A DNA stretch of 64,000 bases from Candidatus Altimarinota bacterium (GTDB lineage: Bacteria; Patescibacteriota; Gracilibacteria; UBA4473), in assembly GCA_965231215.1 (NCBI GenBank), contig OZ246423.1, positions 64,001 through 128,000 on the forward strand, given 5' to 3'. The notes below the pieces were generated by a model, which was not told the DNA's origin, searched no databases, and saw only the letters and a list, made by a program, of their open reading frames with translations. Positions 1 to 64,000 of this stretch are shown one piece after another. Positions within the stretch are counted from its first letter, which is position 1, and the number at the start of each line of letters is the position of its first letter. The position numbers were made by a program, and so were the translations under genes.

Positions 1-317
1 ATCAGATTTACTCCAAATTTATCCAACTCTACCGCCAAATTTTGCGCAATTTGCCCTCCCGTAGAAAAAATTACTCCATCCGGTTGTTCTTTATTATATA
101 CGTCTAACACCCGTTCAAGAGTGAGTTCCTCAAAGTACAACCTATCGCATTCATCAAAATCAGTAGAGACGGTCTCTGGATTAGAATTAATAAAAATTGT
201 TTCGTGCCCTAAACGTTTCAGTGTACGCAAAACCTGCACTCCACACCAATCAAATTCGACAGAACTACCAATACAATACGGGCCAGAACCAAGGATGAGA
301 ATCTTTTTTTTCTTCAT
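1..317 (-). CDS. carB: Carbamoyl-phosphate synthase large subunit, gene starting at the second (C-terminal) half; runs off the window
   Basis: Manual translation from ATG at 317: [27 protein letters not shown]...[23 protein letters not shown]...GGQIAQNL, matching the start of the second CarB half; in-frame TAA at 330-332 just upstream. Confidence 0.85.
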
Positions 318-604
318 TTTTTCGACTTGTTAAGTGTTTCAGTGTTAAAATCAGAGTATACTTTTCCTTCTGGCTCCACTGCCAATTGCCCAAAAAGCAA
401 TTCGCTGGATTTTTTTTGTATTTCTAAAAAATATTTTTGACCAACTACCTCCTTTTTAACTATGAATCTTTTTATATCAACCACTTTTATCTGACCTAAA
501 ATTACTGGATTTTTTGAATTCATTGGATTCCTAATCTTTTCATTTTTTACAATTTTCTCCTTTAATTCATTCCATTGATCCAAAAGTTTAGTAACAAAGT
601 CCAT
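314..604 (-). CDS. Hypothetical protein
   Basis: 96-aa ORF with ATGA overlap to the carB-like gene; no recognisable motif. Confidence 0.55.
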
Positions 605-673
605 TTCCAGAAGATTTTACAAAAAAAATTTTTGGAGTGAAAATGATTTTTAGCAAAAATTATTTAGAGCTCA

Positions 674-1105
674 TTATTCAAACAACGCCAAAGATTCATA
701 AGGATCGTTTTTCAAAGATTCTAAACGAGATTGTAAATTCCCTACATGTAACTCAAGTTTATGCCCATCAGGATCTAAAAAATAAAATGAATCACCTTCA
801 CTTCTATTCTTTTTAAATTCAGTAACTCTAGCCGTTCTTAGTCTTTTAACTATAATTGGAAAATTTTCAGGAGAAACGGTAAATGCATAATGCGTGTAGC
901 TACCTCTTTCTTCTAAATTAAGTGTATTATTGTCCAAACTCAGACAAACCCAGAGCCCTCCTAACTCTAAATAAGCTCCACTTTCCCAACGAGCTTTTAA
1001 TTGTGCGTTGAGCAAGTCTTCATAAAAATTCACAGATTTATCTACGTCACTAACCGCTAAGGTTAAATGATTAAAGCCTTCAATCAATGATGATTTTATT
1101 TCCAT
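674..1105 (-). CDS. fosA: FosA-family fosfomycin resistance thiol transferase (VOC fold)
   Basis: NHLTLAVSD, GAYLELGGLWVCLS, YTHYAF, NRSEGDSFYFLDPDGHKLELHVGNLQSRL motifs. Confidence 0.85.
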   Translation of the reverse strand: MEIKSSLIEGFNHLTLAVSDVDKSVNFYEDLLNAQLKARWESGAYLELGGLWVCLSLDNNTLNLEERGSYTHYAFTVSPENFPIIVKRLRTARVTEFKKNRSEGDSFYFLDPDGHKLELHVGNLQSRLESLKNDPYESLALFE

Positions 1106-1352
1106 AATGTAGAATAATTCTCCCCATCTAAAACGATTCCGTCAAAAAAATACTGAGATTCCGTATAAATTTTGAAATGAACTAAAGACGGGAAAAAACC
1201 AAGATCCCACTCCGAGTTATCAATCTAAAATTTAAACTTGAAGATTTCAAGTTTGCAAAATTTGGAAATCAAAGTTATTTTTTTAGAAATTGTTTCATAG
1301 AGGGTTTTTTTTGGGTTCGTTTTTTGATCACATAAAAAATGAACACACACAT

Positions 1353-2138
1353 ATGAATTTTGAAAAAATTACTTCAGCCCAAAACCCCAAAATCAAACAC
1401 GTAAAGCGTTTAAGCCACTCTGTAAAGGACCGCAAGAAGGAAGGCCAAACTATTTTAGATGGATTTCACCTTATACAAGAAGCGTGTCAAAAAGGGTTTG
1501 AAGACCAAATTGAATTTATGGTGATTACTGAAAAATTCAAAGGGGCTTTAGAATTCAAATCTTTAACACCAGTCCAACCGGTATTAGAAATCCCAGAAAG
1601 TCTAATGACGACCATTGCCCCTACTAAATCCCCTAGTGGAATCTTAGCCGTCTTTAATATTCCCAAAACCCCTCCTATACAAACCCCCAAAGCCATTGTG
1701 TGTATAGACCAAATACAAGATCCAGGGAATCTGGGTACTATCTTGAGAAGTTGTACTGCCACTGGCGTTGTGAATGTTTATTGTAGCCCAGGCACTGTAG
1801 AGGTGTGGTCTCCAAAAGTATTACGAGCTGCTATGGGCGCTCATTTTTATGTTCATATCCAAGAAAATTCAAACCTATCAGAGGCGCTTAGAGACTTTAA
1901 AGGAAATATCTATGGCACCTTTATGAACGGAAATACGAACCTCTTTAATACCCCATTTGAAATCCCTTCAGCTTTTGTCCTAGGCAACGAAGGCCAAGGT
2001 ATTTCTAAGGAAGTTGAAGCCGTTTGCACTCATAAACTTTCAATCCCTATGCACAATAATTTTGAAAGTCTCAATGTAGCTACTTCTGCTACGGTGTGTC
2101 TGTATGAGTTTTACCGACAAACCGGTCAAGTCGATTAA
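1353..2138 (+). CDS. TrmH/SpoU-family RNA methyltransferase
   Basis: ITSAQNPKIK, IQDPGNLGTILRS, VLGNEGQG, ESLNVATS; start placed at MNFEK. Confidence 0.9.
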   Translation: MNFEKITSAQNPKIKHVKRLSHSVKDRKKEGQTILDGFHLIQEACQKGFEDQIEFMVITEKFKGALEFKSLTPVQPVLEIPESLMTTIAPTKSPSGILAVFNIPKTPPIQTPKAIVCIDQIQDPGNLGTILRSCTATGVVNVYCSPGTVEVWSPKVLRAAMGAHFYVHIQENSNLSEALRDFKGNIYGTFMNGNTNLFNTPFEIPSAFVLGNEGQGISKEVEAVCTHKLSIPMHNNFESLNVATSATVCLYEFYRQTGQVD

Positions 2139-3027
2139 TTTTATACATTTCACAAAAACTTTTCACTTTCTCGCTGTATGGAGCTTTAAAGCTCAGCGTG
2201 TTTTTTGAACCTACAAAAATTTTCCCCATAATCAAAAAATGTAATCGCTCCCCTATGATGTACTCTGCATTTTGAAAAGCTGAGATACATTCCTTTTTGT
2301 TTTTAGGGGTCCAGACCTTTCCTGGGAAATTTTTAGGAACAAAGTTTTTATCCCCTGGCTGAAACGGTACATACACAAATTCATAGCCTTTTAAATTATT
2401 CAAAGCCAAATTCCAAATAGCTGCATCAATATCAGAAAGCGCGTTAAACAAGACTACTTTTTGTACCTTTGGTGGAAATTTTTGGGATTTATCTAGGGAA
2501 ACTAAAACACGATCTTGGGTAACCTCAAAATTCCTGATTCCCCATTCACGCAAAGCCAAAGCTGACCGGTCATCCCGAACCGAGATATAATCAACTCGTG
2601 AAAACACATACTTCGCACACCACTTAGACGCCCATCCAAGATGAGAATCTACCCCTTGATACTCCATTAGGATGGGGGCTTTCGGGCACAAATACTGACA
2701 CCACCTAAAGACCACATACCACAAAAAACACGCTCTGAATTTAATGGCAAAAAGCCCCCCCCCTACAAACACAATTTTATCCACTCTTTCTCTCAGTGAG
2801 TAAATCTGCTTTCGGTAATTTTTATCCCTCAAAAACTTCCAAAAACTTCTCACCGCTGTTGGCGGCATTAAAGAGGTCTGAAATCTCCCCTCACAAAAAG
2901 TTCTAGACCCCTCAGGGTTAGTGGTCATCACGATAGGATCATTATAGCTCTCCAGCGCTGAAGCAAGAATCATCTCATCCCCAATATTGCCCGCTCCAAA
3001 GTTTCCTATCAGTAGTGTTTTTGGCAT
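2089..3027 (-). CDS. Polysaccharide pyruvyl transferase (CsaB-like)
   Basis: GNFGAGNIGDE, VGGGLF, ISVRDDRS, GERLH motifs. Confidence 0.8.
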   Translation of the reverse strand: MPKTLLIGNFGAGNIGDEMILASALESYNDPIVMTTNPEGSRTFCEGRFQTSLMPPTAVRSFWKFLRDKNYRKQIYSLRERVDKIVFVGGGLFAIKFRACFLWYVVFRWCQYLCPKAPILMEYQGVDSHLGWASKWCAKYVFSRVDYISVRDDRSALALREWGIRNFEVTQDRVLVSLDKSQKFPPKVQKVVLFNALSDIDAAIWNLALNNLKGYEFVYVPFQPGDKNFVPKNFPGKVWTPKNKKECISAFQNAEYIIGERLHFLIMGKIFVGSKNTLSFKAPYSEKVKSFCEMYKINRLDRFVGKTHTDTP

Positions 3028-3207
3028 TGATACAATTTTCTATACAAATAATAAATTTTGCAACCCTAAAGGATTGATCCATCTATTTTCTAAAGATTGT
3101 ATAAGCTTTGTTTCAAAATTCTGAAAACACACACAACATTTAAAACTTAATAAAATTTCAACTTTAAAAGAGTTTAGGTTAAAATAACATTAAATTTTTT
3201 TTATTTT

Positions 3208-3459
3208 GTGCCAAATCCTATGCAAAAATTACATCGGTCAGCTCACAAAAAAAATAACAAAAAACAAAATCCTTTTTATCTAGATCCCAATGCACAAGCC
3301 GTAATCACAGCGTGCGAAAGTCTCGGTCTAGATCCCTACAATATTGAAGTGTCAAAAAAAGATCAGAACGTTCAACAAATCTGTCACAAAGCACTAGAGA
3401 ACATTGGCGTTATGCCTGACTCTACAATCCAAATCCTAGAACGACTAAAAAAAGCATAA
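3208..3459 (+). CDS. Hypothetical protein
   Basis: 83-aa ORF directly upstream of the next ORF. Confidence 0.4.
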   Translation: MPNPMQKLHRSAHKKNNKKQNPFYLDPNAQAVITACESLGLDPYNIEVSKKDQNVQQICHKALENIGVMPDSTIQILERLKKA

Positions 3460-3460
3460 A

Positions 3461-3925
3461 TTGACAAAACAAAGAAAAAATAATAAAAAGATAAAGATGA
3501 GATTTATTTATTATATGGAAAACACTGGCGGCGGGTTTAATAGTGGTGGAGACCACCGCTCTCCTAAAGATATACCCGATTATATAGGTATGGGAGAAAG
3601 CCATTTTAAAAAAATATCAGAAGACAATGCTCGTTTAATAAAAGAGGTTTTAGAAGACAAGATTGCAAAAAATTTTCCTGAAACCTTATCCAGAATTACA
3701 CCTTTAGAATCAACTATAAACAGGCTTATCCATGAAGCCTTAGGGGGCCCCAAAAGTTTAACTGAATCTATACGCGATCAAATTCAAAAAACTATTCGGA
3801 CACCAGAACATAATATTGAAAAGATTATATCAGACGCTAAAAAAACTACAGGCATGGCAAGCCATTTTGTAGCCTATATGGTGGCGTATTTTTTACATGA
3901 AATGTCCAAAACTAAAAAATCCTAA
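3461..3925 (+). CDS. Hypothetical protein carrying an RFIY N-terminal motif
   Basis: ORF track; KIKMRFIYY resembles the effector-family N-terminal motif; start uncertain. Confidence 0.5.
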   Translation: MTKQRKNNKKIKMRFIYYMENTGGGFNSGGDHRSPKDIPDYIGMGESHFKKISEDNARLIKEVLEDKIAKNFPETLSRITPLESTINRLIHEALGGPKSLTESIRDQIQKTIRTPEHNIEKIISDAKKTTGMASHFVAYMVAYFLHEMSKTKKS

Positions 3926-4896
3926 TACAAATAATCCCGCTTGTTTTGGTTATGTTCTTCTAAAGTTCTACCAAAGTGAATCTGTCCAGTAGGATCATGC
4001 AGGTAATAATAGAACTCGGTATCTACCGGGTAAGTAGCAGCTTTTAGAGATTCTAGTCCAGGATTAGAAATGGCGGTTGGCGGCAACCCTAATTTTCGAC
4101 GAGTATTATAGGGTGAATCTGTTTCAAAATCAGCTGCATAAAGGGGACCTTTCCAGTCATTTTTTTCATATCGAGTGGTCGCATCTATACCTAAAGGAAT
4201 GCCTTCATCCAGGCGTTTCCAGATAACCCCAGAAATTTTTTGTTTTTCTTCATAACTATCCCCAAAAGCTTCACGCTCAATCATAGAAGCCACTATCACT
4301 ACGGCCTCTAGACTTCTACCATTTTTATTAATATCAGCTTTAAGCGCGGCTATTTTTTGCTGAAACGTTTTATAGAGTTGGGCAATAAAACGTTTAGAGG
4401 TAAACCCCTCATACGCAACAAAATAGGTAGAAGGAAACAAATATCCCTCCAAAGTAGGAATTCTGAATCCTAAATCACACTGGTTTACACATGCGTTAAA
4501 GGCCCCTACTTCAGTTAACCCTTTTTTGGCTAGAAGGGAGTCAATCTGATCTACCGTATAGCCTTCTGGAATAGTAATTTTGATTTCGGCAGAGCGCCCA
4601 TTTTGTAATACTTCAACTAACTCAGAAAAAGTAAGGTTTTTTTGCAGAATATATTCTCCTGCCTGAAGTTTATTCCCCAGCCCTTGATAGGTCACAAACC
4701 AACGAAAAACCAAAGGATCGGCAATAAGTTCTTTGTCTTCTAATATTTGGACAATACGCTTCAGGCTACTGCCTGGTTTGATTTCAACTGGCACACGAGC
4801 GGTAGAATCAGAATTGGGTCTATCCCAGTGATATAAAACTCTACCACCAAAGTAGAGACAAGCCAGCAATAAAACAAAAACTAAATACTTTTTCAT
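3922..4896 (-). CDS. mltG: Endolytic transglycosylase MltG
   Basis: N-terminal TM, TIPEG, LEGYLFPSTY, ASMIERE, SPYNT, GLPPTAISNPG. Confidence 0.93.
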   Translation of the reverse strand: MKKYLVFVLLLACLYFGGRVLYHWDRPNSDSTARVPVEIKPGSSLKRIVQILEDKELIADPLVFRWFVTYQGLGNKLQAGEYILQKNLTFSELVEVLQNGRSAEIKITIPEGYTVDQIDSLLAKKGLTEVGAFNACVNQCDLGFRIPTLEGYLFPSTYFVAYEGFTSKRFIAQLYKTFQQKIAALKADINKNGRSLEAVVIVASMIEREAFGDSYEEKQKISGVIWKRLDEGIPLGIDATTRYEKNDWKGPLYAADFETDSPYNTRRKLGLPPTAISNPGLESLKAATYPVDTEFYYYLHDPTGQIHFGRTLEEHNQNKRDYLY

Positions 4897-5039
4897 TGAT
4901 TGTTGTGAGACAAAAATTTCTTACAAATTATTTTGGACGAGGCCGTAAGAAAAAATTTTAATGAGCAATAATAGTATTACCTATTGTGAATGAATTTTTT
5001 TGAGAATAACAAAGCCCAAGATTATTTGCAGGAATTTTA

Positions 5040-5327
5040 CTACATTCCCATACCTCCCATAATGTGTTTCATCTTTTCAGCCGCTACTTGTTGCGCTTTT
5101 TTGAAGGCTTTATTACAAGCTTCCATAAAAGATTTTTCAAGTTTTCGCGGATCAGACAAGATAGCCTCATCTAGGATTTCTACTTTTACAATTTCTTGCT
5201 CTCCCGTAACGGTTACTTTTACACCGCTAGCCTCAGAAAAGATGTGAGTATTAGCGAGCTCTTTTTTAATTTTTTTAGCTTCTTTTTGGAGCTTGTACAT
5301 GTCTCCCATTTGTCCGAACATTCCCAT
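5040..5327 (-). CDS. YbaB/EbfC nucleoid-associated protein
   Basis: GVKVTVTGEQEIVKVEI, ACNKAFKKAQ; 95 aa. Confidence 0.85.
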   Translation of the reverse strand: MGMFGQMGDMYKLQKEAKKIKKELANTHIFSEASGVKVTVTGEQEIVKVEILDEAILSDPRKLEKSFMEACNKAFKKAQQVAAEKMKHIMGGMGM

Positions 5328-5403
5328 GATTTTTGTAGGTTAGATTTTAAACAATTCGCCCTCATAGTAATCCCCTCTTTTTTTTTGTAAAATTTTGTGA
5401 TGA

Positions 5404-7374
<1,971 letters not shown>

Positions 7375-7375
7375 A

Positions 7376-7530
7376 AAGCACGGGTTGAAACCTAAGGTTT
7401 CCCCCGTGAGCCCCCTTCCTGAAAATATATTATTTAATTAATGAGTGAGTTTAAGGTCTCGTGGTTTCCTTAAACGAACGAATACAAATTTCAGGGGGAT
7501 AACATAAGGGGGAGCATCCCCCTTATGACA
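7376..7530. repeat. Structured intergenic repeat family B, copy 1
   Basis: AGGTCTCGTGGTTT at 7454-7467 in a stem-loop, followed by hairpin 7503-7527; related copies at about 14220-14308 and 45255-45343. Confidence 0.65.
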
Positions 7531-8394
7531 CTAATCTACATCAAATATCTGCCTCAATACTCCATCCACTATTTTATATTGGAAGCGTTTGTTTTTACTC
7601 TCAAAGTCTCTTTTTACAAAAGAAATCATAGTCTGATCAGCTATATAACGGATTCTTAAATTTTCTTCAAAAACTCCACGAAGTGCAGGATCAAACTGGT
7701 ATTTAATATTTTTCTCTTCACAAAAAGAGATCATATTAAGCGTATGTTCATAGGCATCACACTGAATCATACAGTTTACTTTGTGCTTCTTACAGGCTGC
7801 ATCTAGCCGATCTAACTTTCCAAGGATAGTAGAACCCTTTATAGTTTTATGCAGCCCATAGGGATCAATTACTCCTACGATATGATGAGGCGCATAAGGA
7901 TTTTTATCTATAGCTTCTATGAGTTTTGCAGCTACTGGGTTAGCTCCGATAATAAGCGTTTGATAGAGAAACAAATTTCGAGACTTTTGCCACATTAATA
8001 AAAATCGGAAAACCCACTGACTTATTAGTAGAAAGCTTACCCCAAAGACAATAATATAAATATTAATCAGACGAGAAAAAAACAGTTCCTGATTAAAGAA
8101 ATAGATAATCACCAAAAAACTACTGGCAATAATTCCTCCACACAAAATTAAAGCCAGATCAAAAAACACTCGTTTCCCAGACCTTGGGGGGATTCTGTAG
8201 TATTTTGCAAATCCAAGAAACCCGATCCAAGTAAGGGTAGCTAAAATACTAGCATAAGCATAAGGGGTAAAATCAAAGTCCGTTGAAAATATCCACCCTA
8301 CTCTCACAAAATAGGCCAAAAAGAATGCCCCCAAAACCCCTAATATATCTATCAGAATATGTAGTGTTCGCAAAATTATCCAGTGTTTAAGCAT
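7531..8394 (-). CDS. Membrane protein resembling the N-terminal TM plus Rossmann region of polyprenyl-phosphate sugar-phosphotransferases, without the catalytic domain
   Basis: About 4 TM helices, TLIIGAN, IVGVID, ILGKLDRL; ends where the catalytic domain would begin. Confidence 0.65.
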   Translation of the reverse strand: MLKHWIILRTLHILIDILGVLGAFFLAYFVRVGWIFSTDFDFTPYAYASILATLTWIGFLGFAKYYRIPPRSGKRVFFDLALILCGGIIASSFLVIIYFFNQELFFSRLINIYIIVFGVSFLLISQWVFRFLLMWQKSRNLFLYQTLIIGANPVAAKLIEAIDKNPYAPHHIVGVIDPYGLHKTIKGSTILGKLDRLDAACKKHKVNCMIQCDAYEHTLNMISFCEEKNIKYQFDPALRGVFEENLRIRYIADQTMISFVKRDFESKNKRFQYKIVDGVLRQIFDVD

Positions 8395-8422
8395 AAGCGA
8401 TCTTATTGTACTAAAGATAAAA

Positions 8423-8455
8423 AAAAACTCGAGACTGAAATTGCCTCGAGTTTTT
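8423..8455. terminator. Intrinsic terminator downstream of the Hint gene
   Basis: AAAAACTCGAG...CTCGAGTTTTT inverted repeat. Confidence 0.7.
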
Positions 8456-8476
8456 GTTTAAAACTTTTTAAAGCGT

Positions 8477-11400
8477 TTATTTTGGTGCAGCAGCACCATC
8501 ATTTCCATCATTTCCATCTCCATCATTTCCATCTTTATTATGAACTAGCACTCCATCAGCATAAAAAGTATGGTATTGAGACACTTTACTAAGATTATAC
8601 GTTTGAACTTCACCTTCAACGTAGTCAACAGATTTGAGTTCTACCGATCCTTCTAAGAGTTGAATTACATCCCCAATCTCTAGCATAGCCACGCCGAGTT
8701 GATGATCTTCCTCTGTTTTTTGTGGATCAAGCGAAGCCCAAGTCTGAGTCCCATCTGCCTTAGTTACGTATACTGGATGCTCTGAAGTAACTCGTAAAAG
8801 ATCATTGTTGAATTTGTAGTATCCTTCCCTTACTGGTGTTTCAAGTTTCAAGACTTGTGCCATAACAGTTTCACCATTTTTTTCGTTATAAGCCAGAACT
8901 TCATCTCCCAATATTATGTCTTCAATCTTTTTAATACTCTGGTCTGCCATCGTAATTTTGGTTCCAGCGGGAAAACAACAAGGTTCAGGTTTTGGACGTT
9001 TACGTGGTGTACACGGTTCACGAGTATCCTCTGCAGGTCCAAGAGGCTTTCCATTTTTGAACTTTCTTTCCCACCAAGTTTTTGTTCGTCTACTACAAAA
9101 CCTTGCATATTTAATTTTATCATCTTTTTTTTCTTTAGGCTTACTAGGCTTACTAGTTTTCTTGGGACATTCGACACCAGTACTAATCCATTTCCCCCAT
9201 GATCCCCAAGTACCTTTGCGAGTTTTACAACGAGTTCTTTTGCACCAGAAACCATTTCTACAAACTCGTTGTGTTTGACAAACTCGACCTTTTCTCCGAA
9301 CTTCTTTAGTTTTTGGTTTTTTAGAAGTTTTTGGTTTTTTAGAAACTCTTTTAACGACTTCTACTCTTGATTTTTTAGAAACTCTTTTAACGACTCTTGG
9401 TTTTCTGGGTTTTACTGGTTTTGGACTAGAGTATGGCGCTCCGTATTTTTCAAGGGGGATAACAATAAGGTTTCCTTCACATCCATTATCCATTTGAGCA
9501 ACCAACATAGTCACTCCATTTCTTCGTGAAATAGTCACGTTTTTAAGGGTAAAGTCTCCAGCTGTTTCCAAACTCATATCATTCCATCTATCTCCTTTCC
9601 CCGTTAAAACATGAAGCCGTTTTCCAGCAATACTACCGTATTCTTTTCCCCCGATCGTAATTGCACCATTTTTAAGCCATTCTCCAACACTTGCTGTCGT
9701 TCCTCGGTTCATATCTCTTTCTAGACCAGCTTTAGAGTTCGGGCCTTGTAGCGATTGAGCGGCTCCAAGAAGCCCTCGTTCAACAAAGTAACTTCTGGTA
9801 TCTCTTCCTTTGGCTTGAGCAATAGCTTTCTTAACCACTACATTATTGTTTAATTGTTCCATTATTTTTACCATGAGCGCTTGAGCTTCTGGCGTAGCCC
9901 CTATTCCCATTTTTTCTACTCGATATACAAGATATTGAGCGACTCGATTACGCCCATCAAGGCCACCAGCTTGATCAAGTCTTGTCATAGCTGCTAGACC
10001 ATCAATGTCTTTAACTCCTGCGGTCGTAATAAGGCTATCAATTTTAGCTTTAGTAGCCGCTGGAATATTTTCACTACTTCGGGCAATAACCACTTCTGTT
10101 TCATATTTTTCTAGAATTTTGGCTAATCTTCCATCTTTTCCAGCGGTCTTGATAGCCTCACGAGTTTTCGGCCCAATTTTGGCGTCTACACCTCCCGTAT
10201 CAAGACCTTCTTTATTAAGTTCTTTTTGTACAAATTTAATAAATTCTGTACGTTTTGGTCCTCGCATAAGACTGACCCTGCTTTTAAAATCAGCAAGCGT
10301 TACATCTCCGTATTCAATTTTTTCAGTGGTTGGAGCGACCGTATCTACTTGATCTTTAGTCGTAGGAGTAGTAGTATCTACTGGATTGACTTTAGTAGTG
10401 TCATTTCCAAGTTTCTCAGTAATCCTTTGGATAGCGGCTTCTACAGCTGCACGGGTTTTTTTGCCAACTTTACCATCGATATCATCGGCCTCATTCCCAG
10501 AATCACTTAGTTTAAATCCTTGTTCTCGGAGCCATCTTTGAGCTTCTTTCACAGAACCTTCTGTTGGAAGCTCTTTAATGCCTTTTAGTTCTTCTAGTTT
10601 TTCTTTTAGTTTTTCTTTTGGAGTATTCTTGAGATATTCATCAAAATTCCCTCCTGTACTTACTACTTCAGAAGCCACTGCACCAGAACCTTCTAAGGTT
10701 TTAATAGCGGCTTCAAGTTGAGTAATCCATTCAAAGTTATAATACTCTACTTCAGGGAAATCTTTTTGTTTATCAGCGCTTAGACTATTATATCCCTCTT
10801 GATAAGCTTCAAGAGCTGCTTTAAGTTCCGCTACATCGGCACTTACTACCTTAACATTTTCTTCGTTAATTATATTTTGAATAACCACACGCTTCTTTGC
10901 GTCTACTCTTGTATATTTTTTCAAAAGTTCTTGTGAGAGGTCAATAAGTTTATTCTCAATATTTTTAATATTTTTAACATTTTTTATAATTTCATCCGAT
11001 TCATAGGCATCAATTTTTTCTTTTAGTGGTAGCAGTTCCGTTAGTACAGAAAAAGAATCAAGCTGAGAATCCTTAAATTCTCCATTAGCCAAATTAAAAG
11101 CCACAATCGCATTATAAGCCTCTTGATAAAGAAACTTAGCTGTTTTAATATTGTCTTTATGAATTTTTTCCAAAAATTTATCTTGAGTAGCTTTTATTTG
11201 TTTTTCAGCCTCTCCTCTCAAGGTTTGAAGTTCTTCAAGCTTTTCTTTTGGAATTTCTGATCTATCTCTACTATCACTCGGAGTTGCCTCTTTAAATTCT
11301 GATGCCTTGGCAGAGATAGAAAAAATACTTTTTCTCTCTTCTGCAAACTTAGCTTCTTCGTGAAGTTTTTCAGTTTCTAGTTGTAGAAAGGTCTGTAGTT

Positions 11401-11716
11401 CTTTAAGGTTCTTAAATCCTAATGCTTCAAATTCTTTTCGAGTTAGTAACACGTCTTGATCTGGCATCCAGGAACGATCAAAGCTAATTTTGATATTAGA
11501 AGTCCCTGATTCACGAGAAACAGTCACACCAGAATTTCCAGACCAATCATCTACATCTAAATTTTTAAGGTCTACTAGTTCTCTAATCCGATCTAATAAA
11601 TTATTCCGAGCTTCTTGACCCCCTGGAGTTACTTCTTGGCCAGATTCATGACCTGAGTCTAGAGTTTTGAAAATAAATTTAGTACCCTCGAAATCGGCAT
11701 TGCATAGAAATTTCAT
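8477..11716 (-). CDS. Large protein with two peptidoglycan-binding repeats, a cationic Cys/Trp-rich region and a C-terminal Hint (intein-like) domain
   Basis: VKEAQRWL..IDGKVGKKTRAA and IKFVQKEL..VDAKIGPKTREA; CFPAGTKI..TSEHP..TYNL..ADGVLVHN. Confidence 0.85.
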   Translation of the reverse strand: MKFLCNADFEGTKFIFKTLDSGHESGQEVTPGGQEARNNLLDRIRELVDLKNLDVDDWSGNSGVTVSRESGTSNIKISFDRSWMPDQDVLLTRKEFEALGFKNLKELQTFLQLETEKLHEEAKFAEERKSIFSISAKASEFKEATPSDSRDRSEIPKEKLEELQTLRGEAEKQIKATQDKFLEKIHKDNIKTAKFLYQEAYNAIVAFNLANGEFKDSQLDSFSVLTELLPLKEKIDAYESDEIIKNVKNIKNIENKLIDLSQELLKKYTRVDAKKRVVIQNIINEENVKVVSADVAELKAALEAYQEGYNSLSADKQKDFPEVEYYNFEWITQLEAAIKTLEGSGAVASEVVSTGGNFDEYLKNTPKEKLKEKLEELKGIKELPTEGSVKEAQRWLREQGFKLSDSGNEADDIDGKVGKKTRAAVEAAIQRITEKLGNDTTKVNPVDTTTPTTKDQVDTVAPTTEKIEYGDVTLADFKSRVSLMRGPKRTEFIKFVQKELNKEGLDTGGVDAKIGPKTREAIKTAGKDGRLAKILEKYETEVVIARSSENIPAATKAKIDSLITTAGVKDIDGLAAMTRLDQAGGLDGRNRVAQYLVYRVEKMGIGATPEAQALMVKIMEQLNNNVVVKKAIAQAKGRDTRSYFVERGLLGAAQSLQGPNSKAGLERDMNRGTTASVGEWLKNGAITIGGKEYGSIAGKRLHVLTGKGDRWNDMSLETAGDFTLKNVTISRRNGVTMLVAQMDNGCEGNLIVIPLEKYGAPYSSPKPVKPRKPRVVKRVSKKSRVEVVKRVSKKPKTSKKPKTKEVRRKGRVCQTQRVCRNGFWCKRTRCKTRKGTWGSWGKWISTGVECPKKTSKPSKPKEKKDDKIKYARFCSRRTKTWWERKFKNGKPLGPAEDTREPCTPRKRPKPEPCCFPAGTKITMADQSIKKIEDIILGDEVLAYNEKNGETVMAQVLKLETPVREGYYKFNNDLLRVTSEHPVYVTKADGTQTWASLDPQKTEEDHQLGVAMLEIGDVIQLLEGSVELKSVDYVEGEVQTYNLSKVSQYHTFYADGVLVHNKDGNDGDGNDGNDGAAAPK
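9310..9400 (-). repeat. Short tandem duplications encoding VVKRVSKK x2 and SKKPKT x2
   Basis: ttttttagaaactcttttaacgact repeated; ttttggttttttagaa repeated. Confidence 0.8.
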
Positions 11717-11742
11717 GAATATTTAAATCAAAAAATCTGACA

Positions 11743-11755
11743 ATTATATCACAAA
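11743..11755 (-). promoter_or_regulatory. Extended -10 promoter TTTGTGATATAAT
   Basis: TGnTATAAT 26 nt upstream of the Hint gene start; identical 13-mer at 22585 and 36758. Confidence 0.7.
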
Positions 11756-11894
11756 AAAATAAAAATAACAAATGAAAATTTCTACCTCCTTTATACAAAC
11801 ACTTGTTAAAAGCTTCAAAGAATTTAATAAACCCCCAAAGCTAAGACAATTTTATGTCAAAAATAATCTACACAAAGAATTCCCTTTCAATAAT

Positions 11895-12428
11895 CTACGG
11901 CACAATATTCAACCACACAAAGTCAGTCCAATCACCTCCTGAAACCCCCTCTGAACCAGTCGCACAATTCATAGAAGTCACATTTTTGGCCTGATTTATA
12001 GCTCCCTGTGTACCATCAAAAATAAATCCAGCTCCCCCAGTTCCCGTATCATTTTCTTTCTTCGTAATAATAATAAATTCTTCGTTATTAGCCACTCTTG
12101 CCTGATATCCATAAAGGTAACAGTGCCCATCAGTAAATTCTGGAAGATTATAATCTTGGTTATCCATCCGAGACTTAAAATCACTTACCGTTACCAGATC
12201 CAGGGCTCCAAAAATTCCATCCCCATCTAAATCAGCAAAGTTAACCTGGTCTGAGATAAATTCATCAGATTTAATAATAATAGTCGCATTCCTAATGACA
12301 CTCAACCGAGAAGCATCATTAGCACTAAAAACATGGTTATGAAACGTAGCTACCCCCATTGATGAAAGGATTCCCGTAATCACAATGGTCACCAGCAACT
12401 CTACAAGTGTAAATCCCCTTTTAATCAT
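11895..12428 (-). CDS. Type IV pilin-like protein
   Basis: Prepilin cleavage motif KRG/FTLVELLVTIVITGIL; start placed at MIKRG. Confidence 0.88.
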   Translation of the reverse strand: MIKRGFTLVELLVTIVITGILSSMGVATFHNHVFSANDASRLSVIRNATIIIKSDEFISDQVNFADLDGDGIFGALDLVTVSDFKSRMDNQDYNLPEFTDGHCYLYGYQARVANNEEFIIITKKENDTGTGGAGFIFDGTQGAINQAKNVTSMNCATGSEGVSGGDWTDFVWLNIVP

Positions 12429-12467
12429 TACGCAGATTTTACACACATATTAACATAAAACAAGTTC

Positions 12468-12502
12468 AAAAAAAAAGCGGCTCCCAAAAGGAAACCGCTT
12501 TT
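12468..12502 (-). terminator. Intrinsic terminator between the two pilin genes
   Basis: AAAAGCGG...CCGCTTTT hairpin with a T-run on the minus strand. Confidence 0.7.
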
Positions 12503-12524
12503 AGATTTAAACAATAATTTTAAA

Positions 12525-13052
12525 TTATTCGTTCAAAATTTGAATATCATAGGTAGCTACAGAGTTAATAGTTCCTGAACCAGCTGTACTTTCTGTAACG
12601 TTAACAATACCGCCTGTTCCATCACATAGAGTATCAGCCGTGATATCAGCCACAGCTCCGGCTGTACCATCAACAATGGGTGTTCCGCTGTTTTCTTCAC
12701 TACAAGTAAAGAAAGCAAACTGGTCAGCACCGTTGTTTACGTAAACGTAAGTGTACCCAGTAGTACTAGCCGCCGGCACAGAGTATCCTCCTTCGCTGAA
12801 GAGAGTCCCTTCAACCGATCCAGCGGTAGTCGTGTCTCCTTCGGCAATATCGAAGCTAGTAATAGTATTAACTGCACGGGCAGTTTTAAGAAGCGTAGCC
12901 ATGTTTCGAATGGCAGCTTGTCGTTCTGAATCACGAGCTTTCTTGAAGTAACCAGAGAAAGTCGCAACAGAGATAGTTGCTAGGATACCGATGATCACGA
13001 TAACCACGAGCAACTCAATAAGGGTGAATCCTTTTTTTGCTTGTGTTTGCAT
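12525..13052 (-). CDS. Type IV pilin, probably the major pilin
   Basis: KKG/FTLIELLVVIVIIGILA, KARDSER; has its own terminator. Confidence 0.9.
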   Translation of the reverse strand: MQTQAKKGFTLIELLVVIVIIGILATISVATFSGYFKKARDSERQAAIRNMATLLKTARAVNTITSFDIAEGDTTTAGSVEGTLFSEGGYSVPAASTTGYTYVYVNNGADQFAFFTCSEENSGTPIVDGTAGAVADITADTLCDGTGGIVNVTESTAGSGTINSVATYDIQILNE

Positions 13053-13197
13053 TTTTGCTAAAGGTTAAAAAATAGCGAATCGATATTAGCTTCTAGTTAA
13101 GCTTTAGTGCAAATAATTTGTACAAAAAAAAATTGCCTCAAAACACATTTGTGGTCTAGATTAACATTACTTTATACCGCTAGATGCAAAATTCAGG

Positions 13198-14172
13198 TTA
13201 AATCTCTTTAAGCGCTGCTTGTATCCCAGCCTCAAAATCAGTTATTTGAATGTCTAAAGTCTGACCAGTCATTATTTGATAGAGCTCTAGATATTTTTCA
13301 GCCGCCTGTAAGCGAATTTCATTTGTCATAAAGTCCTTTGGGTTTTGATCATTATTGTCTACATCGTATCCAGCTCCAACCAACATCCGTCTGACAAACT
13401 CTTTATCCAAGCTCACTGGCTCTTTTCCTGCCTCAAAAAGATCTAGATAGGTATCCGCAATCCAATACCGAGAAGAGTCAGGCGTATGTACTTCATCAAT
13501 AACAATCAAATCCCCTTCTAGCGTAAGGCCCATTTCATATTTAGTATCTACTAATATTAACCCTTGTGCAGCCGCTAAGGCTTGCCCATGAGCAAACATT
13601 TTTAGAGCATAGCTTTCTGCCTGAGCATAGATTTCTTCACTCACCAAGCCTTCTTGTATTATTTCTTTCCGAGAAATATTTCTATCATGCCCTATTTCTG
13701 GTTTGGTTGTGGGGGTAAGAATAGGTTTAGGAAAAATTTGGTTTTTCACCATGCCTTCTGGCATCTCGATCCCTGAGATCATTCGATTATTATTTTTATA
13801 GGCATACCAAGCCGAAGTCGTCGTAGTACCTGTAAGGTAACCTCTTACAATAATCTCTATAGGGAGTGGCTTCGCGTTTTTTACGACAGAAACATTAGGA
13901 TGCGGTACCGCTATAAGGTGATGTGGCACCCCAATATCATCAAGTTTCCCAAACCACCAAGCCGCAATCTGGTTTAACACCTGTCCTTTAAAAGGAACCG
14001 TTCCTAGAATAAAATCAAAAGCCGAAATTCTATCAGTTACTACAATGGCCCGAGCCTGATCATTCATTATAAAACTTTCCCTCACCTTGCCAGAATGATG
14101 TCCTTGGTGTTCATCAAAATCAATACTATCAATTACAAAATCCAACGCAGCCGGATCAATGTGAGTCATCAT
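13198..14172 (-). CDS. purC: SAICAR synthetase
   Basis: GKVRE, TDRISAFD, VRGYLTG, LVDTKYEMG, DEVHTPDSSRYW, LDKEFVR. Confidence 0.95.
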   Translation of the reverse strand: MMTHIDPAALDFVIDSIDFDEHQGHHSGKVRESFIMNDQARAIVVTDRISAFDFILGTVPFKGQVLNQIAAWWFGKLDDIGVPHHLIAVPHPNVSVVKNAKPLPIEIIVRGYLTGTTTTSAWYAYKNNNRMISGIEMPEGMVKNQIFPKPILTPTTKPEIGHDRNISRKEIIQEGLVSEEIYAQAESYALKMFAHGQALAAAQGLILVDTKYEMGLTLEGDLIVIDEVHTPDSSRYWIADTYLDLFEAGKEPVSLDKEFVRRMLVGAGYDVDNNDQNPKDFMTNEIRLQAAEKYLELYQIMTGQTLDIQITDFEAGIQAALKEI

Positions 14173-14219
14173 GCGATATTATGCTGATTTTTCCCAAAAT
14201 TAAAATATAAAAACCGTTA

Positions 14220-14308
14220 TCAAGCTTCAGGTCTCGTGGTTTTTTTGAGCTGAAATAACACCTAATTAGAGGGATAGTCCGTGAAAGGGACACTCCCCTT
14301 TCACACTA
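14220..14308. repeat. Structured intergenic repeat family B, copy 2
   Basis: AGGTCTCGTGGTTT at 14229-14242 plus hairpin 14281-14304. Confidence 0.6.
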
Positions 14309-14797
14309 CTACGCTACTTTCAAAATTTCATAATCAAAGCTTCCTCCTGGAGCTTCTACTTTTACTTTCTCTTTGGCTTTTTTCCCTAAGATAGCCGCTC
14401 CCACGGGTGATTCATTTGAGATTTTATGCGCCATAGGATCGGCTTCTGTAGATCCTACAATTGTGTATTCATGTTTCTCCTTGTCCCCTTTTCTCTGAAG
14501 CGTCACGGTTGAACCAATTTGGATCAGTCCTTTTTCACTTTCTGATTCTTCAATAATCTCCGCATTTTTAACCTGCTCTTCTAGTTCAAGAATTCGTCCC
14601 TCAATAAAGGCCTGTTGATTTTTGGCCTCATCATACTCTGAATTCTCTGAAAGATCCCCATAAGAAATAGCCTCTGCCAATCTATCAGAAACCTCTTTAC
14701 GACCATCGGTCTTGAGGTAATCCAGTTCTTCTTGTAATTTTTTAAGACCTTCTTTGGTCAATAATACTTTCTGTTTGTTATCGTCTTGAGCCGCCAT
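14309..14797 (-). CDS. greA: Transcription elongation factor GreA
   Basis: GDLSENSEYDEAK, ISNESPVG. Confidence 0.96.
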   Translation of the reverse strand: MAAQDDNKQKVLLTKEGLKKLQEELDYLKTDGRKEVSDRLAEAISYGDLSENSEYDEAKNQQAFIEGRILELEEQVKNAEIIEESESEKGLIQIGSTVTLQRKGDKEKHEYTIVGSTEADPMAHKISNESPVGAAILGKKAKEKVKVEAPGGSFDYEILKVA

Positions 14798-14951
14798 AAA
14801 GTAAAGTGGTTAGTGTTCGAATTTGCTAATGAAAAACCTTTTCCTATAGCTGAAAAAACTTATCGAGTTTTCAGCAAAAAGCAAATTTAAAAATAACGGA
14901 AAATGCCCCCACAAAATCTAAACCTTAAAATCATTAGCTCATTAGCAGTGC

Positions 14952-16247
14952 TTAGGCCGTCTCGTCTTCAGAAAAAGAAAAATTATCGTTGGCAGACTTA
15001 GTCGTTACGTTTACATATGACGGGTAAAGCTCTGACAAGCTCTTTTTATAAATATTTGGATGTTCTTCTGAAATCTTCATAGACATCGGGTGAGTTCTGA
15101 GTTTTTCAAGTACCTTCGCTTCAATTTGCCGAATACGCTCACGTGTTACATTAAACTCCTTCCCTACTTCTTCCAGCGTATGCGGTACTCCATCATCTAG
15201 CCCAAATCTCATTTTAATAATTTTTTGTTCTCGCGGAGAAAGGTATTGAAGCAGATCAGAAATATTTTCTTTAATCATCTGTCGGTGAGCCGTTTCAAAT
15301 GGAGAAAGGGCTCCCTCATCTTCAATAAAGTCTCCCAGCTTAGAATCTTCTTCAGAGCCCACTGGAGATTCAAGCGATACAATATCTTGAGAGATTTTGA
15401 GGATGTGATTTACCTTTTTGAGGTCCAGATCCATTTCGGCCGCAATTTCTTCTGGCAGAGGTTCTCTCCCCAATTCTTGTTGAAGTCGTCGTTGAGTATG
15501 CGTGAGTTTATTAATAGTCTCCACCATATGCACCGGAATCCGGATCGTTCTAGCCTGATCCGCAATAGCTCTTGTAATCGCCTGACGAATCCACCACGTC
15601 GCATATGTAGAAAACTTAAACCCTTTAGTATAATCAAACTTTTCTACCGCACGAAGAAGACCAAAATTTCCTTCCTGCATGAGGTCTAAAAAAGGCAATC
15701 CTCTTCCAATATACCGTTTAGCAATAGACACCACTAAACGCAGGTTTGATTCAGCTAATTTCTGTTTGGCTGATAGATCTCCTTTTTCAATTCGTTTAGC
15801 CAAATCTACTTCTTCTTGGGCCGTCAAAAGCGGGATACGCCCAATCTCATTCAGATACATTCGCACTGAATCATTGGAAATCTCAGAAAGATCCACAAAC
15901 GTATTTTCATCCTCTTCCTCCCCTTCTTCTGCTTCTTCTGCCTTAAGATCTTGCTCTGTAGGCTCTACATCTTCAATAGTTACTTTTACTGCTACATCGT
16001 CTTCTCCTTTTTTGGCTTTAGCTTCCATTCGCTCACGCCAAATTTTTTCCTCTTTTACATCAATTACTTCAACCCCTAGATCCAAAAAGAGTTCATAGAG
16101 CTCATCCAGAAGCAAAAGGTTTTCTTCTACATTCGGCACCACTTTCATAAGCTCTTGTTCAGTGATGAACTTCTGATCCCGACCTTTAGCTACTAACTGT
16201 TGTACTGGTTCTGGGAATTTTTCGATACGTTTTTGGAACTTAGACAT
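14952..16247 (-). CDS. rpoD: Primary sigma factor RpoD
   Basis: [57 protein letters not shown]. Confidence 0.97.
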
Positions 16248-16304
16248 TAATGTTGGAATATGAGATGTATAATCATCGACACAAAATCGACAAATAAAAA
16301 GTGT

Positions 16305-17345
16305 TTAAAATTGCGATAGGAAAGCTTTTTTGTTGGAAGACAAATGACGGATATCTTCAATTCCGTATTTCATCATAACCAGCCTGGTCAACCCAAAACC
16401 AAAGGCAAACCCTTGGTATTCATTGGGGTCAACATCACTATTGCTTAGGACATTGGGGTGCACCATTCCAGCTCCACAGAACTCTAGCCATCGGCCATAT
16501 TCTTGGCCATCTTTGGTATATTCCCACCAAATATCTACTTCTAATCCTGGCTCTACAAAGGGGAAATAACCTGGTCGGATTCTTACTTTAATCTCTTTTT
16601 CAAATACAGCTGAAAGCATTACTTCTAAAACCCCTTTCAGGTGAGCTATAGAAATATCTTTATCCACCATAAGCCCCTCTACCTGATAAAACATAGCATC
16701 ATGAGTCGCATCAATGGATTCATTCCGAAACACTCTTCCAGGAGCAATAATCCGGATAGGCGCCCCTTTCTCTAACATCTTTCTTACCTGTAGGTTTGAG
16801 GTATGAGTCCTCAAGACCGAATTTTTATGCGAATCAGAAGCCTGACTCGAAACAAAGAAAGTATCCTGCATATCTCGAGCCGGATGTGTCGGTGGAATAT
16901 TGAGTGCATCAAAATTATGCCATTCGGTTTCTACCTCTGGTCCGTCAGCAATTTCAAACCCCATTCCAGTAAAGATCTGCTCTACCTTTTGCTGAATTGC
17001 TGACATCGGGTGAATCGCTCCTTTATTAGCTGGCAAAGACTTCGTCACATCAATCCAGTCCTGCGCTAATTGCGCATTCATTTCAGCCTGGCGCATTTCA
17101 GATTGGAGACGCTCAAACTCCGTTTCTGTATTTAATTTTAATTGCTGTAGTTTAGGTCCAATTTCTTTTTTTTCTTCAGGAGTACAATTTTTCAATTCGC
17201 TAAAAAGACCATTAAATGGAGATTTTTTCCCCAGGTAGTTTTGATGAAAAATCTGAAGATCAGAAATAACAGAAAGACCTGTAAACGCTTTTTGGATTTC
17301 TCCCTCAAGTGCGGAAATTTTTTGTATAAGGTCTTTTAATGACAT
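16305..17345 (-). CDS. pheS: Phenylalanine-tRNA ligase alpha subunit
   Basis: HPARDMQDTF, LRTHTS, FPFVEP, GAGMVHP, GFAFGFG. Confidence 0.96.
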   Translation of the reverse strand: MSLKDLIQKISALEGEIQKAFTGLSVISDLQIFHQNYLGKKSPFNGLFSELKNCTPEEKKEIGPKLQQLKLNTETEFERLQSEMRQAEMNAQLAQDWIDVTKSLPANKGAIHPMSAIQQKVEQIFTGMGFEIADGPEVETEWHNFDALNIPPTHPARDMQDTFFVSSQASDSHKNSVLRTHTSNLQVRKMLEKGAPIRIIAPGRVFRNESIDATHDAMFYQVEGLMVDKDISIAHLKGVLEVMLSAVFEKEIKVRIRPGYFPFVEPGLEVDIWWEYTKDGQEYGRWLEFCGAGMVHPNVLSNSDVDPNEYQGFAFGFGLTRLVMMKYGIEDIRHLSSNKKAFLSQF

Positions 17346-17515
17346 CTAAATATTTTGAGACAAAAAAACAAAAATTTGCTTTTTATAAAAAAATCGTGTA
17401 AAGTATTGGGATTTAACGCTAAAAGTCAAAAAATTAAGTACATAAACTTTTAAGGGTTAAACTAATAAAAAACATGAGCCCATTAGCCAAATACAAAAAC
17501 TAAAACACTAAAAAA

Positions 17516-18808
17516 ATGAGTCTCAATTTCAACTTCGGTCTCAAAGGAAAAAATGACGATAGTACTGTCGCCCAAGACGACGGCGCAACTCCCGTAACAG
17601 ATCCTGTAGTAGATCCTAATGCTGGTACTGATCCAGCCGGAGGACAACCTGTAGGAGATGATATTACTATTAATGTAACAGACGCCCCAAGTTTAAGCGA
17701 TGACTCTAGTATTCAAATTACTTCAGAAGAACCAGTTCAAGCTCCAGTAGTGCAAGAAGCTCCGGTAGCTCCAGTGGCCCCCGTAGCAGATCCTTTTGCG
17801 ACTCCTACTGCCACAGAAGCTACTACCGTAGCAATCGAACCAAGTCTAACAACTCCAGAAACAGCAGCGGCTCCTGTAGCTGACCCCTTTGCTGCGCCTG
17901 CTCCAGTTACACAAGAAGCCGCACCAAATCCTTTTGAAGCTCCTCAACCCGTTGCCCCTGCCGCTGAAATAGCTCCGGTTGAAAATCCTTTTGCTACTGA
18001 AACTCCCGCTGAAACCGCCGCTCCAGCATCTATAGCTGAAGCCCCTATCCCTGAGGCAACAGCGCCAGTAGAAGCGGCACCAGTAGCTGAGGCTGCCGGC
18101 ACAGAAAATACTAACGCTGATTTTAGTTTTAATCCTTTTGGTGACACTCCACCAGCCGCTGAAGAAACCTCCACCCTAGTGGAGCCTGTGGCTGAAGCCC
18201 CTGTGGTTGAAGCTGTCGCTGAAACTCCGGCTCCAGTTGAAGAAACCGTTACTCCAGTTGCTGAAGAATCTACAGGGTTCGGAGACCTCCTTGCCGATTC
18301 TACTCCTGAAGCAGCCGCAGGTACTGCCGCTGCCACTAGTACACAAGATGACGCCGTAGTTGCTGATGATACAACCGTTAATAATGAGGTAGCTGTAAAT
18401 CCATTCGAAGATAATAATACTTCAACGGTACAATCAGACGACAACTTTGCAGAGGAAGATTACGATGAAGATTACAGTGAGGAAGAGTATGAAGAGGTAG
18501 ATCCTTTAAATTCTCTTACAAGTATTAAGTCTGAGATTGAAATGTTTGTAGAAATGCACACTCAAAACATTAAGGACTACGAATCTCAAATTGAAGTACT
18601 AAAAGCCAACATCAAATCTGAGAAAGAACTTCTAAAAGGAAAAAAAGCTGAATTTAGAGATATGCTTCACGAAATTGAAGGTCTAACTGGAGATTTTGAA
18701 GATTCCTCTGAAAAACCAAAAAAGAAACGAAGACGGAAATCTAAATCTAAATCCCACACAGACGCTCCAGCCGAAACCTCAAATTATGAGGAGGAAGCTG
18801 AAGCCTAA
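17516..18808 (+). CDS. Acidic Pro/Ala/Glu-rich disordered protein with NPF/DPF repeats and a C-terminal coiled coil
   Basis: Low-complexity composition; DPF x2 and NPF x4; heptad-like C-terminus. Confidence 0.75.
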   Translation: MSLNFNFGLKGKNDDSTVAQDDGATPVTDPVVDPNAGTDPAGGQPVGDDITINVTDAPSLSDDSSIQITSEEPVQAPVVQEAPVAPVAPVADPFATPTATEATTVAIEPSLTTPETAAAPVADPFAAPAPVTQEAAPNPFEAPQPVAPAAEIAPVENPFATETPAETAAPASIAEAPIPEATAPVEAAPVAEAAGTENTNADFSFNPFGDTPPAAEETSTLVEPVAEAPVVEAVAETPAPVEETVTPVAEESTGFGDLLADSTPEAAAGTAAATSTQDDAVVADDTTVNNEVAVNPFEDNNTSTVQSDDNFAEEDYDEDYSEEEYEEVDPLNSLTSIKSEIEMFVEMHTQNIKDYESQIEVLKANIKSEKELLKGKKAEFRDMLHEIEGLTGDFEDSSEKPKKKRRRKSKSKSHTDAPAETSNYEEEAEA

Positions 18809-18840
18809 TGTTTCGGCTTTGTCGCAAACAAGCAAACAAT

Positions 18841-18869
18841 AAAAAAGCTCCACCAAGGTGGAGCTTTTT
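18841..18869. terminator. Bidirectional intrinsic terminator
   Basis: AAAAAAGCTCCACC-AA-GGTGGAGCTTTTT between convergent genes. Confidence 0.85.
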
Positions 18870-18966
18870 AATCTCAATCTAGAGAAGTGTTAGATCCTTC
18901 GATTTAGCATCAAGTGCCTGACTCAGGATAATTTGACCAACCGCTAGCAAGCTTGCTGGGGTTCAA

Positions 18967-19242
18967 TTAGTTAACAGCTTCTTTTAGGTTTTTACCAGCT
19001 TTGAAAGTAGGCACTTTAGAAGCTGGGATTTTAATTTTTTGAGATGGGTTTTGTGGATTTACCCCAGTACGAGCAGCTCGATGAGATACTTTAAAAGTAC
19101 CGAAACCAGTGATAGTTACTTGTTCACCGTTAGTAAGTTCACCAGTAACTGTATCAATAAAAGCTTCAAGAGCGTCTCCAGCAGCTTTTTTAGTGAGACC
19201 AGCTCGATTTGCAATAGCGGTAATTAGATCACCTTTTGACAT
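18967..19242 (-). CDS. hup: HU DNA-binding protein
   Basis: ITGFGTF, ARTGVNPQ, VPTFKAGKNLK. Confidence 0.95.
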   Translation of the reverse strand: MSKGDLITAIANRAGLTKKAAGDALEAFIDTVTGELTNGEQVTITGFGTFKVSHRAARTGVNPQNPSQKIKIPASKVPTFKAGKNLKEAVN

Positions 19243-19547
19243 GATAAATGTGGGTTAAGAAATATTGCGCTGAAATTCTAATCGTGTGTTTAGCCCTTTG
19301 GCAAGGCAATTTTAGAGAAAATAATGTTACCAAAAATAAAAATTATTTTATTTTAATATTTAGAAAGATAAAAATTGTGAGAGCCTTGTATACAAAAAGG
19401 CTACAAGAATATTGCCCTAAATGGTTCTTAGTTCAGCCTCCATTGGGACCTATGATATAGGCGCTTTATTAACCCCATTTCCAGCATAATAACGCCGCTC
19501 ACTAGCATTCTTCAAACTCTTTTTAAAAGGGTTTAATATTCATAAAA

Positions 19548-20390
19548 CTAAGCTATAGATTGTCCCAAAATAGCCGCAGCACGTTTGTAATCGGCCATTT
19601 TCAAATGAACCCCATCACTACGGTTGCGCATACCTTGGTATGGATTCACAAATTGAATACCCGATTCTTGAGCCAGAGCTGCATACTGTTGATTAAGCGC
19701 ATTAACCGCTCCCTGCTTCCCTCCTTTAACCATAGGCGGAACCGCTACAAGTGTGATTTGAACCCCATTAGATTTTGCAATTTCAATAGCTCTCTTGGCA
19801 TGAGCCACTGCCTGGCTCGCTCCATCAGCCATAATATTGTTAGTTCCAAAACACCAGAAACAGTGTCCAGGTAGGTTTCCAGAGCGTGCATCTTGCTCTA
19901 ACTGAGCAAGCCCAAATGAGCTCGTCGCCCCATTTTTGGCTGATGATGATTGCTCCCCCAATCCGCGAGCATGAGAATCTCCATAAATCCTCGCCTCGCT
20001 TAATTTTGCTCTAGCTTTTTTCTCCTCAGGACCATTCATTTTTGGGATATTTTTACCTGAAACCGTTTTATCTTTTGTATTTTTAACACTTGGTCCAGCA
20101 TTTGTAGTATTGCCTAAAGCGGTAGAGGTATTTGAGTCTGAATTAGCCTTTCTACCAGTAAGCATAGCCATAAGATTTCTTAGCATTTCCCCTAAACTTC
20201 CTAAACTTGACCCAAGCCCTTCAAACTCTTTTCCCGCCTCTCCCTTTAAAGCTTCTCTTATAACTGGCGCTTTTCCAGAGCGAACAAGCCTCCTCCCTAG
20301 CGTATGTATTTTAGTGGGAGAAATCTCATCTCCAGTGGGGATTAGGGAGTCTATAGTACTTTTAAAATCTGGGTTTTGACGGAGAGCCAT
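19548..20390 (-). CDS. Protein with a C-terminal SGNH/GDSL hydrolase domain
   Basis: IYGDSH (block I), GTNN (block III), DGVH (block V); no signal peptide. Confidence 0.8.
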   Translation of the reverse strand: MALRQNPDFKSTIDSLIPTGDEISPTKIHTLGRRLVRSGKAPVIREALKGEAGKEFEGLGSSLGSLGEMLRNLMAMLTGRKANSDSNTSTALGNTTNAGPSVKNTKDKTVSGKNIPKMNGPEEKKARAKLSEARIYGDSHARGLGEQSSSAKNGATSSFGLAQLEQDARSGNLPGHCFWCFGTNNIMADGASQAVAHAKRAIEIAKSNGVQITLVAVPPMVKGGKQGAVNALNQQYAALAQESGIQFVNPYQGMRNRSDGVHLKMADYKRAAAILGQSIA

Positions 20391-20402
20391 TATAAAAAAA
20401 TT

Positions 20403-20675
20403 TTAAGAAAAAATTTGCTTTACTCTTTCTAAAGCGTTTGGTTTTTTAGATTTTCTTTTGAGCAAAGAAGCTATCTGAGTTTCCTGACGCTGAAAAGTTT
20501 CTAAAAAATCAGGGAAAATCTTTTTAGTAAAGGCTTTAACTGGGCCTTTAGCAATGGGTAAACGGTCAAATATTTGAGGAAGTTTAACACTCCCTGCATT
20601 AAAAAAATTTTCCCAAGGATTTTGAGTCACTTTAGTAAATTTTTTTGGAATACTTAAAAATTGTTCTTTAACCAT
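20403..20675 (-). CDS. Hypothetical protein
   Basis: 90-aa ORF tightly packed in an operon with its neighbours. Confidence 0.55.
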   Translation of the reverse strand: MVKEQFLSIPKKFTKVTQNPWENFFNAGSVKLPQIFDRLPIAKGPVKAFTKKIFPDFLETFQRQETQIASLLKRKSKKPNALERVKQIFS

Positions 20676-20677
20676 GG

Positions 20678-20992
20678 CTAAAGGGTAGATAACATATCAT
20701 CAAGTTCTTGTTCTGCACTGGATATTTCCTTAATACGGATTTTTTCTTCCTCTTCTACAATCCGTTTAAGGGCTTCGTGAATAGCCATATTTTCTAAGTC
20801 GGCAAAAAAGTGAGGGTTTTTCTCTAAGATTTTCCTAAAAAGATCCGTTTGTTTTTCATCCATTTGCCGCAAAATAGGCAAAATTTCAGCCTGAGTTTGG
20901 TTGTCGGCTTCCATTACCTGGATTTTAATATCCTTCGCCAGAAACAAGTTTCTGGACAGTAGCTCTTCGATTTCGTTAATAATTTCACTCAT
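20678..20992 (-). CDS. Small acidic helical protein (effector-partner family)
   Basis: Paralog of 22627-22950: ELLSRNL/ELLNRNL, DEKQT/DQKQT, NPHFFADLE/DPYFFHKLE, AEQELDDML/AEKELENDL. Confidence 0.75.
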   Translation of the reverse strand: MSEIINEIEELLSRNLFLAKDIKIQVMEADNQTQAEILPILRQMDEKQTDLFRKILEKNPHFFADLENMAIHEALKRIVEEEEKIRIKEISSAEQELDDMLSTL

Positions 20993-21112
20993 AATATCTT
21001 CTTATTGTAACACAAAAAACACTTTTTTTCTAGTGAAAAATAATTCAGTACAACATAAAAAAAATTTACAAAACAATAAAAAGGTGCTATTATTATCAGA
21101 AATAAAAATAAC

Positions 21113-22540
21113 ATGACTAAAGAAAAAAGAAATCAACCTAAAGCTGCTCCTGCAAAAAAACCTTCAAAAAAGGTAGGTGTAAAAAAAGAAGTAGCCAGAG
21201 CCGCTAAAGGCCCGGCTAGAGGAAAACTAAGGAGAATAGTTCGAATGAATCCAGATGAAAAAAAGTTAGCTGGAACCCTTAGCCTAAAACTTAAGAAAGG
21301 TAAGAGAGAAGGCAAACCTTTAGTGCTAGCCCAAGCTCGAACAGGCAAAAAAGACGTCGTAGAAAGAACAGAGAAAGCTAAAGTTGAAAAACCTTTAAGC
21401 GCTGAAAAAGCTACTTCTGTTTTTAGAGAGCCAGAAAGTAAAATTGTTACTAACCCCGACATAGAGGAAGCGGTAGTAAAAAGTTTTAAAGAAGATTCTT
21501 TTGAAACTAAGGGGCTTACTGAAGCTGAAATTAAAAGCGAAGTTGAAGACCGGGTTATCAGAGCCAAAGCCGAACAAATAGGTGAAAGAGTTCTTATCCC
21601 TGGTAAAGAAGGCAAACCAGGCATGACTGAAGGTCAATACATTGAAAAACTAGCAAAAGACCATGATATAGACCCAAATACACTGCTTATTGCTCGAGCA
21701 AAAAACCAAGCAGGAATAGGCGCAGAAGTAGACAAAGAAAATACTATCACAGACCCTGAAGCTTACAAACAATCGCTTGAAACCTTTGCTCAAAATTTCA
21801 AAAAAGCGCAAGACTATATTGCTGCTAATAAAGACCTAATAGCCCAAAACCCAGATATTCAGGCTAGAGCTATGGCTATATTACAAGGCAAAGACCCAAA
21901 TGATCTATCACCAGAAGCTCAAGCAAAACTAAGAACCCAAATCGCAACAGACGAAAGACTTGGAGAACAGTTTTCTACTCTCAATCGAATGACCACTGGA
22001 AATACTTCTTCACTCAATAATATCGGAAGTGGGATTGGAACTGTATCTCTAGATCCAGCTGATCTAAACGCTACTCCCCCACTTGATCAAAAAAAATACG
22101 CCCCTGGTAGCGCTGAAGCTCAACAGCTTTTTGCCAAAGCTGCAAGAGACAACGGCATGCCAGAAGAATGGGGCAAATCACCAGGACTTCATTCTGTACT
22201 GGGAAAAGAATCAGGGGGAATTGTCGGAAGACTCAACTATACATTCAAAGCTGTAGCTAAAAGAATGGGAACTTCAGTTGACGATCCTAAATTTGTAGGT
22301 TGGGTACACGGAAAACTACGATCTGGAGCCTCTGCTAAAGATTTCGGAATCCGTTCAACCGCTACAGGACTAGGACAACTGCTTATTGGGAACGTAAAAA
22401 AACACTACCCAGGTGGGATCAGCGAAATTGGGAAACCCGAAGGTGAGGCAGCAGGAATGCTGGCTTACATGAAGTCCCGTTATGGCACTCCTGACAATGC
22501 GGCTGCCAAGTATGGAAAAATGGGGCACGAAGGGTACTAA
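21113..22540 (+). CDS. Effector-family protein with a C-terminal lytic transglycosylase (SLT-like) domain
   Basis: KESGG (catalytic Glu), TATGLGQL, AGMLAYMKSRYG..GY; shared IDP core. Confidence 0.8.
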   Translation: MTKEKRNQPKAAPAKKPSKKVGVKKEVARAAKGPARGKLRRIVRMNPDEKKLAGTLSLKLKKGKREGKPLVLAQARTGKKDVVERTEKAKVEKPLSAEKATSVFREPESKIVTNPDIEEAVVKSFKEDSFETKGLTEAEIKSEVEDRVIRAKAEQIGERVLIPGKEGKPGMTEGQYIEKLAKDHDIDPNTLLIARAKNQAGIGAEVDKENTITDPEAYKQSLETFAQNFKKAQDYIAANKDLIAQNPDIQARAMAILQGKDPNDLSPEAQAKLRTQIATDERLGEQFSTLNRMTTGNTSSLNNIGSGIGTVSLDPADLNATPPLDQKKYAPGSAEAQQLFAKAARDNGMPEEWGKSPGLHSVLGKESGGIVGRLNYTFKAVAKRMGTSVDDPKFVGWVHGKLRSGASAKDFGIRSTATGLGQLLIGNVKKHYPGGISEIGKPEGEAAGMLAYMKSRYGTPDNAAAKYGKMGHEGY

Positions 22541-22584
22541 AAAACATCTAAAAAACAGACTTTAAGGCTTTATTTTAAAGCCTA

Positions 22585-22597
22585 TTTGTGATATAAT
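22585..22597 (+). promoter_or_regulatory. Extended -10 promoter TTTGTGATATAAT preceded by an inverted repeat (22565-22583)
   Basis: 29 nt upstream of 22627; AGGCTTTA-TTT-TAAAGCCT immediately 5'. Confidence 0.7.
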
Positions 22598-22626
22598 TGG
22601 GAATCATTTTTCTATTTTTTTGATCA

Positions 22627-22950
22627 ATGGACGCCCTTAAACAGGAAATTTTGGAACTTTTGAACCGAAATCTGGTAATTAGCCCAGAGGTAAGAGAGGA
22701 ACTAGTACAAAATCTAGAAAGCCTTTCTGAACCAAAAATTAAAAAAATTTTGGTAATTCTACGTGACGCAGATCAAAAACAAACCCAAGCTCTAGAAGAA
22801 ATCTTAAAAGAAGACCCCTATTTCTTCCACAAGCTAGAACATGTAATTCTAGAAACAATGGAAGATGAATTTGAAAAACAAGAAATTATTGAACACGAAG
22901 TGGCAGAAAAAGAATTAGAAAATGACCTAGCTAACTTTTCAAAAAAATAA
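22627..22950 (+). CDS. Small acidic helical protein (effector-partner family)
   Basis: Paralog of 20678-20992; first gene of the hydrolase operon. Confidence 0.75.
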   Translation: MDALKQEILELLNRNLVISPEVREELVQNLESLSEPKIKKILVILRDADQKQTQALEEILKEDPYFFHKLEHVILETMEDEFEKQEIIEHEVAEKELENDLANFSKK

Positions 22951-22960
22951 CATATAAAAC

Positions 22961-24001
22961 ATGAAATTTCATTTAAACCGGCTATCGGAGATTGATCCCC
23001 AATTCTGCTATAAATTCAATGAAAAAGCTCCTCATCCTGGAACACGAAGAGAGAATAACGAAAAAAATGAGAATAGAGCTAAAAAGGTCAAGTCTGATCC
23101 AGAGTCACCAGAAAACATTGGAAAAAAATTAGACCAAATTGGGCACTCTACAAACGATATGCCAGATTTTGTAAAAGGGCCAGCAAAACAAAAACTACAA
23201 AAAACTGTATGCCAAGCATGTAAAGGAAAGATAGATTCTGGTAGTTTAGATAAAGCAATTCATGAAATAGCAACAGATGGAAGCCCAACTGAACAACCTG
23301 GGCAAAGTAAAGAAGGACAAGAAAAACCTCCAGAAGCATTAAGTAAAGCTCAAAAAGAAGAAATCAAAAAATATTTAGAAGCAAAACTAAAAGAGGTCGA
23401 AAACTTAAAAAAGAAGTACGAACAATATAGAACTAAAGGAGAGATCGACAAAAATGATCCAGGTGAAATAGAGATGGAAAAACGCTTCCAAAAAGCAAAG
23501 ACTTCTTTTAATAGTGCATTAAGTGATGTTAATAATTTTCCAGAAAAAGAGGGAGCAGAAAGCAACTCAAATCAAAGTGATGCAGTAGCAACTGGAAAAG
23601 AAGCTCTAGGAAAAAAAGAAGGAGCTGAAGTTGATGCATGGCTTAGATCAAAAGGTGTTGAATGGAATAGTGCAAAAGATCCTTGGTGTGCTGTTTTTAT
23701 ATCAGCCTCAACAGGTACAGATGTAACTAACGGAGTTCAAGCTGGAGCATTAAATCTACCAAAAGCTGCCGGAGGGAAAGAGATTGCTATGTCTGAAGTA
23801 AAAGGCAAAGCAACCTTAAGTGGGAATAGCTCAAATACAGTTAGATCTGGACGTGTAGAAGGCTTCACAAAAGCTTATGAATTAAAAGATGGAACTAAAG
23901 TAGTAACTAAAGAAAGAGGTGATCCTGGAAGTGGAAAAGGACATATAGAAATGGTAGATGAAGGTGGTGAGGCAGGTGAAGCTACTACTAGCATGGCCTA
24001 A
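22961..24001 (+). CDS. Effector-family protein with an atypical CHAP/TIGR02594-like domain
   Basis: DPWCAVFIS, LSGNSSNTV, GKGHIEMV. Confidence 0.65.
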   Translation: MKFHLNRLSEIDPQFCYKFNEKAPHPGTRRENNEKNENRAKKVKSDPESPENIGKKLDQIGHSTNDMPDFVKGPAKQKLQKTVCQACKGKIDSGSLDKAIHEIATDGSPTEQPGQSKEGQEKPPEALSKAQKEEIKKYLEAKLKEVENLKKKYEQYRTKGEIDKNDPGEIEMEKRFQKAKTSFNSALSDVNNFPEKEGAESNSNQSDAVATGKEALGKKEGAEVDAWLRSKGVEWNSAKDPWCAVFISASTGTDVTNGVQAGALNLPKAAGGKEIAMSEVKGKATLSGNSSNTVRSGRVEGFTKAYELKDGTKVVTKERGDPGSGKGHIEMVDEGGEAGEATTSMA

Positions 24002-24009
24002 ATAAAACA

Positions 24010-25545
24010 ATGTCAGAAACACCAAAAGGGTATGAAAGAAGTAAAGTTCACGGTGATATCACCGCAGGACTAGAACAGCTAAACGGTGACTACCTCAAAA
24101 ACGAGATGAAATGGGGACGTCTTTCTGGTTCTGAATACGCCCAACATCACGGGATTGAAGTAAAAGAAAAACTACCTCAAGCCACCTTTGATAAAGTCTG
24201 GAACAAACGAATAAACAGCCAACCTACGGCTAAAAAAGATATTGCTGACTTCAATGGTTTTTATATTAATCCAGAATTCAAAAAAGAAATCTGGAATCGA
24301 ATTGAACATACCTTTGATAGTCAAAAATTTCTTTTGGATCAGGCTTTTGCCTCTGAAAATGCAGACTTTGAAAAAACCCTCAAAGACCTCAAAGAACAAC
24401 TTCAAAAAGAAAACAAATCTCCAAAAGAAATTACTGGATCTCTCAATGCCAAAAGAGAAGATCTCATTGCCCAAAAACAGAAAACTCCGGAAGAAAGACA
24501 AGCGTTAATAGATCAAAAATTCCCAGGGAAAAAAGCTCAAGAATCAGTAGAAAAAGAAGTGCTTAGACGAATTGAAGAACACGCTAAAAGACTCAAACTT
24601 GATAGTCTTCATGACAGCAATAACTTAGGATTAAAAGGCAAAGAGGGCGGAGAGCTTAGTGAAGCTGACTATCTAGATGCCATCGCTAAAGATAAAAAAA
24701 TTGATCCTGATGTGCTTTTGGCCGCCAGAACTATGAATCTAGGAGGCTTTGGATTGGATCAAGATTTAGGAAAATTCAAAAACGCAGAAGCATACAAAAA
24801 ACACGTAGAAGAATTTGTGAACCGAATGGAAGAAGCCAAAAAGCTAAAATCGACAGACCCAGCTCAGCTTCTAGAGTTCCTCAAAACTGGTAAAAAACCA
24901 TCTACTACTACCAATAATACCGAAGCAGCGCCCCAAAGACGACAAATCAATACTCTCTGGGACCTTATTAAACTCCTCTTAGAATTTATTAGCGGAGGCG
25001 AGGAAGGAAACTTTGATTTCTTAGGTAACAATAACGGAAGTGACTATGTCAACGGAATTAACTACAACCAAACGCCTAAAAATGCCGATGGACGAGCTAC
25101 TCCAGAATTTGCCAGAAAAGCTGCAGAAAAAGCCTCAGGAAAAGGACAAGCTATACTCAACACCGCTCTAGGAGAGCTAAATACCCATGAAGTTCGAAAT
25201 AGTGGCAGAGTAAGAGAATATCATAAATCTGTATTCGCTAGAGGGGCTTCACCAACGGGTACCCCTTGGTGTGGCTCTTTTGTAAGTTGGGTACTACAAA
25301 AAAATGGAGTTAACGCCAAAACGGCTTCATCTAGAGCTTTTTTAGGCATGGGACAAGCCGTTTCCTCTTCTCAAGCTCAACCAGGAGATATCGTAGTTGT
25401 AGCTAGAGGTGGTGGTGGTCATGTTGGATTTTTTATTGGGTGGGATCCAAAAGGAAAACCTATTATTGTAGGAGGAAACCAAGGCAATAAAGTTTCTATC
25501 AAAACCGAACGGCGAACCTTACTTGGGATAAGACGAATCGGATAA
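24010..25545 (+). CDS. Effector-family protein with a C-terminal CHAP/TIGR02594-like cysteine amidase/peptidase
   Basis: TPWCGSFVSWVL, QPGDIVVV, GGHVGFF, GGNQGNKV. Confidence 0.85.
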   Translation: MSETPKGYERSKVHGDITAGLEQLNGDYLKNEMKWGRLSGSEYAQHHGIEVKEKLPQATFDKVWNKRINSQPTAKKDIADFNGFYINPEFKKEIWNRIEHTFDSQKFLLDQAFASENADFEKTLKDLKEQLQKENKSPKEITGSLNAKREDLIAQKQKTPEERQALIDQKFPGKKAQESVEKEVLRRIEEHAKRLKLDSLHDSNNLGLKGKEGGELSEADYLDAIAKDKKIDPDVLLAARTMNLGGFGLDQDLGKFKNAEAYKKHVEEFVNRMEEAKKLKSTDPAQLLEFLKTGKKPSTTTNNTEAAPQRRQINTLWDLIKLLLEFISGGEEGNFDFLGNNNGSDYVNGINYNQTPKNADGRATPEFARKAAEKASGKGQAILNTALGELNTHEVRNSGRVREYHKSVFARGASPTGTPWCGSFVSWVLQKNGVNAKTASSRAFLGMGQAVSSSQAQPGDIVVVARGGGGHVGFFIGWDPKGKPIIVGGNQGNKVSIKTERRTLLGIRRIG

Positions 25546-25549
25546 AAAT

Positions 25550-27235
25550 ATGAAGTTTATATATCAACAGAAACTAAAAACAAACTATCGGTTTATCTAT
25601 CAAGAAAAACCGGAAGATAGCCCTGAAGAAAACAACAACAAAGAAAATCTAAATGATGTCATAGAAGACATAGAAGCTTTCTTAGCTGAAAAAACTAAGA
25701 CAAAAAAAAATACACCACTTCCAGACGAATTAGTTCAGCGATTTATAGAAGCTTCAAAAGGTTCAAAAGTGGAAGACTTAGCAAAACTTATTACTGACCC
25801 AAAAATAGGTAGAGGAAAAGAAAGAGTTGAATATGTCATTAAACGACAAAAATTTGAAGAAGCCTGGAAAAAACTTTCTGAAAAGACTGATAGTGTAAAA
25901 ATAAACCCAGAACTCAAAAACCAAGAAACCGCTCGAATTATGCATGAAGTTATAAGCGGTATTTCTTTAGATGAATTTAATGATCCTGCAAAGCTTGAAA
26001 AAGCTATAAAAAACACCATTGCCAATGAAAGGGTAAAAGAATTCAATCAAACCAGGGCCGACAACGGTGAAAAAATTAATCCTGCAACAGATATTGATGA
26101 AAATGGAAAAATTAAAACCCCAACCCTTGCTGATAAAATTGCTGAGGTAGCTAAAAAACACAAACTAGATAGTCACCTACTTGCGCGTAGTGCCGCGTTA
26201 AACTTTGATAATTTTGGTTTAGATAAAGATGGGAATATACTATCAGAACATCATGGTGAGATTTTTGAAAAAAACCTAGAATCTCTAGCTAAAAAAATTA
26301 AAGAAACAATGAAAAAAACTGACATAGACCCAAAGAAGGCAGAAGAATTAAAGAAAAAACTTGGTTCTAACCCAACTCAACAACAAATCAACAACGCTAC
26401 TGACCAAGCAGTTTCTAGCTACAGTGGTGACAAACCAAGAACTCTCTGGGATTTGATTCAGGCTTTATTAGAATTCGCTAACATGGGGATTGGTGGGCGG
26501 AATCCTAACGATAAAACTCACGGCACTGTAAATGCTGGCCCAAATAGAGTCAGGTATGACCAAGGAACAGCCAGAAATCTGGACGCAGCGTATGAAAAAC
26601 TACAAAAAATAGATCCCAAAACCAATGAGCTTAAACTCAGTGATCAGTGGAAAGAAAAGCTAACGGCTAAATTTGGTGGTCAAATTGAATCCGTCACCAA
26701 TTACCTCAAAAAATTTCCAACCAAATGGCAGGGAGCCGGAGCCGAGTTTTTATTCAAACTAGGGCGTATTCCTGCAGACAATAAAACTATTGGGATTGCC
26801 AACGTTAAAGGGGGAATGGCCTTAGCTGTATACCCAGACGGAAAAGTCCATGAATTCCCTATTATTATTGGGAAAAACGGATACTCAGATGGAGCCAGAT
26901 CCGGTGACAAAAAAAGTAATCTTAGACGTATTCAAACCATCGTAGGTGGAAAACTTGTAGGGCGAGGTCAAGATGCCAGCAAAACCGGTTCTAGAACCGT
27001 TGTTGGAGCTGCCTTATATAGCAAAGAAGAGGCTCATACTGGAAAATGGTGGCACGGAGTAGCTGATAACCGTATAGCCGGACGCCGTGGGCGAACCTGG
27101 GGATGTATTGGTGCCAAACAAGAACATATTCAAATGATGGCTCGTACCATGCTTAAAAAAGGTTCTGACGGTAAGGTTCAAGGAGGATACCTGTACCATG
27201 TAGATAGTTACGAAGGAGCCCCTAATAAAGTCTAA
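25550..27235 (+). CDS. Effector-family protein with a C-terminal YkuD-like (L,D-transpeptidase/peptidase) domain
   Basis: FPIIIGKNG..GDKK, WWHG-x12-TWGCI matching HxX(14-17)[ST]xGC. Confidence 0.75.
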   Translation: MKFIYQQKLKTNYRFIYQEKPEDSPEENNNKENLNDVIEDIEAFLAEKTKTKKNTPLPDELVQRFIEASKGSKVEDLAKLITDPKIGRGKERVEYVIKRQKFEEAWKKLSEKTDSVKINPELKNQETARIMHEVISGISLDEFNDPAKLEKAIKNTIANERVKEFNQTRADNGEKINPATDIDENGKIKTPTLADKIAEVAKKHKLDSHLLARSAALNFDNFGLDKDGNILSEHHGEIFEKNLESLAKKIKETMKKTDIDPKKAEELKKKLGSNPTQQQINNATDQAVSSYSGDKPRTLWDLIQALLEFANMGIGGRNPNDKTHGTVNAGPNRVRYDQGTARNLDAAYEKLQKIDPKTNELKLSDQWKEKLTAKFGGQIESVTNYLKKFPTKWQGAGAEFLFKLGRIPADNKTIGIANVKGGMALAVYPDGKVHEFPIIIGKNGYSDGARSGDKKSNLRRIQTIVGGKLVGRGQDASKTGSRTVVGAALYSKEEAHTGKWWHGVADNRIAGRRGRTWGCIGAKQEHIQMMARTMLKKGSDGKVQGGYLYHVDSYEGAPNKV

Positions 27236-27237
27236 AC

Positions 27238-28959
27238 ATGAAAAATCTAAAAAATCGATTCCAGATTCAGACAAAATTTATTTTTAAACAAAGTGCTACA
27301 GGCCCTGAAACTTCAACCGATACCCCGGAAAAAGCGAACCAAGAAGAGGCTATCCGTAGAGCCTTGGAAAAACATGCTTTAGAAAAAGATTCTGGAAAAC
27401 CTAAAATTTCTGACGAAGATATTAATGCCGGAATCGCTAAATTCATTGCCCTCTTTGAAAATGATAAAATTGATAAAATTGATGAGAAAAAAATTCCTGA
27501 ACTTATAGTAAAAGCGGTCAAAGCCAATGGGAAAGCTAGTGACGTACCGGAATTAGATACCCTTATTAAGAAGGTTATATCTATAAAAAAGCAACAAGTC
27601 TACGAGGCTAAACTCAAAGCTAAATTTGAGCACCCTAAAATGCATGTTTCTTCTGAACTCATGCAGCAAGCCCACCAGGCTGTAATAAAAGGAGATCCGG
27701 ATCTTCCACAAGCCACAATTGAGCAACTAATGGATGCTGAAGGTGACGTGGATAAAATCGATCCAAAATATAAAGACCTTAACCCCGAAGATTTCCTTAA
27801 AAATAAGGAATACATAAAACTTTTAGAGGAAAAAGTATTAGCACTAAAACTTCAAGCCCTTACTGAAAACCGAATAACACTACCAAACAAAACAGAAAAT
27901 AATGAAAAAACCGAAGCTGAAATTATCACCGGAATAGCCACAACTTTTGGCGTAGATCCAGAACTTTTGATGAACTACAGAGTGAGAAACACTGACGGAT
28001 TCGGTCTTAACTTTGAAAACGTAGAAGAGCAAGATGTAAAAAAATACATCGAAGAAATTGAGGCTGCAGCTTATAATCTCAAACAAGCCAAAGCTAAAGA
28101 AGAAAAAAAACAAACTGAACTTGAGCAGCTTATAAAAACTAAACCTAAAAATCCGACTGAAACTATTAAAAAAATAAAAGAACTCAGCAAAGATTTAAAT
28201 TTGGGAAAAGATAAAGATAAAGTAAATGATAAAAGTACCCAGATAGGCCAATCTGTGACACAAGCCAGAGAAGGATATAAAGATGAATTCTATTCACTTT
28301 ATGATTTTATAATGGATCTCTTAAATGCTGTTGGGTATCGTCCAGGCAAGGAAAAACCAAAACAAAAAGAAGGTGAAAGCAATGCTGACTATCAAAAAAG
28401 GCTTGAAGACTGGCAAAAAAAGCAAAAAACAAAACAAACTAACTACCGAAACAATTGGTCTTCTCAGCCCAATTCACCCGCTGATACTAAAGGAATTGAA
28501 GCTCCAAACGGAAGTGCCGTACAAAAGGCTATCGCTGCCGCTAATGCCGGGAATATATTAGGGGCAAAACACTGTACTGATTGGGTTTCTAAAGTATACG
28601 GTGTGAGTGTTCATAGTCTCAGAAAAGTACAATTTTCTGGCGCCACAAATAAACATGGAGACTTTGTAACCAAAGTAGGACGTGGTACAGGACTTGCTGG
28701 TAACGGTGGAGCGAGTGTAGAAGATATTAACAAAATGCCAGCAGGAACCCATATTATGATTGACCATTGTCGAGGTGGGTCTTGTGGCCAAGGAAAAACC
28801 CATAGTGCTATTCTTCTAGAACAACCTTCAAATGGAAAAGCTCGAGTGGCCAGTTATCCAGGGGGAGGAAAAAAACCAAGAATTGAAAACTACACCTTTA
28901 GCCAAAACGGATCTGGAAATTCTAAAAGAGTCATCCGAGCTCATTACCCTCCTTCCTAA
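27238..28959 (+). CDS. Effector-family protein with a C-terminal NlpC/P60- or CHAP-like domain
   Basis: KHCTDWVSKVY (Cys), PAGTHIMI, KTHSAILL (His). Confidence 0.7.
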   Translation: MKNLKNRFQIQTKFIFKQSATGPETSTDTPEKANQEEAIRRALEKHALEKDSGKPKISDEDINAGIAKFIALFENDKIDKIDEKKIPELIVKAVKANGKASDVPELDTLIKKVISIKKQQVYEAKLKAKFEHPKMHVSSELMQQAHQAVIKGDPDLPQATIEQLMDAEGDVDKIDPKYKDLNPEDFLKNKEYIKLLEEKVLALKLQALTENRITLPNKTENNEKTEAEIITGIATTFGVDPELLMNYRVRNTDGFGLNFENVEEQDVKKYIEEIEAAAYNLKQAKAKEEKKQTELEQLIKTKPKNPTETIKKIKELSKDLNLGKDKDKVNDKSTQIGQSVTQAREGYKDEFYSLYDFIMDLLNAVGYRPGKEKPKQKEGESNADYQKRLEDWQKKQKTKQTNYRNNWSSQPNSPADTKGIEAPNGSAVQKAIAAANAGNILGAKHCTDWVSKVYGVSVHSLRKVQFSGATNKHGDFVTKVGRGTGLAGNGGASVEDINKMPAGTHIMIDHCRGGSCGQGKTHSAILLEQPSNGKARVASYPGGGKKPRIENYTFSQNGSGNSKRVIRAHYPPS

Positions 28960-29264
28960 AAATTTTGACTTAAAACCTGAGCAATAATGGCTCTATCATC
29001 ATCTTCAGCCACCTTATTAGGACGCTGAAAACCACATTTTTCACATACGTGTACAATCCTGTCAGGCAACCCTGATTTTAATTCAATTCTAACAGGTCTC
29101 ATAATTCCACCGCAATTAGCCGCCCTATCCCCTGGGTTAATATCTACATGTTTAGAACACAAACACTTTATGCAGTGATTTCTGCACGTTCCCCTAGCGG
29201 GAGGGTTGTAAGTCCCGCACACCTCACAGATAAACGCGTCATTGTTATGAGTAAACTTTTTCAT
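28956..29264 (-). CDS. RNHCP-domain zinc-binding protein
   Basis: FICEVCG, RNHCIKCLCSKHVD, PGDRA..CGGIM, HVCEKCG. Confidence 0.88.
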   Translation of the reverse strand: MKKFTHNNDAFICEVCGTYNPPARGTCRNHCIKCLCSKHVDINPGDRAANCGGIMRPVRIELKSGLPDRIVHVCEKCGFQRPNKVAEDDDRAIIAQVLSQNF

Positions 29265-29437
29265 ATTTTAATAAAACTTCCTTAAATAGCCCGTTAATAT
29301 TATTTTATCAGAAAAAATCACGAAATACTCGTTAAAAAAAGCATGCCTCAGGGAGCGAAGCGACTTTGGTTTTTTTAGAGTTTGAGTGAATATTTTTCTT
29401 AAAATAATATTTAGGGGGGATCTTTTTTGCCTTCTTT

Positions 29438-30193
29438 TTGGCCATGCAAAAAATGAACACTATAATAAAAACTGTGAAATCTACCAAAATCCTTGGCATA
29501 CGAATAGATCAACTCAGCAAAACTGAAGTGAAAAAAAAGGTTGAAGGTTTTTTACACTCAAAATCCTTTCACCATATAGCCACGGTCAATCCAGAATTTT
29601 TGGTTGAAGCACAAAAAAATAATCAATTCAAAAAAATACTAAACACTACAGCACTAAACGTTTGTGATGGTTTTGGAATCACTCTATGGACAAAAATTTT
29701 ATACAAAAAAGAAATTCCTCGAATCACGGGGGTAGAACTAGCTGAACTTATCTGCAAACTCGCCGAAAAAAATAAAAAATCAGTCTATTTTTTAGGAGGT
29801 TTTGGGGTGGCGAAAAAAGCGGCCAAAACCATGAAAACACAATTCCCAAAACTCATTATTGCCGGAAGTGAAGACGGCAATAAAACCAAATTGAACAAAA
29901 AAATTATTCAATCAAAACCAGATATTATTCTCGTGGCTTTTGGCGCTCCAGCCCAAGAATTTTGGATTAAAAAATTTCACAAAGACATCCCTTCTTTACG
30001 CCTAGCCATAGGTATTGGAGGCACTTTTGATTTTTGGGCTGGGAAAGTAGCACGTGCCCCACAATTAATGCAGCGTCTAGGTCTAGAGTGGTGTTGGCGA
30101 CTCATACTACAACCCAAAACACGCGGAAAACGCATCTATAATGCCGTCATGAAGTTCTCAGCCCTCACACTAAAAGAAAAATTTTATAAGTAA
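29438..30193 (+). CDS. WecB/TagA/CpsF glycosyltransferase
   Basis: TVNPEFL, CDGFGI, RITGVEL, GAPAQEFWI, GGTFDF, RAP..GLEW; true start may be slightly downstream. Confidence 0.92.
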   Translation: MAMQKMNTIIKTVKSTKILGIRIDQLSKTEVKKKVEGFLHSKSFHHIATVNPEFLVEAQKNNQFKKILNTTALNVCDGFGITLWTKILYKKEIPRITGVELAELICKLAEKNKKSVYFLGGFGVAKKAAKTMKTQFPKLIIAGSEDGNKTKLNKKIIQSKPDIILVAFGAPAQEFWIKKFHKDIPSLRLAIGIGGTFDFWAGKVARAPQLMQRLGLEWCWRLILQPKTRGKRIYNAVMKFSALTLKEKFYK

Positions 30194-30204
30194 ATCTGCT
30201 TTTC

Positions 30205-30367
30205 GATTGCTTCTGTCTTATTTTGTCAAAACCATAGAGTGAAAGTTCCGTTAAAAATTCTCAACTGTTTGAGCAAAGCGAGTTTTGAGGATTTAGAAAG
30301 TAAGCTCTAATGGTTTCAAAATGGCACATCACCATCTACCTTTTTGGTTCTTTTCGCAAAAAGAAAC
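30205..30367. repeat. Structured intergenic repeat family A, copy 1
   Basis: CTCAACTGTTTGAGCAAAGCGAGTTTTGAG core with nested stems; second copy at about 58640-58802. Confidence 0.7.
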
Positions 30368-30470
30368 AATAACTCTTTACCAAGCAAAAAATGAAATTTA
30401 CTTCTAACCAACAGGTAAAATTTTATCCTACATCATACTTTGGACAAGCCAGAGTATTAAAATAGAGAGA

Positions 30471-30995
30471 TTAAACGTTATCCAACTCTGAAAGAATGTC
30501 TTCTTCATCTTGAACCTCTTGAGCTTGTTGTTGGGCTTCCCTAGCTTTTAGTTGGGCCTGCTGAGCCGCTCTTTTGTCAGCCATAATTTTTGCTTTCCGT
30601 GCGGCTTCTACAGGATCTACAGGTGGTTTCTTCCCATATTTAGCATCAATCTCCGCTAGTTTTTTTCGTTCTCGAGACAAGATATCCCTGAGTTTTTCTA
30701 CCTGTTGCGCATTCATTACCTCTGTAAGGTTAAACCAGTATTGCCTTTCTTCATCTTTCATAGACTCAGAACGCATAATGTAATCAACCAACTCTACATC
30801 ATTTTTAAGCAACGCCTCTGGGATCCGGAAATCTTGCAGGGTTTTACCTGATGGAGTTTTAATTTCTGCAGGATTAATAGCCGCCGCTACTTGTCCACCT
30901 CCCCCTTGTCCTTGCGAGGTTTGAGCCACAGGTGCACCTCCAGTGTGCACTTGTTTATTTTGAGGGTTGTTTCCAGCAGGATTAGTTTGATTCAT
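30471..30995 (-). CDS. Conserved-looking helical protein, probable distant member of the small partner family
   Basis: LVDYIMRSESMKDEERQYWFNL..QVEKLRDILSRERKKL..EEDILSELDNV. Confidence 0.7.
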   Translation of the reverse strand: MNQTNPAGNNPQNKQVHTGGAPVAQTSQGQGGGGQVAAAINPAEIKTPSGKTLQDFRIPEALLKNDVELVDYIMRSESMKDEERQYWFNLTEVMNAQQVEKLRDILSRERKKLAEIDAKYGKKPPVDPVEAARKAKIMADKRAAQQAQLKAREAQQQAQEVQDEEDILSELDNV

Positions 30996-31028
30996 ATCAG
31001 TGTATTATAGCAGATTTTTATAAAATTT

Positions 31029-33362
31029 TTAACTATTTTCTTCTTTGAGCCACTTAAAGAATTCTTGAGCATTATTAACTTCTTTTTTCCAGAAACCAAA
31101 GGCCAAAGAACTTCCTTGTATAACAAAGCCACTTCCAGATTTACGCACTGCGTTCTCTTCGTTATCAATATCTCCAGTAAAATCCCACCACCATGAGTGG
31201 TCTAATTCCGCAGCAAAGTTTCTCATATCTTGACCTGTCATTTGATATCCATTCCAAAAGCTGCTATCAAGTTCTAAAAGAGATTTAAAAGCTGGTGAAA
31301 TGCCTTCTTGTCCAAAGAGTTCTGGCGGGAAGAATTTAATATTATCAAAATCAAATTTATCTTTGTGAGTATCAAAATCTTTTATATAGTTACCAATTTT
31401 TTCAGAATCAATACTTTTGAAAGCTTCTTCAATAAGGCCTACATCAGCTTTCATTTCTTCAATAGCGGCATGTAATTTCTGTGGAGACAAATCATCATAG
31501 TTAAAATGCATTCTATCCCCGTACATATCTAATTGATCTAACCCACTAAGATGAACTGCCGTACCTCCAGCAAGCGCTGCTAAAAAAGCTGGCCAGCTCA
31601 CCAAAGCTGCACCAAAACCAAGAGTCGCAACTCCAGCTCCAGCACCAGCCCCAACAGCCTCTACCCACATATCGCCAATATAGTTTTGAAGATCATAACT
31701 CATAGTAAAACCACTATCAGTAAATTCAACATTAAACCCTGCACCTCCATCTTGATCACCAACATTTTCGGCTAAAGCGTGTAAATCAACAATATCAATC
31801 CCCTTAGTAAAAAGTGGGTAGTATTTTGGGTCATTCCCAAAAGATTGTGTGATTTTCTCTATAGCTTTGATATCTGCATCAGTCTCAACCTTAAATGGTT
31901 TTCCATTTCGAGTAATATTAAATGAATTCGGTTTGCCAGCTTTCTCTACTTTTTCTTTAAGGCCATTCAGTATTTTATCAGCTTTAGTTTTATCTTCTGG
32001 ATCGGTGATATCACCTTTTTCTGGATCCCCTCCTCCAACTTTAGCTTGATAATATTCAATTCTTTCCCATTCTTCAGCATCAGAATCACTACTAAAGAGA
32101 TCCCAGAACTGACCAAGCAGCCCTTTAACCATCATAATAAGTTTTCTAATCATTCCTACTTCCCCCAAAAACCCTCTATCTAGAGCGTCCATAAAGTCAT
32201 AAGAATCAGGTCCATTTTCTAATACATAATCTTCATAAAGCTTTGCCTCATCTGTATTTTGCCAATGTTTTGGAACACTTCGAAGCTTTTTAACCATAAT
32301 TTCACGGTCCTTTTTAATTCGTTCTAGATCATCATGAGACCCCTCTTTTGTGTATAAATTCCTAAAGTGATTATCAATGTCAGCTACAGTTTTGCCTTCA
32401 AGTTTACCTTCAATAGCTTTTTTCACTTGTTCTCGAAGATCTGCAGGGATAGTCGCTACATGCCCTTCTTTTCCAGCCGTAGCAATTAATGATTTATTAA
32501 TAGCCGATCTTTGTTCTGGAGATAGCACACTCACCAATAAAGGGTTATCATTAATATCTTTAAAACCTCCAGATCCAACCAGAAGTCGTTTTATATTCCC
32601 AGCATGTTCAGTCAGGTTGTTTATACCTGCAATTCCTTCAACTCTTACCTCTAGTTTTTCTTTAATTTCTTCATTCATTTTTTCCTGAGCTTCTTGCCGT
32701 TTAATGCTAGCAATAAACTCCAGGTTAGTTCTAAATAACTTCTCTAGCTCTGCATAAGCTTTATCAGTCAAAAGGTCTACAAGAATTTCTTTAGCTTTTT
32801 CACTTCTCAAAAAAGCTTCTGGATCTGGCATATTTCGAGCATGATCTCGAACCTCCTCTACTAACTGACCAACATTAGGAATGTCTCGCAGCATTCTAGA
32901 TTGTTCAAAGCTGAGATTAAAACTTTCAACTCGAGCTGTTTCTAAAGCTCCTGTAGCATTCTGCTTTACAATAGTCTGATGATTAGAAACTCTAACAAGA
33001 AGTTTTTCTTTAATTTTTTCAAATGCTGCATCATCTACAGCATTAACTTTAGTGGTAATTTCTGACTTAATTGACCCCTTAAAAAATTCAGCTAAAAATA
33101 AAAAATCTACTTTAAACTGATCAATTGTATAAGCATTTACGGCTTCCTTGTTTGTCTTGATGTCACTTAACCGCTGCATCAAGTTTTTAATTCTATTGAA
33201 TTTAGCTCTATCAATATTATCTAAAGCCGTTTGATCAATATCACTATCAATTTTATTCGCCAAATTATCGAGTGAAAAATCAGCCATCTCTACACCAAGA
33301 GTCGTTCCCCTTTTCAGGAGTTCTTTGGTTTCGTTTCTTTCATTTTGATTAAGATCGCTCAT
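31029..33362 (-). CDS. Large helical protein with a Gly/Ala-rich hydrophobic hairpin
   Basis: 777 aa; VGAGAGAGVATLGFGAALVSWPAFLAALAGGTAV; C-terminus paralogous to 33373-36417. Confidence 0.75.
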   Translation of the reverse strand: MSDLNQNERNETKELLKRGTTLGVEMADFSLDNLANKIDSDIDQTALDNIDRAKFNRIKNLMQRLSDIKTNKEAVNAYTIDQFKVDFLFLAEFFKGSIKSEITTKVNAVDDAAFEKIKEKLLVRVSNHQTIVKQNATGALETARVESFNLSFEQSRMLRDIPNVGQLVEEVRDHARNMPDPEAFLRSEKAKEILVDLLTDKAYAELEKLFRTNLEFIASIKRQEAQEKMNEEIKEKLEVRVEGIAGINNLTEHAGNIKRLLVGSGGFKDINDNPLLVSVLSPEQRSAINKSLIATAGKEGHVATIPADLREQVKKAIEGKLEGKTVADIDNHFRNLYTKEGSHDDLERIKKDREIMVKKLRSVPKHWQNTDEAKLYEDYVLENGPDSYDFMDALDRGFLGEVGMIRKLIMMVKGLLGQFWDLFSSDSDAEEWERIEYYQAKVGGGDPEKGDITDPEDKTKADKILNGLKEKVEKAGKPNSFNITRNGKPFKVETDADIKAIEKITQSFGNDPKYYPLFTKGIDIVDLHALAENVGDQDGGAGFNVEFTDSGFTMSYDLQNYIGDMWVEAVGAGAGAGVATLGFGAALVSWPAFLAALAGGTAVHLSGLDQLDMYGDRMHFNYDDLSPQKLHAAIEEMKADVGLIEEAFKSIDSEKIGNYIKDFDTHKDKFDFDNIKFFPPELFGQEGISPAFKSLLELDSSFWNGYQMTGQDMRNFAAELDHSWWWDFTGDIDNEENAVRKSGSGFVIQGSSLAFGFWKKEVNNAQEFFKWLKEENS

Positions 33363-33372
33363 TTTGACTTAA

Positions 33373-36300
33373 TTATTCTTCAGTGCCAGGGACCGTTTTT
33401 GCTCCTCCTGCTATATGAACGAAAAAAGCTTTTACATTTTCAAAGTTGTCATCCCACACATACCCAGTTCCATCTACATGGAGGAATTTTTTATCTGAAA
33501 GAGACTTTTTGGTTCCATCTGCCATATAAACATCATTATCCCAAGTATACCAAGAGTATTCATCTTCACGGAAAGTCATACCATCAAGGCTCCCTGAGTC
33601 TTCACAGTACTTAAGGAAATTTTTCAAATCATCTGCATCAATTTTTCCGTGAGAGTTATCTTTATTCATATAGTTCAATAAAGAGCTTAATGATTTTACG
33701 AATTGACCATCCTTAACTAAGCTTTCAGGAATAGAGCTAATTGGATTATCCAATACAGAGGCATCAAATTTATCCTTATGAGATCCAAGTAGAGCAATGC
33801 GCTGCTCCACAACCTCTTGCTGCTTAGCAATAGCCTCAGCATCAGGTACTTTTCCATCTTCACCTGGTTTAAACTCCCTGGCCCATTGTAATTTAGTGGC
33901 TAGTGTCTTATCAGCTTCTGGAGAATTCCAATCTCCAAAGTCATCGAGTACTTCCCCACCTTCTTTCAATTTAAATTCAAAGGCATCACCGTTAACCGCT
34001 AGATCAATATGTTCTGATTGGAAGTTCCCAAGGTTATCAAGGGTTCGCCAATCTAGACCTTTATTTAGGGCCATTTTTATATTTGGTTGATCTTGTTTAT
34101 CCAGAACCCCTTCCTGAAGTTTTTTACGATCTTCAGGCGTCAGGTCTTTAATAAATTTGTAGACATCTTTTCCACTTGGATTTGGCCCAAGTCCTTTAAT
34201 GTTTGTTTTTTTGAATTTTGGCATATTTTCTTCCAAGAATTTTTTCACGTCTTCCGGAAGTTCTTTGTAATCATCTGGGCTTAGATCTAAAGCGGCAGCT
34301 CTTAGAGCATCTTTAACCGCTTCTTTATCTTCATTCGCAATGCCTCGTTCTTTTTCTAGTGGGTCTTTACCAGTGAGTTGTCCTGTAAGTTGTTTGAACA
34401 TCAAGATAAACTTACGGAGCAATATAAAGAGTCCTTCTAGTCCCTTAATAGGCTCATCTTCTTGAATATATTTATCAAAAGATTTAGTAAATTGACCATT
34501 TTTAAGTCCTTCAATCCATCGATTCCACCGAGGAGTCCCTACATGTTCTGGGAATTTATCAAAGGCTGTATTAATAAGCTCATCTATTTTTTTAAATTTA
34601 TCTTTTGAAAGGTCTTGTTTAATACCTTCTTTCACACTATCCCATGTTTCATGCTCTTTAGCTAAAGCTGTAGCATAGTCCTTGATACGAGGCATGATTT
34701 TAGCTCTTAAGGCATCTATAAGAGCTTTAGCTTTACTTGGGTCTGCCTGAATTCCAGCCACCAAAGTATCAAATTCTCCTTGTAGATCTAAAGCCCTCAT
34801 AAGCCGGTCAGCCGTTGGCGTTTGTGAGGCTTTATCTTCTTTTCCAAAAAGTTCACTAATTCCTCCCAAATTACTCACAGAAGTAATAGCTCCTCCTAAA
34901 GGATTACTCATAGCATCTTTTACACGTTGAGATGGATCTGTAGCTGTGGCGTCAGGATCAGTTTTGGGTAGGCTTTTAGCAAATTTTTGTAGTTCCCCAA
35001 AGGCTAATTCTAACTTAGCCGTTAATTGAGCGGTTAGTTTTTCGGCGCTAATTTTTCCGTTTTCCAAAGATCCCTCTAGGAACTCTTTATCATCTTGGAA
35101 TTCTCGCCAAATTTCACGAGCTCTTTCTAAGTGTTCAGTTTCAGGCACAATCTCCATATTAGGTGAACGTGTTGGTTGTTTAGCAAGTTCATCCATAGCG
35201 TTTAAAAGTTGATCTACATCGGCTTCCGCATCTGCTTTTTTCTCTATTGGTTTAAACTTGTCCGGAGAAACCAATCGATCAAAACCAAATTCTAATCCTG
35301 CTTTTACCTGAGCCTCACTCGCTCCAAGCTTATTAGAAAGCTCTTTCGCAAATTCAGGATCTTTAATAAGTTTTTGAACCGCATTATATTGAGCTTGGTA
35401 AGCTTCTTTACTCATAATAGCGTCTACTAGTTTCCCTCGAATGGCCTCTTTCGTACCTTCCACTCCCAAGGCTTTACCAAAGAGTTCATAAAACACTTGT
35501 TTACGAACATCTACCGTTTCATTGGTCTCAACCGAAGTTGTAGCTACTTCTTTTCCTTTTAATTCTGGGAAAGCTTGTTCAAAGATTTTCGCTTGAGCCT
35601 CAGGGTTAGTAGAGTCTTTAAGCCCTTCAGCCATATTTCTAATATCTGTATCAGTTAGTTTGCTAAAGTCTAGATTTCCAACCTCAGCTTTAAACGGCCA
35701 CTTAGACTTAACGAAATCAATATTCTGTTGTCGGTTAGCCTTTTCAGGATCCTGTACTTTTTCAGGTTCTGTATCTGGATTGACGGGTCTAGTTGGTTTA
35801 CCTTTAAAAATAGATTCAAGAATCGTTCCCTTAATAGTATCGGTAAATATTGTTTGTTTTTCAGCTTGAGTTTTAAATCCATCATCCCCTAGTTGGTTTT
35901 CATAAATATCCTCTAGGATTGCTTGTAAATCTTGATTTAGAGGAAAGCCTCTTTCGAGTTGATCAATAACCAACGCTAGATCCGTAAGTTGAAGCGCTTG
36001 TTTTAGTTGTTTAAGACCCTCAATTATAGCCGCTTTATCTTTTTGTTCTAAACCAGCTTCAGATAAGTCATCTGTTCCAAAGTTTCCAGTATTCTGAAGC
36101 TTTGTAATATCGATTCCCAACTGAGAAGCTAACCACATAGCTTTTTCCGCATTGTTTCCAGCCGCAATATTAAGAGCCTCTAAAATAGCTGCCTCTGGAA
36201 TATTAGTGTCACCAGCTTGGATTATCATTTGCCTTACAACTCCAATTTCTTTCTTGATATCCTCATCAGAACATTCGACATCTTGTTCACATTTCTCTAG

Positions 36301-36417
36301 ATGTTGTCGCGTGACTAAGTTTTCTTTTAGACGCTCTTTGTCACGAGCTGGATCTTTATCAACATCTTTAACTTCGATATCTCCTAAAGCCGTAATTTCT
36401 TTTTTTAGATCTGCCAT
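33373..36417 (-). CDS. Large charged helical protein, paralog of the downstream gene
   Basis: 1014 aa; shares HKDKFD, D[LM][KR]NF and N..AFF/EFF C-terminal motifs. Confidence 0.75.
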   Translation of the reverse strand: MADLKKEITALGDIEVKDVDKDPARDKERLKENLVTRQHLEKCEQDVECSDEDIKKEIGVVRQMIIQAGDTNIPEAAILEALNIAAGNNAEKAMWLASQLGIDITKLQNTGNFGTDDLSEAGLEQKDKAAIIEGLKQLKQALQLTDLALVIDQLERGFPLNQDLQAILEDIYENQLGDDGFKTQAEKQTIFTDTIKGTILESIFKGKPTRPVNPDTEPEKVQDPEKANRQQNIDFVKSKWPFKAEVGNLDFSKLTDTDIRNMAEGLKDSTNPEAQAKIFEQAFPELKGKEVATTSVETNETVDVRKQVFYELFGKALGVEGTKEAIRGKLVDAIMSKEAYQAQYNAVQKLIKDPEFAKELSNKLGASEAQVKAGLEFGFDRLVSPDKFKPIEKKADAEADVDQLLNAMDELAKQPTRSPNMEIVPETEHLERAREIWREFQDDKEFLEGSLENGKISAEKLTAQLTAKLELAFGELQKFAKSLPKTDPDATATDPSQRVKDAMSNPLGGAITSVSNLGGISELFGKEDKASQTPTADRLMRALDLQGEFDTLVAGIQADPSKAKALIDALRAKIMPRIKDYATALAKEHETWDSVKEGIKQDLSKDKFKKIDELINTAFDKFPEHVGTPRWNRWIEGLKNGQFTKSFDKYIQEDEPIKGLEGLFILLRKFILMFKQLTGQLTGKDPLEKERGIANEDKEAVKDALRAAALDLSPDDYKELPEDVKKFLEENMPKFKKTNIKGLGPNPSGKDVYKFIKDLTPEDRKKLQEGVLDKQDQPNIKMALNKGLDWRTLDNLGNFQSEHIDLAVNGDAFEFKLKEGGEVLDDFGDWNSPEADKTLATKLQWAREFKPGEDGKVPDAEAIAKQQEVVEQRIALLGSHKDKFDASVLDNPISSIPESLVKDGQFVKSLSSLLNYMNKDNSHGKIDADDLKNFLKYCEDSGSLDGMTFREDEYSWYTWDNDVYMADGTKKSLSDKKFLHVDGTGYVWDDNFENVKAFFVHIAGGAKTVPGTEE

Positions 36418-36427
36418 TTTTTAAATT

Positions 36428-36550
36428 TTATGAAAGAGTGGGACTTACATTTTTTTCGTTCATCAGCTGAATCAAGTGATGTTCTAGTGCTGATAACATT
36501 TTCATTTTTTCATGATTATCGAAATCGTCAGCCGCTACTTTAATATCCAT
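36428..36550 (-). CDS. Small protein, 40 aa (not in ORF track)
   Basis: Manual translation MDIKVAADDFDNHEKMKMLSALEHHLIQLMNEKNVSPTLS; fills the operon gap with about 10-nt spacers. Confidence 0.5.
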   Translation of the reverse strand: MDIKVAADDFDNHEKMKMLSALEHHLIQLMNEKNVSPTLS

Positions 36551-36559
36551 TTTCAGGGT

Positions 36560-36736
36560 TTAGAGATTTTTAAGTTGTTCATCGAAATCCTTTTCAAATT
36601 CCTCCATTTCGGCTTCTTCATGAGCTTCGATACGCTTGTTGAGCTTGCGCACCTCCTCCTGGCTGGCAATCTTTCCACCGAAAATTCCTCGGTTTTTGCT
36701 GCCTCTGCGCCAAAATTTTTTGTAGAATCGGGCCAT
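36560..36736 (-). CDS. Small protein, 58 aa, with an acidic C-terminus like the partner family (not in ORF track)
   Basis: MARFYKKFWRRGSKNRGIFGGKIASQEEVRKLNKRIEAHEEAEMEEFEKDFDEQLKNL; follows the promoter at 36758-36770. Confidence 0.6.
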   Translation of the reverse strand: MARFYKKFWRRGSKNRGIFGGKIASQEEVRKLNKRIEAHEEAEMEEFEKDFDEQLKNL

Positions 36737-36749
36737 AGGATTTAAATAA

Positions 36750-38858
<2,109 letters not shown>

Positions 38859-39010
38859 AAATATGTATACGCGTGAACTTTTTGAGTTCGTTTTTTGCCT
38901 TTACAAAAAATGAGTCAGGTAAAAGAGCTGATATGAGCGTTTGTTTTTTACTTTGACCTTAACTAAAATCTTTTTACAATCTCGCAAGAAATTATCCACA
39001 TTATACATAA

Positions 39011-41176
39011 ATGCGAAAACAGATTTTAAACCGTTTTGGATTTGTAGTGCTTATAGGCCTCATCGCTGGAAGCTTAAGTATCCCTGCTACCTATTACGCA
39101 AAAGTTTTGGGTGAAGATCACACCATTACTCAAAAAATTGAAAGTCTCAAAGTAACCCTTGGCCTCGATCTCGCTGGAGGAACTGAACTAGACTATCGAA
39201 TTGATATGAGCGAAGCTATCGCCAAAAACAATGACGATGATGCCCTTAATGATATCGTCCTCAATGAATTAGCTGAGTCTGTGAGAGATAAAGTAGAACA
39301 AAGAGTTAACCCTGCCGGGATTGGAGAGATTATTGTAAAAAGAGCACAGGTTAATCAAGAAGAACATATCCTGGTTCAAATGCCTCCTTCTATTAATGTA
39401 GAAAAAGCCAAACGTGATGCTGAAAAAGACAATCGATTGGAATTTTTTGAAGAGAATGAAAGTGCTGTTGTGGCTAAAAGACTCGAAATTGCCGAACTTA
39501 TCACCTTTGATCTAAGCGCTGAAAAATGGGATCAGAACGCTCCAGAAGCCGCTAAGCGGTTTGAGGGAAGTTTTGAAAGTTTTGAAGCGACATTTAAAGA
39601 TGAAATGACCGATAGCGAGTTTGCCGACAAGTTATTTGCCGCAAACCAAGGTGAGGTGATTCAAGAAATTATCGAAACAACTATCCAGCCTCAATATACA
39701 CTCACCGAAGACGGAGAACTCCAATTTGATGGAGTCCCTTACCCACGGCAAGTGTTAGCGGTAGTGCGCGTAACTGACAAACAAAACGTTGAAAGAGAAA
39801 AAACTACAGAAGCAGAAGCAGAAGCGAGACATATTCTCTTCGCCTACCCTGGCGCTCTGAGAGCCGGCGAAGACCTTCCCTACGATTCAAAAGAAGCCGC
39901 TAAAGCCAAGGGAGAAGAAGTGCTAGAATCTATTAAAAATGGCGCTGACTTTGCCGAAGCTGCCAAAGACTTTTCTACTGGTCCTTCTAGTGTCAACGGA
40001 GGCGATCTTGGGGCTTTCGGTCCTGGAACTATGGCTACTAATTTTAACGATGCCGTGTTCCAATCGGAAGGTCCACAACTGATACCGGATCTCATAGAAA
40101 CCGATTTTGGATACCATATCATCGAAGTGACAAAACTTACCCAAGAAACCACCCAAACAGTTAATGAACCTAAAGTCACCTATGAAGCCGTTGTTTGGGA
40201 TACCAATGACATTGCCTGGCTCAAAACTGACCTTTCAGGAGCCCAACTTGATAATGCTCGAGTTGGATACAGCGAAGTAGGACAGCCACTTGTAGACCTC
40301 CGACTTAATGGAGAAGGCGGCCAAATCTTTGCTAAAATCACCGAAAACTTAGCCGCCCGAAACTGCCGAGGTGATGATTCTTGTAGACTCGGAATTAAAG
40401 TTGGTGGTGAATGGATCAGCCAGCCGTACGTACATGAGAAAATTACCGGAAGAAACGTCCAAATCACCGGTCAATTCACTTATGAATCAGCCAAGGCTTT
40501 AGCCAATGATCTAGAGCTTGGCGCTATTGATGCTCCTATTATCCTGAGTGGACAAGTAACCGTTCAGCCAGAACTAGGAGCTGACCAACTAGAAAAAAGT
40601 CTCAAAGCCGCTAGTTTTGGACTTATTGCTACTATCTTATTTATGATCTTGATGTACCGGTTAGCCGGATGTATTGCGGCTATTTCCCTCATCCTTTATA
40701 CCGGGATCTATATAGCCCTGCTTAAACTCTGGCCCATATCACTGGGAGGCCCCATTGTGCTGAGCCTAGCAGGAGCCGCTGGTATTGCCCTTTCTATTGG
40801 GTTGGCAGTGGATGGAAATATTCTTATTTTCGAAAGAATGAAAGAAGAAATCCGTCGAGGTCGAAAACTAGATCAAGCCATTGATCTAGGATTTGAAAGA
40901 GCCTGGAGCGCTATCCGAGACTCAAATCTTACGACCCTCATCACGTGTATTATTCTTTTCTCACTTGGAAGTTCTGTCATCAAAGGATTTGCAATTACGC
41001 TGATTGTAGGAACACTGCTTTCAATGTTTACAGCCATCAACGTTTCTCGAAATTTACTCAGAGCTTTACTACTTTTACCAGGCACAGAGAACCCCAAATT
41101 CTTTGGAGTAAAAGCCGATCATATTGGTAAAAAATCTGTTGGAGCTAAAATCCGAAAAAGAAAATCTAAATCATAA
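39011..41176 (+). CDS. secD: Protein translocase SecD with an inserted parvulin PPIase domain
   Basis: LGLDLAGG, AVDGNILIFERMKEE, AIRDSNLTT; insert ARHILF..GGDLG..FGYHII. Confidence 0.93.
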   Translation: MRKQILNRFGFVVLIGLIAGSLSIPATYYAKVLGEDHTITQKIESLKVTLGLDLAGGTELDYRIDMSEAIAKNNDDDALNDIVLNELAESVRDKVEQRVNPAGIGEIIVKRAQVNQEEHILVQMPPSINVEKAKRDAEKDNRLEFFEENESAVVAKRLEIAELITFDLSAEKWDQNAPEAAKRFEGSFESFEATFKDEMTDSEFADKLFAANQGEVIQEIIETTIQPQYTLTEDGELQFDGVPYPRQVLAVVRVTDKQNVEREKTTEAEAEARHILFAYPGALRAGEDLPYDSKEAAKAKGEEVLESIKNGADFAEAAKDFSTGPSSVNGGDLGAFGPGTMATNFNDAVFQSEGPQLIPDLIETDFGYHIIEVTKLTQETTQTVNEPKVTYEAVVWDTNDIAWLKTDLSGAQLDNARVGYSEVGQPLVDLRLNGEGGQIFAKITENLAARNCRGDDSCRLGIKVGGEWISQPYVHEKITGRNVQITGQFTYESAKALANDLELGAIDAPIILSGQVTVQPELGADQLEKSLKAASFGLIATILFMILMYRLAGCIAAISLILYTGIYIALLKLWPISLGGPIVLSLAGAAGIALSIGLAVDGNILIFERMKEEIRRGRKLDQAIDLGFERAWSAIRDSNLTTLITCIILFSLGSSVIKGFAITLIVGTLLSMFTAINVSRNLLRALLLLPGTENPKFFGVKADHIGKKSVGAKIRKRKSKS

Positions 41177-41207
41177 ACCCCCTCACCTCACTTATAAACT
41201 TTAAATA

Positions 41208-42107
41208 ATGAATATTACTGCTTTACGTCGAATTTGGATCAGTTTCTCTGCCTGTTTAGTAGCGCTGAGTCTAGGAGCTTCACTGTTGATAGGACTTAAA
41301 CTTGGGCTTGATTTCACCGGTGGTGCTCGTTGGGACATGCAATTTGAGGCGCCTACAACCCCTCAAGCAATTCAGACCTTCTTTGACGGTCGTACAGAGC
41401 TCACGCAAGAAGTGGATGTGCAAAGATCAGAAGATCAAACCTTTTTGGTAACCATTGAAGATCTAGATGATAAAACTATTCAGACTCTAGCCAGCGACCT
41501 TCGAACTGAAGTCGGAAATTTCACGGAAGTTTCCTATCGAAAAGTCGATGCCACTATCGGGCAAAGTTTTAAACAAAAATCTCTTTATGCCATTGTAGCC
41601 GCACTAACAGGTATTATTCTGTTTGTGGCTTTTGTCTTTCGACGTATTCCCGAAGCCATTAACCCTTGGCGATTTGGAGGGGTGGCCATTATTGCGTTAT
41701 TTCACGATATCGCGATTGTCTTTGGACTGTTTGTGGTTCTTGGAATGATAACAGGTGTCGAACTTGATCTCCCATTTATTACTGCACTATTGGCCACGCT
41801 TGGATTCTCGGTCAATGATACGATTGTGATTTTAGATCGAGTACGAGAAAATATCCGTGTACAAAAAGCTCATGAAACTTTTGAAGATACGGTAGAAAAC
41901 TCAATCCAGCAAACCCTTATGCGATCTATCAACACTTCTATTTCTACTCTACTGCCACTACTTGGGCTCCTATTTCTCGGAGCTGAAGCTATTTTTTACT
42001 TCGTACTAGCCCTTACCGTAGGCATCTTGATTGGAACCTATTCTTCTATTTTCCTAGCGGCTCCATTACTAGTTGAATGGAAATATTGGGCCGATAGACG
42101 CGGCTAA
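41208..42107 (+). CDS. secF: Protein translocase SecF
   Basis: LGLDFTGG, ALFHD, GFSVNDTIVILDRVREN, GTYSSIFLA. Confidence 0.95.
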   Translation: MNITALRRIWISFSACLVALSLGASLLIGLKLGLDFTGGARWDMQFEAPTTPQAIQTFFDGRTELTQEVDVQRSEDQTFLVTIEDLDDKTIQTLASDLRTEVGNFTEVSYRKVDATIGQSFKQKSLYAIVAALTGIILFVAFVFRRIPEAINPWRFGGVAIIALFHDIAIVFGLFVVLGMITGVELDLPFITALLATLGFSVNDTIVILDRVRENIRVQKAHETFEDTVENSIQQTLMRSINTSISTLLPLLGLLFLGAEAIFYFVLALTVGILIGTYSSIFLAAPLLVEWKYWADRRG

Positions 42108-42173
42108 AATTTAGGTTTTGAAAATTAAACAAAAGTAATTAGTATTAAGGCATAATTTAAACACAAAAAAATC

Positions 42174-42770
42174 ATGCCCCCAATTTTAGGTCCGCTTCGT
42201 ACTATGTGGTTCCAACCTAGAGCCACCGCCAAAGACGTCCTCAATTTTGAAGCAACCGAAGGCCTGATTATGTTTATGGCCTTTTTGGCTGGGACATTAG
42301 GCGCTCTCCCAACAGCGGTTCCCCAAATGCTAAGCGAAAATAACACCGCCGTTACCGCCTCTATAGTAAACATTATTGTCGCTGGAATCGTGAGTGTCCC
42401 ATTCTTTTATATAGGGACTTGGATTGTCCAAAAAATAGGCCAGCTCTTAGGCGGTACTGCCGAATTTAGTGATGTACGAATGGCCACTGCTTGGGGGAAC
42501 CTGCTCCCAGGAATGCTGGTAGTCATACTCGTTTCGATTATGGTAGCTCTATCCTTTAAGGCTGAGAATGAGGGTCTTGGACAAATTTTTGGACTCATCC
42601 AACTGATTCTAGGATTTTGGATATTTATGATTTATTTGAACTTTATAGTAGAAGCCAATGACTTTTCTCTACTCAGAGGTTTGATCACCATTATGGTAAG
42701 TTTGATCCTCATTTTTGGTATGGTTATGATAGCAGGAATATTAGCCGTTAACATCGGGCTAAGCTTTTAA
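42174..42770 (+). CDS. Yip1-family membrane protein
   Basis: MWFQPRAT start, 5 TM helices, LLGGTA. Confidence 0.7.
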   Translation: MPPILGPLRTMWFQPRATAKDVLNFEATEGLIMFMAFLAGTLGALPTAVPQMLSENNTAVTASIVNIIVAGIVSVPFFYIGTWIVQKIGQLLGGTAEFSDVRMATAWGNLLPGMLVVILVSIMVALSFKAENEGLGQIFGLIQLILGFWIFMIYLNFIVEANDFSLLRGLITIMVSLILIFGMVMIAGILAVNIGLSF

Positions 42771-42798
42771 GAAGTAATAAAGAAATTCACAGTTTTTT

Positions 42799-43536
42799 AT
42801 GGGGCAATTTAACCTTTTTGAAAACAAAGAAAATATCAAGGCCACTTACCCGCAAGACGTCAAACCTCCAGCTATTGAAGATGGCTGGAAAACCGCTCTA
42901 TCAGCAGAGTTTCAGGCTGATTATTTTAAAACACTAAAAGCCTTTTTAACCGCTGAAATAAAGGCAAAAAAGGTCATCTATCCTCATCCAAAAAATATCT
43001 TTAAAGCCTTTAATCAGTGTGCCTTTGATAACACCAAAGTCGTTCTTTTAGGACAAGATCCCTATCATGGCCCAGGACAAGCAAATGGTCTTTCTTTCTC
43101 CGTAAACAAGGGCGTCAGAATTCCACCCAGTCTACAGAATATTTATAAAGAAATTCATGATGATTTAGGGTACCCAATCCCTACACATGGGAATTTAGAA
43201 TACTGGGCCAATCAAGGCGTTTTATGCCTAAACGCTACCCTTACCGTAGCACATAAAAAGCCTACTTCCCATAGTGGGCAAGGCTGGGAAATTTTCACCG
43301 ATAACGTTATAAAAATCTTGTCAGATAAAAAAGAAAATGTTGTCTTTCTCTTGTGGGGTAGTTTTGCTAGATCCAAAAAAACACTCATAGATCCTCAGAA
43401 ACACCATATTCTAGAAGCTCCACATCCATCCCCTTTTTCAGCCCACAGCGGCTTTTTTGGGTGTAAACATTTTTCACAGACTAACCAGCTTTTAACCCAA
43501 AACAATTTAACTCCCATTGATTGGCAAAATCCCTAA
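42799..43536 (+). CDS. ung: Uracil-DNA glycosylase family 1
   Basis: GQDPYHG, PPSLQNIYKE, QGVLCLN, HPSPFS. Confidence 0.95.
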   Translation: MGQFNLFENKENIKATYPQDVKPPAIEDGWKTALSAEFQADYFKTLKAFLTAEIKAKKVIYPHPKNIFKAFNQCAFDNTKVVLLGQDPYHGPGQANGLSFSVNKGVRIPPSLQNIYKEIHDDLGYPIPTHGNLEYWANQGVLCLNATLTVAHKKPTSHSGQGWEIFTDNVIKILSDKKENVVFLLWGSFARSKKTLIDPQKHHILEAPHPSPFSAHSGFFGCKHFSQTNQLLTQNNLTPIDWQNP

Positions 43537-43695
43537 TTATATAAATACAATTTTTTAAAAATAAAAAAACTTTACAAATATAAAATTTTATCAATAGTAG
43601 CTTCGTAACATAAAAAATAAATCCAAAAAGAAATCCTTATCAAAAAGGGTTCCTTTTTTATTTTTTACCACAAAATTCTTTAATTTTTTTCACCC

Positions 43696-44385
43696 ATGAA
43701 AAATTTCTTTGCCGCTCTAGTGGTGTTTGCTGGGAGCTTTATCTCACTTTCTGCACTAGCTCATCAAGCCGATAGTGATGGAAGTCGTGATCACTATCAT
43801 CCTCATTATCATCAAAACCACAGCATTTCTGATCATTTTAGAGGCAGTCGTAACTACGATTATAACCAATACCAGTACAAAACTCACAATAGAGTTGATG
43901 TTTTTGAGGCCTTTAATAATGGAAATGCTGTACTTTTTACGCATGATAATGATCACCATTTTGATTTTTTCAAAAAATCTCAGTATGAAAAACCTACTTA
44001 CAATCATCAAAATAAATGTAACCTTTATCCAAAACAAGCTACTTACTACTCACGAGAAGTTCCCGTTTACCGATATGCTCTGATTGCCCCTCCACAAAAA
44101 AATGTAAATCAAACTTACCACCAACCGCCTTACGCTTATTCAAGCTGTGCAGGCAAAAATTGTTGCCAAGACTGTAAACCCGCTCGACCTTGGCAGCTAA
44201 AAAGTCTTGTTGGCTACCAAAACCGAAGCTACCGAGCCCCTTCTGAATACAACCCAGACTGCTACAAAAACCGAGTTTATACTCCAAACGCCTACCAAAA
44301 CTACCGCCACTATGATGATAGGCATAGATACCAAAGCCACTCACCGTACAAGACTCACAAAACTTACACCTGTGATAATTGTTAA
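43696..44385 (+). CDS. Secreted His/Tyr/Cys-rich hypothetical protein
   Basis: Sec signal MKNFFAALVVFAGSFISLSALA; biased composition. Confidence 0.65.
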   Translation: MKNFFAALVVFAGSFISLSALAHQADSDGSRDHYHPHYHQNHSISDHFRGSRNYDYNQYQYKTHNRVDVFEAFNNGNAVLFTHDNDHHFDFFKKSQYEKPTYNHQNKCNLYPKQATYYSREVPVYRYALIAPPQKNVNQTYHQPPYAYSSCAGKNCCQDCKPARPWQLKSLVGYQNRSYRAPSEYNPDCYKNRVYTPNAYQNYRHYDDRHRYQSHSPYKTHKTYTCDNC

Positions 44386-44407
44386 GCCCCAGCTCTCGAG
44401 ATTTACA

Positions 44408-44442
44408 ACAAAACCCAAGACTAAGATCCTTGGGTTTTTTGT
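44408..44442. terminator. Bidirectional terminator between convergent genes
   Basis: ACAAAACCCAAG...CTTGGGTTTTTTGT. Confidence 0.7.
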
Positions 44443-45200
44443 TTGCGCTCCCAGATAAACGATTGAAAAAACGAAGCATAAAGCAAAAACATGATCGCCA
44501 TCAGGTCAAATATTTGAGCTAGCTTAAACCCAAAAAATACGGAAGGTTCTCCCCCTCTCCAGAACTGCAGTACAAAATCAATAAGAAAGAAATACAGGAG
44601 TGTTTGATAAAAAAGTTTCCCTGGAATCTTACTAAAACTATTAAAATTCTTTCGCACCCACTGTAATAAAAAAAAGTGGCAGATAAATCCATACAAGGTT
44701 ACTGGATGAACAGGGTTGAGAATTTCTACTCCAAAAGTTTCATACTGAACTCCCCACGGCAGAATCGTTTCGGTACCATAGACTCTTCCCGTCAAAAACC
44801 CAGCCAGATCAACTACCAGCACCGCTAACAAAAAAGACGGCATTCCTACATCTATCCATTTATAAAAAGGTTTATTATGCCTTTTAAGGTCGATATACAT
44901 AGTGAGTAAAAACCCCGTCAACACCCCAAAGAAATTTAGTTCTCCTTCCCAAAACGCGGCGTAGGTAAAAATTCCGTATTGATCAAAGGCTCCAACATTC
45001 AGTATTACCGCTACTAACCTTCCCAAAAGAATCCCTCCTAAAAGCCAGCGCCAATAGTGATGTAAGAAAAAATCTTTAGAAAAATTATGCTGTTCTAACG
45101 CTCTATAATAGTGCCAAGAGCCTAAGGCAAACGCCAAACTCAAAAATATCCCGTAAATTTTCAGGGCAAAAACACCAAAGTTTATCTGTGAAAAATTCAT
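44421..45200 (-). CDS. Lgt-like membrane protein with degenerate catalytic motifs
   Basis: IYG, GRL, WEG, YGTET.LPWG, HPVTLY backbone of Lgt; start placed at MNFSQ. Confidence 0.75.
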   Translation of the reverse strand: MNFSQINFGVFALKIYGIFLSLAFALGSWHYYRALEQHNFSKDFFLHHYWRWLLGGILLGRLVAVILNVGAFDQYGIFTYAAFWEGELNFFGVLTGFLLTMYIDLKRHNKPFYKWIDVGMPSFLLAVLVVDLAGFLTGRVYGTETILPWGVQYETFGVEILNPVHPVTLYGFICHFFLLQWVRKNFNSFSKIPGKLFYQTLLYFFLIDFVLQFWRGGEPSVFFGFKLAQIFDLMAIMFLLYASFFQSFIWERKQKTQGS

Positions 45201-45254
45201 CGAACCTATTTTTAAGTATCCCCAAACAATCTTCAACTCAAAAACCATTTTAAT

Positions 45255-45343
45255 ACTCAGAGTCTTGTGGGTTCCCTAAGAATTAAAATACCTATTTTAG
45301 AAAGGGGTTTCGTAGGGAGAAACTAGTTTTCCCCTACGCATTC
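45255..45343. repeat. Structured intergenic repeat family B, copy 3 (diverged)
   Basis: GAGTCTTGTGGGTT at 45260-45273 plus hairpin 45311-45338. Confidence 0.5.
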
Positions 45344-46510
45344 TTACACCCAATAAAAAATTACCGGGAACTGCACTGAGTACACAAATATCGCCAATCC
45401 TGTACTTCCTAAAACGATAATTCGATCGCGCCAAGAAAACCCAGGATAAAAACGATAAAAGTAAAATGAAATCAGCATAATCATCGATAATCCAATCATA
45501 TACCAAATCAGTGACGAATAGAGAAAAAAACTACTTCTCTCAATATCCTTCTCAAAAACAATTTGGGCCAAATTCCAAATCAAAAATCCGCCACAAACCA
45601 AAAATAAAAAGCCAAAAGTAAGATAGAAAATATTAACCAGTGCCTCAAAAAATTTAATCTCTGAGACTGTTTCTTTAAGCCCCTCCGTATCAATTTTGGC
45701 TAGTTGAACCTGAAGATCAATAAGTCCTTTACTAATAGCCTTATCAAACTTGGTTCCAACTGCCTGAAATTTAGATCTACGGCGATTAATTTCTTCTTTT
45801 AGTTCGGCCGGAATATTGGCATCCTGCAAGAAAATTTCATCACTCGTAATTTGAGTCAAAAGGCGCTTTGTGAGACTTTTAAGATGGGAAACTGAATTCG
45901 AATGTTTCAGCCTCATTAAAAGGTTAATCCGCTCCTCAATTTCTCGTTTTTTTCCAGAATCAATAAACTCAGAGTTTTCTTCTAGCAGTGGAATTACTTC
46001 AGAAAGCACTGAATCAATCTTTTCCATCATAAATTTCCGCTCTTCTTCATTCGCCTCTACCGCTTCTTGAACCTCATCATGCTTTACTTCTACTTTTTTA
46101 CCTTTCTTTTTGGCTCGTCTTTCATCCAGTTTAATTTCTACCTGAAGACGGTCTTCAAGTTCTTTTTCAATTCCAGCGGCTTTTTGAGCCTCTTTTTGGC
46201 TCGGCGCCATAGTGGTATCGATCAGATAGTACACCTCTAATTCATATTCCCTTCTCAATTTTTTATACGCTCCGTAACGATCCTCGGCTTCTATCGTTCC
46301 TCGAATCTTTTTATGCATTTGGTTCATAGCCTCAAAGTCAAAGACTTTAAGCCCTGAAGCCATTTGCTCATCTTTTGGTTCTTCAAGAGTCAAAATAGAC
46401 AACCCCCCTGCCTTTAACTTATCTCGTGCAGCATCCAAAGATGCGGCACTCACATACCCAGAAATTTGTTTTCCTTCGGGAGTTACGGCCTGAAAATAAT
46501 ATTTTCTCAT
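45344..46510 (-). CDS. Membrane protein with two PilC/GspF N-terminal-like repeats, a coiled coil and C-terminal TMs
   Basis: YYFQAVTPEGKQISGYVSAASLDAARDKL and FDFEAMNQMHKKIRGTIEAEDRYGAYKKL. Confidence 0.65.
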   Translation of the reverse strand: MRKYYFQAVTPEGKQISGYVSAASLDAARDKLKAGGLSILTLEEPKDEQMASGLKVFDFEAMNQMHKKIRGTIEAEDRYGAYKKLRREYELEVYYLIDTTMAPSQKEAQKAAGIEKELEDRLQVEIKLDERRAKKKGKKVEVKHDEVQEAVEANEEERKFMMEKIDSVLSEVIPLLEENSEFIDSGKKREIEERINLLMRLKHSNSVSHLKSLTKRLLTQITSDEIFLQDANIPAELKEEINRRRSKFQAVGTKFDKAISKGLIDLQVQLAKIDTEGLKETVSEIKFFEALVNIFYLTFGFLFLVCGGFLIWNLAQIVFEKDIERSSFFLYSSLIWYMIGLSMIMLISFYFYRFYPGFSWRDRIIVLGSTGLAIFVYSVQFPVIFYWV

Positions 46511-46603
46511 AAAAATATAATCCCGCGATTATAGCATAAATTACATTAATCTTCCAGCTCCTAGAGCGGGTTTAGACAAAGTTTTGATTGACTTTAATTA
46601 TTC

Positions 46604-48211
46604 TTATTTTATTGAGGCTCCCACAAAATCTCTAAACAACGGATGTGGCTCAAATGGTCTGCTTTTCAGTTCTGGATGAAACTGTCCCGCTACCATAAAT
46701 TTATGTCCTTTTATCTCTACAATCTCTACGAGTTTTGATTGTGGATTTCTTCCAGAAATTACAAAGTCACTCCCTTCAAATTTTGGTAAAAATTCATCAT
46801 TAAATTCATATCGGTGTCGGTGTCGCTCAGATATTTTTGTCGTTTTATAAACAGAATAAGCTTTAGTCCCTTTCCTAATTTCACAATCATAAGCTCCAAG
46901 CCGCATGGTCCCCCCTTTTCTTCGAATATTTTTTTGTTCAGGAATAAAGTGAATCACATGATGTTTCGATTTGCCTTCTTTATCAAATTCTTCTGATGTA
47001 GCATCTTTAAGACCTAAGGCATTTCGAGCATATTCTATAGCCATAATTTGGCTTCCAAGGCACAACCCTAGATAGGGTTTATTATTGGTTCTACAGTAGT
47101 TGGCGACCTGAATTTTCCCCTCAATACCTCGATTTCCAAATCCTCCGGGGACTACCACTCCAGCCACACTTTTTAGTTTTTCCCATTCATCCGTATCTTT
47201 TTGTTCAATCAGTTCTGTATCGATCCATTCAATATTTACTTTTTTCCCATGGAAATAACCGGCCGATTTAGCGGCCTCAATCACCGATAAATAAGCGTCA
47301 TCAAGGTCGTTGTATTTTCCAGCCAGACCAATCGTAATTTCACTTTTAGTTCTGATAATTTTTTGAACCCCTGCCTCCCAGGATTCGAGGTTAAATTTTT
47401 TCGTTTTAAGATTTAGTTTCCGAGCCAATACATCTCCTACTCCATGTTTTTCAAACCGAAGTGGCACTTCATAAATAGACTTTACAGTTTCGGCTGGTAT
47501 CACACATTCTTCTGGCACATCGCAAAAGTACGCGACTTTTTTCAGCAATTTCTTCGGAATTTTTACATCGGCTCTTGTAAAAATCATATCTGGATGAATT
47601 CCTACACGTCTAAGTTCTCGAACTGACAATTGAGTTGGTTTAGTTTTCAGTTCTCCAGAGGCCGCTAAATATGGCAGTAAGGTTAAATGAAGTGAAACCA
47701 AATCACTTCCATATTTATTTTTCATCTGCCTAATCACTTCCAAAAATGGTTCTCCTTCAATATCCCCAACCGTTCCTCCAATTTCTACTACTAGCACATC
47801 TACCTCCATTTTTTTCGCAGCTAGTTCCACCTTCTGAATAATCTTATTGGTAATGTGTGGCACTACCTGGATCGTTCCACCAAGGTACTTCCCTTCTCTT
47901 TCTTCGGCTAACACTTCACTATACACTCTTCCTGTCGTTACCGTACACACCCCGCTCAATGGCGTATCAATAAATCTCTCATAGTGTCCCAAATCTAGAT
48001 CCGTTTCACTTCCATCATCCAACACAAAAACCTCTCCATGCTGAAACGGACTCATCGTCCCTGGATCTACATTCAAATAAGGATCAAGCTTCATTATAGC
48101 TACTTTGACCCCTCCGGATTTGAGTATTGCCGCAGTACTAGAAGCCACTATTCCCTTTCCTAAACTACTACAAACTCCACCCGTAACGAAAACAAATTTT
48201 GTATTAACCAT
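46604..48211 (-). CDS. pyrG: CTP synthase
   Basis: VTGGVCSSLGKG, DPYLNVDPGTMSP, KTKPTQ, GLCLG, ERHRHRYE, QFHPE. Confidence 0.97.
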   Translation of the reverse strand: MVNTKFVFVTGGVCSSLGKGIVASSTAAILKSGGVKVAIMKLDPYLNVDPGTMSPFQHGEVFVLDDGSETDLDLGHYERFIDTPLSGVCTVTTGRVYSEVLAEEREGKYLGGTIQVVPHITNKIIQKVELAAKKMEVDVLVVEIGGTVGDIEGEPFLEVIRQMKNKYGSDLVSLHLTLLPYLAASGELKTKPTQLSVRELRRVGIHPDMIFTRADVKIPKKLLKKVAYFCDVPEECVIPAETVKSIYEVPLRFEKHGVGDVLARKLNLKTKKFNLESWEAGVQKIIRTKSEITIGLAGKYNDLDDAYLSVIEAAKSAGYFHGKKVNIEWIDTELIEQKDTDEWEKLKSVAGVVVPGGFGNRGIEGKIQVANYCRTNNKPYLGLCLGSQIMAIEYARNALGLKDATSEEFDKEGKSKHHVIHFIPEQKNIRRKGGTMRLGAYDCEIRKGTKAYSVYKTTKISERHRHRYEFNDEFLPKFEGSDFVISGRNPQSKLVEIVEIKGHKFMVAGQFHPELKSRPFEPHPLFRDFVGASIK

Positions 48212-48505
48212 TACGGGCTTTAAGTGTAACCCGGAATGTTAGGAAATCAAAAAAAATAGTGTAGTTTTTACAATAAACTATTTTATTTCAATGAATGCAG
48301 GATACACCTACCCCTACATTAAATAGGCAAATGCAACGAGGAGGAAGCGCCACTAAGCAATACAGAAATCAAAAAATTAAACGAAACCATGAGAACTTCA
48401 AAGAAAGTAAGATATATTGCAAGCAGATCGGATTTTTAGTTACAAATAAGAGTTAGATTGATAACTTTTTAAAATAACTATAAAGACACTTTCCAAAGTG
48501 TTTGT

Positions 48506-48518
48506 TTTATGATATAAT
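48506..48518 (+). promoter_or_regulatory. Extended -10 promoter TTTATGATATAAT
   Basis: 26 nt upstream of 48545; inverted repeat ACACTTT-CC-AAAGTGT at 48486-48501. Confidence 0.65.
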
Positions 48519-48544
48519 GAGCTATTAAAAATAAATACAAACCC

Positions 48545-50206
48545 ATGAAATCCCACCAACATATCGTTTTTGCTCCAGAGGCAAAGTACATTTTTAAAGA
48601 CCCAGAAGCAGGGCGAGATCATCACACAGGGAGTGGCGAAAAAACTATCCCAAAAATTGAAGATCTAATGAAACAGCATCATGAAAATCCTACACCTGAA
48701 ACTCAGGCGGCTATTGATGCTTTTATTAAACAAAAAATTCAAGAAATCCAAAGAGGACGTGATCCAAAAAATGGAGTATTAATGGCAGAAGCGTTAAATC
48801 AACAAATTGCAGATGCAAAAGCAAAATATCCAAATGCCGCTGAAGTCGTAGAGAAACATGCTCCAGCAATTCAAAAACATTTGGATAAAACAGATGAAAA
48901 AGACCAACCAGCGGCTAAAGATGCCTTGAAACCTGAAGAAGTAACCAAACTTCAAGAAGAAGCGAAGACTATTAAACCTGAAGAATTTTTAAAAAAAGAC
49001 AAAAAGTCTCAACTGGCTATGGTAACTGAAGGGGGTGAAACTCCAGGAGCCATTAAACCTGGAAAAGAAATAACCTTTAAATTTGATGAAGCGGGAAATG
49101 AAGATCTCTATAAGAAAACAACCCTTGGTACAGTGATGCCAGCCAACGTACGAGCTGTAGAAGCTGATGGAGTCAAATATATTCGTCGAGGCATGACTGG
49201 TGAATTTTTTAATGAGCAAGGCGTTCGTCTTAAAATTCATAACGGAACAAAAGTAAAAGTTGCTTCAGAAGGGGGATACATAAAAGAAGACAGTGAAGAG
49301 TTCAAAAAATTACAGGATGCGGCTAAAGCCAAAGCAGATACAGCGATTAAACAGCACGGTGTAGAAAAAGGACATAAATTCTACGAAAGGTATAACAAAG
49401 TGGCTCAAATGGCATCAGAAAAAGGAGTTGATCCGCAACTCGCTCTACTTTTGGCTAAAAGTAAATCTTTCAATGCCATTGCCGATGATAAAGACTTTTT
49501 ACCAAAATTTGAAGACGCTCTTACAGAATTCCACAGGGGAACTGACGGTTCAAGTAAAGATAAAATTTATGATAAAGATGGGAATTTAAACTTAAATGAA
49601 GCATCAAATTGGATTCGAACTTTTGTAGAGGATAATGAAACGGGAAAAGAAATACTAAAAGCTATAAAAAACAAAGAAGGTAAAGCTCTTTACGATAACA
49701 AAGATATTGAAGAGGCTTTCAGCCTAACAAAAGCCACTCAGCTTAGTAAAGCTGAATTTGCAAAGTTTGCCTGGGAGCAGGGTAAAAAAGTAGAAGCTAA
49801 ATATCCAGGCGTTCCAACAGAGGCCGTATTTGCAACTGCTGGTCTAGAGTCTGGATGGGGAACTAGTTCCTTAGCTAAAGACGTTAATGCAGTTTTTGGA
49901 ATAGGAGGCAATAATGGGAAAGGAAGATTTTCTACTGGTGATGGGCATACAAAAAGAGGTTATGATTCACTAGAAGCATCCTTTATGGATTATGGAAGTT
50001 TTCTTCAAGGAAAACGATATAAAGGCATAGTTACAAAGTACGCACCAATTTTTAAAAAAATTCCAATAGGAAGTGCAGAAAGGAAGCCGCATGTAAGACA
50101 ATTCTTAACAGAAATTGCACAAGCTGGATACAACCCTAAAGGAGCCACCTATGCAGGTCATGTAATGAAAATGCTTGAAGGAAGCATGGCTAATAATATA
50201 ACCTAA
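48545..50206 (+). CDS. Effector-family protein with a C-terminal GH73/FlgJ-like glucosaminidase domain
   Basis: LESGWGTS, NAVFGI, YDSLEASFMDY, RY, AGYNP..YA; N-terminal KYIFK; GVDPQLAL core. Confidence 0.82.
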   Translation: MKSHQHIVFAPEAKYIFKDPEAGRDHHTGSGEKTIPKIEDLMKQHHENPTPETQAAIDAFIKQKIQEIQRGRDPKNGVLMAEALNQQIADAKAKYPNAAEVVEKHAPAIQKHLDKTDEKDQPAAKDALKPEEVTKLQEEAKTIKPEEFLKKDKKSQLAMVTEGGETPGAIKPGKEITFKFDEAGNEDLYKKTTLGTVMPANVRAVEADGVKYIRRGMTGEFFNEQGVRLKIHNGTKVKVASEGGYIKEDSEEFKKLQDAAKAKADTAIKQHGVEKGHKFYERYNKVAQMASEKGVDPQLALLLAKSKSFNAIADDKDFLPKFEDALTEFHRGTDGSSKDKIYDKDGNLNLNEASNWIRTFVEDNETGKEILKAIKNKEGKALYDNKDIEEAFSLTKATQLSKAEFAKFAWEQGKKVEAKYPGVPTEAVFATAGLESGWGTSSLAKDVNAVFGIGGNNGKGRFSTGDGHTKRGYDSLEASFMDYGSFLQGKRYKGIVTKYAPIFKKIPIGSAERKPHVRQFLTEIAQAGYNPKGATYAGHVMKMLEGSMANNIT

Positions 50207-51258
50207 AACAGACCTTTCTGCCCCACAGGCGCCCCCAAACCTAAATGCATAAAAGCACTCTCCGTTGCCATCCGGCCTCGGGGGGTCTTTTGTAAAAGCC
50301 CTTCACGGATAAGAAAGGGTTCAATACTGTCTTCTAAAGTGGCTTCTTCCTCTCCTATCGCTGAAGCGAGGGTAGAAAGTCCTACTGGCCCTCCACCAAA
50401 TTTTTCACATAAAATTTTAAGATATTCTTGATCCGAAAAATCTAAACCTTTTTCATCAACTGATAGATCTTTGAGGCCATCATCAACTACTTTTTTAGTG
50501 ATATGTCCTTCATGCAGTACTTCAGCAAAATCTCGCATTCGTCGAAGCAACCTATTGGCTACTCGTGGTGTACACCGACAACAATGAGAGAGTTTTTCCG
50601 CCGCATCATCATTGATCTGAATTGCTAAAATATCAGCCGATTGAGCCAAAATAGACTGAATTTCTTTGGGTTCGTAAAATCGAAGTTTTTCAATATGACC
50701 AAATCGGTCTCTAAGTGGATTTGAAACTTTTGATATCTGTGTTGTAGCCCCCACCAAAGTAAACTTAGGCACATTAATACGCATTGTTCTGGCACTTGGC
50801 CCCTTACCAATAACCAAGTCAATCGCAAAATCTTCCATAGCCGTATACAAAATTTCTTCCACGGGCATCCTCAGTCTATGAATCTCATCAATAAACAAAA
50901 AATCTCCTTCTTGCAGGTTAGACAAAATAGAAGCTAGATCCCCTGGTTTTTCTAACGCTGGGCCAGAGGTCACACGCAGATTCGTTTCCATTTCACTAGC
51001 CAAGATCATAGCCAGCGTTGTTTTTCCCAGGCCAGGAGGGCCATAAAAAATAGTATGATCCAGCGCTTCTCCCCTATTTTTGGCGGCCTTTAAAAATACT
51101 TTTAGGTTCCTCTTTACTTCCTCTTGTCCCACATAACCTGAAAAATCTTTAGGCCTGAGTTGGTTTTCAAACACTTCGGTCTCTGAATTCCCAGCAGTAG
51201 AAACGACGGAATCTGATGTGGAATTTTTGGATGTATTTTCTTCTTCTATAATCGCCAT
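50203..51258 (-). CDS. ruvB: Holliday junction helicase RuvB
   Basis: LRPKDF, GPPGLGKTT, FIDEIHRL, LRDRFG, GGPVG, TPRGR. Confidence 0.97.
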   Translation of the reverse strand: MAIIEEENTSKNSTSDSVVSTAGNSETEVFENQLRPKDFSGYVGQEEVKRNLKVFLKAAKNRGEALDHTIFYGPPGLGKTTLAMILASEMETNLRVTSGPALEKPGDLASILSNLQEGDFLFIDEIHRLRMPVEEILYTAMEDFAIDLVIGKGPSARTMRINVPKFTLVGATTQISKVSNPLRDRFGHIEKLRFYEPKEIQSILAQSADILAIQINDDAAEKLSHCCRCTPRVANRLLRRMRDFAEVLHEGHITKKVVDDGLKDLSVDEKGLDFSDQEYLKILCEKFGGGPVGLSTLASAIGEEEATLEDSIEPFLIREGLLQKTPRGRMATESAFMHLGLGAPVGQKGLF

Positions 51259-51273
51259 CTACCACATTATGGT

Positions 51274-51537
51274 TTATTGATGACCAATGATCAATTGTTT
51301 CTGAGCTTCAATAACCGCTGGTTTAATAATTACTTTTTTTACATTCATAAAATGAACAATTTTTTTGTTCAAAAAAGAAAGTTTATCCAAGGCTTCAACT
51401 TCCTTAACCACATATCCACCTCTACCTGAAGCTTTTTGATGAGTATCAAAAACCAGCCTACCATCCTGAACCGTAAACCGAAAAAAAGTTTCGGCTTCAT
51501 CTTTTTTCCCCGTAACTAGGCAGGTTCTAAGAGGCAT
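51274..51537 (-). CDS. YlxR/DUF448 family protein
   Basis: PLRTCLVTG, GRGGYV. Confidence 0.8.
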   Translation of the reverse strand: MPLRTCLVTGKKDEAETFFRFTVQDGRLVFDTHQKASGRGGYVVKEVEALDKLSFLNKKIVHFMNVKKVIIKPAVIEAQKQLIIGHQ

Positions 51538-51597
51538 TTTTATAAAAATGAGTCCCTAAACCGAAATTCAGGAACTCAATACAAAATATTAGTAAAA

Positions 51598-52665
51598 CTA
51601 AATTTTTTCTAGTTCTAACCGGTGAGAATCCGTATTTACTGAAAGGACTTTCCCCGTAAGCGTTTCGCCTTCTTTCACTGCGTTTCCAAGGTCTGTTGCT
51701 TTTTCTACACCAAATTGGCTTAATTCAAAGAGCCCTTGTACGTCTACTTCAATCTCAATAAATACTCCGTTGTCATTCCATCGAGTTACTTTCCCACTTA
51801 CTTCTTGACCATCGCTATATTTTTCAGCGTATTGTAACCAAGGATCTTCAGAAAGTTGTTTGATAGAGAAAGAGAGTTTATCTCCATCTTTTCCAATAAT
51901 GAGTACTTCTACTTTGTCACCAATATTGAAATTTCGTCCAGGATCAGAAACATGACCCCATTCAAGTTCAGACACATGAACCAATCCTTCTACTCCACCA
52001 AAGGTTACAAAGATTCCGAATTTAACGACTCCAGAAACCACACCCTCAACTACATCTCCTATTTGGATGTTTTTGAGCGTTTCTCCCATTTGAGATTCAT
52101 GTGCTAGTTTTTCAGAGATAATAATTTTTCCTTGTTCTCGGTCGACATTCAAGACTCGTACGGCAAATTCTTTACCGATATGGGTCTGAAGACGTTTAAG
52201 AATTTCTCCAGCGTCTGCCCCTTCTACCCGTGGGTAATTCATTGGCATAAGCTGAGAGACTGGGAGGAAAGATTTAAGCCCTTTGTATTTAGCCATAAGG
52301 CCTCCTTTATTGGCTTCTTCAATTTTAACTTTAATGATGCGTTCCTCTTCCATAATAGCGCTGAGCTCGGCCCAAGCGGTGTCTTGAGAAGCTCGTCTCA
52401 GTGAAAGCATTACCAACCCTTGATCATTCTCCGGATCAACGACTGTAGCTTCAATTTGCACTCCCGCTTCAAGCTCTTCCCCTTCAGTGCCAAACCCAGA
52501 AGCTTCACGACGAGTAATAAGCCCCGTAGTGCCACCAGGCAGTTCCATAATTACACGTGATGCATTTGCATCAAGCACCGTTCCCTTTACTGATTCTCCA
52601 GCTTTAAACGATACCAAAGCACCGTCATCTTTTGACAGTAGGTTATCCATTACATTTGTTGCCAT
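51598..52665 (-). CDS. rpsA: Ribosomal protein S1 (four S1 domains)
   Basis: ANKGGL..FLPVSQL, FGIFV..EGLVHVSEL. Confidence 0.9.
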   Translation of the reverse strand: MATNVMDNLLSKDDGALVSFKAGESVKGTVLDANASRVIMELPGGTTGLITRREASGFGTEGEELEAGVQIEATVVDPENDQGLVMLSLRRASQDTAWAELSAIMEEERIIKVKIEEANKGGLMAKYKGLKSFLPVSQLMPMNYPRVEGADAGEILKRLQTHIGKEFAVRVLNVDREQGKIIISEKLAHESQMGETLKNIQIGDVVEGVVSGVVKFGIFVTFGGVEGLVHVSELEWGHVSDPGRNFNIGDKVEVLIIGKDGDKLSFSIKQLSEDPWLQYAEKYSDGQEVSGKVTRWNDNGVFIEIEVDVQGLFELSQFGVEKATDLGNAVKEGETLTGKVLSVNTDSHRLELEKI

Positions 52666-52977
52666 ATTGTTTTACGACGTGAAATTAAAATATTTTTACA
52701 GCTTCCTTCTCCAAATGGGTACACGTCAAAACCAAAATGTTGTCGAAAGCCCAAGAAATTTAGTTTATAAAAGGGAAAAGTCAAATATTTTTAAAGGACA
52801 CAAAAAGGCCTCATTTCGTCCTCTGAATAATTTAAAATACTGTCGAGCTCCACAGACTAACCCTCAAAATCACAGCTTATTTCCATAAGGTTCTCCCTCA
52901 AAAAGAGTTCCATTACCCTAAAAATCAAAGGCTAAAACCACTTGAAGTAAACCGCAAAAAATGTAGTATGTGAGCGA

Positions 52978-54057
52978 ATGCACCCGATAAAATACGACAT
53001 ATACGAGGCAACCAAAAGTTATGAAGAAAACTATAATTTTGGTCCTTTTTTTGAAGGTGAAATTCCAGAAAGAAAGTTAAATCCAGACAAAAAAATCAAA
53101 CTCTGGGATTTTGAGCTAAACTCCCCATTAGGAATTCCTGCAGGCCCTTTACTAAATGCCAAGTGGGTAAAATTTTATGCTCAAATGGGATTTGATGTCC
53201 CCGTATACAAAACAGTGCGAAGTATACCCACTCCAAGCCACCAAGCTCCTAATTGTGTGTACGTAAATCCACCAGAGCAAATTCAACTAGGACATAAGCC
53301 GGATTTAGTGACGACTGACAGACCCCAAAATTTAGAACAACTTACCATTACCAATTCCTTTGGAGTCCCATCGAAAGAACGAAATATCTGGATGGCCGAT
53401 GTACACAAAGCTAATGAAAGTCTAGACGACGGACAAATAATGATACTCTCTTTTATGGGGACCCATGGAGCTGAAGGCCGAGACCTCGTCGCAGACTATG
53501 CCTATACTGCCAGCCTAGCCAAAGAAGCTGGGGGAAAAATTTTGGAAACCAATTATTCCTGTCCTAATCTTTGCGGAAGCAAAGCCGGAGCCCTCTACCA
53601 AGATCCTGAAAGTTCTAGCCAAATATCCAAAGCTATTCGCAAAGCTATAGGCTCTGACCAAAAATTCATCATCAAAATTGGCAACCTTCCCTACGATCAA
53701 CTCAAGGCAGTGGTGAGCGCCAACCTTCCCTATGTAGATGGGATTGCGGGCATAAACACCATGCCCGGGAATGTAAGACACCCCAATGGACAGCAAGCTC
53801 TTCCAGGCAAAGGAAGACTGACCTCTGGCATCTGTGGAGCCAAAATCAAAGCCGTCTCACACAATTTTGTGGAAAACATGGTTCACATAAAATCTGAACT
53901 CAAATCAGACTTTGTAATCTGTGGAGTGGGAGGCATCATGAGCGCCGAAGATTTTAATGACCGCTTAAAGGCTGGAGCTGACATTGCTATGAGTGCTACT
54001 GCCATCATGTGGGATCCCTTCCTCGCCCATCGTTATCACAATAAATATTCCACATAA
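52978..54057 (+). CDS. Dihydroorotate dehydrogenase family protein
   Basis: PLGIPAGP, YKT, TNSFG, NYSCPN, INT, GVGGI. Confidence 0.8.
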   Translation: MHPIKYDIYEATKSYEENYNFGPFFEGEIPERKLNPDKKIKLWDFELNSPLGIPAGPLLNAKWVKFYAQMGFDVPVYKTVRSIPTPSHQAPNCVYVNPPEQIQLGHKPDLVTTDRPQNLEQLTITNSFGVPSKERNIWMADVHKANESLDDGQIMILSFMGTHGAEGRDLVADYAYTASLAKEAGGKILETNYSCPNLCGSKAGALYQDPESSSQISKAIRKAIGSDQKFIIKIGNLPYDQLKAVVSANLPYVDGIAGINTMPGNVRHPNGQQALPGKGRLTSGICGAKIKAVSHNFVENMVHIKSELKSDFVICGVGGIMSAEDFNDRLKAGADIAMSATAIMWDPFLAHRYHNKYST

Positions 54058-54123
54058 CCCCCATTGCGAAGAAATTTTAAAGCTCGGAGTGGCTTTTTTG
54101 GTCATCCCAAAAATGAACAATAC

Positions 54124-55482
54124 TTACTCTAAAGGTGGTAAGAACCGTATTGGATCAGCAAATTTACCATTTTTGAATACCTCAAAATGTAAATGAGGCC
54201 CACTGGTAAAGAAGCCCGCCCCGGGAGTTCCTGGAGCACCTCCAGTCAGCGCAATAACCTCTCCCTGTTCCACTACCTGATCAACCTCTACCAATATTTT
54301 GGATACATGTCCAAAGACCGTAAATAGGTCATTTTCATGCTCTAAAATAACGTAAGAGTACCCAAATCCATTTGAAGCTACTTTTTTGACGCTCCCCGCT
54401 TGAGGCGCATAAACCTCAGTCCCCTGCGGAGCCTCAAGATCAATGCCATCATGGTCCCGCCCAAAAGCCGCTTTATAGGCTTTATCTCTAAACGTAGCTG
54501 AAATATGTATTGGAATCTGTAATGGCCAATAAAGAGGATAGACTTTTAGTTCTTGGGTGGTTTCGGCTATCGGCTCTACTAACTCCGAGTTGACTTCACC
54601 CAAAGTCTCTAATTGCTGCCTTAGATTTTGTAGAAAGATGGTTGATTCTGCCTGCTGGTCTCTGGCTAGCTCTAAAGCATCTTGAGTCTGATACTCATCA
54701 GATTTAATATTCTCAAGCAAACGAGCCTTCCCCTCAGCCATATCTTGTAAGACCAACTTTTCACGAGCAATTTGATCTCCTAGATAAGCCATTCGATTAT
54801 AAAACAGGGCTGCATTTTTTTCTTTATTCTCAAACGCTTTTTTGAGGGATCGAAGCCGGTTAAGTTTTTCTTTTTTTTGAGCTGACTCCGTACTACTTCG
54901 TTTACGATCCTCTACAATACGACTCACTGGGCGCGCTGAAAACAACCACTGCAAAATCGACATCTCTGGAGAACGATCAAAATTCTCTTGTCGAACAAAT
55001 TTTTTACTCATATAAGCACTATATTCTCTCTCTGCCTGTCTCATCTCGGCCCTTAGAGCTGATTTTTCACGAGTAATTTGTTCTAATTCTTTTTTCCATT
55101 GCGCCTCTAAATCCTGATATTTTGTAAGTTTTTCAGTATTAAACCCAATCTGAGTATCCAATAAATAAATTTGGTTTTCCGCCGAATTCCGCTGTGACTG
55201 GATACGCCAGAGATCTTGTTCTTTTTCTCTAATATCGCTCTCAAATTGTTCAAGCACTGCTTCTTCTGTAAAAATCTGCCGGCGTACTTCTGTCGCATCC
55301 AAAGCCTCTAAAAAAACTTGATCTGAATCTTCGTTCAAATCTTCCGTTGATGCTGCCTCAATAAGTGGATCCTGACCACTTCCAAAAAATTTTTCTAACA
55401 ACCCATTAATATCATCACCAATATTGGCCTGAGCCATAAAAGGGAAAACAAGGAACGCACACACAAGGAAAATTCGGGACAT
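54124..55482 (-). CDS. Secreted coiled-coil plus M23 peptidase (EnvC-like architecture)
   Basis: Signal peptide, long coiled coil, HDGID and GPHLHFEV zinc motifs intact. Confidence 0.88.
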   Translation of the reverse strand: MSRIFLVCAFLVFPFMAQANIGDDINGLLEKFFGSGQDPLIEAASTEDLNEDSDQVFLEALDATEVRRQIFTEEAVLEQFESDIREKEQDLWRIQSQRNSAENQIYLLDTQIGFNTEKLTKYQDLEAQWKKELEQITREKSALRAEMRQAEREYSAYMSKKFVRQENFDRSPEMSILQWLFSARPVSRIVEDRKRSSTESAQKKEKLNRLRSLKKAFENKEKNAALFYNRMAYLGDQIAREKLVLQDMAEGKARLLENIKSDEYQTQDALELARDQQAESTIFLQNLRQQLETLGEVNSELVEPIAETTQELKVYPLYWPLQIPIHISATFRDKAYKAAFGRDHDGIDLEAPQGTEVYAPQAGSVKKVASNGFGYSYVILEHENDLFTVFGHVSKILVEVDQVVEQGEVIALTGGAPGTPGAGFFTSGPHLHFEVFKNGKFADPIRFLPPLE

Positions 55483-55546
55483 TTACATTTATTCTACAGA
55501 ACTTTAGGTAAAATCGTGACTCTTTTGCTATGATTTTATACGAAAA

Positions 55547-56188
55547 ATGAGCAAAGCTATTCCTGTACCCATCTTCACCGAAAGGTTAGAAGCCCACTAC
55601 CAAAATGAAATCTGCCATCTAAACTGGGACAAAAATCGGCCTTGGACACTCCTATTTGCCGTCATTATGTCTGCTCAGTGTACGGATAATATGGTGAACA
55701 AAGTAACCGCTAAACTATTCGTCGACTTTCCAGATTTAGAAAGCTATGTCGCTCGCCCTATCGAAACCTTGGAAACCGCTATTAAATCTACAGGGTTTTA
55801 TAGAGCCAAATCTAAAAATCTTAAAAAGTGTGCGGAACAACTCTTACTCTATCACGATGGTCAAGTCCCAGGCACTATGGACGAGCTGGTCAAACTAGCT
55901 GGCGTAGGACGCAAAACCGCTAATGTTATTCTCTGGAATATCTTTAGCAAAAATGTGGGGTTTGTCGTCGACACCCATGTGAGTCGTATTACCCAGCGTA
56001 CAGGGCTAACCAAAAAGAAAACACCCGAAACAATAGAAAAAGACCTCATGAAAAAAATTCCAAAAAATCTCTGGGGAACATCTTCGCATCGTTTAGTACA
56101 ATTTGGGAGAGATTTTTGCAAAGCCCCAAAACCTAAATGTGATGAATGCTTTTTGAATGATGTGTGTCCCAAAAGAGGGGTTAAATAA
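55547..56188 (+). CDS. nth: Endonuclease III
   Basis: SAQCTD, GVGRKTANV, VVDTHV, C-x6-C-x2-C-x5-C. Confidence 0.95.
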   Translation: MSKAIPVPIFTERLEAHYQNEICHLNWDKNRPWTLLFAVIMSAQCTDNMVNKVTAKLFVDFPDLESYVARPIETLETAIKSTGFYRAKSKNLKKCAEQLLLYHDGQVPGTMDELVKLAGVGRKTANVILWNIFSKNVGFVVDTHVSRITQRTGLTKKKTPETIEKDLMKKIPKNLWGTSSHRLVQFGRDFCKAPKPKCDECFLNDVCPKRGVK

Positions 56189-56273
56189 AAAATTCCACAG
56201 GAGAGCGTACTAGGTTTGTACACGTCTGCAGAATTTTTTGTGGAGCGATAGAGTTCGTCCTTTTTTCCTTTTT

Positions 56274-57020
56274 CTAAATAGCCATTCGGATAAATCCAAC
56301 CAACTTGGCTTCACCAAGATATTCCTGAACACTCATACTTGGATCTTTTACAAACGCTTGAGAAGAGAGGGCTTGTTCAGCACAGAATTTTTTAGTTTTT
56401 CCAGCCAAAATGTTATCAATAATGTTTTCTGGTTTCCCTTCCGTAATGAGTTGTTCTCGAGCAATTTTCATTTCAGCATCAATCGCGTCCTGGCTTACAT
56501 CTTCTGGATTAGCTACAAGCGGATTCATAGCCGCCGCATGCATGGCTACATCTCGAGCTTTATCCTCATCACCTCCTTCTAAAGCGACAATCACTCCGAT
56601 TTTTCCATTGGTATGTACATACCCAGCAACGGTATCACCACCTTCAATGCTTTCTGATCCACCAAAGACGATGTTTTCCCCAATCTCTTGGATTTTATCA
56701 GTTTTCACAGCTTCAAAATGACTTTCCGCATCAGCACCTTTATCAGCGAGTTCTTGAGCCAGCGCTTTGAAACTTTCATTTTTAGCAACAAAGTCAGTCT
56801 CACACATAAGTTTTGCAATGGTACGTCCAGAGACAGCTACTAGACCTTCTCCTGTGGATCGGTCAGCTTTTTCAGCGGCTTTGGCCGCGCCTCGTTTTCG
56901 GAGGATTTCAATAGCCGTGTCCATATCACCGTTAGCTTCTTCAAGCGCTTTTTTACAAGCCATCATAGCTACACCGGTTCGGTCTCGGAGTTCTTTTACT
57001 TGGGCAGCACTTACTGTCAT
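56274..57020 (-). CDS. tsf: Elongation factor Ts
   Basis: VKELRDRTG..MACKKAL, CETDFVAKN, GKPENI. Confidence 0.96.
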   Translation of the reverse strand: MTVSAAQVKELRDRTGVAMMACKKALEEANGDMDTAIEILRKRGAAKAAEKADRSTGEGLVAVSGRTIAKLMCETDFVAKNESFKALAQELADKGADAESHFEAVKTDKIQEIGENIVFGGSESIEGGDTVAGYVHTNGKIGVIVALEGGDEDKARDVAMHAAAMNPLVANPEDVSQDAIDAEMKIAREQLITEGKPENIIDNILAGKTKKFCAEQALSSQAFVKDPSMSVQEYLGEAKLVGFIRMAI

Positions 57021-57211
57021 TTTTTAGTTGGGTTAAATTCGCGGCCGAGTGTATTGGTACATCACAAAAAATCAAGGCAATCTAAAAGGGCTCAAAAACA
57101 AGAGCCTTTAAAAATTGGTAACAGGGAGCATTTCAAGGCAATAAAAATATCCCCACCAAATACGTGTATTAAAAACACACGACCGATCGCATTCACGGCT
57201 TTCCCAAACTT

Positions 57212-57715
57212 TTATTTAGCTTGGTTATCCCAATTGAGCAGCTTGGCCACATCGCCAAATCCAGGAATTTTGGTCATTTTCCCTTTGTAGGCTTGAACCA
57301 TTCCAAACAGAGCTAATGAAACCCAAAGCACCGTTACAAAAATATTTGAAGCTAAGAAGTATTTCCCCATAAATTTGGTAAAGATTCCAAAAAGCAAAAA
57401 ACACATAGTAATCACTAATCCCTGTTTCCCATGAAACTGACAAAATTTAGATTCCTGTCTCAGGATCAAAGGCAAAATGCAGGCAAAATGCAGATATCCA
57501 AGCATCCCTAAAATTTTATCTCCTTGCGGAATTTCATCTGGATTCACTTCAGGAATCTGAGTTGGAACGTTATTTTCTTTAGCTATTTGGGCATTGGCTT
57601 GTTGTACTTGCTGAGCCTGAGCCTGAGCTTGAACCGCTTCCTGTTTTTTAGTTTCCACTTGTTCCATTAATTCGGACATAGAAACGCTCTTCTTCGTTTT
57701 TTTAGCAGGAGACAT
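57212..57715 (-). CDS. DUF4870-like membrane protein with a Gln-rich N-terminus
   Basis: LGYL..ILPL, FCQFHGKQGL, AYKGKMTKIP. Confidence 0.7.
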   Translation of the reverse strand: MSPAKKTKKSVSMSELMEQVETKKQEAVQAQAQAQQVQQANAQIAKENNVPTQIPEVNPDEIPQGDKILGMLGYLHFACILPLILRQESKFCQFHGKQGLVITMCFLLFGIFTKFMGKYFLASNIFVTVLWVSLALFGMVQAYKGKMTKIPGFGDVAKLLNWDNQAK

Positions 57716-57782
57716 GTATATTTATTTTTAAATTCACTCCCAATTATACCAGAAGTCTTTTGTTTTCTCAAGCCCTGCAAAA

Positions 57783-57827
57783 GCAAAAAAGCCCAAATTT
57801 CTTAATCTAGAAATAAGGGTTTTTTGC
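57783..57827 (-). terminator. Terminator after rpsB
   Basis: GCAAAAAAGCCC..ATTTCT...AGAAAT.AGGGTTTTTTGC hairpin. Confidence 0.65.
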
Positions 57828-57845
57828 AAATTTTTAAAATAAAAT

Positions 57846-58514
57846 TTAGCTCAAGGCTTCAAGCATTTTATTGAGCATGTACTCAATCGCTTTAACCGCA
57901 TCGTCATTAGCTGGGATAGGATAATCCACGCCTTCTGGATCAGCGTTCGCATCTAAGACAGCAACCGTAGCAATCTTGGCTTTATTAGCTTCATCAATCC
58001 CAATTCGGTCTGTAAAAGCATCCAACACAATAACCGCATCGGGCTTAGACCGCATTTGCGCTACTCCTCCATAAGAGGCTTCTAGTTTTTCTAGGTCTTT
58101 TTTAAACTGAGCGATTTCTTTTTTGGTGTACTTGTTAATTTCTCCACTTTCAAATTGGTCTTTGAGATCAAGGTAGTAATCTACTCTTTTTCGCAGTTCT
58201 TTAAAGTTAGTCAGTAAGCCTGGGGTCCACTTTTTATCTACATAGTAGTACTCATTCGGAGCCACTAGCTCTTGGATTTTCCAAGCAATTTGAGGTTTAG
58301 TTCCTACAAAAAGTACTTTTTTATTTTGAAGCTTGAGCGCTTTCAAAAACTTAGTTGATTTTTCCAAACACGCCTCTGTTTTAGCGAGATCAAAAACCCA
58401 TACCCCATTCTTTTTAGTGTGAAGGTACGTTTTCATTTTTGGATTCCATCGTTCGGCTTTGTGCCCTACATGAACGAGGTTTTCAAACATTTCTTGTGTA
58501 GTGTCTTGTGCCAT
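57846..58514 (-). CDS. rpsB: Ribosomal protein S2
   Basis: VHVGH..RWNPKM, LFVGTK, WTPGLLTN, IPANDD; start placed at MAQDT. Confidence 0.95.
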   Translation of the reverse strand: MAQDTTQEMFENLVHVGHKAERWNPKMKTYLHTKKNGVWVFDLAKTEACLEKSTKFLKALKLQNKKVLFVGTKPQIAWKIQELVAPNEYYYVDKKWTPGLLTNFKELRKRVDYYLDLKDQFESGEINKYTKKEIAQFKKDLEKLEASYGGVAQMRSKPDAVIVLDAFTDRIGIDEANKAKIATVAVLDANADPEGVDYPIPANDDAVKAIEYMLNKMLEALS

Positions 58515-58639
58515 TTTTTTTAAGGTTAAGAAGTGGTTACCACTGCGATTTCTTACATCAGAAATACGTGGAAGGCGCGCGCAATATAAAGAAAGCAGTA
58601 ATTCGTGCAAATGTTTTTTTATAATTATTCTGTTCCTAA

Positions 58640-58802
58640 AAGTTGCCTTGGGAAAACTTTGTCAATCTTCCAAGTGAAATAAACGTAAAAGACTCAACTG
58701 TTTGAACGAATCGATTTTTGAGCCTTTAGTAAATAAACTTCTGGAAGATCCAAAAATTTAAAAGTGCAACGATTTTTTTGGCTCTTTTTCAAAAAAAGGA
58801 TC
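58640..58802. repeat. Structured intergenic repeat family A, copy 2
   Basis: CTCAACTGTTTGAACGAATCGATTTTTGAG at 58693-58722 with nested stems. Confidence 0.7.
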
Positions 58803-59681
58803 TTAGAGAACTATCCTTGGCTGCAAATTACCACTCGCAACCTCCCCTACTCCTACCGTTTCTCCATTCACTAAAACCAGTATTTTTTCACCATTAGGCT
58901 TGTTTCTTAGTGATTCTTCAAAAACCGCTCGCCCACCTTGAAAATCAGGTAAACGCTCTTCAGAAATTTCAATATGATCAAAATTTTTGATCAAAAATTG
59001 AGCGTCTATTAAATCCCCCTCCGAAATTTTCTCTAGAGCCTCAACCACTGGCAATTCAGTCGATTCTAAATCAACATCCCCCACACCTATCCGATGCAAT
59101 GCCTGACACATACCTCCACCGCACAATTGTGTCCCTAGGTCTCTAGCGAAACTTCGCACATAAAACCCTGCCGCCACAGAAAGCTCAATTTCTACTACAG
59201 GAAAATCATAGTCTACCACTTTGACTGAAAAAACTTCTGCCTCTCTAGGTTTCATTTCAACCTCTTTTCCCTGCCTCGCCAGATCATACGCCCTTTTACC
59301 ATTAATTTTTAGCGCTGAATATTTAGGAGGAATTTGATCAATCTTGCCCGTAAATTTATCTTCTAAAATTTTTTGAATTTCCTCTAAAGTAGGCTCAACA
59401 CCATTAAAGACATCTTCAACCGCCGACTCTGGATCAAGGGTTTCAGAAGTTTTTCCGAACAATATTTTTGTTCGATAAACTTTTTGATCCTGCTCTAAAA
59501 AAGGAATCATCTTGGTACACTTTCCTACCGCTACCACCAGTAAACCCGTCGCAAATGGATCAAGCGTTCCCGTGTGTCCTATCCGCTTTACCCCTAAAAG
59601 TTTTCGCGCTTTTGCACATACATCAAAACTCGTCCAACCCACTGGTTTATTTACCAGCAAAAATCCATTGAGGTTTTTCAT
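58803..59681 (-). CDS. truB: tRNA pseudouridine(55) synthase
   Basis: KPVGWTSFD, GHTGTLDPFATG, PPKYSALKING, GFYVRS. Confidence 0.95.
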   Translation of the reverse strand: MKNLNGFLLVNKPVGWTSFDVCAKARKLLGVKRIGHTGTLDPFATGLLVVAVGKCTKMIPFLEQDQKVYRTKILFGKTSETLDPESAVEDVFNGVEPTLEEIQKILEDKFTGKIDQIPPKYSALKINGKRAYDLARQGKEVEMKPREAEVFSVKVVDYDFPVVEIELSVAAGFYVRSFARDLGTQLCGGGMCQALHRIGVGDVDLESTELPVVEALEKISEGDLIDAQFLIKNFDHIEISEERLPDFQGGRAVFEESLRNKPNGEKILVLVNGETVGVGEVASGNLQPRIVL

Positions 59682-59723
59682 CTATTAATTTACAAATAAT
59701 TCGAGCAACAATATACTCATAAT

Positions 59724-60092
59724 ATGTTCAAAGAACTAGGCAATCTTGGATATGATAGAAACTGGGTACAAGCCATGGGTTTTTATATCGCTTATATGCT
59801 TCTAATTATGGCTATAGCTATGGTTTTAGCAATAGGGATCTCCAGAGTTCTTCCTCCAGTTGAGGGTTCTTTTGAAGCTGGGTTTAAATTGGGGGTTCAA
59901 ACCGGCGCTATTATAGCAGGAATAAGTTGTATTGCCTTATCCTTAACCATTCTACATCAAAAAAAGAGAAGTAATGACATCCTGCTTCTACTGCTAGCCT
60001 TATTTTCTGGAGGTATAGGCTTTCTTCTTGGAGCTCTAGGCGGTCTTATTCCCGTCGCTTTTCTAACTACCAGAAAGAAGCTTAAAAAGTAG
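59724..60092 (+). CDS. Small membrane protein
   Basis: 3-4 hydrophobic segments; GFYIAY, GLIPVAFLTT. Confidence 0.65.
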   Translation: MFKELGNLGYDRNWVQAMGFYIAYMLLIMAIAMVLAIGISRVLPPVEGSFEAGFKLGVQTGAIIAGISCIALSLTILHQKKRSNDILLLLLALFSGGIGFLLGALGGLIPVAFLTTRKKLKK

Positions 60093-60199
60093 TATTTTTA
60101 CTTGCACAACACTGTTTTTCGCCTAAATTCACCACGCTTTGCCTACCACAGACAAGTGGTACGCCAATAAGACACTTTATTTCTTAACGTCCAAAAAGC

Positions 60200-60727
60200 A
60201 TGCAAACCTATGAATTGATGGTCATCATTGAGAATTCTCTGGATGAAAAGACCGCAGAAACGCACTACAAAGACCTAAATAGTCGACTTGAAAAAGAATT
60301 TGGAGCTCATGTTGGCTTCAAAGACTTTTGGGGAGCCCGTGGCTTTGCTTACATCATTAAAAAGCAAAAATGGGGTTACTACGCTGTAAGTCAGTTTGAA
60401 ATGGATGGTTCTCACATAACGGAGCTAAAGCGCGAACTAAATCTTGATCAAAAGCTGGTTCGATTCCTTCTCATGAAGGTAGATCAAAGAGCTCCCGCTC
60501 CAAAGCCATACCAAGAAATAAAAGCCGAATACGAAGCGCAAGAAAAAGCGAAAGCCAAAGAAAAATCAGAACCTAAAGAAGACACTCCTAAACCAGGAAA
60601 AAAAGAAAAGCTTACAACTGTAAAAGCCGAAGAACCTAAAGCAGAGGCCCAAAAAGCCGAAGAACCCAAAGATGATGTAGACAAAAAGCTCGATGCTATT
60701 GTCGATGAATCTACAGAAAACCTATAA
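60200..60727 (+). CDS. rpsF: Ribosomal protein S6 with a charged C-terminal extension
   Basis: YELMVII, WGARGFAYII, LVRFLL; upstream of rpsR. Confidence 0.9.
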   Translation: MQTYELMVIIENSLDEKTAETHYKDLNSRLEKEFGAHVGFKDFWGARGFAYIIKKQKWGYYAVSQFEMDGSHITELKRELNLDQKLVRFLLMKVDQRAPAPKPYQEIKAEYEAQEKAKAKEKSEPKEDTPKPGKKEKLTTVKAEEPKAEAQKAEEPKDDVDKKLDAIVDESTENL

Positions 60728-60746
60728 TCACTAATCACCCTTTACT

Positions 60747-60971
60747 ATGCCTCCAAGACCTAAAAAATATATCTGCCCATTTCAAAAATCAGGGATTCAA
60801 TACATTGATTACAAAGATCCTAAAATGCTAGCAGAATACATTACTTACTACCGATCTATTCAGAGTCGTTTCCACACTGGAGTGTCTCTAAAGATGCAAA
60901 AACAGCTTTCTAAAGCGATCAAAAGAGCTCGATTTATGGGACTACTTCCATACGTGAGACACGAAGACTAA
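60747..60971 (+). CDS. rpsR: Ribosomal protein S18
   Basis: IDYKD, TGV..KMQKQLSKAIKRARFMGLLPY. Confidence 0.93.
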   Translation: MPPRPKKYICPFQKSGIQYIDYKDPKMLAEYITYYRSIQSRFHTGVSLKMQKQLSKAIKRARFMGLLPYVRHED

Positions 60972-60995
60972 GAAAATTAGTAAAAAAATATTTAC

Positions 60996-61027
60996 AAAGA
61001 CCTGTCTACAAAGATAGGTCTTTTTTT
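60996..61027 (+). terminator. Terminator after rpsR
   Basis: AAAGACCTGTCT-ACAA-AGATAGGTC followed by a T-run. Confidence 0.75.
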
Positions 61028-61091
61028 GGCTCTCTGGGAGTTGTTTTTGTGCCTTAAGTGTGCTATAATAACCAGATAAATAAACACAAAA

Positions 61092-62246
61092 ATGTTTAAA
61101 AAAATCGCATCACTCATTCCCGGAAAGAAAAAGGCAAATGACGTGCAAAACGTTAAAAAAGTAACCAATACTGCCGACAATATTATTTCAAAAGCCGTTG
61201 CAGACGCCGGTAATATTTCAAATATCACACTCTCAAAAGAAGAACAAAAAGCACTACTTGAACAACGAAAAAAAGTGCCGTTCTACATCATAGTGATGAA
61301 GTATAGCTCTATTTTACTGTTTGCTATACTGTTTGGAGTAGCGCTTTTTGTTAAGGCTGACCTAGACACAAACAACACCTACTTCGGAGCCCTTGGACTA
61401 CAAGATAATACCGGCTCTAAATACAAAAAACTAAAAACAGAAAACAATCAATTCAAAGAAGAAATCAACCGTATTGAATCAGAAACTCAGGAACTTATTA
61501 CCCGAATGGAAGAAGGAAACTACGGTATCTACACCGACCAAATTGATGAAATTAAACAACAACAAAAACACTGGTTTACCGCTTCTGAAATTACAACCAA
61601 CATTGAAACTGGCGAAAGTGAAGTAAAAACTCATTACGGAATCCTTGATGCAGTCAATGAAATGATTGATTTCTTTCAAGATGCAAACTACCAAATCAGG
61701 TATTTTGCCAAAAAAGAGAAAGAACTGCTTGGAGACAAATGGGAAACTTGTAGAAACCCTTATATTTCAGCGGCTAAAAAAGCTGAAATCAAATGTCCTC
61801 CACCAATCATGATTGCCATGAAAAATGAAGTTAATGTGCGAAGTATAAATATTAATCCTACGGGCGCCAATATTAGTGTGAATGTAAGCGATATTTTGAG
61901 CAAAGTATTCACCCTTGGATCTGAATTTGTAGACATGATGAATAGTTTTCCATTTTACCGAGATGGCTCTATCCGAAGTTTTACTCGTAGAAAAGCTTCT
62001 AGTGGTGAAGAAAATATGGAAATTTCACTTCGGCTCGAGTTCCAAGATCAAGGCGAAGACGCAATTCCAGATCCAGCCGATGAAAACTTCCAGTATTTTG
62101 AAGCCTGGAAAAATCTAAACAAAACTATCAACAATACACTCGAACAAGCTAGAGCCCAAAGCGCTAAAAGCCAAAGTGAAAATAGCTCAGCCTCAGAAAA
62201 AAGTTCGGCTCCTAGAACTAGAACTTCTAATACTTCTCGTAACTAA
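61092..62246 (+). CDS. PilN-like bitopic membrane protein
   Basis: One TM, coiled coil, EFVDMMNSFPFY..ISLRLEF; operon with the pilus ATPase. Confidence 0.55.
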   Translation: MFKKIASLIPGKKKANDVQNVKKVTNTADNIISKAVADAGNISNITLSKEEQKALLEQRKKVPFYIIVMKYSSILLFAILFGVALFVKADLDTNNTYFGALGLQDNTGSKYKKLKTENNQFKEEINRIESETQELITRMEEGNYGIYTDQIDEIKQQQKHWFTASEITTNIETGESEVKTHYGILDAVNEMIDFFQDANYQIRYFAKKEKELLGDKWETCRNPYISAAKKAEIKCPPPIMIAMKNEVNVRSININPTGANISVNVSDILSKVFTLGSEFVDMMNSFPFYRDGSIRSFTRRKASSGEENMEISLRLEFQDQGEDAIPDPADENFQYFEAWKNLNKTINNTLEQARAQSAKSQSENSSASEKSSAPRTRTSNTSRN

Positions 62247-62252
62247 TTTAAT

Positions 62253-62972
62253 ATGCCTCCTGTTGTTAAAAAAAATCGAAAACAAACCCTTTCTAGGCAA
62301 GAAAAAATACGTCGAAACCCAATCCCTTGGGTCGTCGTATACATAATCTGTATAGGCATCTTATACTTTATTTATGGCGATATTGGCAGCTGGCTCTCAA
62401 AACGGTCAGAAATTGGCGATCTAGAACCTTCTAACGCTCAAATGGAAACACGAAAAAAGACCGTTCAAGCTAAAAAAGCTGAAGTAGAAACTCAGTTTAA
62501 TGATCAAGCTGCTGAATTCCTGAGAGAAGAAAAACAACTTTTCCCAGAGCATATTGATACTTCCAGAATCGCTCAGATCATTGAAATATACTCAATTTTA
62601 CTACAAAGAAATAGTTCTAGTAGTTCTGTAGTAGAGCTAAGTTCATTAAATGTGGGCCTTACCACACCCGCAGAAACTGCTAACTTTGACGAAACGCCGC
62701 TCAACCTTTCTCTAACGCTCGATAAAGTCAGCTTCAAAAAATATATTAAGTTCCTTCAAGACGGAAAAGTAGCAGATGAACTAAGAAACCGTGTAATTAG
62801 TAGAAAAAATAAAGGGGATGCCGCTTCAATTGAGTTTTTGGAAAATAATAGACTCCCCATTATGTCTATCAGATCTATTAACATGACTGAAGACCGATCT
62901 TCAGTTGATAGACCACTCCAAACCTATAACGTTCAAATGCAAGTGGTTCTTTATTCACGATCTCAACAATAA
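62253..62972 (+). CDS. PilO-like bitopic membrane protein
   Basis: One TM, coiled coil, QLFP, LNLSL, RLPIMSIRSINM; directly upstream of the ATPase. Confidence 0.6.
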   Translation: MPPVVKKNRKQTLSRQEKIRRNPIPWVVVYIICIGILYFIYGDIGSWLSKRSEIGDLEPSNAQMETRKKTVQAKKAEVETQFNDQAAEFLREEKQLFPEHIDTSRIAQIIEIYSILLQRNSSSSSVVELSSLNVGLTTPAETANFDETPLNLSLTLDKVSFKKYIKFLQDGKVADELRNRVISRKNKGDAASIEFLENNRLPIMSIRSINMTEDRSSVDRPLQTYNVQMQVVLYSRSQQ

Positions 62973-62984
62973 CCCACATTTTTG

Positions 62985-64000
62985 ATGCCTACACAAGGAA
63001 ATGCCCTAAAGAAGCTGAAAGAAGCCATTATTCGAGGAGAAGTCCCTGCTATCCTGGAAGGAACGATGCTCCTTTCTCTAGAAAAAGGGGCTTCAGATAT
63101 TCATATTGAACCTCGTAGGAACAATGTAGAACTTCGTCTAAGAGTAGATGGGGTATTGACTCATATTGTAGAGTACCCAAATAACATGCATCCAGGTTTG
63201 GTGTCTAAGACCAAACTGATGTCGAATCTTAAGATTGATGAATCTCGAGTGCCTCAAGATGGACGTATTTCTACTTGGGTTGGCGAAAAAGAAGTGGATC
63301 TACGGGTCTCAACTCTACCAACCGTGAATGGAGAAAAAATCGTAATGAGGGTTTTGGATAAATCGAAAAAAATTCCAACCTTAGATAAATTGGGTATTGT
63401 TGGAAGAAATCTCAAACTCTTTCAATTCGCTATTGAACAGCCCAATGGAGTGATTTTAACCTCTGGACCGACTGGGTCTGGAAAAACAACCACGATGTAC
63501 TCAGCCATGAGTTATGTAAATAGTCCTGAGGTAAACATCATGACGCTTGAAGATCCGGTGGAAAATCAAATGGAAGGACTCAATCAAAGCCAGATGAAAC
63601 CTCTCATTGGGTATACTTTTGCTTCGGGGTTACGTACGGCTCTCCGTCAAGATCCTGACATCATTATGGTGGGGGAAATCCGGGATAAAGAAACCATTGA
63701 TATTGCTATTGAAGCCTCCCTTACAGGACATCTGGTACTCTCTACCATCCATACCAATTCAGCGGTAGAAACCATTACCCGTATTCTCAACATGAAAGTA
63801 CCAGACTTTCTGCTTACCGCTGCCGTAAATCTGATTATTGCCCAAAGACTTTCAAGACGCCTTTGCCCTTACTGTAAACAGCCTTCTAAACCCAGTCCTG
63901 ATGCGATTAAAAAGGTAAAAGAAGCCTTTAAAGTTTTTAAGCCCTATGAAGGATTTGATACCTCTATCTTTACTGATCCTAAATTCTATGTAGCTAAAGA
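62985..64000 (+). CDS. pilB: GspE/PilB-family secretion ATPase; runs off the window
   Basis: Manual translation: GASDIHIEP, RVDGVL, PQDGR, SGPTGSGKTTT, LEDPVE, LRQDPDIIMVGEIRD, TGHLVLSTIHTN. Confidence 0.9.
   Translation, partial: MPTQGNALKKLKEAIIRGEVPAILEGTMLLSLEKGASDIHIEPRRNNVELRLRVDGVLTHIVEYPNNMHPGLVSKTKLMSNLKIDESRVPQDGRISTWVGEKEVDLRVSTLPTVNGEKIVMRVLDKSKKIPTLDKLGIVGRNLKLFQFAIEQPNGVILTSGPTGSGKTTTMYSAMSYVNSPEVNIMTLEDPVENQMEGLNQSQMKPLIGYTFASGLRTALRQDPDIIMVGEIRDKETIDIAIEASLTGHLVLSTIHTNSAVETITRILNMKVPDFLLTAAVNLIIAQRLSRRLCPYCKQPSKPSPDAIKKVKEAFKVFKPYEGFDTSIFTDPKFYVAK

Follow-up and report, generated by a model that had tools for sequence, protein, structure and literature searches.

The gene and its surroundings

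On the reverse strand of the window (the whole 64,000-nucleotide stretch of DNA that was analysed, from a bacterium with a tiny genome) lies the gene P0001, whose product ends in a Hint domain followed by a short acidic tail. The features that make up the locus are (i) an N-terminal sequence motif, (ii) two peptidoglycan (PG)-binding repeats, (iii) a middle region, (iv) a basic linker, (v) the C-terminal Hint domain and its tail, (vi) a promoter-like site before the gene and a terminator-like hairpin past its end, and (vii) two upstream pilin-like genes (Table 1). Because the stop codon of P0001 and the in-frame upstream stop are both TAA, genetic codes that reassign TGA change nothing, and an N-terminal extension or a read-through via another code is rejected on the same ground.

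Table 1. Features of P0001 and its surroundings, with positions numbered from the first letter of the window
Feature	Position	Strand	Basis
Whole gene P0001, 1079 aa	8477..11716	(-)	ORF call; stop is TAA, in-frame upstream stop is TAA
Two type IV pilin-like genes, upstream (11895-12446, 12525-13052)	11895..13052	(-)	N-methylation motif in both
Promoter-like site before the gene: TTGTTA, 17 nt, TG-TATAAT	11743..11771	(-)	10/12 matches, consensus match only
N-terminal motif MKFLCNADFEGTKFIFK	11666..11716	(-)	Recurs in large proteins of the lineage
PG-binding repeat 1, residues about 392-432	10421..10543	(-)	PG_binding_3 stretch 392-432
PG-binding repeat 2, residues 491-524	10145..10246	(-)	PF01471, E 2.8e-11, 43.9 bits vs cut-off 23
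Middle region, residues about 593-839	9200..9940	(-)	Conserved across large proteins encoded by related genomes
Strongly basic linker with Cys/Trp, residues 805-913, ending ...KPEPC	8978..9304	(-)	Places Cys913 at the -1 position
Hint (BIL-like) domain, residues 914-1060, 147 aa, CFPAGT...VLVHN	8537..8977	(-)	Exact translation; sequence and structure matches
Cys914 (Cys1), predicted thioester nucleophile	8975..8977	(-)	Invariant in 31-sequence alignment
Block B, T977-S-E-H980	8777..8788	(-)	Thr and His invariant in 31-sequence alignment
His1059-Asn1060 (block G)	8537..8542	(-)	At least 90% conserved in 31-sequence alignment
Lys1061 (+1) and acidic Gly/Asp/Asn tail, 19 aa	8480..8536	(-)	Predicted disordered, pLDDT <50
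Terminator-like hairpin just past the stop	8423..8455	(-)	Stem of 13 pairs with a T run; expectation from shuffles 0.0

P0001 lacks both a Sec signal peptide and a transmembrane segment, its top Kyte-Doolittle mean over 19 residues being 1.29. The N-terminal motif MKFLCNADFEGTKFIFK, singled out in the original prediction as the KFIFK motif, has seven carriers in the same genome (judged from nine regex matches), three in G004 and two in G002, and is also found in P0064 and P0168; it may be a leader. The PG-binding repeats claimed earlier are real, with two stretches in all matching the Pfam model PG_binding_1 (43.9 bits; cut-off 23). Matches of P0001 to PHROGs consist of a weak one to a family of unknown function (E 1e-5) and the PG-binding endolysin stretch. 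Matches to the middle region are found in G023, G006, G002, G030, and G008, the protein atlas gives no usable match for this region, and the AF2 model of residues 545-800, built from a 4-sequence alignment, is poor (pLDDT 57, pTM 0.35). The basic linker is not kept in the G004 homologue, where an acidic GDS repeat occupies the same place. Outside the Hint domain, P0001 has no relatives in a search of 5.8 billion proteins, which returned 22 matches, each over 28-32% of the queried stretch.

P0001 had been described as lying directly downstream of two pilin genes. Both upstream genes do carry the type IV pilin motif, but promoter-like and terminator-like sites intervene, including a terminator-like site at 12502-12473 between the two pilin genes, after the first one. 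Furthermore, the homologue of P0001 in G004, a genome of the same genus, has no pilin-like neighbour among ORFs of at least 120 aa. An operon with the pilin genes is rejected on these two grounds; they are probably neighbours and not part of the Hint feature. At the other end of P0001, the statement that no toxin follows the Hint domain is borne out: the terminator-like hairpin begins no more than about 22 bases past the stop, and the next gene comes after it, only about 80 bases away.

Identity and fold of the Hint domain

The original prediction placed a 147-aa Hint domain with Cys1, the block B residues TSEH, and a terminal His-Asn at 8537-8977, and translation shows these coordinates to be exact. 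It also placed a +1 Lys and a 19-aa acidic tail at the extreme C-terminus; His1059-Asn1060 is indeed followed by Lys1061 and the 18 residues DGNDGDGNDGNDGAAAPK, which together make up the 19-aa tail, and then by TAA. In an alignment of 31 sequences, Cys1, Phe2, the block B Thr and His, and the Pro that comes next are all invariant. With Cys1, TxxH, His-Asn, a +1 Lys, and no endonuclease insert, the domain is of the BIL type, as had been proposed. It is the only Hint copy in the genome.

Sequence and structure comparisons agree on this identity and far exceed what chance would give. Among solved chains, the C. thermocellum BIL 2lwy is the closest in sequence; it matches the domain over its full length at E 5.8e-6, with the block F residues TYNL of P0001 aligned to VYNF of 2lwy. 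The AF2 model of the domain reaches a pLDDT of 90.4 and a pTM of 0.84, and its tail is disordered. With this model, Foldseek retrieves BIL structures at E values from 4e-11 to 3e-8, BIL2 being the first at 4e-11. VIA ranks Tetrahymena BIL2 highest (Z 22.8, rmsd 1.8 over 147 residues), followed by 2lwy (18.3), mini-inteins (about 18), and Hedgehog (16.4), an order with which Foldseek agrees.

None of the Hint-type Pfam models reaches its own cut-off on P0001. Hint (PF01079) falls short at 28.1 bits (cut-off 29.7) and matches only the first 87 of its 213 profile positions, while PT-HINT (PF07591) scores 16.9 bits against 27.7 (E 0.0078); the NCBIfam model intein_Cterm scores 15.1 against 15.6. 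The sole model over its cut-off across the Hint stretch is AXH (PF08517; 37.5 vs 33 bits, residues 915-1018), and ataxin-1 chains give weak sequence matches to the domain (E 0.07-0.15). The AXH module of ataxin-1/HBP1 is nevertheless probably not the true identity, given that no AXH chain is among the 50 matches listed by Foldseek or VIA. We take the Pfam match to reflect a cross-hit on the first two thirds of the Hint domain rather than an AXH domain. Judged by their titles and abstract openings, the papers that mention an AXH domain together with “hint” look to use the latter as an everyday word.

Homologues and the wider Hint family

The nearest homologues, whose Hint domains are 50-55% identical to that of P0001, stop after 25-28 low-complexity Gly/Asp/Ser residues. 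The G004 homologue ends in ...VLVHNK plus 25 Gly/Asp/Ser residues, and P0168/P0052 and P0064 share the ending of a Hint domain and a short low-complexity tail. In four further relatives, one of them without His-Asn, the gene ends 1-13 aa past the Hint domain. The stop codons verified on contigs are those of the G004 homologue and of these four loci. The low-complexity tails align only loosely among homologues. The homologue in G002, likewise of the same genus, has no Hint domain; over the first 300 aa it shares 57% identity with Hint-bearing P0168, and it ends in a similar Gly/Asp-rich tail straight after a Cys-containing segment. We infer from these comparisons that the Hint domain may be an optional cassette, gained and lost from one homologue to another.

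A comparison of tails, proposed together with the original prediction, finds that the closest homologues likewise end in a Hint domain and a short tail and that the allele is not truncated. It bears on the reading of P0001 as an allele of a polymorphic toxin gene with a pretoxin-Hint domain, truncated so that the C-terminal toxin is lost. This reading draws on the release of C-terminal toxins by Hint domains in polymorphic toxin systems, as described in PMC3482391, and on the weak PT-HINT match. However, that match lies below the cut-off of the model, the terminator-like hairpin sits right past the stop with the next gene close behind, and a Pfam scan of nine long-tail family members finds no toxin domain past the Hint domain. 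Since the closest homologues, one of them of the same genus, end in a Hint domain and a 25-28-aa tail, P0001 is not a truncated pretoxin allele; the candidate, whose probability is close to nil, is rejected on the homologue endings, the short tails of the family, the toxin-free long tails, and the hairpin. P0001 thus carries a genuine, intact Hint domain of a kind ordinary in its family, and the domain does not mark a broken toxin gene.

The family counts 6140 cluster representatives at E<=1e-3, of which 140 reach E<=1e-30. It spans DPANN archaea, Thermoplasmata (where it is abundant), many Patescibacteria, Flavobacteriia, and others; among the matches listed in a literature search, no report of a Hint domain is tied to DPANN, Patescibacteria, CPR, or Woesearchaeota. 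Features were tallied in 339 Hint instances from 165 proteins, which are the best-scoring matches rather than proteins drawn at random. Cys occupies position 1 in 316 of 325 instances, and 278 domain ends are HN, with SN (13) as the commonest exception. The +1 residue after HN is Lys in 198 of these 278 and Cys, Ser, or Thr in 24. The tail after the last Hint domain measures at most 5 aa in 28 of 149 proteins and at most 20 aa in 43, and Gly is 2.5-fold enriched there. A C-terminal position is thus ordinary for the family. By a crude count, 26 of 55 short-tail members have a hydrophobic N-terminal segment, and long members carry adhesin-like domains (fn3, SdrD_B, SpaA, Ig) downstream of the Hint domain. 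Tandem arrays of 2-7 Hint domains are frequent, a subject on which the literature search returned only table text in PMC3482391.

Such arrays resemble a structural repeat more than single-turnover enzymes, which would fit a silent module, structural or adhesive, that lacks catalysis and is Hint in looks only. However, every catalytic position is kept (Cys1 and the HN ends as counted above, block B invariant), and catalytic conservation this complete across the family is unexpected for a purely structural repeat; the silent module is accordingly very unlikely.

A cis-splicing reaction of the BIL type has to be weighed as well. After thioester formation and cyclisation of Asn1060, the alpha or epsilon amine of Lys1061 would attack the thioester, so that the 19-aa tail would be joined to residue 913 and the Hint domain discarded in the manner of a mini-intein. 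Type A BILs can splice in this way without a +1 nucleophile, according to PMC4031507, and the conserved +1 Lys is consistent with such a role. The Hint-less G002 homologue, with its Gly/Asp-rich tail right after the Cys-containing segment, resembles a spliced product. A kinship with splicing domains is also suggested by the 30-34% identity between the P0001 Hint domain and genuine mini-inteins that phages carry in their helicase and terminase genes; each of the 14 matching records in deposited phages has the intein within a helicase, terminase, or hypothetical gene, none being a terminal cap. Against splicing, 10 of 149 family proteins have at most one residue past His-Asn and therefore nothing worth ligating, the low-complexity tails align loosely, and cleavage products dominate in the type A BILs studied, as stated in PMC4031507. 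On balance, cis-splicing is rather unlikely.

Fate of the predicted thioester and relation to known Hint systems

Two regularities mark this subfamily: the conserved Lys right after His-Asn, and the frequent placement at the very end of surface-type proteins or in tandem arrays. BIL domains have been known since 2003. Terminal Hint caps could merely cut themselves off or could ligate their carrier to something.

The reading that we hold to be probable, by a modest measure, is that the last 166 residues form a Hint autoprocessing module resembling A-type BILs, set on a modular PG-binding protein of Patescibacteria type, and that this module would free a 913-aa N-terminal protein. Cys914 would attack the carbonyl of Cys913 in an N-S acyl shift to give a thioester, which would be resolved mostly by hydrolysis or thiolysis, with release of the 913-residue N-terminal protein. 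The tail would be shed via cyclisation of Asn1060, canonical splicing would not take place, and the 19 residues would represent a linker remnant without cargo. This scheme follows by analogy from type A BILs, which PMC4031507 and PMC7765530 describe as keeping His-Asn, lacking a +1 nucleophile, forming an N-terminal thioester, undergoing cleavage by Asn cyclisation, yielding mainly cleavage products, and residing in hypervariable regions of non-conserved proteins. Three points stand against it: (i) His-Asn and Lys are needless for plain N-terminal cleavage yet are kept in proteins that end in ...HNK, (ii) a self-cutting cap leaves tandem arrays of up to seven Hint domains unaccounted for, and (iii) P0001 has no recognisable secretion signal.

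The first of these points also favours a ligation reaction of the kind advanced in the original prediction, the retention of His-Asn-Lys without cargo hinting at more than hydrolysis. Here the Cys914 thioester would be captured by an amine, either of a PG stem peptide or of a Lys on a surface protein of the cell itself or of a partner cell, and the protein would be fixed covalently by its C-terminus without ATP or sortase. BIL2, the best structural match, sets a precedent: according to section 2.4 of PMC8616854, it makes an isopeptide between a Lys epsilon-amine and the C-terminus of the N-extein and conjugates proteins without ATP. The two PG-binding repeats, the hydrophobic N-terminal segments of short-tail members, and the adhesin-like domains of long ones are likewise compatible with attachment to a surface. 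In contrast, the genome encodes a sortase of its own (80.9 bits), no adduct-recognition region lies past the Hint domain, and a literature search found no paper that brings a C-terminal Hint domain, a thioester, and peptidoglycan together. Thermoplasmata are known as wall-less archaea. Since the family abounds in these archaea and in tandem arrays, wall attachment is not its general role, and PG is ruled out as the general acceptor. Ligation in P0001 is therefore a possible but unlikely outcome. A broader proposal by analogy, which is improbable, would cast Hint caps ending in His-Asn-Lys as self-contained ligases, free of ATP and sortase, whose thioester is resolved by an amine and with which episymbiont-type Patescibacteria and DPANN archaea covalently staple adhesin-like proteins; the timing or gating would fall to the conserved +1 Lys and to cyclisation of the Asn, with tandem arrays as multi-shot versions.

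Among known systems, the preferred reading, a cleaving cap, is closest to type A BILs, represented by the C. thermocellum BIL PDB 2LWY (Amitai 2003, Dassa 2004, and Aranko 2013, as cited in PMC4031507). The sequence proxy for this class is the solved BIL 2lwy (E 5.8e-6) and not the original A-type BIL profile. Shared traits are the Hint fold, Cys1, TxxH, a C-terminal His-Asn, and Tyr-Asn in block F, together with the lack of a +1 nucleophile and of an endonuclease insert. Also shared is the setting, a variable stretch within a protein that is not conserved, in contrast to a conserved site of an essential protein (PMC7765530): only the Hint part of P0001 has relatives in a word-index search, and the domain is present in some homologues and absent from others. 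Unlike 2LWY, to which the domain is only about 26-28% identical, the P0001 subfamily has a strongly conserved +1 Lys and frequent tandem arrays, and it is strongly present in DPANN archaea, Thermoplasmata, and Patescibacteria.

BIL2 of Tetrahymena thermophila BUBL1 (PDB 6Y75/6TMM) is likewise a non-canonical Hint domain; as reported in PMC8616854, its thioester reacts with an amine to give a Lys isopeptide instead of being attacked by a +1 Cys, Ser, or Thr. However, BIL2 is eukaryotic and about 24% identical, and the ubiquitin-like domains on either side of it act as its cargo and acceptor. By contrast, the N-extein of P0001 is a 913-aa PG-binding protein, a folded C-extein is absent, and Pfam finds no ubiquitin-like domain in P0001.

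Hedgehog Hog domains (PDB 1AT0) similarly cap the C-terminus of a protein of the secreted type with a Hint domain, and their thioester activates the N-terminal product. The Hedgehog junction is Gly-Cys-Phe, which the Cys-Phe-Pro start of the P0001 Hint domain resembles, and Hog domains are not known to use a terminal His-Asn. In Hog proteins a sterol-recognition region follows the Hint domain, as described in PMC7765530. The Hedgehog-style activation advanced in the original prediction is a less apt comparison than the BILs, since P0001 keeps His-Asn, has only a disordered 19-aa tail in place of a sterol- or adduct-recognition region, and matches Hog with a Z of 16.4, below the BILs (22.8 and 18.3) and the mini-inteins.

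The PT-HINT domains (PF07591) of polymorphic toxins share with P0001 a place in a large, variable, and probably exported protein, and by analogy autoproteolysis would be expected. Unlike them, P0001 scores below the model cut-off and has no downstream toxin or immunity gene, and its long relatives carry adhesin-like domains. A canonical (class 1) intein differs in turn: it has a +1 Cys, Ser, or Thr and is inserted where a conserved host protein is itself conserved, whereas the +1 residue of P0001 is Lys and its host protein is lineage-specific.

In its position, the domain resembles a group of C-terminal bacterial Hint-like domains from Myxococcus, Photorhabdus, Yersinia, and others, which PMC2362128 describes at the very C-terminus of their proteins, some with signal peptides, and with conserved Cys residues just upstream. 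With this group in print, a terminal Hint domain in bacteria is already known. The group is depicted there as divergent from inteins, Hog domains, and BILs, none of its motifs being clear except A and B, whereas the P0001 domain has all intein-type blocks.

The terminal Hint domain and its class

The domain that closes the 1079-residue protein P0001 is a genuine Hint domain with a complete catalytic motif set, and the bacterial-intein-like (BIL) domains are its nearest kin. Retranslation reproduced every coordinate and residue of the original prediction: Cys914, block B, the terminal His-Asn, Lys at +1 (the residue after His-Asn), and a tail of 19 residues. The stop codon is TAA and a second in-frame TAA lies two codons before the ATG, so a TGA-reassigning code would move neither end of the ORF. 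The next gene begins at 8394; after the tail there is neither space for a downstream domain nor a remnant of one.

Features of the P0001 gene and of related sequences (window coordinates unless stated)
Feature	Position	Strand	Basis or content
Whole ORF, 1079 aa	8477-11716	(-)	Translation
N-terminal motif, residues 1-17	11666-11716	(-)	MK[FN][LI]-x(6-9)-[KR][FWY][IVC][FWY]
PG_binding_1 repeats, two	residues about 392-432 and 491-524	(-)	Pfam
Basic segment, residues 805-913	8978-9304	(-)	
Putative scissile junction, Cys913-Cys914	8975-8980	(-)	Vicinal Cys pair
Hint, Cys914 to Asn1060, 147 aa	8537-8977	(-)	Exact translation, CFPAGTKITMADQ... to ...FYADGVLVHN
AXH match, residues 915-1018	8663-8974	(-)	Pfam
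Block B	T977-S-E-H980	(-)	Translation
Tail after His-Asn, +1 = Lys1061	19 residues, KDGNDGDGNDGNDGAAAPK	(-)	Translation
Terminator-like hairpin	8455-8423	coding strand	13 pairs + T run; 0.0 expected in shuffles
ORF of 430 aa	17516-18808	(+)	
Other motif carriers	25550-27235, 27238-28959	(+)	Shared N-terminal motif
Other motif carriers, window's own genome	G000:C1 425304, 428201, 1064617, 1288688		Shared N-terminal motif

On P0001, the Pfam models Hint (28.1 bits vs a threshold of 29.7), PT-HINT (16.9 vs 27.7), Vint, and Hom_end_hint all score below threshold. Among sequences of solved structures the top match is 2lwy, a BIL of Clostridium thermocellum (E 5.8e-6), aligned end to end and including the terminal ...LVHN. 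The AlphaFold2 model of the Hint, built on a 31-sequence alignment, has a pLDDT of 90.4 and a pTM of 0.84, with the tail disordered. In Foldseek the leading match is BIL2, from the BUBL1 locus of Tetrahymena (E 4e-11), followed by 2lwy, DnaB mini-inteins, and Hedgehog (1at0), and VIA gives Z scores of 22.8 for BIL2 (rmsd 1.8 over 147 residues), 18.3 for 2lwy, about 18 for the mini-inteins, and 16.4 for Hedgehog. All type A BIL traits examined in sequence and structure are present, which bears out the BIL-type assignment made at the outset. The domain was also compared with the criteria of the Hog-type, pretoxin, and canonical intein Hint classes and departs from each.

The one Pfam match above threshold is to AXH, the ataxin-1/HBP1 module (37.5 vs 33). 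AXH is also the strongest Pfam match on several relatives, such as P0004 at 154 bits, and ataxin-1 chains match the window's Hint weakly in sequence (E 0.07-0.15). No AXH chain occurs among the best 50 rows of Foldseek or of VIA. Either eukaryotic AXH is akin to the N-terminal two thirds of the Hint domain, or the AXH model is contaminated.

Relatives and regularities of the subfamily

The window's genome, a single 1.33-Mb contig that is 99.3% complete, holds one copy of the Hint, and P0001 has a match in 12 of 60 related genomes. The homologue in a genome of the same genus (G004) is about 1111-1129 aa long, depending on start choice, with an N-terminus of the same kind and a Hint 50% identical; its C-terminus reads ...CFVAGTKVSMADG...YADGVLVHNK, after which come 25 Gly/Asp/Ser residues and the stop. 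Two metagenomic proteins, P0168 (893 aa, with P0052 as a fragment; Hint 55% identical) and P0064 (847 aa; 52%), close with low-complexity tails of 28 and 25 residues, respectively. In four more genes of the same bacterial family the stop was verified 1-13 residues past the Hint, with the endings ...VVHNSGAHQE, ...LVHNYKALDSLDTLK, ...LVHNK, and ...YLVKDLK, the last having lost His-Asn. Hint domains release C-terminal toxins in polymorphic toxins, as outlined in PMC3482391, and P0001 could in principle be a toxin gene cut short. This is extremely unlikely because the homologues bear no toxin past His-Asn; on this point the original prediction passes its own check. A second same-genus genome (G002; L093:3674-6010) encodes a homologue of 778 aa that over its first 300 residues shares 57% identity with P0168; it keeps the "NGCEGN" region and ends in a Gly/Asp-rich tail without a Hint, a natural Hint-minus counterpart. 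Since it stands beside Hint-bearing relatives, the Hint is, on the evidence of these sequences, an optional cassette, which agrees with PMC7765530, where BILs are said to sit in hypervariable regions of non-conserved proteins.

The wider subfamily is large. With the last 174 residues as query, an exhaustive HMMER search matched 6140 cluster representatives at E<=1e-3, of which 1585 reach E<=1e-10 and 140 reach E<=1e-30. Many of the matched proteins contain 2-7 such stretches each. A one-genome-per-species scan placed relatives in at least 325 of 600 candidate stretches. Its best listed bacterial match, 51% identical, is to Candidatus Altimarinota, a phylum within the Patescibacteria group. Among the matches listed, the archaeal taxa include Thermoplasmata, Methanosarcinales, and Woese-, Nano-, and Pacearchaeota, and the bacterial taxa include many Patescibacteria lineages, Flavobacteriia, Gammaproteobacteria, Riflebacteria, and Oligoflexia. 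Deposited phage genomes gave 14 matching records, inteins 29-34% identical within helicase, terminase, or hypothetical genes.

Regularities were drawn from 339 Hint instances mapped on 165 fetched proteins, which are the best matches and not a random sample. Residue 1 is Cys in 316 of 325 instances, and 278 domains end in His-Asn (commonest exception SN, 13). That the Hint is a structural module, catalytically silent, is very unlikely. After His-Asn, +1 is Lys in 198 of 278 instances, Arg in 18, and Cys, Ser, or Thr in 24; the residue before Cys1 (-1) is most often Ser (85), Cys (79), or Gly (54). Of these 278 instances, 112 have another Hint within 10 residues and 40 have one farther off, and the last domains carry a tail of <=30 aa in 45 and a longer one in 81. 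Among 149 proteins with a complete last Hint, the tail is <=1 aa in 10, <=5 in 28, <=20 in 43, and <=30 in 55. Gly (2.5-fold), Pro (2.3-fold), and Cys (2.9-fold) are over-represented at positions +2 to +16 past the last Hint; the Lys and Gly/Asp/Asn tail of P0001 is therefore an ordinary family linker. In nine long-tail members, a Pfam scan found adhesin-like regions outside the Hints (fn3, CarboxypepD_reg, SdrD_B, SpaA, Ig) and no toxin domains.

Several relatives (P0024, P0002-P0005, P0012, P0025) carry head-to-tail arrays of 2-7 Hints, catalytically intact by motif, with joints that read ...VHNK(G)(G)C...; some arrays fill nearly the whole protein. Literature phrase searches found no published description of tandem Hint arrays. 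Seven short-tail relatives (P0021, P0053, P0072, P0117, P0148, P0159, P0166) share the N-terminus MKG[TV][FL]FSADF...L[RK]L[LI]E[VI]NT, without a hydrophobic leader, and end in 1-3 Hints, six at ...HNK and P0053 at ...HNKL. By sequence they look like a cytoplasmic-type enzyme bearing a terminal Hint. A C-terminal-most Hint-like domain on bacterial secreted proteins, of a more divergent group, was noted by Burglin 2008 (PMC2362128); the interest here lies in the subfamily's size and regularities, not in the terminal placement in P0001.

The rest of the protein and its surroundings

A word-index search with residues 560-1079 returned 22 proteins, all matching the Hint alone (28-32% of the query); the remainder of P0001 is lineage-specific. 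Residues about 593-839 recur in large proteins of related genomes and gave a poor predicted model (pLDDT 57). The segment directly before the Hint is very basic and Lys/Arg/Pro-rich; it contains Cys residues at intervals and the string WGSWGKW. In the G004 homologue an acidic repeat takes its place. Pfam finds no TSP1 domain there at E<=0.1. The relative P0162 has a TSP1 domain immediately upstream of its Hint (E 1.8e-13), and in others WSEWSEC strings adjoin the Hint.

P0001 lacks both a signal peptide and a transmembrane segment (the 19-residue Kyte-Doolittle mean peaks at 1.29). A loose pattern for its N-terminal motif matches nine ORFs of the genome, seven of which are judged true carriers; three genes of G004, two of G002, and the proteins P0064 and P0168 share it. 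The seven carriers span 193-1635 aa, with a Pro/Glu/Gly-rich stretch after the motif, and all seven lack a Sec signal peptide. Possibly the motif serves as an export leader specific to this lineage.

The predicted position next to two pilin genes stands as adjacency, as the two upstream genes are pilin-like, but a terminator-like site lies after the first pilin gene, a promoter-like site (10/12 matches, extended TG) precedes the P0001 gene, and the ORFs of at least 120 aa next to the G004 homologue include no such neighbours. The genome has one sortase gene. Elsewhere in the window, the 430-aa ORF is mostly Ala/Pro/Val/Glu/Thr low complexity; it includes an acidic stretch, its C-terminus is basic, and it has no Pfam match.

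Expected chemistry and comparison with known BILs

Type A BILs, as described in PMC4031507 and PMC7765530, have His-Asn, lack a +1 nucleophile, form the N-terminal thioester, and cut the C-terminal junction by Asn cyclisation; the products are mostly those of cleavage, and some splicing arises through attack of the freed amine on the thioester. On the favoured reading of P0001, Cys914 would form a thioester with the carbonyl of Cys913, which would mostly be hydrolysed or thiolysed to free residues 1-913, and the tail would be shed through cyclisation of Asn1060. A disulfide between Cys913 and Cys914 could hold back the thioester step until reduction; 79 of 325 family instances have Cys at -1. 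Ligation of the tail in cis is unlikely.

Plain self-removal leaves two things unexplained: the keeping of His-Asn-Lys at protein ends and the tandem arrays. The original prediction had the thioester activate the upstream protein for cleavage or covalent attachment; its capture by an external amine is doubtful. The closest solved structure to the window's Hint is BIL2, whose thioester, according to PMC8616854, is resolved by a Lys epsilon-amine and whose N-extein is conjugated to other proteins without ATP.

Follow-up and report, generated by a model that had tools for sequence, protein, structure and literature searches.

What does a short sequence mean that stands at the very start of several otherwise divergent proteins, none of which has a signal peptide? 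This locus of a Candidatus Altimarinota bacterium raises the question, and an earlier, sequence-only reading of it had proposed that the shared N-terminus is a dedicated secretion, chaperone-binding or processing signal. The window analysed here is a stretch of 64,000 nucleotides (G000:C1:64001–128000) in a genome, G000, that consists of one contig of 1,326,059 bp with 39.9% G+C and a completeness of 99.3%. Read with translation table 11, G000 yields 1,233 greedy ORFs, which encode 410,849 residues and cover 92% of the genome. In GyrB, the best relatives share 63–65% identity and come from MAGs named Candidatus Peribacteria or Gracilibacteria; Ca. Peribacter riflensis itself, with a G+C content of 58.5% (PMC4736985), is a different organism. 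Gene content shows the window to be ordinary chromosome: gyrB, sigma-70, greA, pheS, ligA and secDF are all present. The extremes of the cumulative GC skew of the genome are near 20 kb and 660 kb, with a DnaA-like gene located at 1.106 Mb. At 19.5–29 kb of the window is a cluster of highly charged proteins without a signal peptide.

Five strong cases of the shared N-terminus and a weaker one at 3461 had been named in the window. The five were confirmed in place, each at a true ORF start, with the Met 1–8 codons past an in-frame stop. The candidate at 3461 scored 0.6 bits against the N-terminal profile and is not a member. The tags and their proteins are as follows, with scores in bits:

11666–11716, minus strand: tag MKFLCNADFEGTKFIFK of a 1,079-aa protein (CDS 8477–11716); 20.4 bits
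22961–23014, plus strand: tag MKFHLNRLSEIDPQFCYK of a 346-aa protein (CDS 22961–24001); 24.6 bits
25550–25603, plus strand: tag MKFIYQQKLKTNYRFIYQ of a 561-aa protein (CDS 25550–27235); 29.7 bits, and E 9.4e-9 with profile A2 (see below)
27238–27288, plus strand: tag MKNLKNRFQIQTKFIFK of a 573-aa protein (CDS 27238–28959); 24.9 bits
48545–48598, plus strand: tag MKSHQHIVFAPEAKYIFK of a 553-aa protein (CDS 48545–50206); 24.2 bits

The tag takes up the first 17–19 residues and has the pattern M-K-x-[LIF], followed by 8–10 variable residues and then by a core, [RKQ]-[FY]-[ILV]-[FY]-[KQ]. When the core was searched for in the form [KRQ][FY][ICVL][FY][KQ], 21 matches were obtained in the G000 proteome (1,233 ORFs), eight of which lie at residues 13–15 of an ORF that starts with MK, against 0.195 expected (Poisson P = 4.4e-11; the test used a 0-based offset window of 11–15, and the eight fall at offsets 12–14). 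An HMM of the N-termini, run against a six-frame translation, returned the same eight at 20.4–29.7 bits, with the next match at 11.6 bits. The three strict carriers beyond the window are at 265818, 1289269 and 1291491 of G000, all on the minus strand. Three looser variants, with W or A in the core, were also found:

425304: core KWVYQ, 943-aa protein
1064617, minus strand: core KFVWK, 1,635-aa protein
787533: core RFAFK, 150-aa protein

The motif is not a general property of housekeeping N-termini; the eight strict and three variant carriers are the only ones among the 1,233 ORFs.

The C-terminal parts of the carriers are mutually unrelated, with PG_binding_1 plus Hint in one, a glucosaminidase in another and no domain in others, and the lengths span 54 to 1,635 aa, three carriers being tiny (54, 150 and 193 aa). 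By Pfam, the 1,079-aa carrier combines PG_binding_1 with a Hint domain at its C-terminus, and the 553-aa carrier ends in a glucosaminidase domain (PF01832, 4.7e-17). The expectation that most carriers act outside the cytoplasm is borne out by Pfam for these two of the five window carriers, but not for those at 22961, 25550 and 27238, whose C-terminal parts have no Pfam or PDB sequence match. The same three proteins (346, 561 and 573 aa) and a 732-aa carrier outside the window gave no Pfam, NCBIfam or PDB sequence match; five carrier C-terminal parts gave nothing in Pfam at E ≤ 10, and PDB sequence searches with four carriers gave nothing significant. An AF2 model of the 561-aa protein, built on a two-row alignment, reached a mean pLDDT of 41.9 and is unusable. 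Candidate Cys/His hydrolase motifs can be read in the sequences at 22961, 25550, 27238 and 1289293. The repertoire is one of cell-wall-directed enzymes and fast-evolving orphans, and it contains no housekeeping protein.

Three further genes of the cluster had been described as lacking the motif:

19548–20390, minus strand: 280-aa GDSL/SGNH hydrolase whose tag, MALRQNPDFKSTIDSLIPTGDE, is degenerate
21113–22540, plus strand: tag-less paralog, 475 aa, with a central module in common with 24010
24010–25545, plus strand: tag-less CHAP/NlpC-P60 protein, 511 aa, with a central module as in 21113, 25550 and 27238

The proteins at 21113 and 24010 indeed have no tag, and the 561- and 573-aa carriers share their central module with the latter. 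When the C-termini of 22961 and 27238 were compared by BLASTP with the CHAP protein at 24010, the octet PWC..F[IV]S was the only match, and it is not significant. For the hydrolase at 19548 the description holds for the strict tag but not for the degenerate form, and its orthologs start in a tag-like manner, beginning MKHLKQFSNTIPSRYCFRLPTGGE in G004 and MKFISHLAVEPKTQFLNLRQGPESG in G002, with the cores SRYCFR and TQFLNL.

To what extent the tag is constrained can be seen from 34 aligned examples. All of them share M1 and K2 and begin their core at residue 13, 14 or 15; at residue 4, 31 of the 34 have L, I or F. The first core position is occupied by R (15), K (10), Q (5), N (2), S (1) or H (1), and the residue before it is T, S, K or A, not R; 3–4 positions past the core, Pro is the commonest residue. 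Over the 30 residues that follow the core, E is enriched 2.0-fold, D 1.5-fold and P 1.4-fold, and aromatic residues are depleted. The linker had been described as rich in Pro, Glu and Gly; Glu and Pro agree with that description, whereas Gly, at 0.83-fold, is not enriched. The absence of a hydrophobic h-region was also confirmed, with a 15-residue Kyte–Doolittle window that stays at or below 1.08 over the first 60 aa in 37 of 37 carriers (35% of the proteins in the proteome exceed 1.6). No Pfam or NCBIfam model covers residues 1–30 of any carrier scanned, and the literature searched holds no description of the motif.

The range of the tag among relatives was determined in two ways. A scan of 41 relatives with a degenerate DNA pattern, combined with inspection of each locus, brought to light another 26 full carriers in the same family, f1, a full carrier being one with a start no more than 18 codons from a stop and an ORF that is open or at least 100 aa long; in other families the scan gave five in-frame matches, all short or internal. 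A profile of the 34 tags, A2, was then run against 301 genomes of the class, and at E ≤ 1e-3 it matched in 19 of the 40 other f1 genomes and in none of the 260 genomes of 35 other families, and at E ≤ 0.01 these figures were 28 of 40 and 5 of 260. The five matches outside f1 (E 0.003–0.009) are partial, four of them lying in frames of 39–67 codons and the fifth (G208) being internal to a 572-codon frame. Six of the positive genomes (G003, G009, G136, G157, G277 and G286) had contributed nothing to the profile. For the twelve f1 genomes with no A2 match at E ≤ 0.01, divergence and absence are indistinguishable. Against protein representatives, A2 gave five matches at E ≤ 1e-3, three of them internal repeats and two truly N-terminal, the latter in proteins of 335 and 366 aa, the lengths of two carriers already in A2.

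A homologous-protein search with the 25550 protein returned the query itself only, a search for loci related to 27238 found no relative, and none of ten carriers of relatives has a credible Pfam domain. The tag persists where the remainder of the protein has diverged: the same-genus ortholog of 25550 in G004 is 25–27% identical overall, yet it keeps the tag and starts MKKLFLYPQNSISRFVYQETGPEDK. For the 54-aa carrier, conservation reaches from one genus to another (G000:265818 and G009). The motif is therefore kept in orthologs and across a whole family, and the tag observation is real, statistically solid and lineage-restricted. The two outcomes by which the sequence-only reading would have been refuted, an equal frequency among housekeeping proteins and a lack of conservation in orthologs, were not observed.

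Next to some of the tag genes lies a second element, a small helical protein:

22627–22950, plus strand: small acidic four-helix protein, a candidate adaptor or chaperone, 107 aa, directly upstream of 22961
20678–20992, minus strand: 104-aa paralog of the preceding protein; a 90-aa ORF and then the GDSL gene follow it
20403–20675, minus strand: basic 90-aa ORF between the small helical and GDSL genes, without a Pfam match

The tag gene at 22961 begins 10 nt after the small helical gene; the 90-aa ORF has an 81-aa counterpart in the same place in G004. AF2 modelled the small protein with a pLDDT of 91.3 as four helices, the last of them 40 residues long, and a Foldseek search of the PDB with this model brought up nothing but generic three-helix bundles, none of them at E ≤ 0.001. 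The family is found in 22 of the 40 other f1 genomes and in 16 of the 260 other genomes of the class, and it also occurs in places that lack the strict tag. Of 36 small helical genes in the loci fetched, 33 are followed by a long ORF on the same strand that starts −20 to +150 nt downstream, often with an overlap of 1–4 nt. The product of this ORF usually starts with MK, has a basic residue and an aromatic/aliphatic triad at residues 10–30, and continues into a P/G/E-rich stretch. Its cores include TRFIFQ, SRFLFQ, GRFVWQ, SKFIFR, RFLWK and RFIYE in f1, and GRLIFR, NRLVYM, RRVFFS, RRIFFD and KRMVFN in families f10, f18, f16 and f26.

A loose tag regular expression matched 16 of the 33 downstream ORFs, against 3.1% of the G000 proteome, with a nominal P of 5e-16 that overstates the case, since the expression was written after the data had been seen and the genomes are kin. 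Several more of the 33 deviate solely at the first core residue. A small helical gene also adjoins a tag gene on G157:C8, G157:C1, G277:C9, G300:C5 and G020:C3, and most tag genes have no such neighbour. The conserved pairing of the small helical gene with tag-bearing genes is new here. The sharp form of the tag, MK...[KR]F[ILV][FY][KQ], is restricted to one family, and a looser form, coupled to the small protein, extends across the class.

We propose that the first 17–19 residues would be a recognition tag, specific to the lineage and fixed in position, with an acidic, disordered linker that contains Pro behind it. Such a tag would mark for cytoplasmic recognition a fast-evolving, effector-like repertoire, which includes enzymes that bind or cleave peptidoglycan as well as large orphan proteins, and these would be delivered by a Sec-independent route. 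For at least two effector subfamilies, the four-helix protein of 105 aa, which is encoded alongside and is often coupled in translation, is probably an adaptor or chaperone that acts on the N-terminal region, which fits the chaperone-binding option of the sequence-only reading. Judged from the sequences, a delivery mechanism is plausible, and we see evenly balanced chances that the motif is a delivery tag of this kind, recognized in the cytoplasm, independent of Sec and in part assisted by an adaptor. The paralogs at 21113 and 24010, which lie in the same cluster and have no tag, count against delivery. Co-folding of the small protein (alignment A5) with residues 1–60 of the protein at 22961 (A6) gave an ipSAE of 0.00 in two runs without controls, which speaks neither for nor against binding.

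The pairing of the genes could also be read in another way, namely that the tag is only a chaperone- or inhibitor-binding or stabilizing handle, by which the small helical protein or a general chaperone keeps hydrolases inactive or unfolded and which has no say in the export route. The tight pairing with its frequent 1–4-nt overlaps would suit such a handle, as might the basic-flanked aromatic/aliphatic core itself, which may resemble generic chaperone-binding peptides. However, G000 has only two small helical genes for 8–11 tag genes, a fixed distance from Met1 is needless for generic chaperone binding, and peptidoglycan enzymes without a signal must still leave the cell somehow. We consider this explanation unlikely.

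If the motif is a delivery tag, the question becomes which machine would read it, and the known routes were checked in G000. No TatC (PF00902) was found in this 99.3%-complete genome, the control being positive in 11 of 14 genomes, and the tag contains no twin arginine, h-region or AxA site. The likeness of the Tat motif S/T-R-R-x-F-L-K to a tag such as T-R-F-L-F-K, in which a basic residue is likewise followed by F-L/I and K, is superficial; unlike the Tat motif, the tag contains just one R, K or Q and lacks the x spacer. As to double-glycine leaders, there is no conserved GG after the core, and the C39 peptidase PF03412 is absent from G000. No carrier matches the prepilin signal PF07963 or has a hydrophobic segment, and PF07963 matches only the neighbouring pilins at 11895–13052. 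A search for an LXG/T7SSb route in G000 gave no LXG or WXG Pfam match and no EssC-like candidate, the FtsK-type ATPases being represented by a single FtsK_SpoIIIE protein of 782 aa. FlhA/SctV (PF00771), of type III secretion (T3SS) and flagellar export, has no match in G000, and there is no second SecA of the kind that SecA2-dependent autolysin export would need, the single PF07517 match lying at 1313595–1314761. Five T2SSE matches represent ATPases of the type IV pilus type.

G000 does contain a VirB4-like ATPase (PF19044/PF12846, 786 aa), which adjoins a multi-span protein of 659 aa and a protein of 803 aa, and three VirD4/TrwB-like coupling proteins (PF02534/PF10412, 817–1,019 aa) with N-terminal extensions of 400–470 residues and with all-alpha domains. 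Because these are the only specialized translocator found, a type IV secretion system (T4SS) is the leading, weakly supported candidate for the route. Tag genes lie 3–6 kb from a coupling-protein gene in G000, G024 and G022; across six genomes, 3 of about 27 tag genes are within 7 kb of a coupling-protein or VirB4 gene, against an estimated 1.3 or so expected, which is chance level. VirB4 occurs in 40 of 43 genomes of the family regardless of whether the tag is detected, and it was not found in the tag-positive G007 and G020, both of which are incomplete. To our knowledge, the signals of T4SS substrates are C-terminal or internal, and an N-terminal one would be unprecedented. We infer that the tag may serve as a targeting signal, that the small protein may bind it and that a T4SS may be the route.

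The proposed arrangement has parallels in other systems. In T3SS effectors, the first ~20 residues matter and a disordered stretch comes next, and small acidic chaperones are encoded beside the effector. The carriers resemble them in the N-terminal ~20 residues, the disordered stretch and the adjoining gene for a small acidic protein. As far as we know, T3SS signals have no sequence consensus and T3SS chaperones are alpha/beta dimers; the tag, by contrast, has a consensus, the small protein is all-helical and G000 has no FlhA/SctV. According to the available text of two reports on T7SSb (bioRxiv 10.1101/2022.07.06.499029 / PMC9600955; 10.1101/2023.07.21.550046 / PMC10801868), LXG toxins with their Lap factors combine a conserved N-terminal element with variable C-terminal enzymes, some of them directed at the cell wall, without a Sec signal, and targeting requires small all-helical proteins whose genes lie directly upstream. 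The tag system is alike in its N-terminal element, variable C-termini, lack of a Sec signal and small helical gene upstream. It differs in that the tag is a motif of 18 residues and the LXG domain a helical one of ~200, that G000 has a single FtsK-type ATPase, and that nothing in the PDB matches the small protein's fold significantly. Together with its candidate adaptor, the tag might thus work like LXG/Lap or like a T3SS signal with its chaperone, without membership in either.

A more distant parallel is offered by the RxLR and PEXEL motifs of eukaryotic pathogens, short linear motifs at a fixed N-terminal distance that mark large, fast-evolving, lineage-restricted effector repertoires; they follow a classical signal peptide and act after entry into the ER. 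The tag is likewise short, position-fixed and lineage-restricted, and would permit effectors to be mined by sequence; unlike RxLR/PEXEL proteins, its carriers lack a signal peptide and belong to a bacterium. Closer to home, the available text of PMC12102498 reports T4SSs without a relaxase (VirB4 plus VirD4-like proteins) across most Patescibacteria, with substrates unknown, and states that in the one species tested peptidase and lysozyme genes in the neighbourhood are essential; supplementary tables aside, it describes no substrate signal for these systems. With its VirB4 and VirD4-like coupling proteins, G000 resembles those genomes. How CPR/Patescibacteria act on their hosts, and what cargo the widespread relaxase-less T4SS carries, are open questions in the parts of that source consulted (PMC12102498).

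A tag on 8–11 signal-less proteins per genome, several of them directed at peptidoglycan, would be a sequence handle for an effector repertoire, and with its candidate adaptor it would form a defined pair of peptide and adaptor. The widest reading is that the tag and the four-helix partner belong to an unrecognized Sec-independent pathway of Peribacteria/Gracilibacteria-type CPR bacteria, which exports cell-wall-degrading and orphan effectors for use on other cells, by a T4SS that reads an N-terminal signal or by another machine. We put this forward tentatively, as a possibility with the balance against it; if it were true, sequence alone would suffice to list the effectors of these uncultured bacteria.

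Other explanations dispense with delivery. The tag could be an inherited N-terminal beta-hairpin, formed by residues 3–6 and the F-I-F strand, that acts after release in oligomerization or in docking to the envelope or a pilus. Its two short hydrophobic stretches at a fixed spacing (residue 4 and the core at 13–15) would accord with a hairpin, and so, weakly, would the position of the 1,079-aa carrier directly downstream of two pilin-like genes, pilin genes being common in these genomes. In the AF2 model of the 561-aa protein, on the other hand, residues 1–31 have a predicted pLDDT below 50, a weak objection given the poor model as a whole, and the three tiny carriers consist of little besides the tag. 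We rate the hairpin as improbable.

Less probable again is that the tag limits the levels of dangerous enzymes, as an N-terminal degron or as a mark recognized by an AAA+ unfoldase. One class of ClpX N-terminal recognition motifs is of the form Met-basic-hydrophobic, which the starts of the carriers may echo. However, the best conserved part of the tag is the distal F-I-F core and not the extreme N-terminus, and neither a rapidly diversifying, effector-like set nor a pairing with small helical genes would be expected of a degron. Even as a chaperone handle or degron only, the tag would be a new and sharply lineage-restricted linear motif.

That the conservation is a nucleotide-level or translation-initiation feature, such as mRNA structure or an A-rich start, with no peptide signal, is highly improbable: codon 2 is AAA in 29 of the 34 tags, as is common in highly translated genes, but synonymous and conservative codon changes occur all through the core, and the amino-acid profile recovers all members although their DNA differs widely. 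Arg at the first core position is encoded by five codons and Leu at the third by five, and for F, Y, K and Q both codons occur; codon usage in the core thus varies freely, and the constraint therefore acts on the peptide, not on the DNA.

The translocator weighed as a candidate for the tag proteins, which begin with MK, ~11 variable residues and the core [KRQ][FY][ICVL][FY][KQ], consists of VirB4 and three VirD4-like coupling proteins. Three features of the source genome (G000, single contig C1) are described first:

G000:C1:1222119-1238456 (locus L166), outside the window: T4SS-like cluster.
G000:C1:418427-428135 (L163), 859518-862022 (L164) and 532884-535337 (L165): three VirD4/TrwB-like coupling-protein paralogs.
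G000:C1:1054892-1069524 (L167), minus strand: operon of giant orphan proteins.

The T4SS-like cluster encodes a VirB4-like ATPase of 786 aa, a protein of 803 aa that matches nothing in Pfam and a multi-span protein of 659 aa that carries a signal peptide. It also encodes a 1774-aa orphan, the N-terminus of which, MKFLPLFTHSKRTDDSARFLAFAGSGVETEGAGEE, resembles a loose form of the tag in its sequence. The three coupling-protein paralogs, each bearing an N-terminal extension of 400-470 residues, are housed in a genome of 1.3 Mb. The gene for one tag variant (425304 in G000) lies 4 kb from one of them, and an acidic 97-aa ORF precedes another. The giant orphan operon encodes, in order, proteins of 1635, 1267, 974 and 823 aa and, lastly, a 140-aa helical protein. 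The 1635-aa protein combines the tag variant KFVWK with a hydrophobic mid-region, and the 823-aa protein begins with MKLFPQFRNQLNQFKPLVYRD.

Four further features lie within the window, one of which also occurs at two other loci:

8477-11716, minus strand: 1079-aa tag carrier with a terminal Hint domain.
17516-18808, plus strand: 430-aa low-complexity protein on the margin of the effector cluster.
28956-29264, minus strand (also L002:560-874 and L172:1162-1476): Cys-rich ORF of 102-104 aa.
39011-41176, plus strand: SecD with an N-terminal PPIC-type peptidyl-prolyl isomerase domain.

In the 1079-aa carrier, the Hint domain is preceded by a very basic Lys/Arg/Cys-rich stretch, and the only sequence that follows it is a short GND-rich tail, not a toxin domain; two prepilin-like genes (window 11895-13052) lie directly upstream. 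The 430-aa protein, which had no match in Pfam, comprises acidic Pro/Ala/Val/Thr/Glu low-complexity sequence, a coiled-coil and a Lys/Arg-rich C-terminus. The conserved Cys-rich ORF, situated between the effector cluster and a WecG-family glycosyltransferase in G000 and the related genomes G004 and G015, has the N-terminal pattern MK.FTH.N..F.C..CG, and its product is zinc-ribbon-like.

The isomerase domain and SecD form a single fused protein of 721 aa. The DnaA-like gene of G000 is located at 1,105,643-1,107,052, away from the start of the contig, and the cumulative GC-skew of the whole genome has its extremes at ~20 kb and ~660 kb.
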